Source of the DNA: Phoronis australis
Taxonomy: Eukaryota; Animalia; Phoronida
Assembly: GCA_002633005.1 (NCBI GenBank)
Contig: NMRA01001139.1
Location: forward strand, 1 to 50,126
Direction: 5' to 3'
DNA length: 50,126 bases
The notes below the pieces were generated by a model. The model did no database searches. It was given only the letters and a program-made list of their open reading frames with translations, and was not told the origin of the DNA. The translations under genes were made by a program, and so were the position numbers. Every line of letters starts with the position of its first letter. The stretch's first letter is position 1. Below, piece after piece: positions 1-50,126 of this stretch.

Positions 1-34
1 GTTAATACAAAAGTTGGTGTGTCTTTTTTCACAG

Positions 35-165
35 TGTCCGTTCTTCACCTGATTCTGCTTAGAAAGGTGGCGTCAGATTTGTATATGATATGGGTGGATT
101 GAAGATGACCATTATCGCATTTATTTAAAAAACTAACTAAAACGTTCTTGGATAAGGAAAACTTT
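35..165 (+). pseudogene. Possible decayed DED-like exon of an upstream paralog
   Basis: After a ttttttcacag acceptor it reads SVLHLILLRKVASDL, resembling KLHLKLLRTVSLGL in the 25119 exon. Continuation needs frameshifts. Confidence 0.3.
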
Positions 166-3100
166 TGTTAATCCACAGTGATCTAGTCTTGTGGGGTAAA
201 TTCATGTTAGATCTCATACATGTACTTTAATACTTTTCATTTTAAACGTTAAGATTTGTTCTTCTTAATACATATCACTTCATTTTTTACCATGTTTAAG
301 GAGTTTTTAATGCATGTGTATATTTTATGTTCATAGATACCACAACCATACACCGTGTGTATATGCTTCACAGTAAAGGAATAAAAACTATTTTTTTATA
401 CTCTAGTATTAGGTCAAAGTCTAATATTCTGGGTTATTTGCTTTAGGGCATGAGTAAAAGCATTGTTTTTGCTTGTATTTGGTGTATCATTCGTTCAATT
501 TTTTTATCCAAGCAATTGTTCAAATTCTTAGACAGTACGTAACATTTTGGTCATGGTAGAAGCAAAGATAATGATAACTCGCTTTACATTTGCAATTTGC
601 TACCTTTGAAACCAAATTTCTAGCTCGCCTGCACGAATTCCAGCTGGCAAAAATTTCCCATAAATTGTATGCGCCAAATTGATTCTAGCGAATAGAGAAA
701 ATGTTTAAATATTGCCTTTGTCTCTGATGTAGGTATTCCCAAATTTTAGGCCGCGAGATTGAATTCTTAATGTTTTATGAAATTGTTTTTCTCTACAGCT
801 ATTGAAAAGCCCTGGATGAGCATGTTGCAATGCAAATCAAATCCGTGCAGCCTGACGTTCCCGTAAGGGCTTTATACAATGTACATCTGCCGTGCTATGA
901 CACATCCTTTTGCAAGTTCTAAGTACTTGTCGCAAGCCTACGTGAAAATTGAATCAGTGCTCTTAAACAGCCACGTGCTTTCCGGTAAGCAAATATTGAC
1001 CGTAAAATTGAACAAAATATTCATTGAAAAAATATCCAGGACTCTTTTGTTATTGATCTACGGCATGATTGTCATCAAAGTCGTTAAAAAAGCAAAGATA
1101 TACCCTATAACTATGAGTGCAAACTTCTTCAGTTTGTTTGCTCTTCAAATTTTGCGACTCACAGGATTGAAAAATCCTGTCGATAAACAAAACCGCTTAA
1201 ATTTTTCCTAGCCGAATGACGTATTGTGCATTTAACGTTATCGATTTGGGACAGAGTTTGTATTACTTTTGGTTCAATTTCTTAAAATGACAACAATTGT
1301 CAAACCAACGGATCGATCATCAGGACCAATTCAGTTCAGATATCACTACAACATTTATGTGGCTTATACTGTTTACGTTTTCAGACATTAGTTTTTCATA
1401 TCATAACTAGCTTCCAAATAGTAACCATTCCGTGCAGGTTTCCATTATCGGGTTATTAGATTTGTTTCCTGAGCACGAAATACACTGTACGTGTCACATA
1501 ATTATTCCACAAAATAGGTAGACTCAAAACGACACATGACCCCAGCATGCATGTTGCTAGGGTTACTTCGCCTTCGGAAGCATAAAACAATACCGGAATT
1601 TTGCTATTAAACTTTCATGAAAGTCGGCGTCTTTTGGAAAAGTAATTTGTTGTTGAGTAAAATGATAGTGTGACCCACTGTAGACTGCGTTAGTGGCAAA
1701 TTCAAACCACGCGGTCGCTTACAGAATACCACATCTCCATTGACCGCTCCAAACATAATACACTGCTAATCGAAACGTTGATTCAGTTACCACATTTTAA
1801 ACGCATTATGCAGTTTTGAAAACCAATTTTAGTGAGTCAAACAACGGTTGGGCGCTTGCCAGAGCTGTTGGCGTTTTATTGAAGTTTTTCAAATGTTATG
1901 AGTTGCGATTAGTAGAGCAGTGGGCGCTTGTTCCGAAAAATTTCAAAGATATGTAATTTGGCGCAAATTTGAGTGTTGCCGTTGTTGTGAATGATTGCCG
2001 AACTGAGAACTCAAAAGATTGCAGTAGCAAGAATTGTTGTAATACTATATTTTTGTGCGACGCACACCAGCAAAGCGTAAATGCCTGGATATCGTAAACA
2101 CCTACAGATTTTTAGACACCCGCAATTCTAATTTTCTTTGGCTGATGTTTCACTCGGAACAGTATTCCTTCCAAGCGAGTTTTACACCAGTAAAGATCAG
2201 TGACGTACTTGTAGTTGGCTGACTACAATGTACCCGGGGAGCAAAAAAAAATCGCTTGCTGTACGCGAATATTCCGAATAATGATTCTCTGGTGGGACCA
2301 CGACCGTGCGCGTAAATGACTTGACCAAGCATTTTTAAAAATGCAATAGGACTTGGGATATTTTAATTGGATAATCTGGACATTTTATTTGAAAAATTGA
2401 TATGTTTTTCACCACAACGCCAGTTACGTTGATCGTTTCAGAATTATTGGAAGCATTGCTGTTTTGTACCGTTTTTTAAATTGTTCTTCCGGGGTGCAGA
2501 ACTTTCTTAGGCGCATCCGAAAATTTTCAAAAGTAGTCAAACATACTAGTCGACGAAACGATTTAAAGATCGAATCTGCACTATTTCATGTTCACGCAAT
2601 ACATGCCTGTTCACAGCATGTGTTAGTGTTCTTTTGAACTTGCTTTGGCAACAACTAACTAATGGCCGGACCCACACGAGGTGTTTCATATTTCCCAGGT
2701 ATCAGCAGGTACAAGTGTAGAGACACAAACTCAGCACGCATTATGCTTGACATTTCAGGTCGCACAGTTTGACTTGACACGAGAAGCCAAAACCTGAGCT
2801 TTCATTTCAATTTGGGTGTGTAGAGTAGTATTATTGCATCATTCTGACGTGTGGAGACTGAATTCAATAATAGCAGTTAGTTAACGGTAACGATGTAACT
2901 TTATTTTAAAATAGAAACATTCTCGTCATGGTTGCGCTGCCGTATTTAAAAGATTAACGGGCATTCAGTTGATGAAAGTGGATTATGAAATTAATCACTA
3001 CGAGTGAATATTACCTTAGAGCAGGTCACCAAAGAACAGTCGCGTCTGTTAATTGCACATGTTATGTAAGCGAAAGTGACCTATATGTAGGCCTAATTTT

Positions 3101-4824
3101 GTTATTTGATCTCGATGCTCTGTTCTAAACGTCACTTATATACTGCGAGCTCAATAAATATTTCTCAAAACAATTAAAATGATAGCAATGACGCTTGCTT
3201 GATTTTAATCAGGCCACATTTTTATTGGTCAAACGTGTATCGAGTTTTTAAATTTTAGTGAAATGAAGTACAGCTTTGACGTGCCAGTGTACGTCTAATT
3301 GTTGATTTCCAGATTTTGTTCTATTAATAGATGGACTGGTGTACATGTGACGCATTGTACTACGGGGTGATTTTACATAAATAATGGAAATTTAAAGATT
3401 TAGTTAGATATTTTTCTAGTATTCAATTGTTTGACAGTGCAACATGTTATAATTTTTGTGGTGACTGCTATTGTTCTACCGCCCAATATTTTCCAATTTT
3501 ACACATTATCTATCAGTATTTCTTTCTATATTTTGTCCAAGTGACCTTGGGATCCAAATGGCAGTCGGCTACTAGAGACGCAACCTGAAATTGCGGCTTT
3601 TGTTCAAGTTGTTGAATTTTTGTATTCCTTGTTTGTTTGTCATCAAATCTGCCGTGATTGTAGCGTTGCATATTCTCCGAGACCATATATTTTTGACATT
3701 TCCCTCTTTACGCACCATTCTGAAACGAAATGTTGAATAAAGTAAATCGTCAGAAATTCCAAATTTGTAGATACAATATAGAAAGTTGTATAAATGCCGA
3801 AACACCATTTTGAACGTCTGATTGTAAAAGGGAAAAACGAGAGTCAAAAAAAACAAATTGCAACAACTTTTATTTGGTTAGTCACGCTCTCTTTAATTAG
3901 TTCCTTGCGATTGTTAAATGCCCCTTTAAATATATTCAAGAACTGACAAATGTATCAATTTATCGCGTGTACACGTGAAAACTGTCTGGAAAAGCGCTCT
4001 TTTTAAAAGCAACGCTTGGCCTGTCCAGACTGCTGCCACGTCGTCTCAAGAATAGCAGAACAATTTTGTGCTTGCGTCGAAATGGGAGACAAATGATTGA
4101 TTGGATTTCTGAACAGCAATCTTGACAAGAAGAATGGTTTTGGTGAAATGTGTTTCAACGTGCGTTTAATTTGTAGAGAATTCTATATTCTTTTCGTGAA
4201 CGTTTTGCCTGCTTGGATTTTGTTGGATGCCATTTACAAGTTGAAATGTGTTTAGTTCCGTGTGCCGGTGTTCCTGACCAGTAACAGACCCTTTACCAAG
4301 GATTGCCCTGCATTTTTTTCATAAAAAACATCATACTTCAGTTGCGTTTTGATAATATCCTATGCCAATGTCCAATTTACCCTATATTGATTTTCTCTCT
4401 TCTTTCTATTTCTGTTTGTTCCTGACTGATTCGTTAGAAATTATTTTGGACCTCAGGAAAAAAGTGAAACTGGACTTTACAAATTATTTTGACCATGTTT
4501 TTCAATTCATGCCTCCAGCAGGGATTGGTTTGGGGTAGACCTAATAATTAAGGAAAATGAGACGACCATGTAAGCTTTACCCATATAATTGCAGTTTTCA
4601 TATACACTAACAATACTTTTGTCTTGAACTCTCGAAAAATTGATCTCTAAAAATGATAAATTTTTAAGTTTAAATATCAAGGTCACGTTAATGACAATAA
4701 CAGTGATAGCTTGTCTTAGCTACAACCAGTCGTAAGTCGGACTTTTATAAAAGTGTCCATAGTTTTAAAGAACATGTCATGTCTTTGCTCTGAGGATTAT
4801 TACTGACACAAACAATCCTTCTAC

Positions 4825-4890
4825 ATGAGCGACGTAACCTTGTTCTCTAAAAATGATGATCCATTCCAACGACAACTGGTATATTACGAG
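4825..4890 (+). CDS. Putative first coding exon (MSDVTLFSKNDDPFQRQLVYYE)
   Basis: First in-frame ATG after a TGA at 4804. Strong GAG|gtaagc donor, phase 0, matching the next exon. May be the second half of a degenerate ANK repeat. Confidence 0.5.
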
Positions 4891-7800
4891 GTAAGCAGAT
4901 GGTAGATTTAGTAATTTTGTGTGCAAATGTGTTATTTCAACGTTTTCTGTGGTGAGTAATTAAGATTCACGGTGAAGTTAATGATTGTGAAGTTTGCTGT
5001 AACTTGTTCATTGTTTCTGCAGGACGACACAGCACTGCACTGGGCAGCAGTGGAGGGACATACAGAGGTGGCGCGTGTTTTGTGTAAAGCAGGCGCTAAC
5101 GTCAACAAGCAAGGCGGGGTAATAGAAGCTACTTGAGACGATTTTATAATTAAGACAGTGTTACAAAGCTGTAGACTACCTGAAATTTAACTAAACATGT
5201 TAGTTGTAAAACACTTTCTATTTCTCATGATTTCGACATGTATTTTCAATCTGTGCCGGGTACATGCATCGTTAGAAACAGTGAGGTTTGAATTGTGTCA
5301 ACAATATATTTGGCGACTTAACGTTGATATTTTTCTATTCTTAATGGTAATCATCCATTCAACATTGCAACTTTATATTAAACAGGAAGCCGTTAAACCG
5401 GTGTATAAACACAACATGGAGGGGTCTCTGTGAATTTATGAAGGTGCTCAGTACTTTCTGACAGTAGACGTCTACACCATGTTCTGTTCTTACTTCAAGG
5501 TTTTAAAATCACCTGTAAAACTTGAGTGATCATTACAAGTATTGTAGCGTCTTAGAGGGGTCAGTAATGTTTCATTTATGTCACCTTACAAGTTCACTTT
5601 GCCCCGTGTATGTTAATTTGCTCTGAACGTTGATCGTCCATTCACACATCTCCATTATATATTACATAGTGGGGCCGGACACCGCTGCACTGTGCAGCAT
5701 GGGATGGTCATACACAGACAGTGAAGTGTCTTGTGGAACACAACGCTACAGTGGATGTCCGTGATCAGGTAATTAATGTGCGTGATCAGGTAACTAATGA
5801 CACACAGGTTGTTTGGTTGAACTAGTTGTTTACACAAGAGATGATTAAAACTGTTGAAGAACAAATTTTGTTGATATTTTTCAAACTTTTATGTCTTTAA
5901 ACAATGTCAAAATAAATGTCGTCTGCTTTCCAACAGAGAACTGCCAAAGCTGCATCCGAACATTTCAGTTGATCCATTATTGTTGTTTTATTTACCTATA
6001 TATATTCTACATTTCGTCAAACAATAGCTTCCTTCAGACGATCTGGATCGCCTCATTTAGTTTCAGAATTATTTTCTACGTTATTTTGATTGTCCAACAC
6101 TTTACAGCGCACAATTACTTGCTGTGTGTTACCGGCCTGTAACGAGACAGGGAACACTGAACACGCTCTGTTGTTTTGTTCTTAAATTTGACATTTCCAG
6201 TTTGAAATCATTGCAAGTATTGTTGTGTCTTAGAGAGGTCAGTAATGTGTCATTTATGTCACCTTACCTTGTGTATGTTAATTTGCTCTAAACGTTGATC
6301 GTCCATTCACACATCTCCATTATATATTACATAGAGGGACTGGACACCGCTGCACTGTGCAGCAGGGAGTGGTCATACACAGACAGTGAAGTGTCTTGTG
6401 GAACACAACGCTACAGTGGATGTCCATAATAAGGTAATTAATGACACACAGGTTGATGAACACACAATACGTGATAAGGCTGAATTATTGGGTGTTTTAA
6501 TTATATAATCACAAATTGTAATTTTGTTTGTAAAGGTTGAATTCACGGCACGTGTAGTGACGCGCACGTGACGTGACGTGCTCGCGACATTAAGTTATTA
6601 GAAACAGTTTTCACTTCACCTGGAGTTGTACATTGAGCAATTGTTCTTTACTTGCATTTCCATAGCACTCACTAAATGATCGTGGCTCTGTTGTAATATA
6701 TAACATCAAATTGTGATATTTAAAATCATCTTTTCAGTCGCGTGACTACAACAGATTAGCATTTAAGAAATCGCGCTCATTTTTGTCTGAGTTTAAATGT
6801 CAGGTGTAGTCGCCTCTGTTGAGTCACCCACTTCATACAGTAAGTATGCAACTGATGGCGAAGTTCTGAAAGGTATTAAGCGTGACTCCCTGTTGACGCA
6901 CCCACTTTGCTATGTATGATGCTGATCAGCATTCTATCAATTTTGTTCATTTACTGTAGGATGGAGACACACCCTTGCATCTTGCATCCCTGAGAGGACA
7001 TGCAGCAGTCGTGGAACTGCTGGTCCATAAAGGCAGCTGCGACGTAACTGTCGTAAACAAGGTATCTCAAGAGTGTTGTACTCCAAGTTTAGTTAATGCT
7101 GCAATAAATGTGTTTTAAATGAATATTGATTTCGAGGAATTGTTCACTCATAATAAATATCTCATTAAAACTGATCTACCTCTTTACTGGAGTTACATAA
7201 AGTCACTTCTTACATGCAAGTACCTGAATAAACTACATGTAAACTATAGAAAAAACAAAGCACTGCGAAACTAATTCACGCAAGGTGATCTTTTTGATCC
7301 ATTCTAGATTTCGGATCTGTTTATAAGTTCGTTTACATACTTCGGGGGGCCTACCCCCTGGCTGCCGTAAAAGCATAAGTGCGAGGAAATATTGAGTTCA
7401 TCGATTAACAACGGTAATTGTTGTGCAGCTAAGGGGGCTGTTAGACCCGATTGGAAGTGTCTGGTTCAGATGACCTTCGTGAACATTTTCCCATTTTTAT
7501 TTTTTTTGTCCGCTAGTTTTGAATAGAAACCTGCAGAAATTCGAGCCTTCCTGTCTCTCAGCCTGGGTACGCGCGTACTTCAACGTGCATTGCACGAATG
7601 CCCGCGAGAAAATGTTACCCCCCTTGTGATATCCTAGATCTGCCACTGGTTTGATATGTGTGTATATGTAGATGAACAAGGATATATATTTCTGGATGTT
7701 GGTGAATTCAGTTGCACATGTAGGTAACGCAGTGCCGTGTTTTCGACTTTCTTTTTTACTTGGCTCAAAATATCGTGTGGTACTTAGTTTCGTTCACATC

Positions 7801-10800
7801 ACATCTTTGTGTTGTGTCAATCAGTTTTATTCGTTAAAGCTTGAGCATGTATTTTACAAGATTGTTGAAAAGCAAACATTTTGTCATCGTCCTTCTGCCT
7901 GACGTGGTGCCTGCTTGTCAAATCTTAATTGGTCTTGACTAAATGTGTGTGGGTGGCCACGGTGTCAGAAGTTGCATATACCTGTGTCAAACACACTGTA
8001 ACAGTCCAAATATCTCATTTATTATACGCCATAAATACAACATAAGCTTTAATATATGTTTAAGTGATATGGAAGATTGAAAAAACAGGACATGTGGACA
8101 TGATTGTTAGGTTTTGCGAGCACTAGTTACAAGATACGTTGAGCTTGAGGATTTATCAATTTATCTGAGACGTTGGAAATGAACTAGAACTACGGACTGC
8201 AAGCATCCATGTTATGTTTTTAGCTTTGTTGTTTTTTCTATTTAAATAAAAATATTAGTATTACGACTGAAAATGCATTTTTATAAGCATTGTTCAATTG
8301 GATAGACGGCATTAGCTTTAACCGGACATATGAAAACAATAAGTTCCCTTATGTTTGCGTTTTTATTACAAATCGAAAATTCTTGCCATCAGTCTGTGGG
8401 GTTCAAATCACCAGCAAAGCACTTGTCTGCTAACACCAAGACATTGTGGGGCGTATCTCAAGTACTTCCAATAGTACACCAAAATGCATGAATAGTAACT
8501 CGTAATAGCCCAGTGATTGTAAAACTCTGGCTTTTCTAGAGTTCATTGCTTTGATGGTGGATTATCTATCTTGGGAGCAGGATCAGGAATATAGTTTCGA
8601 ACTGAAGATTTAACGTAAAGCAGCGGACATTAATTCCTGAAAATATGGTCTAGGGCATGGCTTTAAAAAGACCACTTGTAATCAAAAGATAATGAAAAGG
8701 AGCTTCAGGTGTGTGCTTGGTGGGCTATGTAAAAATCGACAAAACATGATAGAAAACAGCAAAACATACTGTAAGGACACCGCTGTTACTCATGGAAAAC
8801 GGGGACAGGCATTTGCGAACGAGCGGAATGGAAACGTGAAAAGTTTGCTACTACTTTGTCTTGAACAAGTCGGCAAATACCCGACGACAAACTTATCTCT
8901 AGTTTGGCCCGTAACACCGCCTTTAAGAATTATCTCTTTAGGTAGAAGATTTGGGGAAGCATGTGTGAAGCGAATTAAAATGGCGTGGCGTTGACCAGAA
9001 TGGCAATGCAAACTGGAAGAATACTGTGTGACGTAGATGTAGACATGAGAACCCGGTGACATAATTATTGACCGAAAAAACAAAAAAAAACATCAGTATA
9101 GTTAAAAATTTGATGATTAGATTGGGAAAGCTTTAGGGCAGTCATCCCCACACAAAAAGTTATGGCAGTGACAATACTAATGTATCGAACTTGAGCTTGA
9201 TTAGAAACGGAGGATTAGTGTCACATTGTCGCAAATTCGTTCAGTATCGACAGAGTAGAGTACTAACGTTTTGGCAGGTGTTTTGTAATAAAAATGTTGA
9301 TGGTAATCTCTTTTGACCGGGGTACGTCACGAGCTATGTTGCAGAGTAAAACAAGAGGAGGATTGCGAATAATGTTATTTATTATGACGTAAATATATAA
9401 AAATAACTCTGCAAGATGGGCATGGACAAAACGCGTGTGCAATGAATAGCCCTGGGAACCAAAACAAAAGAAATGCCTGAAGGGCCTAAAGAAAAAGTAC
9501 AGAACATGAACAAAAACTGGAAGATACTGAACAGGTAGTGTATATGAGCGAAAGAAAAAAAGTAGAACCGACACCCGGGATGGGGGAGGGGGGGATGGGG
9601 AAAAGTGCAGAGAACGAACGTAGGTCTTGTAGACGACGAGGTACATGTAGGTGGATGAATGAGCTGGAACATGTTGAACTGAACAAAGGAAATATGGGCG
9701 ACCAATCAGGTGTCGTATGGAGAAATGCATGCATACAAAAGTAGTCCCTTGAGGCTATAAATAGAGTTGAGTAGTTAAAATTAAACCCTTAGGGTTGATA
9801 TCAAAATAAAGAGACAAATGTCAAAATAATGACGATAAATACATTTAACAAGTTAAATTTAATTTATTCGTAATCAGTCACTTCCTTCATTATTAAAGAC
9901 GTTATATTACAGTAACATTAATCTACTTTCCTCTTCTATGTGATTTATCGGATAACATATACTTTTATAGATGACTATGGTGCAACCTACTTTAATTTCT
10001 TGGGTGTGAGCATTTTAGTAACTGAAAAATATTTAGTGACCGAAATGTTTACTAGAAGAGAAATAAGTTCTACAGATTATTCGAATTTTAAATAACCTCA
10101 CTCAAAGTGACTTAGTTTTGATCCTACTCCACAACTGTTTATGTTCCTGGCGTAATTTGATTTGTATACTCTATAATCGGCATAGGTTGTTTGTAAAATG
10201 TACTGGTCCTCGCATAACCACATTTCCCCGCCACTTGCAGAAGTGAGGTAAGTTACAGAAAGATCGCCGACTTGCAGCAGTAAATGGTAGCCTGGCTTCA
10301 TTATCATCATTCCTTTATTTACTTGTACTAAAATATAAACTACTGTTGTTCACGTGGACAGTTCAATGACTCAGAAACGCACTGTCTGCAACTGCGTTCC
10401 ACCTGATTTTACTATTTTGTAACCAATAGATTATCCACAAGTGGGAGTTGATCGACACCGGGGAGTGGCATGCCATGTCAGTATAATCAAATGCCAACCA
10501 TTGGAATGGTAGGGACAATCTTAATGCTTCGAACAAACGCTTTTTTGGAAACTCAAAGATTGGTATCCGAAACCTAAAAATGTAAGCCAATTGGTTCAAT
10601 CAATCGGATTATTCAAACTTACGACGTCAACAGCCAATTATCGGTGCTCGGTGCGGAAAAATTGGAATTATTTAGTCCAGTGCCCCAGTCGCAACACGCC
10701 GTCAGATCAACAGACTGTGTTGTTTAGTATTGCAGAGTCTGGTGGATTTGAGTTGGTCAGCTGAAATGAACTGAAGGAAACTGAAAAGTTTCCGTGAGTG

Positions 10801-13800
10801 AAACTTTACTTATCCGTTACACAATGGAAGACGTTTAGGTGCATTCAATTTTGAAATGGAGTTTCAAATGAAAATTACTAGAAAGGTGAACATCGCAAAA
10901 CAGAAACAGTTTAAAGAAGAAATGATTACTGCTTATTTTTAAAAAAGTGTTCACAAGATTGTGTTTCGTGACCCCCAATCGATAATTTCCTTATTTTCGA
11001 AATCCTTTGTTTTAGAGCACTTTACCTTGGAAAGCACTTTTACCTCGGAGGGTAAAATTCTGGCATTCTATATTATCTGTTACTGAGGCTTCAAAGTCTA
11101 TATACTCTTACGTACTTATGGGCCGTGTTAAGAGTTTAAATCAAAGTCAGTTTGAGATGCCACCTTGCGTTTAAAAATACTGTGTCAAATTTTACACCGT
11201 TCTTGCATGAAGTGCGAAGGTAGATGTATATCAGTAATGTGAGATAAATTGCTGGCGAGTTATTTTTGTCCGACACCTTGTGAGTCTGAGGTATGTACTT
11301 GTAAGTGTTGAAATTTTGTGGTGTACGAATGATAGTCATGTGCTTATGAACAAGTGGTTGGCAATTTTTAAATCTTAAACGTTGTGGATCCGCTTTGCGT
11401 GTTGGTTTCACGAGCATTCACAAACAGCAGTATATGAAAGTTCACGAAACTGAACAATTAAACACACACCCCTAGCTTTACCGACGAAATTTTCACAGCT
11501 CACCGACGTGATTCATTTCATGAGCGTTTAGTCGTGTTTTGTGAGTGCAAGTTTGAGTGCCCTTACCTAAGTTAATACATGTAAGTTACCTTTGTTCTGA
11601 AGTATCTCAGCCATATTTTTCGGCGAACCTGAACATTGTGCACAATGTGCTATGAATTATGAATTGTCCTAGTGGTAGTAACAATCACAATGACTGGATA
11701 CCAAAACACTCAGATTTGTTTCCAAAATGCTTTTGCACGTTAATCAGCTGCAAATTTGTCGAGTCCACTTTACACTGATCTGACCGACGAAGAGGAAATA
11801 CTGCGAGAACGACGGTGTAAACCGGCGACGTCAGCAGCAACATAGCGGCTGCAAGTGAAATACGAAATTATTGCAACACAGTGATGATAAGAACTAACCT
11901 GAATCGTTTCATTTTGATTATTGATATTCATTACTATTATTCTATGATTTTGTTGATCACCTTATATACCAGTTCACTTTCAAAATTTGACTGACGTGTG
12001 CTGCATCAGCCATTTCCTTTTCCGTTCAGAAATCGGAGATCCTTTGATGATGAATATATTTTTGCGGAATGAGTAAAAAATACACACTCACCGTTTCTTT
12101 TCGATTGGGTTTGAATTTTGAAAATTTGCCAAGACAGCTTCTCAGTCCTCCTGCCATCGACATGAACGCGAGCCATCTGATTTTAAAACATGGTGCTGTT
12201 GAAAAGGTGATGGTGTCATGATGCTACCAACTTGCAGCGGTATAGATGCTGCTGCTTCGCTTACCACATATGCGCGTGATAAGGGCTTGTAGGCCTTAAT
12301 TGAACAGTATGCGTATTTTTAAAACATGAACAAAAAGGTTACGACACCTGCTGGTGTGTCTGATACTAACGAGAAACACTCACCACCACGTGATGCGTGC
12401 ACAAAGATTAAGGCAAAGCACTTTGATTATTAAACATTTTAAATATTTTGATATGCACTATCGTTTGTGTATGTTGTCTACACTTTACTTATGTAATAGT
12501 CAAGACACAATGTGAATGTTTAGATAAATTTGAAGAACTTGTAGCTAAAGGAAGTCAGTAAATTAAGTGAAGTTTCATTTCATTTTCCAATCTGTGATAT
12601 TGTCGTCTTCAATCTCTGGTTAACACGTGAACCTACCAGCCTCATTTGGCCATAGATGTAAGTGTCCAGTTCATAGTTGTGGTACATTTCACGTGCTTGA
12701 TACCGTATAGTGCATTTTATCACGTGTTAGGAAGTAAATTTGCATGACTTGTGTTACTTTTCAAGGTGGGTTTTAATGTTAGTAAGTCGTGTTTTTCAGG
12801 ACGGAAAAACAGCTTACGATGTCTGTGAAGACGAGAAAATAAAGACACTTCTTAAGGTATGCACTGGTGAAAAAACAGTCGATTTTGTTACGAAGTCCAT
12901 ATCGCTGTTCTTTTAAGATCTGTGTAATAACCCTCGTGTCAGTATTAGTAATCTGAAGGAATCGCATTAGCGTTGCCATTAATCTTCGAACCAGCAAAAG
13001 CAACAACTTCGTTACATTGAGGTGTCTCAAACCAAAAGATGACGTAGGGGGTATGTACGCGTATAATAAAAGCGTCACGCTCAAGAGCTCTCGGTGTTCA
13101 ATGTACATGCATGTAAGTAGAGTGTAGCACACTGTGGAGATTGCTCACACGATAGTCACTTGCGTTACTGATATTTAGCGCAAGAGAAAAAATCATTCAA
13201 TATTGCATAATATTAACGCTGCATTTCTTCTATTCAGCTGGTTTAATACTATCATATAAGACTTTTCACTCTAATGACTTAAATCTTGTGCAGTATTGTT
13301 TACAGCTAGGATTCTATTTCAGTCGTAACTAAAACACCGAAATTACAGCACACGCCAAGGTAAACCACACAACACCGTATCCGTGACATGACGGTCAATT
13401 CCGTTTGCATTTATTTCACTCTAGGCAATGTCATCCGTGATGAAATGACGCCCCATAATGGCTGTAGTAACGCACTAGCCCAAAATCTAGTGCTACTGAA
13501 AACGTTGACCAAATTTCCAATCTACACTGTACAGTGCACTTAGCGGCATAATATCAACGACTTGATTATCGTCGTCCTTTATTGTGCAATGCAATTTTAT
13601 ATGGTTTTTCATGCCTCAGTGACCGACAGTCGTGCATATTTTACTATCCCTTTCAATCACTCGAAGTTTCGTGTTTGCTATAGTTTTAGCGCCCAAGTAT
13701 ACGTCCGACGCCTGGTGTTAAAACTCAGCAGACGTTGAAAAATCACTATCTCTATGAAACCTGGCAACAAATTCCAAAAATGTGCTTTAAGGAGCATAAG

Positions 13801-16800
13801 TCTAAATGCCCTCACATCATGTTTGGTCCGTGGCCATTGGCTGCACAGATTACGACACACGAAAATATCTACATTTACTGCTATACACCAAAGAGCCCTA
13901 TTTCAGATTCGGTGTCTAGATATTCTGTGAAATTTTTATCGCTCTGTACACACTTGGGCTTGAATGAAGCCTCTGTATTCTCGAAAACGATTCAAGGACG
14001 AAGATCAAAACCTCAAATGAAGGACTTCGGAAGAAATTAACATTAAAGTTTTTGCGTACGCTGACTGCTAAGTAGATTTCTTGTACTGGTGTTTCGCATC
14101 AGTTGTCTAAATTTTGCTAAAATTAGCGTTATCGCCTATTGGATTTTATCCCCAGAATGTAAGAGGGACAATTTTTCAAAACTAAAATATGCCGTTTATT
14201 AATTGTTCTACCTATGTGTACAATTAATCGATATTACAAACGTCTGAGATATGCCAAGTTAGCACTTTTTCCTGACTTTCTGGTGCAGTAAATCTTATTG
14301 TTTTTTGCAATATCATGTCAACGAATGGCTCAAATACTCAAAGTGAACATTTTGCTGCCATACTTAGTTGACATGTACAGTTCTCCTGAAATAATCTTAA
14401 ATGTGATGTGTGTGTCCAAAAGTCCGTGTTTTGGCATTTTATTAAGAATCAGATGGAATTTTCCAGCAAACTTCTTTTAAACAAATGATTCGCTGCAATA
14501 CCCGACGAGAAGTTACAGTGCCTTGAAGCAGTTAACACTCAATATTTGCATACATTGGTTGTACGACGGTGGTGTTATGGAATGATTCGAGTCTTTTCAT
14601 TGATGGAAGCTGACTGTAAAGTTTCCAAGGCTTAGTACTTAGCAACTTGTTCTACATGTAAGTGTGTACTTACTATGCTTATATACTTAACTGCAATTTC
14701 CAGAGACGCATGAGACAAAAAACTCAAGAAAAAATATTTATTGAAAGATATGGTCGCAGTAAAGATCGCCCGCATGTGGCTGAAGGAGCGAATAAGGGTT
14801 CGTCCTACCTAAGTTTAGGACCGTTTGCTGGTGAGTCGGAAAAGCAGAAAGGTGGCACTGAAACTTTTGCCGATTTGAGACTAGAAAAAGAATACACTAG
14901 TCTCCCACAAGGTGAAAATGTGAACAGTATTCTAGGTCGGCAAAACTTCAGAAACCTTGCACAAAGTGTATTGGAAGTTATTCCAATCTCAAATTTCCAT
15001 CAATTCCACCCCAAAGCCACAGTTTGCTTGCTACTACTACAAACTAAGAGACGATGCATTCAGACTGCATCAGGACATTGACAAATGTAGGATATCTTAA
15101 AGGCGCCCATCACTTTGTCTTTTAACACCATTGTAGTGGCGCATAGCAATGATTGAGGGAAAAGATTTTTTTTAATTTTTTTTTTTAAATTTTGTTTTTT
15201 GCCTTTGAAAACAAGCAGTATATTCAGCCTTCGACGGCTCTGCGGTGGCCAGGTTGCTTTGTGCTTTCCTCCTAAACCTAACTATACCAGGGCCCAGTCT
15301 CTAATCTTTTTACTCGAAATGGAGCTCGAAATTAGGTTTTGCATTTTCTACCCTACTTTTGGGCGAACTCAAGATAAGTGTCTATTATTCTATGCTCGAG
15401 TACACAATAACTTACGTAGATAATTTATTGCCCTTAGTTCACAGTTTGTTAACCCAATATTAAAGCAATAAGTTCGAGTTTGAACTCGAAATTTGGTGTT
15501 TTTACTCGAGTTTGTAGCACGAATATAAGTGTCCTCAAGGGCAAACTTGAACTAGAAACTCCTATGCATAAACTATAATGTATTCGAGCACAGTCTGACA
15601 ACCAATTATCTTAAGTTCGCACAAAAGGAGCAGAGAAATTGCCAAAAATAGTTTCGAGTTCGTTTCGAGTACAACGATTAGAGACCGGGCACAGATTGCA
15701 GAAGTCAGGTGAGAATTGGTTGTCGATCAGCCAGACTTAGCAAATCCTGCAGTTTTAAAGGATTTCTGAATTTCCTGTTCAATTTCTACTCTCCACTTTC
15801 AATCAATTAAGTTTTCAAGAAAGCCACTGTCCCTCAAGTGAGCGGTTTTCTTAAGGCCAATAGCTGGCATTCTTTCACTAAGAACATAGTATACACAAAA
15901 AGTCAAGCAATTAGGTCACCCGCATCCTTCCCATGTAGGACAAAACATAAAATTCTCAGCCAACACTCTCAAATCAAATGGCAAAATGTTCCCCAATGGT
16001 GAGAGTTAGATAAAAGTTACTGGAGAAACGACGAAATAAGGAGTTGAAATCTGTGCCGCCCATCACCTGACTTGGCATGGTGCATAAGTTTCTTTGGAAA
16101 AAACGGAGAGCTCAAACAGACGTGGCCCATGTCCTGTAATGGTTATCCCGAACAACTTCAGCTGGACAAAGCTCGCCTGATATTGTAGTACCCAACTGCA
16201 CTCGGTGATTTTTCCTTCATTTCCGTGGAAAAATTCAAATTTCGCAATATTCGTGTGGGCTGTGGTATTTGGACTGAGTGAAAACAATTGACCAGTGTAT
16301 CCTCAATGATTCATACTACGGGGACCAAATGACTTGCCAAATTTGCGAAAGAAACAAAACTGACCACTGTTTGCAATCAAAGGGTGTTTTTCTGAAGTAC
16401 AATTGAGGAGGGTCTTTGAAGCCATCTTATGTGCATGCAAGTTACCACCAAAATATTGCAAGTGCTCATGACAGTTATCCCAATATGAGAATGGTAGAAT
16501 TATGATGCCTCTCCCTATGGCCACCGGGATGTGAACCCCAAATTATCATAAAAGTCATGACCGTACCCAAAACCAAAGGGAGTTTGACGTGTGTGAACAT
16601 ACCCCCACCAGGATGTGGGATCCAACTTAACAAGCTGAATGTAATTCATATTACATGTACATTCATAATTGGTATTGCAACCGCCTATGTAATAATATTG
16701 TTCTAAAAATTTCTTTTCGTTGTAAATGAACGGATGTCAGCTGCCATTTCAGTACGGAGAAAGCTTGTCACCAAATAGCAAACCTACGGTTTTAGTGTTG

Positions 16801-19800
16801 TTATCCAATCAAATTAGAAAGAAAGCGCATGCGATGGAAGGAATTAATTTCTGTGGGCACGCGAGTTATTTCAACCCAGTAGGCACACAGCAATCCGAAA
16901 TCCAGCAGTCAGATGGGTTGCCCTGAAACGCCCAAAATGTCAACTTTGCAGACATCTAACGTGAATCAGTCCGAGGTGTACAATGGCAACAAAAACCACT
17001 TGATAGACACTTTTAAAACGAGTTGGGTAGAGCGAAACAGTTGTTTTTTTTTTCAACTTATTCAAAGCGAGTCTAATGCAAATAAAGCGAATAGTCTCAA
17101 GAGAGATTTACTAGATCAAATTTTTGCGAACAAAGATCAAACAAAAATGAGCATGACTAATTCTCGGTTTACTCAATTACGTGCACTGAGTTCAACGAGA
17201 TGTAAAAAATTCGTGACAAGCCGATGTCTGTTTTGATGGTATTCCTTGTCACCTGATTATTGCTTTTGTATCTATTGAAAACGATTAGCATTTTTGCCAT
17301 TTTGTCCTGATGAGAACTATGTAAGCAAACAGAAACTTCAACTGGATGTTTGCACCGCCGGTGTAACTTGCACTTCTGCTCTCAACTGTTCTGAATTTAG
17401 ATTTCTGGCTTACAACAATAGCTGACTTTCGAAGTAGTTGCGCCCTGTTGAAATCATTCTTATCTGGAAAAGTACATATGCAATGTCTGTGGTACCATTA
17501 AAATCCATCTGTCCTCTCATGTCTGACCCACCATTGGAGCAATTGAATTTGTTCGTGCATGGCAGTTTTTGATTAATACTCCACTGTCATGTCACGGATT
17601 TATACCTAATCTGAAACGATACCGTGTTAACACAAAAAATGGAAAATCTTTATCACATAACTTTAACTGTTTTCATCTGATATCTGATAAAAGGTATTTC
17701 TATCATTAAAGTTAGACTTTGTTTTGTGTAATGTAAAATTGGCCACAAAAATTTGAATTCGGCCACATACTGTATATATTTGTAGCCTGTTGTGGTTAAA
17801 AGAACTTCAGGGGTGGCGAGAAGTTCTAAGGCTGAACTCTTAAATTTTCCATCTTAGGAATTCGTAAGATCGTCCTTGCACAACACATGGGTAAAATTAT
17901 CACCTTTTTGATAAATCGTGTCTCTTTACTAAGCAATACCTGTAGTTTAATCAATCTTGAATACCAATTTTTGTTCTTTACACTTCCCATTAGTTTCAAG
18001 TAACGATAGCTTCACAGGTGTTTAGTAACAGTGTCAATGCTGTTTTGAGTGATAGTCAATTCTTTACAACATTTTCAGCATCAAAAGATCGTTTTAAATT
18101 CTTCAAAAGTGTGTTCAAAACTTTCTTAATATGTTTTGTGTAGAGTAAATTTTAAATTATGTTCGAAAACCAGGTATGGCACAAGCTAAACAGAGCAATA
18201 AACTTGAATAACTGGCTGCGTTGAAACACTCTCACTACTACACCACAAATACATGTATCATGATTCTAAAATGTTTATTAGTATCACATATTGGCGACCA
18301 GACTCCGCAGAATGCCTCAAACCTGAAGGAAAATCAAAATGCGTCGTCTCTTCAAAGAGGTCTGGAGCGCGAAAAACATACACTATAATGTAATAGTCAC
18401 AGTGGTTTTCTGTTACTGGCACAAAATTCAACCTGAGTACAAAGTATGTCTTACGATTTGTTCGCAAAGATTTTAAAATTCGGTTCGTGTCACAGCATTT
18501 TTCATATATTTTTAAATTTTAAGAACTACACAAACGACCTGTCAATTGTTTGTCACTTCGTGCATTTTTCTCCCACAATCCAAAGCGCGTCTTTCGTTTG
18601 GTACAGCGTATGGCCAGAGGTAAACGTTGAAAAATTCATTTACATGTACATGTACGTGAGAAACTCACCTTTGACCTTTGGTCTAAACAAAACGTGACGA
18701 CTTAAGCAGCAGCCTGTCCGATTAAGAGGCAATTGATATTAGTATTTGCTGTTTAAAATAAGTTATAAAATGTATCATATACAGTATATTCTAAAACGCA
18801 CTAGGGATTATGTTTGGAAAATTGCTTGCTTCACTGGCTTGCCTCATTATATAGTGTCGACCTTGAACTTGGAGTACGATCACACACAATAATCTGACGT
18901 TAATAGCCATCTTGCCAATTGGGTGTTTGCCGAATGACTGTGAACGCATGCTCGCATTGATCTACAAGTTGCAGAAAATTGGAAACTTGGTGGCGACAGA
19001 GTTTTTCCTTTGTGCATATATGAATTTCAAAAATTCCGAATTTTGTGATTTTTCTGGAAATTCCCTCACATGTTAAAAGTTGCCAGAGGGCGCTTTCGTG
19101 AGAAATTTCTGAAAGACAATTCATATTACTCACCTTTTAATAGGGATGTTTACCCAATTTTATGAAGAATAATTAGGAATCGTAAACAATTGAAATTGTC
19201 ATAAGCAGTTACTGCGGTTGTTGGATCCGCTTAAAAGTCGTCACTTGATGCCTTGCTGATGGGAACTACATGTACTGACATGCAATGACGAAGGCACGAT
19301 GGGGGGGTGGCTCCATTTCCTCAGTGCAAAGCATGCGTGCATCCAGGAAGGGGGAGCTCTAACGAGCCCATCCCCTCCCATTTGGCAAAGTGCGATATTA
19401 ACCCAAATGTTAGGTCGACGTATTCTATTGAGGCTGCAGACGATTACCACGCGTACAGAGGAATCAACAAGAATCTCGGTTAACTAAGAAAATTGGATAA
19501 TGAGTCCTCGACACAACCCCATGAACAAACTTACATGATCGATCTAAAGAGTAACCTGATAAAACTAATCAATTTCAGATGCCTTATCGTTTAGTTTGAG
19601 CGCAGAGTACGATGTGGACCGTGTTCAACTGAACTACCGGTCTAGAGAGACTGAAACTCCCCAGCGATCGTTTGTGGAAGTAAAGCCGAACGGTGGGTAT
19701 ATTTATCGCTAGTGCAACAGCTTCTCTCACACACTTCCCCAAATTACATATTAAATCGACTGCTTTATCTACGTGTAGAGACGATAAGCCAATGCCCTCA

Positions 19801-22800
19801 TTACGACACCATGTTCTATATTTCCTAGAAACACTTTTCATACATGTGTAGTTGATATCCAGTTTCATTACACGCCAACATAGTGGGCAACCTAACATCG
19901 TTTTCTTTCCATTTTGGTATTGTTTTTGATAATTCACATGCAAAATTACGAATTAAACATGAAAGGGAGATTGATGGAACATTGAAGTAAATGATAATCT
20001 ATACTAAAACGCTATTAAATAAGAAAACAGAACTTATTTGAATATAGTTTCAATGCTGCCTAAAAGACGTCACTTATGTCCCTTTAGCAACCATTGATGG
20101 AGCATCTGGCGGAGATTTTCGGTGGAAAGAGGTGACACTTAAAGTACCGCCGAATGCAATATCTGGACAAATAAAAATTGAAATAGTAGACCAGCCGCTA
20201 TTAGTGCAAGCAGTACATGACAACACGAAAGGCAGAGCTCACCTCCATCGTCAGGGAATACGGGTGACTCATGGCACGGATGAAAATGTAGTGTTATCAA
20301 CACCAGTCGAAGTGCGAGCGTCTGTTAGATCAATGTTGGAAGAAGCGAGGGATCAACGACTACAGGGCCAAGACTTTGGTATACTGCGTGAAAAAAATGG
20401 GGAAGTAACTGATTTCAGTAAAGAGAGTGGGGTCAGGCGATATGGGGAGGAAGTAGTCTTCTACACCAAAACGTTTGCATATTTTCATATTATCTGGGGG
20501 TTAGCTAAACATTTTGTCGAAACCATCAAAAATACAATTATTACGTCGTACAGTTGTCGGATATGCCCGTACATAAAAGGAGGACAAAATGGCTTCATAG
20601 TAAAGTTATATTGTCATGGCGTAGACGTCGTATGTTCTTCTGATTTGAAACACGAATGTTTAGCCAAAGAGGTGCGCTTGAGAGATAAGACCGAACTGTG
20701 GTTTGAAGTGAAGTGCAGGTGTATTAAGACGAATGACACGAAAACAATTCGCTCTAGAGAGTTTGAACTTCACAGAGATTGTTGCGAAAAAACGGGCATT
20801 AGATTTTCGGAGGCTCAACCTGATATTAAACCACTTGTAGCAGACGAGGTTCAACTGGAGGTGAAGGAGTTAACCTGTAAGAAATCGCTGCTATGGGAAT
20901 CTGTGAAGGTTCATGTAAGTGACCAAACAGGTGTTGTGTATAGTGTATTGATAGTGTGTACCATAATTTCACACGTCTTATTGGTCGAAGCTATTTGATT
21001 TGGCAATGGCAGACAGAGAAATGCAATGTGACTTTTCAACGAATCATGCTCCCTGACCCAAATTCACTCTGTCTGATCACCTCGGTACTTAAGTGGTAGG
21101 AATCCCCTGCTGTAACCCATGACTTAGCAGGCCTCGCGCAGAATCAACCATTTGAGTTTCTGTAGAGCTCCCACGCCGCACAGCGGCTTTTGTGGAAGAT
21201 TGCTTACACTGAGATGCGTTCATCAGGCTAAGTGAGTTTTACAAGCGTTGGATTATCGGGTCGTGTCTAAGACTGCGACCCCATCTAGAACGATGCAACA
21301 TAGCTCTCAGTCTTGCATGCCAGTGTGAATAAGACGTTTTTGTAATGTTAATGTCTACTCTGCGTGCAGAGTGGTGCGCGGTTGTGCAAGCATCACTTCT
21401 GAAAGGGAAATCCATTTGGAATTTGGGGTGAAAACACTTGTACTTGTGGAGGCTTTTTATATTTAGAAGTATTAAGAGAAAATCCTCTTTCTTTAGTATA
21501 ATATAACATATTAGTTGTAGACCCATTGATTAATAGGAGATATCTCCATACATAATTTAGCAGAGCAAACATTGAGAATTGGCTTCAAACTAAAAAAAAA
21601 TTACCAAATTTCGCCCCACCCTCATCTGCTTTCACCCATGCTACAAATTATTCCCTATTTCCTCCTCTTTTGCATCCTGGTCATCGCCAATCACATACTG
21701 TACTTTGTCGTGAACGAAAGTTCAGGAAGCAAACAAGACATAAATCCATTCATACTAAATTTGAGATTTTAACTGAGGCTTGTTGTTCTGTTTGACTAAT
21801 TTACTGAGAACAGACATTGCTGTATTAGCAGCTATTATTATGTGTGCATTTTTCTTTGGTTTTAGGGGCTGTCGAACTCCGCAGCAAAATTTTCGACGAG
21901 TCCAACAAGTGGTATAGCTGGTAAGAAAAAGTGAATGTTTGCTTAGGGTAAAATTGATTCTCCTTCTTGGCGTAGACCGGTAATGCAAGATGTACATGTA
22001 TTCTAGCGCGACAAAATCAAGATGTCGCGAGACTTGACAAAACAAAGCGAGAAAAAATGAGGGTTTTGCGAGTATTATTGGAAGTTTACTTACTAGCATG
22101 ACGTAGCAAATTTCCCTTTGCTAAATTACTTCTATGTCAATATTGCAAAATGTAAATACCCAAGCAGCCACGATATTGAAAGGCCAAAAAACAAATGGGA
22201 GTATCAGTGTGTTGTGTACTCAGGATAGGACAGATAAATTCTCTAATAGTCCGAAATCCTTCAACACCCATTCATTTAGAAAAAGACAAGTTCTACTTAG
22301 GATTAAATCAAATGAAAAAAAATCCCAAACAGCGTTGCTGCAAAAATTGTGGTGGAATCCCATTAGACACCCTAGATCCACACTGTTCTACTGACTGCCT
22401 TGATGCTAACCAGGATAAGGTAATTTTGTGTCCCACTAGATGAGGTTTGTAAATTCATTTGTGTCTGTTTTCGGGAACAAAAGACAATAGCATCCAACAT
22501 TTGAAAAACCAGTTACATGTAGGTCATTAGTCGAATGCCCCTGGAGTCTAGTGAAACCACATTTGGGATCATTTTCAGGGTGGGCGATATTTTGGCTTTG
22601 TTTTTGATATCAGAAACCGAATCCGTTTAATTTTATGAGTCTAAAAAGTTTTAGGTGCTTTTAAAAACTGGACAAAATCCGTGAACATTGCCTTTAAACT
22701 GGCCTTAATTCTGCAAATCTCACAGGGGACAGAGCATATTTAAAATCAATGAAAGTCGTTGTAAGTATAGTATGATGCTGCAAATGATATGCAAATGTAA

Positions 22801-25800
22801 GGAAAATTTCTATACAGATGAGCGTCACTTAGCAGTGAAATTACGAACTATTGCAAACATTTTAATATTTTTTGAAGTTGGAAATGAGTGTGCTTAAATA
22901 AAAAGCTGCCTAGAAAACATTTTTGTTTCACTAACTACATTTCGAAAGCCAATTCCAGTACACTGTACTTTAGAATCACCACATGCTGTGTCAAAATTCT
23001 ACATTCGATATTTTCATAGTCCAATGACTCCTGCGAGTATAAAAAGCGGAAAATTGCTGGCAAGACGACAGGCAGATTTTTAATTTGAAATGTCGCCAGA
23101 GAATTGATAAACCTAAAATTAAACTTAGACTTGAAAATTTCAAACTTTATGCCAATTAAGACTGTTGCCAAATTTCTCAAAATTCATCATTTACAGTATT
23201 TGTCGCCTTTTAACCCCTATATTGTACACGGGTCCATTTTCAGACATTGTTCAAAAACAAAAATTCTGTCGCCAGTTTTGAAATTTGTGTAACAGTTTTC
23301 AGAACTGTCACAAGGAAGGCTCCAAACTTGCTCCACAGGCACACTTTGCTAAAATTTATGACGTAACCATTCACAAAACCTTGTTGTATCCGTAATATAG
23401 ACTGGATTTTTAAAATGCTATCAGTGTTGACCTACTTTTGAAGTTTGTGTGGAGGTAAAGTAAACAATGTTCAAATTTTATGAGGCACACGTTTAAGTCA
23501 ACTTTCAACCATATTGATCATGAACCATTTTAAGTTCTTCCCAGAAGTTATACAAAAAGAAAGACTGTCATTTTGAAGGATGCATTTTTACCTATCGTGA
23601 CATACTGAATGTTCTAAATATAAAGCATACCATTTGAGACGTGGGCTATATTAGAAATGGAGTGAATATTTGGGCTTTCCGTCCATTTTCAACAAATTTT
23701 GGCGAACATTTTCCAGCCTTTTTGGAGATCACCAAAGGAAAGTTTTAATTATCATTCAACTGTTTCCGATCGTCTTTATGGTCAAAAAGCTGAATTGTAA
23801 GGAGTTTCACATGCCATTACAATGCCTACGCATGAAGTTTAAACCCGAAATATCATTGGTGTTTTTGAACTAAATAAAGTTGATTTTGCATCGTCTTTGC
23901 TATATGGTTCATTTTTTGATGGAAAAGGTGCCAGTCAAAATACTGCACCACCACCTCGACTCCACAAGAACATATCAAAGTTAATTAAGTTGTTTTTTGG
24001 TCTAACACTATAAGAGTTCATATTCACGTCTCTAACTATTTGTGCATAAAGTACATGTCACATCAGAGATGCGTGGTTGAAATAATTGGCCTTAAGGTTG
24101 ATATCCCATTGGGGCCTCAAATAGACTAGTGAGGCGATGTTGACGGAGGCATTTTGATCGATTACCTGCGTTTGATAGGAGCTTCTGATCAGTGGACTAG
24201 TACGTCATCACAGAATTCAAAAAATTCCCTTCTTGAGTAGTAGTCAGAACAAGATTTTTTCTAGAGTGCAATTGCCTGGTCGGACATGATTTAGTGGGGC
24301 GACATCTACAGTCTGTGTATTCATTCACACCTCAAAAGCTCATTCTTGTCTTACAGCGGCACGTTAAATGAGGCTCAAGTACTTGTTAAAAATACTTAGG
24401 GAATCACTTTTGCAACAGATTCTATGGTAGGTGTGGCTAGACAAAATAAACACACGCTATTTTCTTTAATCACTACTAAGCACGACAAGTTTTGCACCAG
24501 ATACTGATGTACTCCTGCACTTAGGAAGTGCGGTCTCTCACTTCAGTTACAATGCATTTTCATGGACAGTTGTAATATTTTCCAAATCAGCAGCATGATG
24601 TAGTTTCATGAAAAATATCTGTAATTAACTTTAATGCTCCCCTGTGTCTATGTTAGGTCTATGAATTTTATTTTTAACAACGTGCTCAATGTAAAAACAG
24701 CCGAGTGACACAGGTGTTACATGTTAAGACCGAGAAGCCTAGCATGACAGTCATCCGCATGTGTCTCGTCAACACAAGTTCTGTCTTACTGCAACATTAA
24801 TATTAATCGCTGAAACACCTACGTAAGATTAAAACCCTTTGAAATTCTAACTGACCATTATGACTCATCTGAAATGAGGTCAGGTACAACAATAATGTAG
24901 GCATTTAGTGCAGTCAGCGCCCACCGTAGCAGTAGTGGATGATGAGAACTAGTTCGGGATTATCCGTCAGACACTCAAACAAAGGCTCTTACTTGGGACT
25001 GGAGGGGGTGTTTAAGTATTCTGTGACCGGGATATATCAAAATTCTTGCAACCGAGATGTTGGGTCAAAGAGCACAATATGGTTTCAAATGCTGTGTAAC
25101 CTTATATTTCGTTACTAGAAACCACGAATGCACGAAAACTTCACTTGAAGCTACTGAGAACAGTTTCGCTAGGTCTCAAGAATGAGGAGTTTAAAAGACT
25201 GAGGGCAGACTGTTACTGGCTTTAGTAAGTACAGAAACTTAATTTTCACTGTTTCTCAAATACGCTTGTGTGTCGGGTCACATGTCTTCAATAGCTTCAA
25301 CGACTTTCATTGGTTGTGAAAACTTTTGGACAACTACCTGTAATTACCTGCAAAGAAGAAGCAGTTGAGATTATCTTGGGTACAATGTTGCCTTTCGTTG
25401 CACTATGATATGTTAGTTCTCGTTGATAGAAATAAACATCTTCAATTACAAACGATGTTGACTGGACATGATTAATTTTGTGTCGTGATATCAGTTAATT
25501 ACCTGTGATTCTTTTGTGGAGTCAATACTTTTCTGTGCACTACATGTAGGTCAGTCATTTTTAGTAAAATTCTAGCGACACACACTATTCATGACTAAAC
25601 TTCTTCATTTGCATAGTTAAAGAGTACTGGAAATTTACGGGAGTAGGCTCACGGTCGGATGATACACATTTAACACACGTCTAATGAAACCAAATATATA
25701 TGTACGTGTGCATGTACGTTCAGACGTTCTTTGAAAGTGTGTCGTTTCATAGCGCAAGTTTAAAGCAAAATTAGGATCAATTATTCACTCGGGAACGACG

Positions 25801-28800
25801 TACGTCAAGGCAAACTACATTTTTTTGTCGACAAAGTCAGTTTGACTCAGTGTCATGAAAAATATTAGCTGTTCAGAAAGTATCACTTACTTTGTGTTCT
25901 TGTTGATCAGCGTTGCGTTTTTGGAAAGTGTGTCGGATGTCTCAGATTTAAAACTACCACAAGTTGGAATATCAATATTTTGAGGTCAACTTCAATGCTT
26001 CAAGGCGAAATCGAGTACATTTGCTTACGATAAACACAAATTTACCCATCAGTAACACAAACAATATGTAGAAACCACTTTTTATGCGCCTACATAGTTA
26101 TATGTGGACGCATTATGCCGGCCTCCGTCCGTCCGTCGTCCGCCGCTCCAAGACACCTTGACGTATGTTCATGAAATTTTGCCCGTGTTCCTTTGATAGA
26201 TGGGGCGGCGAATTTTTGGACGGATCCGACTACTGGTGTGCCCCAAGTTGCAATATTAGTTATTTACGTTTACTTCTGGGGTTTAAAGGTCCTCAACGTA
26301 CTTTCATAAACTTGGAATGTAGGCAGCTATTAATGAGATGACGCTATGCTCCCGTGTACGTATGGATTGAACGTAATTTGCACCAGGTAGTGACCGTTTT
26401 AGCGGTTTTCAAGTACACTGTATGTCTTAGGCATCCATTCCTCTATCATTCAGAGTGCTGGAAGGATAATTGTGAAAATCGGCATGAGTGTGTCTTTATT
26501 ATGAAGAGGACGGCTGACGATAATTTTCCGACGACTTCGACTACTATGGTATCTCCTAAGGGTAGTTTTGTTTTTTGTTCGTCTGTATCTTCAAATGTCT
26601 TCAACAGATTTTCGTAAAATGTTGAATATAGGCATGGACATGTAATGGTGAGACGACACCATCCTCCTGTTTTTGAAGGAGTCGATGTATTTTGTGCCAC
26701 CTAGTGGCCATTTTTGCTGTTTTTGAGTCTGTATTTTAGCATTCACCACTCCATCAACCAAACCATTTCAAGGATGGTTTTGAAAATTGTTGTATATGTC
26801 GTCAGTGTGAAGAGAAAGGTAAACGATGACAACTTTGATTACTGTGGCGTCTCCTAGTGGTACAGTAGTTCAGTTTTGTTTCATTTTGCGCCCATAGCCG
26901 TATCTCCTAAACCATTGCAGGATCCATATTAAATTTAAGAATTATGTTTATATAGAGCTAAGAACAGAGAACGACGACTTTCAGTCGGATCCAATGAACG
27001 TTGTGCCTCTTAGAGGCAATTTCATGTTATTCGACTTTTCTTTGTTTCAGTGAAGTTCCTTGACAGTTTTTATGGATTGAAGAAGATATGCCATGTTCCC
27101 CTTTTCAGATGGATTGGGCGGTTTTGCTCCACCTACACTGTAGTGGCCATTTTATGATACAAATAAACGACGCCATTTGGGCTGCATTCGTTGGCGCAAT
27201 TCAACGCTCCGCGTTGCTTATGGTGTGGTCGTCCATCAGGGTTGAGTTGTAACATGGGTGAAACAAACCCAGAAAAAATTTTCACGTTCACAATAGTGCG
27301 GTGCTCACTTCCACAACAGGGAGCCGAGACCCGTGCGATATCAAAGTAATCAGGGCAATTACATGTATGTCAGGCGATTGACTGTGGGTTTGTTTAAAGG
27401 GTAGCTATGCTTTGAGATTGTGCGTAGATGGAGAGTGAATAATCAAATCCAGTAATTAATTTATTATCTGATTACCCCTGATTAGACAAATGAAACCTAT
27501 TGTTAATTAAGTAGTCAACTACAAAGAGTAACTTCGCTGTCGCCCTCTTTAAAGATTACTTTAATCAAACTGCCAAAACAATCAAATGTCTTATTTGCTA
27601 TCCAAGAAAGGACTCTCCACTTGTTAGATGTCTGTCCTGTTGGTGAATCTTCGAACTACACACACTGTATAACGACAGTGTACTTCCTGGTCACCGCCTC
27701 TGGTGATGCAACACTTGCAGGCAATTTCTTCTACCCGCGATTCTTCTTGCTGGTCACAGTCTCTGGCTGAGGACGCAACACTTCGGGTAGTATCTTACTA
27801 CCCACAATGCAAGTGACAAGCTCTTAGTTAACTTAGTGTTCGTTAACCCTTGCCCTTGCCAAGATCCCTTCTAGAGTCTTCCACGAGATGGCTCTGTCGT
27901 ACAATTGCTTCTGTACACTGTAGCAAGTCTTTGTGCTTCAACTACTATATAGCGCATCTAATTATCTTGTTGATTTTCGCCCATAATTTAACATTCTACT
28001 TATTTAGTGATTGGCTAATAAAAACCACATGATCATATCCACTCGTATTATTGGCTGTTACAATTTGTTCTCAGAATACTCTAGAATCTCTAGAGTACTT
28101 TGACCCCAGAACCCAAACTTGTAAACACCATCTAAAAATAGATTTTGACGTTAAAATACATGTCAACAAGTTTGACCCCATGATTTAAAAGTACACATGC
28201 ACAAATTTTGGGCAACTTAAAATAGATCTATTCTTACTAATTTCCTGAATCAATATCTATTCTGACAATGTACAACCACTGGGTCGTTTTTCAAAGTGTC
28301 CATATTCGCCAAATGTTTTGTCAAAATAAGTGAACTTTCAAATCATTCATGCGCGGTTTAAAAAACTTCCATTAGATTTTCACAACTTCCACCATTGGGC
28401 CTAATTTTGGCTGGGCTTATTCTCCAAAGTTCCGTAACTTAAATTAAAGCGTATGTCAATGTCATAAGAGCCTGGCATTCTAGTCATGAATAGATAATTC
28501 AATGAATATGATAGACACACGTTTAAAAATCTTCATCAACTGCTGGTTGCCATCTTTAATCTTGAGTTTCTTTGATTTTCTAATAGTTAATGTTAACGCT
28601 GAAACGTTAAGCGGTGGCATTGAACCAGAATTCACGTCTCCAAATTATGAGAAATATTCAGAACCCGAACTCTCCCAGTCTACAAAAAAAACAAATTAGT
28701 CTCCTAACTGCACTGAACACAGTTACCAAAACAATAAATCTCCAAATATTTGGGTAAAAATTGCTAAGTCAAATCACATGAATGTGTACTCAAACATAAA

Positions 28801-31411
28801 ATTCCTTAACTTGAACTTGTAATCAGAAAGTCTCACTTTAAAGAGGTCTACATGTATATACAAAGATGAATTGTATAGTCACATTTTAGTAACACCTATA
28901 CTTACAAAAATATATTGATCACACTGTAACCAAACTCATAAATACCGGGCTTTTCTGTAGAAAAACCAACCGGAGTGTATCCGGAAAACGAAAATTTTCA
29001 TGCGTTCTCGTAACCCCATATAAACGCCCAAATAAATTTCGAACACACATCTAATTCATTATTAATTATTTACTGACATAATAATAGCATTTTATCAATG
29101 AGTTAAAGTCTCAGTCGTGACTTATATCTGCTAACGGAATTTTTTTTCGAAAATGCTTTTATTTTACTTGAGCGGATCCAGCCTAAAATATGGGAGGTCC
29201 GAATTTTTGAATTTGCGTACCATTTACTGAAAAAATAGCGGGGACTAAACTAAGAAACGGGGTACTACTGTACGTTGAGACCCGTAAATCGTGCATTCAC
29301 GCCGAATTCCTGTAGACTTTTGTCTCGTTTTCTCTGACTTTTTGTTTCTTTGAGGCGGATCTTTTTGCCCACTTCACCAACTGGGGGTCTTGTTCGAGCC
29401 CCGAGTACCCATTTTGTGCGGGCATGTTTTATTTTATTTAATTTTTACAGCCGAGCAGTGGTGGATGAAATCGAAACACCTCGCGATCTCCTCGATCAGC
29501 TTGATGTGCAGGGAATCATTGGAATTGGAAATTACAGCGAGTTAATGGAACTACTGGAGAACCATAGATTGATCAAACTTAAAAGAGAGGTGGAGAAACT
29601 GGCTAATGAAATGGAAAGAATTCTAGGTAATATGGATCACCTTCATACACCCATTTTTTGACAATATTGTAGTTGTCAACCAAGTGACAGTTGTCCTTGT
29701 GCAGGCGTATGTTGCATAGGCAAGAGAACGCATGGTCGTGTAAAACTTTATTTATCATTGCTACTTACAAGCAAATCCCATGGTCAAAGTAGCTTCCATA
29801 ACGATAATCTTTTGCTTTCAGAATTTAATCCTAGAGTTGCTACCACGGGATTCAGTTTATCTCCAACTGTAAAACAGTTGGAGCGTTGCTTCGCCTTTTA
29901 AGCCTAATCCAGTGCTGCAGGCGTGTGCCCACCCAATGCCAATTCATTCCCAAGTTATGAAAGCCTCATATGCTGATTAGATATGTGGGCATGCGCATTC
30001 CACAATTTAACCCTGATACGCTAGGTATCACGGGCTTCAGTTTGGCTCTAACTGTAAAGCAGTTGCAGCTCTGCTATCCCTTTTAAGCCTAACCCTGAGC
30101 TAGAAATCTTCATTTTCAAGTTACGAAAGCCTCTTATGCTGCTTACATGTACAGTAGATGTGTGAGCATGCGCAGTACACAGTTTACATTATTCTCTTCA
30201 CTTTGATGGTTCACACTGCATGTCCCTGAGTTTAAATTTTGAAGATATTTTGAGATGTTTGAAGATAGTTTGACGACACTTGCAATACCGGAAGCCAGGC
30301 TCAGGAGGATGACATTTTATCAGTTTCTAAAGGTGTGTTTTAATGGATTGTGGTAGTAAAACTGAGTGCAATTTAGCACCTGAAACTGACGATGACTGTA
30401 TTGGGAAACGGATTTCAAGGACCCCGATCACGGCGATGTTTTGAACGAGCTGCCGCGAGATCACATTGCATTGTTTGATGCATACTATGATTAATAGGTT
30501 ACACCCGTCATGCACAATACTGCGCTTCCCAAACACGATGAAAATACATCATAGCTGTATAGCTTCATGACTTTTTGACTTTTTCATAGACCAAGTGTTC
30601 TCGGCTATAGCACATGAACATTTAGAATATACGGTGACACACATGACTTTAGATTCCGGCACACTGTGCGTAAAATGTCATCTTCCAATTTTTGGATACT
30701 TAATCTTCTTAAAAGAGACAGGAGTTGCGAAGATACTGAAAAATCGGTTGATATTAGCAAAGTGATGCCAAATGGCTATCAAGCGTGGCGATTCATGAAA
30801 ACGATCGCTTGAAATAGGGTTGCAAAATTTGTGTCAAAACTATTTCACAACAGTGCACGGGTATCCGACAGGGAATCAGAAAAGGAGTGTAAATCAAGTC
30901 AGTTTATTTATTGTCCATCAAAGTAAAACAAGGGAAAACATTAGCCGCAGGTTAATACATGTATATCGACAATTAAATACTTCAGTTACTCAATAAATAG
31001 ATACATGTATATGTACATGTATACCGACAAATAAATGCATCAGTTACTCAATAAATAGATACATGTATATGTACATGTATACCGACAAATAAATGCATCA
31101 ATTACTCAATAACTATGTACATGTATATGGAATTAGAACAAAGAATAAAACACTATATATAAATTAACAATTAGCATAGGCGAGATGATGTCTGTGTAAG
31201 AAATTCACAGAGTATCGAGCGTTTCGCCTTTTGATTATTCATTAATGGGGTGATTAACTTATTTCAAACACCAGATTTATCTCACTTACCCATTGTAGCA
31301 CTTAGAGCTACGTCTTTTATATAACGGGAGTCAAATTTATTTTGCGATCAAACACTTTGACACTACAGAACAGTTTCTTCTTTTTCAGGTACACCAGGGG
31401 AACAGGTATGA
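4825..31411 (+). CDS. Spliced gene model, about 610 aa: ANK x4 + cap - ZU5 - UPA-like - DED. Exons: 4825-4890, 5023-5118, 5670-5768, 6335-6433, 6960-7061, 12800-12856, 14704-14830, 20088-20914, 21866-21920, 25119-25224, 29451-29626, 31389-31411
   Basis: All introns are GT..AG, mostly with pyrimidine-rich acceptors. Phases chain consistently (0,0,0,0,0,0,1,0,1,2,1). Exons total 1833 nt with no internal stop. Domain motifs were recognised by eye. First and last exons are least certain, and extra symmetric exons cannot be excluded. Confidence 0.8.
5023..5118 (+). CDS. Ankyrin repeat exon 1 (DDTALHWAAVEGHTEVARVLCKAGANVNKQGG)
   Basis: ttgtttctgcag acceptor, gtaata donor. Matches the ANK consensus TALHxAAxxGHxEVxxxLxxxGAxVN. 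Confidence 0.92.
5670..5768 (+). CDS. Ankyrin repeat exon 2 (WGRTPLHCAAWDGHTQTVKCLVEHNATVDVRDQ)
   Basis: 99-nt phase 0/0 exon, tacatag acceptor, CAG|gtaatt donor, TPLH..AA..GH motif. Confidence 0.93.
6335..6433 (+). CDS. Ankyrin repeat exon 3 (RDWTPLHCAAGSGHTQTVKCLVEHNATVDVHNK), duplicate of exon 2
   Basis: 99-nt phase 0/0 exon, 90/99 nt identical to 5670-5768, same acceptor context, AAG|gtaatt donor. Confidence 0.93.
6960..7061 (+). CDS. Ankyrin repeat exon 4 (DGDTPLHLASLRGHAAVVELLVHKGSCDVTVVNK)
   Basis: 102-nt phase 0/0 exon, ttactgtag acceptor, AAG|gtatct donor, GDTPLHLA...GH..VVELL consensus. Confidence 0.93.
10505..10800 (+). repeat. Dispersed repeat copy A (homologous to about 33215-33490)
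   Basis: Shared colinear blocks: tagggacaatc, ggaaactcaaagNttggta, tatcggtRctc, gaaaaNttggaat, attgcaRagtctggtggattt, atgaactg...aaactgaaaa. Confidence 0.8.
12800..12856 (+). CDS. C-terminal capping ankyrin half-repeat exon (DGKTAYDVCEDEKIKTLLK)
   Basis: gtttttcag acceptor, AAG|gtatgc donor. GKTAxD...I..LL is typical of a terminal ANK repeat. Confidence 0.85.
14704..14830 (+). CDS. Linker exon leading into ZU5 (RRMRQKTQEKIFIERYGRSKDRPHVAEGANKGSSYLSLGPFA)
   Basis: tttccag acceptor, G|gtgagt donor. Phase 0 to 1 bridges the ANK cap exon and the ZU5 exon exactly. Lies within ORF 14662..15081. Confidence 0.7.
15291..15691. mobile_element. PIF/Harbinger-type MITE
   Basis: About 40-bp imperfect TIRs (GGCCCAGTCTCTAATCTTTTTACTCGAAA / TTTCGAGTACAACGATTAGAGACCGGGCA) flanked by a CAG target-site duplication (15288-90, 15692-94). 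No coding capacity. Confidence 0.85.
20088..20914 (+). CDS. Large exon encoding a ZU5 domain and a UPA-like beta-rich region
   Basis: ccctttag acceptor (phase 1), CAT|gtaagt donor. Starts TIDGASGGDFRWKEVTLKVPPNAI (ZU5 pattern DxxGG...VxLxIPPxAI), then LSTPVEV and FYTKTFAYFHI. Corresponds to ORF 20132..20998, the longest ungapped ORF in the track. Confidence 0.8.
21866..21920 (+). CDS. Short Ser/Thr-rich linker exon (GLSNSAAKFSTSPTSGIA)
   Basis: Long T-rich acceptor tttttctttggttttag, G|gtaaga donor. Phase 0 to 1 fits both neighbours. Confidence 0.7.
25119..25224 (+). CDS. Death effector domain, first half (ETTNARKLHLKLLRTVSLGLKNEEFKRLRADCYWL)
   Basis: ttactag acceptor, TA|gtaagt donor. Matches DED helix 1-2 pattern LLxxIsxxLxxEExxxLkxxC. 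Phase 1 to 2. Confidence 0.8.
26079..27219 (+). mobile_element. Helentron-associated non-autonomous element (HINE/DINE-1-like)
   Basis: T-run start, short inverted sub-termini TGCGCC...GGCGCA, (TCCG)n microsatellite at about 26126, degenerate internal repeats of about 150 bp (CCTAGTGG core), 3' hairpin CAACGC-tcc-GCGTTG. Confidence 0.7.
27368..28267 (-). mobile_element. Solo LTR (900 bp) in the intron splitting the DED
   Basis: Termini TGTCAG...CTGACA, perfect 5-bp TSD ATGTA (27363-67, 28268-72). Minus-strand TATA-like (about 27945) and AATAAA (about 27460). Confidence 0.8.
29451..29626 (+). CDS. Death effector domain, second half (YRAVVDEIETPRDLLDQLDVQGIIGIGNYSELMELLENHRLIKLKREVEKLANEMERIL)
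   Basis: atttttacag acceptor; phase 2 completes codon TA+C; G|gtaata donor. Matches DED pattern DLxxxLxxxxxIxxxNxxxLxxLL. Lies within ORF 29350..29661. Confidence 0.85.
29824..30186. repeat. Diverged tandem duplication, two units of about 185 bp
   Basis: Repeated blocks cacgggMttcagttt...aactgtaaaRcagttg...ccttttaagcctaa...caagttaYgaaagcctc...gcatgcgca. Confidence 0.85.
30956..31128. repeat. Minisatellite, 58-bp unit, about 3 copies
   Basis: Unit tacatgtataccgacaaataaatgcatcagttactcaataaatagatacatgtatatg; accgacaaat recurs at 31023 and 31081. Confidence 0.95.
31389..31411 (+). CDS. Putative terminal coding exon (GTPGEQV*)
   Basis: Strong tttcttctttttcag acceptor, phase 1, TGA at 31409-31411, AATAAA near 31667. 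CAG|gtatga could alternatively be a donor. Confidence 0.55.
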
Positions 31412-31461
31412 TAGCGAATCTTGGACCCATCGGACTAGCACTGCTCCGTAGTGGCAGGTTT

Positions 31462-32190
31462 ACTTTTTTACGCCTGCATCTGTCTCATGCAAGTTCTTGG
31501 ATAGACGTTCATGACTAACAAAAGGCGACAACGCCTTTCTATCCTCTGACAGTTGTGGCCATTCAGTACCATCTTATTTCAAAATAACAATTCCTTTATC
31601 GATATCATTGGTGTCTGTCAAAAAGCTAGAAAGGATCGTTATCAGAATTGGCAGCTGTGCCTGGGGAATAAAGGGCAGCTGAACTTGATTTTCGCCCTAG
31701 TGGGTTTTTCCATCCGTGGCTGAATCTTCCTAACCTTGTGCAAGAACTGTGTGAAAGTTGTCGCATGTGTTCATTCGGAGCTGAAAACAGAAGGTGATCA
31801 GTTTCAGACCAGACCGACGACTGGTGTGCCCCCTAGTTGCAACATAACTGATTTGTGTATTCTTGCAGATGTTCGCAGTCAGTTCGTGCACGGACTTCTG
31901 TGAAATTTGGAAAATTGAATGTATTTCTACTGAAAAAACGTAGACCTTTCACCATTTTTGGGCATATTCCATTTATTTGCGCCATCTGCTGGCCGTTGTT
32001 TATGATCTCAGGTATGTTTTATCGCATGTCTATTTCTGTATCTTACTGGTCCTGGGGTAGTTTAACTCAGTCGATGTGTTCTTGATGAGAATATCACAAT
32101 TAACAATGATTTTTGAATGAGTTTGGCAGTTGTACTTGTAGTGATCTATTGTGGTTATTTTGATTTTTTTTACGTCCACGGGTATCTCCT
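31462..32190 (+). mobile_element. Decayed HINE-like element related to 26079-27219
   Basis: ccgacgactggtgtgccccctagttgcaa (about 31815) matches ccgactactggtgtgccccaagttgcaa (about 26227). Similar T-run start. Boundaries approximate. Confidence 0.5.
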
Positions 32191-32389
32191 TAAATTTGGC
32201 ATAAAATGAGCTAATTGCCTTTTAGACATATTAAATATCTAATATTTGGTTCAACACATCATTGTTTCATTTTATTTCACCCAGGAACGAATTATTGTGG
32301 ATAAATAAAACAACAAGAACAATATATTTTCTTAAGTTGTATTGGAAATTTCATGGTCACAGCTCTACAAATAAATATTTCATAGAAGG

Positions 32390-32660
32390 AACCAGATGGG
32401 ATCCTTACTTACAAGACATAACCCACACATTTCCGATACCCAAAGTGTAATTGAGTATCGGATACTAAGTGACACAGGTTTGCATAAAACCAGATGGGCA
32501 CATAATACCAAATGGGTATTGGACGATTGCCTATCAACTGTTCGAGCAAAACGGCAAGTTCAATAACAAGTACCAAGTGGGTACAAACTGCCAAATGGGC
32601 AAATGTCATATAAAGTACCAAGTGGGTACACCAAACAGCCAACTGGGCTATAACAATCTG
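32390..32660. repeat. Degenerate short-period repeat (CCA(A/G)NTGGG core)
   Basis: Recurrent ccagatggg, ccaaatggg, ccaagtggg and ccaactggg; aagtaccaagtgggtaca occurs twice. Confidence 0.6.
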
Positions 32661-33214
32661 CAAGCAGGTTCCGGACAAGCTGAGTCAGCAGACCAGCCGG
32701 AGTGATAAAAACATGTTGTAAGGAACGTGGTGTTGTGGCTTAGTATGTGCCTAGAGCTGTGACCGGGGTCGAGAGTAGCAAGCAATTTTTTTTGATCCGG
32801 CTGAACAAGTGTGTTTGTACGTGGCGTGGTTTGATGCATCTATTTTGTAATGGGGAAACTTTCTACCTACAAATGGCGTCAATGTGCAAAGGTTCTTTTT
32901 TGATGTGCTACCTATCTGAGCATAACTTAGCTTTTCCACAGGTGAGTCACGGTAATTTACTGAAAGATTCCTCACTGCTAGTAGTAAAAAGAAAGCTTAG
33001 ATTCATTACCACCATTGTTTATATGTACGTGTAGTAAACCATAAACCACTGCTATAATGTTCATGAGCACTGTTCAAAGAGTCAAAAACGAAAATACTCT
33101 ACAAATGCATTCCAAATCGTTTTTCAATTCCGTGAGCATTGGGCATAGTGCCACGTTTTTCGGCAGCTTGGAAGTTGCACGCTGTGCAAGTGCAATAAAA
33201 TTTTAACTAGGGGA

Positions 33215-33490
33215 AATGATAGGGACAATCCTACATGTACACGTAATGCATCGGATAAACATTTGGTCGGAAACTCAAAGTTTGGTAACAGAAATTCCCA
33301 ATTTCAAAGCATTTATATTTGACAACAAAAATCAGCTATCGGTACTCTGTTGGGAAAAGTTGGAATAACGCCGGTTCCTCAGCCGAAGCACGCCGCCTGA
33401 CCAACGCCTGATGTTTGATATTGCAAAGTCTGGTGGATTTCAAATAATTGGCAGACATGAACTGGCATAAACTGAAAAATTGTGTGTGAA
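33215..33490 (+). repeat. Dispersed repeat copy B (homologous to about 10505-10800)
   Basis: See copy A. Same orientation, diverged. Confidence 0.8.
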
Positions 33491-35111
33491 AAAAAATCAA
33501 TTTTAAAATCAAGGTTTAAAGTAAATTTGCAAAGCTTTAAATCATGAAACAAACGCACCCACTTTAAAGACATAGTTTCACACCAAAACAACTGCTTTTC
33601 AAAACAAATAATAGCACTGTGTGAACCTGTTGCACAGGGCAGTTCTTGTCCGCACAGCTTGGTTAATTAGAAAAGCCCCGCATTAATGACCTTTTCCGAC
33701 TTCAGCCGAGTCAATTCTTAGAACAGGCATAAAATGTGGTTACATAACTGTCTGTGATGTCAGATCAGGAAGACAGCTGTGTATTCCAATGGGTACAAGC
33801 AGTCAACCCTCCAAATTTTTGCTTGCTTCATTTGATAATTTCTCCTTTTGTTGGCATAATTAAGAGCACGTTCGCGAATGGACCAGGCAGAGGGTGATAC
33901 ACGCTATGTCACAGATTCTCTTTATATTTTATCTGTGTGATGGCACTGGCTCCACTGACTCCAGACCACCTTTATTTTTTTCAAAACGCCCCCTTTTGGT
34001 TTCCATTGATACTATCTGTTTCCGGCAAGTTTTGAGTCTGGCGGCAGTTGAGTTAACGTTGAAATATTGAACCTGTGTTATAGATCAGGTGCGACTTTCG
34101 ACTACTTTATTCATGAAAATTTAAAAGATTTTGATAATTTTTTGTCTGTTTTTAGAGCCACATAAAATGAGTACTTTTAATGATTTTTGAAACTGTCAAG
34201 ATTGTCTATTCGTATCACGATGTCTCGGCTGGCACAGGTTTTAGAACATTTTAGTGCCAACCAATGTGTTGAGCTATCTTAGATCTACAAAATAAAACAA
34301 AAAAACGGATTTCATGTCATTTCTCGTCGAAAGTGACTCTGGTAGTTACGCCATTTCACCACAATGAGTAAGGCCTACAAACGTCAACAAAAATGATTTT
34401 TTGCTAATAGTTGGCCTGCAAACTGCGAATCAATCAATCATTTATCAAATTTCGTATTTTCTAGGCACAGAGGGTACTTTACTTTAATTCTGGAAAGTGC
34501 TCGTAGTCATGGAATTAGGATACTTCCTGCACAAACAGCAGTAATTTTGGCAGAAAACCTTTTGCGAGAGTCGAAATTGAAATCTCACTGGTTTTACAAA
34601 GCTCAGTAATCTTATTCGCACGGCTCAAAAACAAAACAAAACAAAACAAAACACCGTCGACAAATCATTTTCATAACATTTTCCTTCAAAAATCATGATT
34701 ACCCCCCTCCCCACTTACGACTTTCCAAATCTTAATCTGATGTATGAACAATATCATTTATTTCTTGGTTTTATCTGTGATTGTCCTGTTAACAAAGAAG
34801 TTTGCTGTGAGTTAGCTGTGGAGTTGTCTGAACAAACGTTATTTTTGAGGAATCTTCAAGTGGTTTGATGCAGGGCGTTGAAAGCAGAGGACAGTGTCAA
34901 TGTGAAATATTCATTGGCAATTACAGGCAAACGCAAAACCTCTGGCCATATTAATGTGGGCGTTATATAGGCGCCAGTGTCCCAAAAACGTCACTTTTGA
35001 AATGTTATGGCTGACTTTCAAGTGACAATGGAGGCTAACTGCATGGAACCAGCTACCAGTGAGAATAAACTTCGCCTGCACAGTGGGAGACACATAGGAA
35101 CATAGTTGAAT

Positions 35112-37785
35112 GGGGCTATTCGGAGAATTCTCCTCGCGGTGTCGCTGCTGTACTAGTGGTGACTAACTTGCGCATGCGTCGCTGTCTGCATGTAAACAAC
35201 TGGTAAAAGATGGAATTTTTATCAAAATACGTCGTCGCGCTAAGCTTTATTACTGCTAATTTCCCTGGTGCAAGTCTTCGACAGGTGGCCACAAATTCCC
35301 AAAAAACCTAAAGTTACTATATTCGTGGACAATTGCGGTCAACGGGGTCAACTAATCGACAAAAAGTGTGTGGATGCTGAAGCCCCGTGTGAGCTCTATG
35401 ACTATGCACTGCAGTTCCATTCGGAGACTACACAACATTACTTGGTAAGTTTTTAGCAATCAGTTTCTATCAACATCGTTCGGTGATGTTATCCCCACCA
35501 GTTACCCCACTGAATAACAGTTTTATTGAGTGGAACTAAGTGCTTCTTTTTGGAAACTCACCCGATGCCGGGTAGGCTAACAGCACATATTCATATTGTC
35601 CTGGGTGGGGTGCGCCCAAAATAAGAGGTGTATGGTACGTGATGCACAGAAGTCAAGAGTGACTTTTTCACAGCAGTTTCTCTTCAAAACTATGCTTTTT
35701 CCAAAAAAATTCTCTAGATGAGTGAGTTTCCTTATTTTATCGTGGACCCCACCCCCAGGACCACCAGCTCAGTTATCAATTAACATGAATAAGCCTCAGC
35801 TTAATTCAGTAAATGTAACATTACATTGGAAAAAAATTGACACCTAGAATGAATTTTACTTGTTGAGATCAGAAGCACATTTTAAGTGTCATGAAAAATA
35901 CACATTGTTAAATCACTTTTAGCCTGTTTCACATATTTTAATTCAGATATTAAATAAGACTTGGGTACAAAGGTTATTAGTTTCTACACATAAACATGAA
36001 GATGAAATGTCAAGTATGTTCTGNNNNNNNNNNNNNNNNNNNNNNNNNNNNNNNNNNNNNNNNNNNNNNNNNNNNNNNNNNNNNNNNNNNNNNNNNNNNN
36101 NNNNNNNNNNNNNNNNNNNNNNNNNNNNNNNNNNNNNNNNNNNNNNNNNNNNNNNNNNNNNNNNNNNNNNNNNNNNNNNNNNNNNNNNNNNNNNNNNNNN
36201 NNNNNNNNNNNNNNNNNNNNNNNNNNNNNNNNNNNNNNNNNNNNNNNNNNNNNNNNNNNNNNNNNNNNNNNNNNNNNNNNNNNNNNNNNNNNNNNNNNNN
36301 NNNNNNNNNNNNNNNNNNNNNNNNNNNNNNNNNNNNNNNNNNNNNNNNNNNNNNNNNNNNNNNNNNNNNNNNNNNNNNNNNNNNNNNNNNNNNNNNNNNN
36401 NNNNNNNNNNNNNNNNNNNNNNNNNNNNNNNNNNNNNNNNNNNNNNNNNNNNNNNNNNNNNNNNNNNNNNNNNNNNNNNNNNNNNNNNNNNNNNNNNNNN
36501 NNNNNNNNNNNNNNNNNNNNNNNNNNNNNNNNNNNNNNNNNNNNNNNNNNNNNNNNNNNNNNNNNNNNNNNNNNNNNNNNNNNNNNNNNNNNNNNNNNNN
36601 NNNNNNNNNNNNNNNNNNNNNNNNNNNNNNNNNNNNNNNNNNNNNNNNNNNNNNNNNNNNNNNNNNNNNNNNNNNNNNNNNNNNNNNNNNNNNNNNNNNN
36701 NNNNNNNNNNNNNNNNNNNNNNNNNNNNNNNNNNNNNNNNNNNNNNNNNNNNNNNNNNNNNNNNNNNNNNNNNNNNNNNNNNNNNNNNNNNNNNNNNNNN
36801 NNNNNNNNNNNNNNNNNNNNNNNNAATTACCTCACCATGCTCTTTTCCCCAAACATGTATTACCTGTTATTTCCACACATTCAGTTGTACCAAATATTAC
36901 AACCCCCCCATGCCAATCCGCCCTCGGGACCTGAATAAGTAATTTAACAAAATGACTTTAAAAATAGCTGTTCCTTTTCAAAGGCTTTGTTCGTTGTCTC
37001 CAATATTGAAAGTAGGCTTTGACAACAGATCTGCACTGGATGGGAAGATCTTGTTGGTTAGCTGCAGTCAAATGCTAAAAACCAATTTTTGTCCATTCAG
37101 GGACGGTGCAGAAGCGATGCATATCTCCTCTGCACGGTACAAGCCTTCAAACCTAAAAACCAAACGTTACGTGAAAACTGACGTGATGGATTACCATTTC
37201 AACGTGTAATAGATTTCCAGAAGACATATGATAGGGAGTAAACAAATAGTCTAATGCAATGGATATTTATCACTCACGTACCCTTTGCCATTGGGATTGG
37301 ATTGTAATCTTAACTCAAACTTTAACCTGTATCGAGTTGACAGCATAAATATTCAGCATTGATTGATGTAACTGCCACTGATAAACTTTTAGAAATCATT
37401 ACAAACAATAATAATGCTTTGATGTACGAAAAGATCCCGATTGCTACGTCCAGTATCGAATCACATATCAAAACATACGAAGATTAACGAGACTCTGGCT
37501 GGCGACTGACTGCCGCGAAGTCGACATCGGCGAGTGCCTCAGTTAACAGGCATCGGTTGAATAAGCATGGAATAATCGTTAAAATTATCACAAACCTTAC
37601 CTTTGTATGAGGTCGTGCTTACTTCCCCTCATAGAAGCACCCTTTTTACGCAATCTCGGATTCAGTTGGCACGGCTGCAAGCCATTTCACCATGTATTTA
37701 AAGGGCTCGCGAAATCGAGGCTGTTAATCTATCACCACTAGTACACGCACGCCCTCTAGTTAGTGTAGATTTTCCGAATAGCCCC
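35112..37785. mobile_element. ISL2EU-like (PIF/Harbinger-related) DNA transposon, decayed, spanning an assembly gap
   Basis: TIRs GGGGCTATTCGGA(G/A)AAT...GTACTAGTGGTGA at both ends with an AT 2-bp TSD. + strand THAP remnant GHKFPKNLKLLYSWTIAV (about 35287-35340). - strand SAP-like remnant LRKKGASMRGSKHDLIQR|gtaag (about 37601-37653). The two face each other. Confidence 0.75.
36024..36824. other. Assembly gap (N run)
   Basis: Run of N. Confidence 0.99.
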
Positions 37786-38039
37786 ATTAGAGTGTGTAAC
37801 TAGGTGTGAGAAGTCTAAACAAGTGAATTCAAATTACTTCCCAGTCCTTCAGAGGGCAAACGTATCCTGTTCCAGGTGATAAGCTGTTAGTTGACCATAT
37901 AAATGCCACCCGTTGGAAGCATGATAGATTTTCGTCCACTGCAGAGGACACGTGAAAGAAGTGAGGATGACAAAGGCTGCTTTTAGTATGAAGTCCATAA
38001 GTACACGACAAGTATTGTATTATCGCCAAGTTAATTTAT

Positions 38040-38420
38040 ACAAAGTAGCATGGAAAACACGAGATAATGAAATGTGTTCTTTGATCTAAATGCCAGTGAT
38101 TTGGCTCAATCATGACACTCCTGATGTTACCAATTCAAAAACAGGTGACCTCGGCACCTCCCTTAACTCACCATCATAATACTGTACAAATAACACCCAT
38201 TCAGCAAAAACAATGTTGCAACAAATCAAATCCAAAAATGATATTTAATGTGACTGTAATCTAGTTTAATACTGGTCATCCAGTTAAGTGGTACAAAGTA
38301 GCATAGAAAAACGAGATATGTAAATCTGTTCTTTGATCTAAATGCCAGTGAACTGGTTTAAGTATGACATTCCCAAAGTTAACTTTTTCAAAATACAGGA
38401 CCCTTTCCTTTAATTTGTCA
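38040..38420. repeat. Diverged direct duplication (about 38040-38170 and 38293-38420)
   Basis: acaaagtagcatRgaaaa..cgagata...tgttctttgatctaaatgccagtga occurs twice. Confidence 0.85.
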
Positions 38421-39519
38421 TCAAATATACTACCCGAAACTGGCCAGTCTGCCTAAGTCACTACCCTTCCTTAAGCTTGTACATAAGTGAACTCTCAGAT
38501 AAGGCTTCGCTTTTTTTGTTAAGTGAGATTGAGTGCAATATGAATTTGAAAGATGAAAACTGAAATACCAGCATCTTTGAAAAAATTGGACAACAAGGTT
38601 TCAACCAGACCACTGACTAAAAATCCTAAATTTTGCTGACAAAATCACAGAAGGTGTGGCTATGTTGCATTTTGCATTTACCTCAGTTTCTACAATATCA
38701 CATCTATAACAACTGGTTAAATCACTCAGACAAGCCAGCAGATTGTACAATGTTCGGATAAAGAGGAAATCGGGAGTATTCCTGGACATCACTGACTGTC
38801 AAGTTCGTTATCTCCCTCATTTGACCATTTTCCAACGCGGTTCAAGGCAGCCAATGGTTAAAAGAAACCTTCATCCTGTTGCAGTGTCAGTCAGCCTTCC
38901 TCCCTAAACGGCTTATCCGTCTTCATCGCCTGTGCAGTTCTTAGAGGTCTGCTTTGTTGTTCTACTTTCTGAAAAATGCAGTTTGTAACACTCTCGAATT
39001 ATACACTTTTGCAGAACTGTGCAGAGCCAGCCAATACACAGGTGCATGGGCGGCGCACCATAGGGGGCTGGAGGGGCTTTAGCCCCGCATATTTTTTAGC
39101 GCTGCGCCGCCCATGAGGTGTGACTGCCTCTGAGTGATCCAATGATTTCTATCTGAGATAATTCATTTGACTTATGGAGTGTAATATGTAAAACGACCCT
39201 AAGTACAACCTGAAAAAAACACTGCGGGTACTTGATTTGTATTTGCCAGTTTGACCGGATTCCTTTGGACATCAAGAGAATGTTACATCCAGATTCTAAT
39301 CGTCGACCTATTGTGACTCCTAAAACATAACAACACACTATAATTTCAAGAATTACATAATTTACTGACAGCTGAAGTGAAAAGAAATTGCGGCATGCAC
39401 GTTGTCAATTAAAATTGAAATTTATAATGCTGTGACTACCGCATTCACCAATATATCTATAGCAAAAATACTTCCTGTAATGAGCTAAAAAGAAGACTCA
39501 TAACAACAATAATAGTTGT

Positions 39520-40440
39520 TGAAAAGTGAAAGTCAATGAGATATTGCTTTTTCTGCAGAAACACGTGGCCACTAGATGCACATAATCTCGGACTAAACTT
39601 ACAACTAACACAAGACGCTACTAGTAAGTGTACTGAATAACTCTAGGCTAGCCTAAACTCTAACAACGGCTACAGGATAGGTATATCATTTGACTTAGGA
39701 ACTCAAGACTGTTAATCAGTTGTTTATAATGATGGACACAATAAAAAGCTATGTCTATACTGTTCAAAAACAAGCACTGTTGTTAAACTTTTATGATACA
39801 TGCATGGCACTCAGTTTTAGAATTTCCTGAAAGAAGAACCAGTTACTTGCACTGCAGGGCACTGTATTAGAATAACAACTATTGTTTCTAGTGGTGCTAA
39901 CTGGTTCTCGAATCAAGTATCCACAAAAGTGACTATTACCTAAACAATGCTACCGTGATAACTTCAAAATCATGAAAGTAGTAGTTTTACTCACCAGAAC
40001 CAACAGGAAAGAACACATCCATTGACATTGTTGAGTTCCTGTGGAAGTAAGTTGAATTTAGACATTTCAACCAGCATCCCCACTTCAGGCTGGGCACGCG
40101 AGCTACTGCTAATTAAATGGATGTTTGCACAGTTTACTTGGTTTCCACAGACTTCCAAGATGAGTCCGGCGTCTTGCCATTGCATTGGACGCAGTTACAC
40201 AGCCGTGACACAGGTCCGGGTAACACGCATTTTTAATTGTCCGATTCTCGCTAAAATCAGTTGCCGGATAGTCTGTAGGTGTGGTGGCTTGGTACTCATT
40301 TTATGCTGCATCAAGATTCCACACATGTGCAGAGGATATTCTGTTGATGTCCCACACACTTCATCACACTTTATCGTAACAGTTAACACTGAAGTCAGAA
40401 TCATAAGTCATTTTGCCACCACTAAAGTGACACCTGTTGT
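39520..40440 (-). pseudogene. Decayed Cys-rich N-terminal exons of a probable Sola-type transposase
   Basis: Minus-strand fragments RQLILARIG, RRTHLGSLWKPSKLCKHP and FPVGS|gtgagt, then ATCFCRK after a catctag acceptor (about 39570). Contains stops and frameshifts. Family assignment is from memory of motifs. Confidence 0.4.
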
Positions 40441-43400
40441 TGGACACTGGGTTCAAGAAACACGTGGAATTTTAATTAAAAAGGAAAAAAATACCTTATA
40501 TAAATGCTCCTGACTTAATGACACTAAACTAAATATTAGTAAACCAACTTTTGAATCAAAACTATGCACTTTACTGGTGTTGTAGTGTTCCAAAGAGGTA
40601 TCACTATTGAAGGTAATTTCTACTCAGGTGGTTGTCACAACCTAGTGATTCCTATTGGAAAATGCTCAGCGCCAGAAAATTTTATTGTACCAATCAACAG
40701 CACTAACATAGAAACGACTTGTGTAAAAGTCAGGTGTTGATAAGTGTTGTGCCAGCTGAGATATACATGTACGGGCTCAAAGTGTTGCAAAATTGCAATG
40801 CTTTGTTAAACTCTGACCTCTCTGTAATTAATGCCTGAAATTTTGAACTTAGCGGCAGAGTCAATGAGTATTGTTTAACACCTTTGTGAAGCCTTAGACT
40901 TGCTTTATTTAAAAATTACAAACAAATTATCATCTATTGCACGTTTTTTTTAATCATGTAGTGCAATAAGGCATTTTCGGTGATTTCATTTCATGGCATA
41001 CCCCCCAAAGTAGAGGTTCCCTGATTTCTCCCCCTTAAACAAGGTAAAATGAGATTGGACCTTACTGATTTGTTTGTCATCCCAAAGGTAACTAAATGCA
41101 TAGTATGGTTCAAATCGGTGACATTGGGTTTATCACCCCTCTGGGCATGTTTGCCTGCTTGGAGCCGTACTTCTCTCTTAAGTGTTTATTTTTATTGCCC
41201 TTTTAATAATATGAGGCAATCACCGGCCGTTCGTCATTTGTCAGACAGTGCTTCTTTCTGATTTGTGGGCATAGCGGTACATGTACCTGTCTTCCTTCAT
41301 AAACAACTGCAGGCTGTTGTCACGCGATCATCTGATAGTCAAGACAAGTGGCCCCCGGAGCTATTGATGCTCTTGGACGTTTGGTAGTCGTTTAAATCCC
41401 TGTATGAACGCATTTTCGTACACTACATCTGTTATGTTAAAAATGGGTGTGTGTAGACAGATATTCTAACTGAAATTTAGCTGGTGGCGGGACTCATACC
41501 CAGATGTGTTAGGAGCTTATGAGCCAAATCCTTGAGACAAAATCGAGAAAAGTTTTAAATCATCAGACTGTAGAGACAATTTGACTGCTATTCACTCCCC
41601 AGGATGCATGAAAATTGCACCATTTGGCTACAAAATCAAAAAAGAATTTCCTTACGTTGGAGGGGGAACCTTCTTCCGTTGGACCAAAATTCACTCATCT
41701 TGATGGCCAGTCAAATGGGTTAATGTCACGTTACGTGCTTTTCTTTTTTGTGGGGTAAATCGAAGTTTTAGTGGTGCTTTTATCAGCGTAAAGGAATTAT
41801 TTTCTGTGTAAATTATCATTTAACGACCAAAAGTAACTATTTGCGACGTCAAGTTACATTACACTGATACGCCGTTTGTAATTACATTACGCCGCTAACA
41901 AGAAATAATTACGTGTGTAACGTCCACCTATTTGGCCAACCTTTCAACTCAGCCGTCATCACGTCGTACACTGTATGTTTATTAAAAAGCGTTTAACGCA
42001 AATGAAGCGGTTTGGAGGTACGTGACATCAGGTGTGGCTGTCAGTCGTTACAATCTTTTCAAGGCGTCACCTACAGGGTAACGTGCCATGCCAAATAATG
42101 ACGAACGGTACACATAATTCCTCTGAGTTGTACCAATGGCTATGTTATATTACATTGTGTTAACAGGAACAGGCCGGGAATCAGTGTTAAAAGAACCGTT
42201 TTGTTTTTCTGTTTGACTCCTTTGTCAACTAAATTGGTTATCTTTGAGGCATTATGCATACATGTATGTTCACTACACCTTACCTCTTGTTCTTTTGATA
42301 ATATTGTTTAAAATAACTTTTAAATTTCATGGAATTGCGCAGTCGGTTAAATACTGAATGACTTTTAATGAGTCACCTTAACTCGCATTATGTACCTCGG
42401 GAGCTGACTACAGGACAGTCTGAAAAGCCAATACATGTAGCTGCAAATCTTGAAAATTCAGTCAATAGCTTTGAATCCAGAAATATTGGTTTCAACAGGC
42501 CTTCACTCCAGTCCAAGTAAATGGAAACGCAGATGAATCGGTTTGTTTACCACACCTTAGTACACTTTCAAAGAGATGCATGAAACCGTATGCTGTGCAC
42601 TACTGTACCTAATTACATGCGCGTGTGACGAAACCGTAATCTGGTGTGCTGTGCAGTTTATGCAACAATTCCGATGGATTTTCATCTTCCTGACGTCGAA
42701 TTCAGCCAAACAGTGCTAGAGATAACATAGATAGGTTCGAATGTCAAGACCACGTACAGGTACACATGTGATTAAGTACTAGTCCACGAGAGCACCAGCC
42801 ACCCAGCGGCAAGGTGGGGGTCAGTCGATTTTCACCACATTTACATGTAGCACATTGGTAGTCCTATGGGATCTAAAAACAGCGGTAAAATATTTCCTCA
42901 AAATATTGCGTTTTTCTAAAGTTATAGGATCAAAAACATTTTACGGCTTCGCAGCCATGTTTTCGCGGTATAAAAACTGTCAAAGCTATTGATTTATTAT
43001 TGACTTTGCATTGATTAGTGGTGCCTATAGATTGTTACACAGATGTCTTGAAACAGGATTCCGATTTACCACACTCACTTAATAGTTTTACTGCACTGCC
43101 CCCCCCCCCACCCCGTTATGCCATTTTGAGGTAGTGTTCAGTACACTGCTGTACCAAATCTGCCCCCACTGCTATGAGAATGAAACTTAGCCAAAATGTT
43201 GACAAAACATGTTACTTTCATTGTATAAAATAGAAACTTTGTCAGCCAGTATATTTTGGCACCTCAAATGTACTAAAATGAGAAATGTCTGAGATCGATG
43301 CGTGATCACCGTAAAATCCGATTGCCCTTCATGTTTTTCGATATTTTGCAACAAGTTAGTTCCTCCTGAATGTTTTGAACGTTTTACTACTGATCACTTA

Positions 43401-44038
43401 GAGCTACAGTACGCCTAAATACCATTCCTGGCTCCATTTTGTAAAATGCCGATTATGTCCTCCACAGTGAACAGGGTTAGACATGAACTCAACAAATGTA
43501 GGTTATTTTGATTAACAGTTGTTATACCTTGCAATTTCCTCATGGGTATTTATTCACACATATTTAAGTCAGATTTTCTGTTGATCAAATGTTCATGCAA
43601 TGCATTTTAATATCAAATGAATGATAAGTTTGGTGGCATGACCCCAATTTTTCCCACGACTTAAAACAAAAGACCGCAGAAATTTTCCTGACGAAATACC
43701 GGGTTTGCAGTTCTCTAAAAACATTCGAATGACAAGACAAACTCTACCACTGTGCGTGGCAATTCGTCGCATGTTTTTCTTCCATCGGTTCTATCATTGT
43801 TTTCCTTTGTTGTGTCATTGTTGGATATAACAACACAGGTCGCATGGATATAGAACATTGCGTACATCAAACCGTTGCCGATAAGTGCTCGTCATTATAT
43901 CTTTATTATAACAACGGGAACAATGAAGAAGTCTATACCCATTTCCTGAAAAGAGCCCTGTATAAGGTTCCAGAAGCCTTTTTTAGTAAAAGTTGGGAAC
44001 AAGACTTTTTCACACAATCAAGGCATAACAAATTCAGC

Positions 44039-46958
44039 TAACCCTGTTCCCAAGCCGAATTTTGCATTTTACCATCTAATTAACATAAACAAAATGGCGG
44101 CCAAATTTTCAAGTTCAGATGTATTTTTGTAATAGAAGTCACAATATACCATTTAAAATGGTGAAATGTCTCACCAGTACACTTCTTATAAGTACTGCGT
44201 GAGCAATAGATCACTTATGAAAACTGAAAAATGCAACTCTAAAAACTAATTGTGCAAATTAGGTGCCGCCATTAGCATACAATGTAATTTGCGTCTTGGG
44301 TTTGTGCTCCTGCAGGCTAACTTGAAAAATGAGGTGTTAATACTTATATTTTCATGGTCAACAAACATGCTAAAGACATTTTGGAGCAATTTATTTGATA
44401 TTTATTGGGTTATAGATGTATACTTACAGAATGTGGAAAAAATAGTCATTAATCTGCAATGCTCGTCAAGCAAGGTGTCACTAGTTTGACGGAATTTAAG
44501 GACAAATGTTCACACTATCCCGATAACTTCCATTCATAAAAAACACTTTAGTTATTGTTATTGAAGACATTAGATTCTCTGTTGCATGAATTGTTTTCAG
44601 GCCTGTTGGACACAGTTTTAGCATTCACTTTTGAGTACTTTTCAACATGCCTGAAGCCAGGCATATCAAACTGTTTGCATACAAGGAATCTGATCATGAA
44701 TGTGCTGCTGGCATGTGCATAATAGTATGCATCGAAATCCAGATTTCTTGCATCTGCATTGTCTACTGTTGCGTTGTTTCTGGCATGCACACAATACAAT
44801 CTCTAGGCAACTATCTGGGATTTTACTCTGTCATCAGCATGGGCTGCAAGCATAAGTTTGTGTGTGTCCCTCCCATATCAGAGGGTGCTGGGAGCTCAGG
44901 TATGGAACAATGATCATTTTGCCATGCCTTGACCTGATAGTGCACTCTCATCAGGTGGAAACGGCGGGCATTATGCGTTGGGGGAAGGACTTCTGGGTTC
45001 ACGGGCTTGGAGAATAGTAAATGGCGTGCTACATCTACAGGTCTGTTCTAGTCGTGTTGTTTATTTTGCAGAAAAATACTTCTGAAGCCACCGTAATTTT
45101 CTCAGTGAGTTCACCAAATGACGAGGTTCTAAAGCAATCTGTGATACTCTAGGAACACCTTCCATAATGATTGTTTCATGTGATTGGCAAAGTACGAGTT
45201 GGTGCCAAACCCGGTCACGGCATGAAAAGCTAACAAGGATGTTGCTGAGTCTCGTAGTAGTTTGCTGAAAAGTGCTTCAATAGGTATATATGACATCAGT
45301 CAGATATGCTCACATTGCATTTATCGGAAGTGCGATACCAGAAGCAGTCGAACATCGGGTGTCCCTGGAAAACACGACTGACTGTGGACAGCATGCTGTA
45401 CCAGTCTTGCATCTGCTTATTCATGTGTGAATTTCAGAGTCCTCAAATCAGTCATGTGCTTAGATGCTTTAATTGACTTCCAGCTCGTCTTTGAACCGTC
45501 CTGCAACCATAACTTCTTTATCTCCAGGTGTCTACAAACACAGTTCCTCTGACAAGAAATGTGCTAGGTCTGCTTTATTCTCAGCCAGTGCCGCAAATTT
45601 GACCAGTTTTGAGGAAGAGTTACATCACGGCCTTCCAAAAATCACCTGAATTGCCGTCTTCCTTTACTGCGCTGTTTTCTTGTTGTCTCCTTCCTTGTTT
45701 CTTGTCTGTATGGTCAAATACAATATCAATTTTATGATATCAAAATCCTGTGTTTAGCACTGTTTTCATGAATGAATCAGCCAGATTTTCGAAGATCACA
45801 TCACCATCAGGCTTCCCAAGAGTTACCAGCAATGCTTCAATATCAATAATGAGGCAAGCGGACGTGTCATGAAGCTGAATTGTTTCAGGACAGTAGATAT
45901 GATAGCTATCCAGTGCGCACTGTGCCACTCGTTTTTGCAAGACAACATGGACTGGAAGAAGCTCGCGTTTGAGCACAGACGGCAAATCAACTGGCCGACC
46001 CGCCTCATAAGCCGTAGCTAGACAGCGAAGTACATCCCTGTCTGCCTTAAGAACTATTTTCTTATCTTTATCTTTGGTTTGTTTCACCACATCATATAAG
46101 TTGGCAAATGTTGGGGCATTATTTTTGCGCATATGTGCATGAATTGACATGATTGAATTATAGCATTGCTCAATGATAATCTGTCTTGGACAAATTTCTT
46201 AATTTGTTCGTGTCCAAGTTCCTTGGTATGCAAAATTGACTTTTGGATTGATGCTGTTGCTAGGTCTTTTATTGCAAGGGTTTGTAGCAGCTAAGGCCTT
46301 GCGGAGGAGAAGACCTTCAATCTATCGAAAGTGTGAAGAAGGAAACTCTCGACATTATTTTCGCACAGTTTCCTAGCTTTCGTGGCTTCCTTGTGAAACT
46401 AGGTACTCCCACAGCGGTAAGTTTGTTCAGCTACTGTATATCGTTGATCTTCATTGTACTTCCGTCGTGTTCAATCCATCATTACATTTACGCTTTCTTT
46501 CACAACCAATGATTGTGGTACATACCTGTCGATCTATCGCTGTATTTACATATTTCTGCCACCTGATTGGCTGGCATCGAAAGACTAATTGACAACTTGG
46601 AGCCATCCGTTGGCTTGCAAATGGGTGGAAATGTCAAAATATTCCCTGCGTTACTTACTTTGTTCCAGCTTGTCTTCACTGGAAGAAGAGGACGTACAGA
46701 AAAGGGTGACATCGCTCTGGATACCTTTTCGATGCCCATGGGTTCTTGCTCAGGCCATTAACTAGAGGTTTTGCGAGTTTTATCGTCTCAGTGAATCCGT
46801 TATGCATTGGACAAAGATAAAGAACAATGTCAACAGCATAGTAGTAGATTTTACTGTTACTACTAACAACGATAATAATGAAATTACTGATCATTTCAGG
46901 TTTCATTCTGAATAAAAGCAGTGACGGATCGAGAGAGAGCAAACGGGGTCATTCCCCA
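44039..46958 (-). mobile_element. Decayed Academ (AcademX-like) DNA transposon: XPG/FEN1-like nuclease plus C-terminal Cys-rich region
   Basis: Minus-strand motifs in order: SILHTKELGHEQIKKFVQDRL, THE*ADARLVQHA (about 45390-45430), LLAFHAVTGFGTNSYF (about 45190-45237), PEVLPPTHNARRFHLMRVHYQVKAW (about 44922-44997), CQKQRNSRQCRCKKSGFRCILLCTC (about 44710-44785). Many stops; truncated by the gap. Left boundary uncertain. Confidence 0.75.
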
Positions 46959-46992
46959 NNNNNNNNNNNNNNNNNNNNNNNNNNNNNNNNNC
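46959..46992. other. Assembly gap (N run)
   Basis: Run of N. Confidence 0.99.
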
Positions 46993-47778
46993 ACCCCCAC
47001 CCCCTAACTAAACATCATGGATCCCCCTTCAAAGCGCTTTACGTAATGACTTAAGAAGTACGTAGCCAACGTTGCCAAGTAGCCATGTGTTTCTTTGTTA
47101 GATTAAAGGTTTGTGCAGACTACGATTAGAGGTTGCTTTATTTACGACAGTCACTAGACACCAACTACCGCGGTATACGCGCTTTTTGACTGTATCATTG
47201 GGTAACGCGGGCCTACACCCAGAGAGTAAGTATGTGAAGGGCTTGAAATCGGTCATCGAACAACAGAGCAGAAGATAGCTTTGTTTTCGGATCTTTTGCC
47301 ATAGGTGTGGTTCGTCTATGCACACTTTGGTTATGGATTGGTGAATCAACGCGTATGTGATGTGTGCGTTTTCATTCTTTCAATTACCGTATACGTAACT
47401 TTAATAAAGAGTCCTCCGTCGTTGTTTAAAAAGTAAGTACATGTATGCCACAACTGTGTTTTCTTTCACACTAAAAAATCCCACCGACGAGCATGTTCAC
47501 ATGAAGGAAAAATATTTAGACCTCATAAAACTCTTCAGTCAAGGAAGAAAAGTGTTCTCCTTCAAGGTATTGCCAGTGGTGCACAACGTGGCAGACTTCA
47601 TCCGAGCAACCAACTTGATGAAGAGATTTCCAATGTTACACATCACTAATCCTAAGTTTCACACTTACGAAACCAGGTTCCAAAGTCCGACTCTGAATGT
47701 CTGCTATTCAGGCGGAACAGACATTCATAAAATATTGCATTTGTGTTCACTGGGTAAACATTCAAAGGCTTTGCCTAT

Positions 47779-48530
47779 TGTCACGCTTTCCCCGTGTGTG
47801 GGTGGGCGCAGGTTGTTACAGACCGGTGCTAATAGCTTTCGGTGCGAAGATTGACTGAAGACTGGTTCGAGTTAATCCTTCATTAATCCTAACGGAATGC
47901 TCACAAGCCTACTCAAACAAAACGTCTGACGTAATGTCTGTTTACGTTCCTGCCAGTGCTACGAAGCCTTGACTTGTGATGAACTTCTGAGACACGTTCA
48001 GCAACTGTTACACTCGTCGATTCAATAACCTGCTGTCTCTATAGCTGGCTCTCTATTGACAATCGCTGTAACTGCTGATTCTCTTCACTGCAACTCAACT
48101 GTAGTTCTCCTGATGAACTTTCTTGAACTGGCTTGATCTCACTTGATCTCCCGACTTGATCTTCCTAACACAAACCCGTGCTTGTGTATTTATAGCCTAA
48201 TGCATTATTCTGGAACTTTTCATCAATTCAAGCACATTCTAGAACTTTCCAGAATCTACCCAACCATTCTACAAACATGTTCTACTCTCTAGAATATTCC
48301 GGACTACATTAATCACTGTCATGCTAGATTCTTCTAGAAAGTTCCACACTATACCGTAGTAAACAAATTACATCATCACTGTTCTGACCTCAGTCTTCTA
48401 GAAAGTTCCACACTATTTTGCAGTAAACAAATTACATCATCACTGTACTTAACTCAGGGGTCATGCCAATCAAACTGAATGACAAAACAAAACACTACAA
48501 CTAAAAATACTGTCAGACTATATTCTGACA
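47779..48530 (-). mobile_element. Solo LTR (about 750 bp)
   Basis: TGTCA...TGACA termini, near-perfect 5-bp TSD (CCTAT/CATAT), minus-strand TATAAA at about 48190, internal duplication at about 48330-48446. Ends in tattctgaca like the 27368-28267 LTR. Confidence 0.65.
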
Positions 48531-50126
48531 CATATGTTGAATACCTGGTAGCTCTTGAAACTCTGATTCATTGTGTGGGAATGAGCTCACTACCAATCAC
48601 GCGCAATCTTAATTGTCGAATCGGAAATGACGCATTTCCCAACAGGGACAGCATCTGGGGCATGGAAAAGTTCTATTTCTTGGATGCGGCGACTTACGGG
48701 CGCCCTTGAAGTTGGTAACACAGGAAGTGACTCTCTGACTTCGTGAAGACTGGCATTGATAGGGTAACCTACTACATTTACTTCCGAACCTGCTGTGGGT
48801 GAGGCTGAAACGCAACGAATAATCTTTTGAGACGCTCTGTGATAGTTCATTCATGAGATAGATTAATGTTAGTGAACGCATCAGGGTTGATAATTCACCA
48901 ATAATCCGTATTCATTGTTCAGTATTTATATGAAATTCTTTGGTGTCGAGTTTCACAAGCGCGTGAAACCCAAACAGTTTAAGTGTATTAATAACCGGGC
49001 GTTGTTCTCGGTAAAGTACATAGGTACCCACTGTGTCTAAATCGAAATGTGTGCATCTTTCCATGTGCAAGTATAAAACTTACACTTCAGTCCGGAATTT
49101 TGTAAACTTTGAGTAATGCCTTTGGATTGAAGGGCTGTTCTCATTTCAATATAGGCCTAAGTAACCTGGCATAAAGTTAATCAAATCATCCTCTGCCAAT
49201 TTTTTCCTTCTGAGAAAGTGATAGAGAATAATCACAATTATGAAAGCACGGGTGGTTCAAAATTTGGCAGAGGGTATCGTTTACCAATCCACAAAAGGTG
49301 CTCTATAGGCCACAATGCGTCCACAATTGCGTCACGCTTTGGCGAGTATTCGTGGTTTCCTCATTTCTGAGAGTTGGTTAAGGAATTCCGTCTCATCTAA
49401 GGAATATGATGGCGACATCCTGTTGCTCCCAACTTGTTCGATTCTATAGCCCAACAACAAGTTGGGAAGTTTACCCCCGTAGCCAATATCTTACGCAACT
49501 GATTAACTCCATTCTGGCATTTATGGTTGGAGGGCCTGCGCTCTTTTGTTCGATAATTGCGCTAATCTCCGATCAGATCCTATCTAGCCTGACTGGGCTG
49601 GTCTGATAAAAATGATAGTTAAACTATAACACATTTGAGCTTAAACCAATAGCATTTCTGAATTCTTCGCCAAATGCTGATCATGTTAAGTTTTTGAATC
49701 ACCAAAATCGCCAACAACAACAGAATTCAAGACAATCTATTCTGTCCAAACGGATTGCCAACGCACTGGGTTAGACTATGTTCTAAATATGCGTTCAGTA
49801 ATAGCGTGCAACCACCATCATACGTTTCATTTGAAGCCTGGTAGATAACTGGCCTGCTTGTTATCATACGGGACAAAAGACTGAGCTGGGCAGTTAACAA
49901 AAGAGCCAGATGTTATCGCACGTGCACCACCCCTCACGTCTGGAAATGTAACTGAACGACAGAACGCTGTTATGACTGGAAGTCACCAAGAGTCATTATG
50001 GTGCATACATGTGCATGTATGATCCTGATGATGTCTAATGAGTAGACGAAACGTTGACTGAACATGGACTTTTTTACTTGTGTGGCGAACGTCCGGTTTT
50101 TTAGATTGTGTAACCTTTTGAGCAGA

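Follow-up and report, generated by a model that had tools for sequence, protein, structure and literature searches.

Gene Model and Domain Prediction

The window, by which we mean the whole 50,126-nt stretch of phoronid DNA that was analysed, carries on its + strand a 13-exon gene model encoding 648 aa with no internal stop. A short first exon is followed by four ankyrin exons, a cap, two linkers, an 827-nt exon, a short linker, two DED exons and a short last exon. The model was compared with eight sequencing runs, namely four DNA runs of one sample (X1–X4), a contig set presumed to be RNA (X5) and three raw RNA runs labelled as the same species (X6–X8), which belong to one study and of which 18–19 % each was read. 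X5–X8 were aligned to 4700–24600 at 88 % likeness, while X1 and X6–X8 were aligned to 5660–5775 at 80 %. The exon reads are strand-specific and agree with a + strand transcript.

4825..4890, + strand: predicted first coding exon, uncertain (ATG, 22 codons, open frame, GTAAG donor)
5023..5118, + strand: ankyrin repeat 1 exon, 96 nt, phase 0, not of the hypervariable type (Ank 37.9 bits; joint 5112 to 5671 in 7 reads and 1 contig)
5670..5768, + strand: hypervariable ankyrin module copy 1, 99 nt, phase 0 (Ank 39.6 bits; RNA reads and 67 DNA contigs)
6335..6433, + strand: hypervariable ankyrin module copy 2, 99 nt, phase 0 (Ank 35.9 bits; joints 5769 to 6340 in 18 reads and 1 contig, and 6431 to 6958, GT..AG, in 13 reads and 2 contigs)
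6960..7061, + strand: ankyrin repeat 4 exon, 102 nt, phase 0 (Ank 40.2 bits; joint 7061 to 12803 in 17 reads and 1 contig)
12800..12856, + strand: predicted C-capping half repeat exon, 57 nt, phase 0 (joint from 7061)
14704..14830, + strand: predicted linker exon (AG/GT ends and phase fit; X5 contig running from 14826 to 19586 with 11 letters between)
19579..19692, + strand: linker exon (joint 19691 to 20087, GT..AG, in 7 reads and 1 contig)
20088..20914, + strand: predicted ZU5-UPA-like exon, 827 nt (ESM Atlas hits; stranded RNA depth)
21866..21920, + strand: predicted short linker exon (X5 contig joint 20914 to 21866; phase fit)
25119..25224, + strand: predicted exon for the first third of the DED (one of 16 candidates; phase 1 to 2, GTAAGT donor, length)
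29451..29626, + strand: predicted DED exon (Pfam DED, E=1.1e-4)
31389..31411, + strand: predicted last coding exon with stop (phase fit)

All four ankyrin exons score above the Pfam Ank (PF00023) cut-off of 21.1 bits. Joints in reads or contigs support the model from 5023 to 12800, from 14826 to 19586, from 19691 to 20087 and from 20914 to 21866, and a 2153-nt X5 contig links sequence ending at 12845 to 20168–20914 with 51 other letters in 747. The RNA alignment ended at 24600, and the first exon and the joint between 12856 and 14704 are drawn from sequence features. No joint to the first exon is found among those listed, and 150 X8 reads have a different sequence before 5028.

For the 827-nt exon, the top matches in the ESM Atlas are ZU5/UPA (score 0.96, 191 of 256 features), with a recognition value of 2103 that lies below the guide value of 2300. 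Nine of the ten best Atlas family matches agree on ZU5/UPA, all from one language-model search, and the nearest Atlas clusters are mostly from echinoderms or sponges. The same exon has no Pfam match, phmmer against 1.84 billion representatives returned 0 hits, and PDB sequence searches gave weak unrelated matches or none. Word-index searches of longer proteins with the ZU5-like exon, the module with its read-through and the DED exon likewise found no match, and a single-sequence AlphaFold model of the 827-nt exon reached a pLDDT of 32.7. The exon at 29451..29626 matches the Pfam DED profile over positions 34–81 of 82 (E=1.1e-4) with 22.8 bits, below the cut-off of 35.9. The exon at 25119..25224 has no Pfam match on its own, and its length and phase suit the missing first third of the DED. 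Both DED exons are joined to the ankyrin exons by splice phase only.

The combination of a ZU5-UPA segment with a death fold is the layout of PIDD, UNC5 and CARD8, in which an HF/S or SF/S motif at the end of the ZU5 domain directs self-cleavage (PMC3210808). TFA stands in the 827-nt exon where PIDD has HF/S, being the only match and at the position expected by eye, so that self-cleavage is likely absent. No Walker A motif occurs in the 648-aa model, no NACHT or NB-ARC Pfam family was found in the 19 segments scanned, and no signal or membrane segment is evident by eye in the gene model. From its sequence, the gene is predicted to encode four ankyrin repeats with a cap, a ZU5-UPA-like region and a DED, and would as such be PIDD-like rather than an NLR.

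Several repeated elements lie within and around the gene. A highly covered repeat at 15286–15694, with reads on both strands and loose ends at both borders, is probably a short mobile element in an intron. In each of the three RNA runs, a second repeated element at 9303–9867 shows a joint that returns to a point 565 bases earlier, corresponding to a tandem or circular form. Diverged copies (75–78 %) of an interspersed repeat at 10522–10790 and 33244–33481 flank most of the 3' part of the gene. Further downstream, minus-strand open frames and fragments at 45400–46450 resemble a decayed transposon-type gene, including a 152-aa minus-strand frame at 45743–46198 with no Pfam match, and short tandem arrays with periods of 58 and 64 occupy 30956–31129 and 48330–48457.

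Two Near-Identical Ankyrin Exons

The second and third ankyrin exons (5670–5768 and 6335–6433) are both 99 nt long, have AG/GT ends and are in phase 0. Realignment bore out the original prediction that they differ by nine nucleotides in eight codons with no silent change, and that the adjoining intron has one mismatch in 64 bases. The changed codons are 1, 2, 3, 11, 12, 31, 32 and 33 (W>R, G>D, R>W, W>G, D>S, R>H, D>N and Q>K), whereas 25 of the 33 residues (76 %) are identical. If repeat positions are numbered as exon codon plus two, which places TPLH at 6–9, these changes fall in order on positions 3, 4, 5, 13, 14, 33, 1 and 2. Taken by itself, the absence of silent changes does not reach significance (P ~0.10; 22.5 silent versus 76.5 replacement sites). 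CpG transitions account for two of the nine changes, and CpG hypermutation was on this count rejected as the main cause.

The positional clustering, in contrast, is significant. The original prediction had placed the changes on six ligand-contacting residues, positions 2, 3, 5, 13, 14 and 33, which are reportedly the ones randomised in the original DARPin library. All six lie within the eight changed codons of 33 (P=2.5e-5). We further took the contact positions from a published ankyrin library that randomises positions 2, 3, 5, 10, 13 and 14 (PMC3308923), five of which are changed in the exon pair (P=1.3e-3). In the six corresponding codons 6 of 18 nucleotides differ, compared to 6 of 128 aligned intron nucleotides (Fisher P=9e-4), while the remaining 27 codons differ at 3 of 81 nucleotides and are at the intron baseline (P=1.0).

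The likeness of the two exons extends into the upstream intron and defines a shared cassette of about 250 bp, 5529–5778 versus 6207–6443, with 88.8 % identity counting gaps.

5529..5669, + strand: intron part of cassette 1, common to cassette 2 (6 mismatches in 128 aligned nt plus 13 gap nt versus 6207–6334)
6207..6334, + strand: intron part of cassette 2 (alignment to cassette 1)
5755..5799, + strand: 21-nt tandem duplication over the copy-1 splice donor (TRF period 21, 2.1 copies)

Beyond the cassettes this likeness is lost, as three intron stretches around and between them are no more alike than shuffled sequence, and the spacer at 5812–6206 aligns to either flank with scores of 42–53, within the shuffle range. 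After a fresh tandem duplication, or if two alleles had been assembled end to end, the spacer would be expected to resemble one of the flanks, so that neither fits and the pair is not a plain recent tandem duplication. The description of the exons as recently duplicated would therefore be better replaced by homogenisation of a short cassette within a family, and we infer older or separately inserted exons that were kept alike by exchange of the short cassette.

Two features next to the modules deserve mention. The duplication at 5755–5799 creates a second in-frame GT donor after 5789, which if used would add seven residues to the hairpin loop. In the intron past copy 2, 6510–6539 resembles, with 3 mismatches in 30, a sequence that immediately precedes the module in a DNA contig of X1. 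Other arrays may accordingly have far shorter introns, and the window may have lost a further module at this point or had one interrupted.

An Expressed Multi-Copy Module Family

The original prediction also held that there are only two copies. This is true of the 50,126-nt window, in which no third module was found, but not of the organism, where many copies appear in RNA reads and DNA contigs. The three RNA runs placed 1056, 457 and 402 reads on the 116 bases of 5660–5775, and the X1 DNA run placed 67 contigs there, a figure that is not a copy count. The four DNA runs share 0.28–0.34 of the sampled window words and, with at most 0.34 shared, their sample is probably not the individual from which the window derives. 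Among the listed 40 of 79 variants, 36 recur in the X1 DNA contigs.

Reads in which the end of the exon re-enters its start were frequent, with 294, 126 and 86 such back-joints of the 1056, 457 and 402 reads, among those listed. The letters at these module–module joints vary between reads, from which we conclude that modules are spliced to other modules. With both copies in the reference, the back-joint 5769 to 5671 was seen in 74 reads versus 18 reads joining copy 1 to copy 2; these back-joints represent other module pairs, the 151-nt reads giving neither array length nor locus. Read depth was 201, 186 and 621 at 5699 compared to 30, 15 and 30 at 7001 in the three RNA runs, although the likeness filter may miss end exons of paralogues that have diverged. 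The exon pair is consequently part of a multi-copy, DNA-encoded and expressed family of 99-nt phase-0 ankyrin cassettes.

At 5714–5726 many reads depart from the module and continue with another second half, as seen from loose ends in X6, X7 and X1, possibly reflecting a second module subfamily or chimeric repeats that share the first helix. The intron at 5119–5669 is heavily covered by stranded RNA, with a depth of up to 256 in X8, and also by an X5 contig of 577 nt that differs at 27 letters, which may represent intron retention or an unspliced transcript of a related copy.

Variation Concentrates on the Predicted Binding Face

We analysed the variation on 5660–5775 from the listed 40 of 79 variants, the permutation test treating all others as zero. 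Diversity summed over the sites of each codon was highest at positions 14, 5, 13, 3 and 10 in each RNA run (0.94–1.56), followed by positions 1 and 2 (0.63–0.77, with 0.75–0.77 for position 1 in all RNA runs). Outside the binding set, position 18 reached 0.74–0.75 in X6 and X7 and position 19 reached 0.40 in X8, and positions 33 and 4 had no variant among the listed 40 of 79. Only 2, 3 and 3 of 1,107,568 possible six-codon sets equalled or exceeded the published library set in the three RNA runs. Since reads are clipped at the exon ends, with an X8 depth of 140–260 at codon 1 versus about 830 inside, it is worth mentioning that the three interior library codons are also the top three of 27 interior codons in each RNA run (chance 1 in 2925). 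Position 10 is identical in both window copies, yet hot in the reads, and thereby provides an independent match that was invisible to the original prediction.

Within the six library codons, mean diversity at codon positions one and two was 0.47–0.51 in the three RNA runs, compared to 0.03–0.05 at 17 framework four-fold silent sites in the listed 40 of 79 variants. Giving every unlisted silent site the largest listed value raises the latter to an upper bound of 0.14–0.23, and the ratio of binding-face to silent diversity thus ranges from 2.3–3.4 as a conservative bound to 11–19 in the listed variants. These values are a proxy and not a codon-model dN/dS, as diversity from pooled reads is weighted by expression, mixes alleles with paralogues and stems from lineages that are not independent. 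Third positions of hot codons are low where changes are silent or near-silent (0.16, 0 and 0 at 5678), and the four-fold sites 5696 and 5699, which adjoin the hot site 5700, had no variant among those listed. Such quiet silent neighbours indicate that the signal tracks amino acids and not a DNA hotspot. All 12 kinds of base change are present, and as DNA contigs from another sample contain 36 of the 40 variants, the variants are DNA-encoded. An even spread of substitutions over further copies had been put forward as an outcome that would speak against the original prediction; as approximated with reads, variation is uneven and binding-face diversity exceeds silent diversity in all three RNA runs.

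Proposed Mechanism and Alternatives

Our favoured explanation, which we consider fairly probable as a whole, is a cassette family under concerted evolution with diversifying selection on the binding face, situated in a predicted ANK-ZU5-UPA-DED cytosolic immune sensor. The evolutionary part, comprising homogenised cassettes and selected contact residues, is held with high confidence, while the role as a non-self sensor is suggested by architecture and analogy. Of the two processes originally proposed for such a sensor, positive selection is retained, given that binding-face diversity exceeds silent diversity, whereas targeted diversification is considered improbable, as the variants are present in DNA and comprise all base changes.

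As each repeat occupies one phase-0 exon, gaining, losing or exchanging a cassette leaves the reading frame intact. The scaffold together with the flanking intron would be homogenised by conversion or unequal crossing-over among cassettes, and selection would keep the contact residues diverse while cassette exchange keeps the rest alike. Stacked between fixed end repeats, the variable modules may build a concave surface for binding, similar to that of a DARPin. Ligand binding could then free the DED from a hold exerted by ZU5-UPA, and the freed DED might recruit DED partners, such as FADD or caspase-8-like proteins, by which binding of a foreign ligand would likely signal cell death or inflammation. 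A bolder version, to which we give tentative credit at a level short of even, sees here a natural DARPin library, in which NTPase-free ANK-ZU5-UPA-DED receptors built from combinatorial 99-nt exon cassettes, each varied at the residues that protein engineers choose to randomise, would form a large intracellular repertoire wired to the DED.

The alternative that survives best, although we consider it unlikely, is that the same evolutionary pattern serves another job, be it allorecognition, gamete recognition or conflict with selfish elements, or that the modules mostly reside on other proteins. Fungal high-conservation repeats were indeed known first from allorecognition (PMC13449251). However, the predicted cytosolic death-fold architecture suits immune or cell-death signalling (PMC3210808, PMC8195603), and the model gives no evident sign, by eye, of secretion or membrane insertion.

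Ordinary ankyrin evolution, in which a young family has a purified scaffold and relaxed surface constraint with no positive selection, appears improbable. It would accommodate the P of about 0.10 for zero silent changes among nine, and the other 39 of 79 variants could hold more silent variation. Diversity under relaxed constraint is, however, capped at the silent level, and the binding face lies 2.3–3.4-fold above that level even by the conservative bound, which disfavours this explanation; moreover, the outer, non-binding surface is not similarly variable. Where the variable codons lie is weak evidence by itself, and the case depends on the comparison with silent sites.

We regard targeted or somatic diversification by editing, hypermutation, conversion with short donor tracts or somatic shuffling as slightly more improbable still. 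It could explain the very sharp hot codons and some double changes within one codon, such as the two-base change D>S, and somatic recombination has been hypothesised for brown-algal genes (PMC3341825). Against it, the 36 of 40 listed variants found in DNA contigs of a different sample, together with their recurrence across three RNA samples, exclude RNA editing as the main source. The base changes, furthermore, are of all 12 kinds with no A-only or C>T-only bias, CpG transitions are no more frequent in the exon pair than the two in nine given above, and the silent neighbours of hot sites are quiet.

Finally, that the window pair is an assembly artefact of alleles placed end to end, or that the back-joints stem from circular RNA or template switching, is very improbable even though no contig bridging both copies was seen and N gaps occur elsewhere in the assembly, because the spacer at 5812–6206 is unrelated to either flank, unlike in a duplicated haplotype, the joint letters vary, unlike in a circle of one exon, and the family-wide read variation stands even if the window pair is false.

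Comparison to Known Repeat-Based Receptors

Diversified by cassette exchange and by selection on the binding face, the phoronid family as proposed here most closely recalls receptors of fungi and brown algae. Fungal HIC NLRs, such as the Podospora ANK proteins Pa_3_8560 and Pa_2_8180 and the WD40 proteins HET-E/HNWD, likewise consist of near-identical repeats with few hypervariable positions (PMC4986451, PMC13449251). Their hypervariable sites also lie on the face formed by inner helix and beta-hairpin, their repeats are shuffled and a cell-death effector domain resides on the same protein; the Podospora ANK repeats are described as polymorphic in copy number, with sites under selection on their concave face (PMC4986451). 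In contrast, the phoronid model has no NACHT or NB-ARC motif, carries a predicted DED effector behind ZU5-UPA and comes from an animal host, with one repeat per exon, conserved intron flanks and only two variable modules in the window allele. The HIC class is defined by repeats spanning 100 aa or more at an identity of 85 % or higher (PMC4986451), whereas the two modules of the window allele comprise 66 aa at 76 % identity. A hypervariable concave face above neutral diversity, which is another mark of this class, is found here by the pooled-read proxy.

The Ectocarpus ROCO-LRR and NB-ARC-TPR genes similarly encode one repeat per equal-length phase-0 exon, with exon shuffling, a binding face under diversifying selection and an inferred immune role (PMC3341825). 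This exon arrangement recurs in the adjacent 99-nt phase-0 exons of the window, which are flanked by phase-0 exons of 96 and 102 nt. The phoronid model nevertheless has neither the LRR-ROCO nor the NB-ARC-TPR architecture, as its repeat is an ankyrin and not an LRR or TPR, there is no GTPase or NB-ARC, and the predicted output is a metazoan-type death fold. With no NTPase and the definition of 85 % over 100 aa not reached, the phoronid gene resembles the Podospora and Ectocarpus receptors in mode and is a member of neither class.

In its predicted domain order of repeat domain, ZU5-UPA and death-fold domain, the protein would match PIDD1, UNC5, the FIIND of CARD8/NLRP1 and ankyrins (PMC3210808). 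Compared to PIDD1 and its kin, the model has ANK in place of LRR, a single ZU5, a DED in place of DD or CARD and TFA in place of HF/S or SF/S. Hypervariable repeats are not known to be a feature of PIDD1, UNC5, CARD8, NLRP1 or ankyrin proteins. Designed ankyrin libraries likewise place interchangeable 33-residue modules between fixed end repeats, and their randomised set is the variable set 2, 3, 5, 10, 13 and 14 seen here (PMC3308923). The phoronid modules, in turn, are natural and genome-encoded putative binders that vary at position 1 as well.

Significance

It is an open question how large recognition repertoires are built in animals that lack antibodies. Sensors with conserved repeats and hypervariable sites have already been described in fungi, and exon-encoded ones in brown algae. 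High-conservation NLRs occur in animals too (PMC13449251), so that this mode of diversification is in principle not new to animals, and the lists of animal high-conservation ANK proteins in the supplements of PMC4986451 and PMC13449251 may bear on novelty. Expanded proteins combining death folds with ankyrin repeats are known from marine invertebrates, the exon-level pattern being absent from the available portion of that report (PMC8195603). A search of open-access literature listings found no description of an exon-encoded hypervariable ankyrin family or of an ANK-ZU5-DED family in animals. Nor did these listings yield a version built from ankyrin exon cassettes that has no NTPase and feeds into a predicted DED. 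As the modules are short, countable and expressible like DARPins, the size of the repertoire, the mechanism of shuffling and the ligands can be measured. If our interpretation is true, natural selection and library design have converged on the same ankyrin positions.
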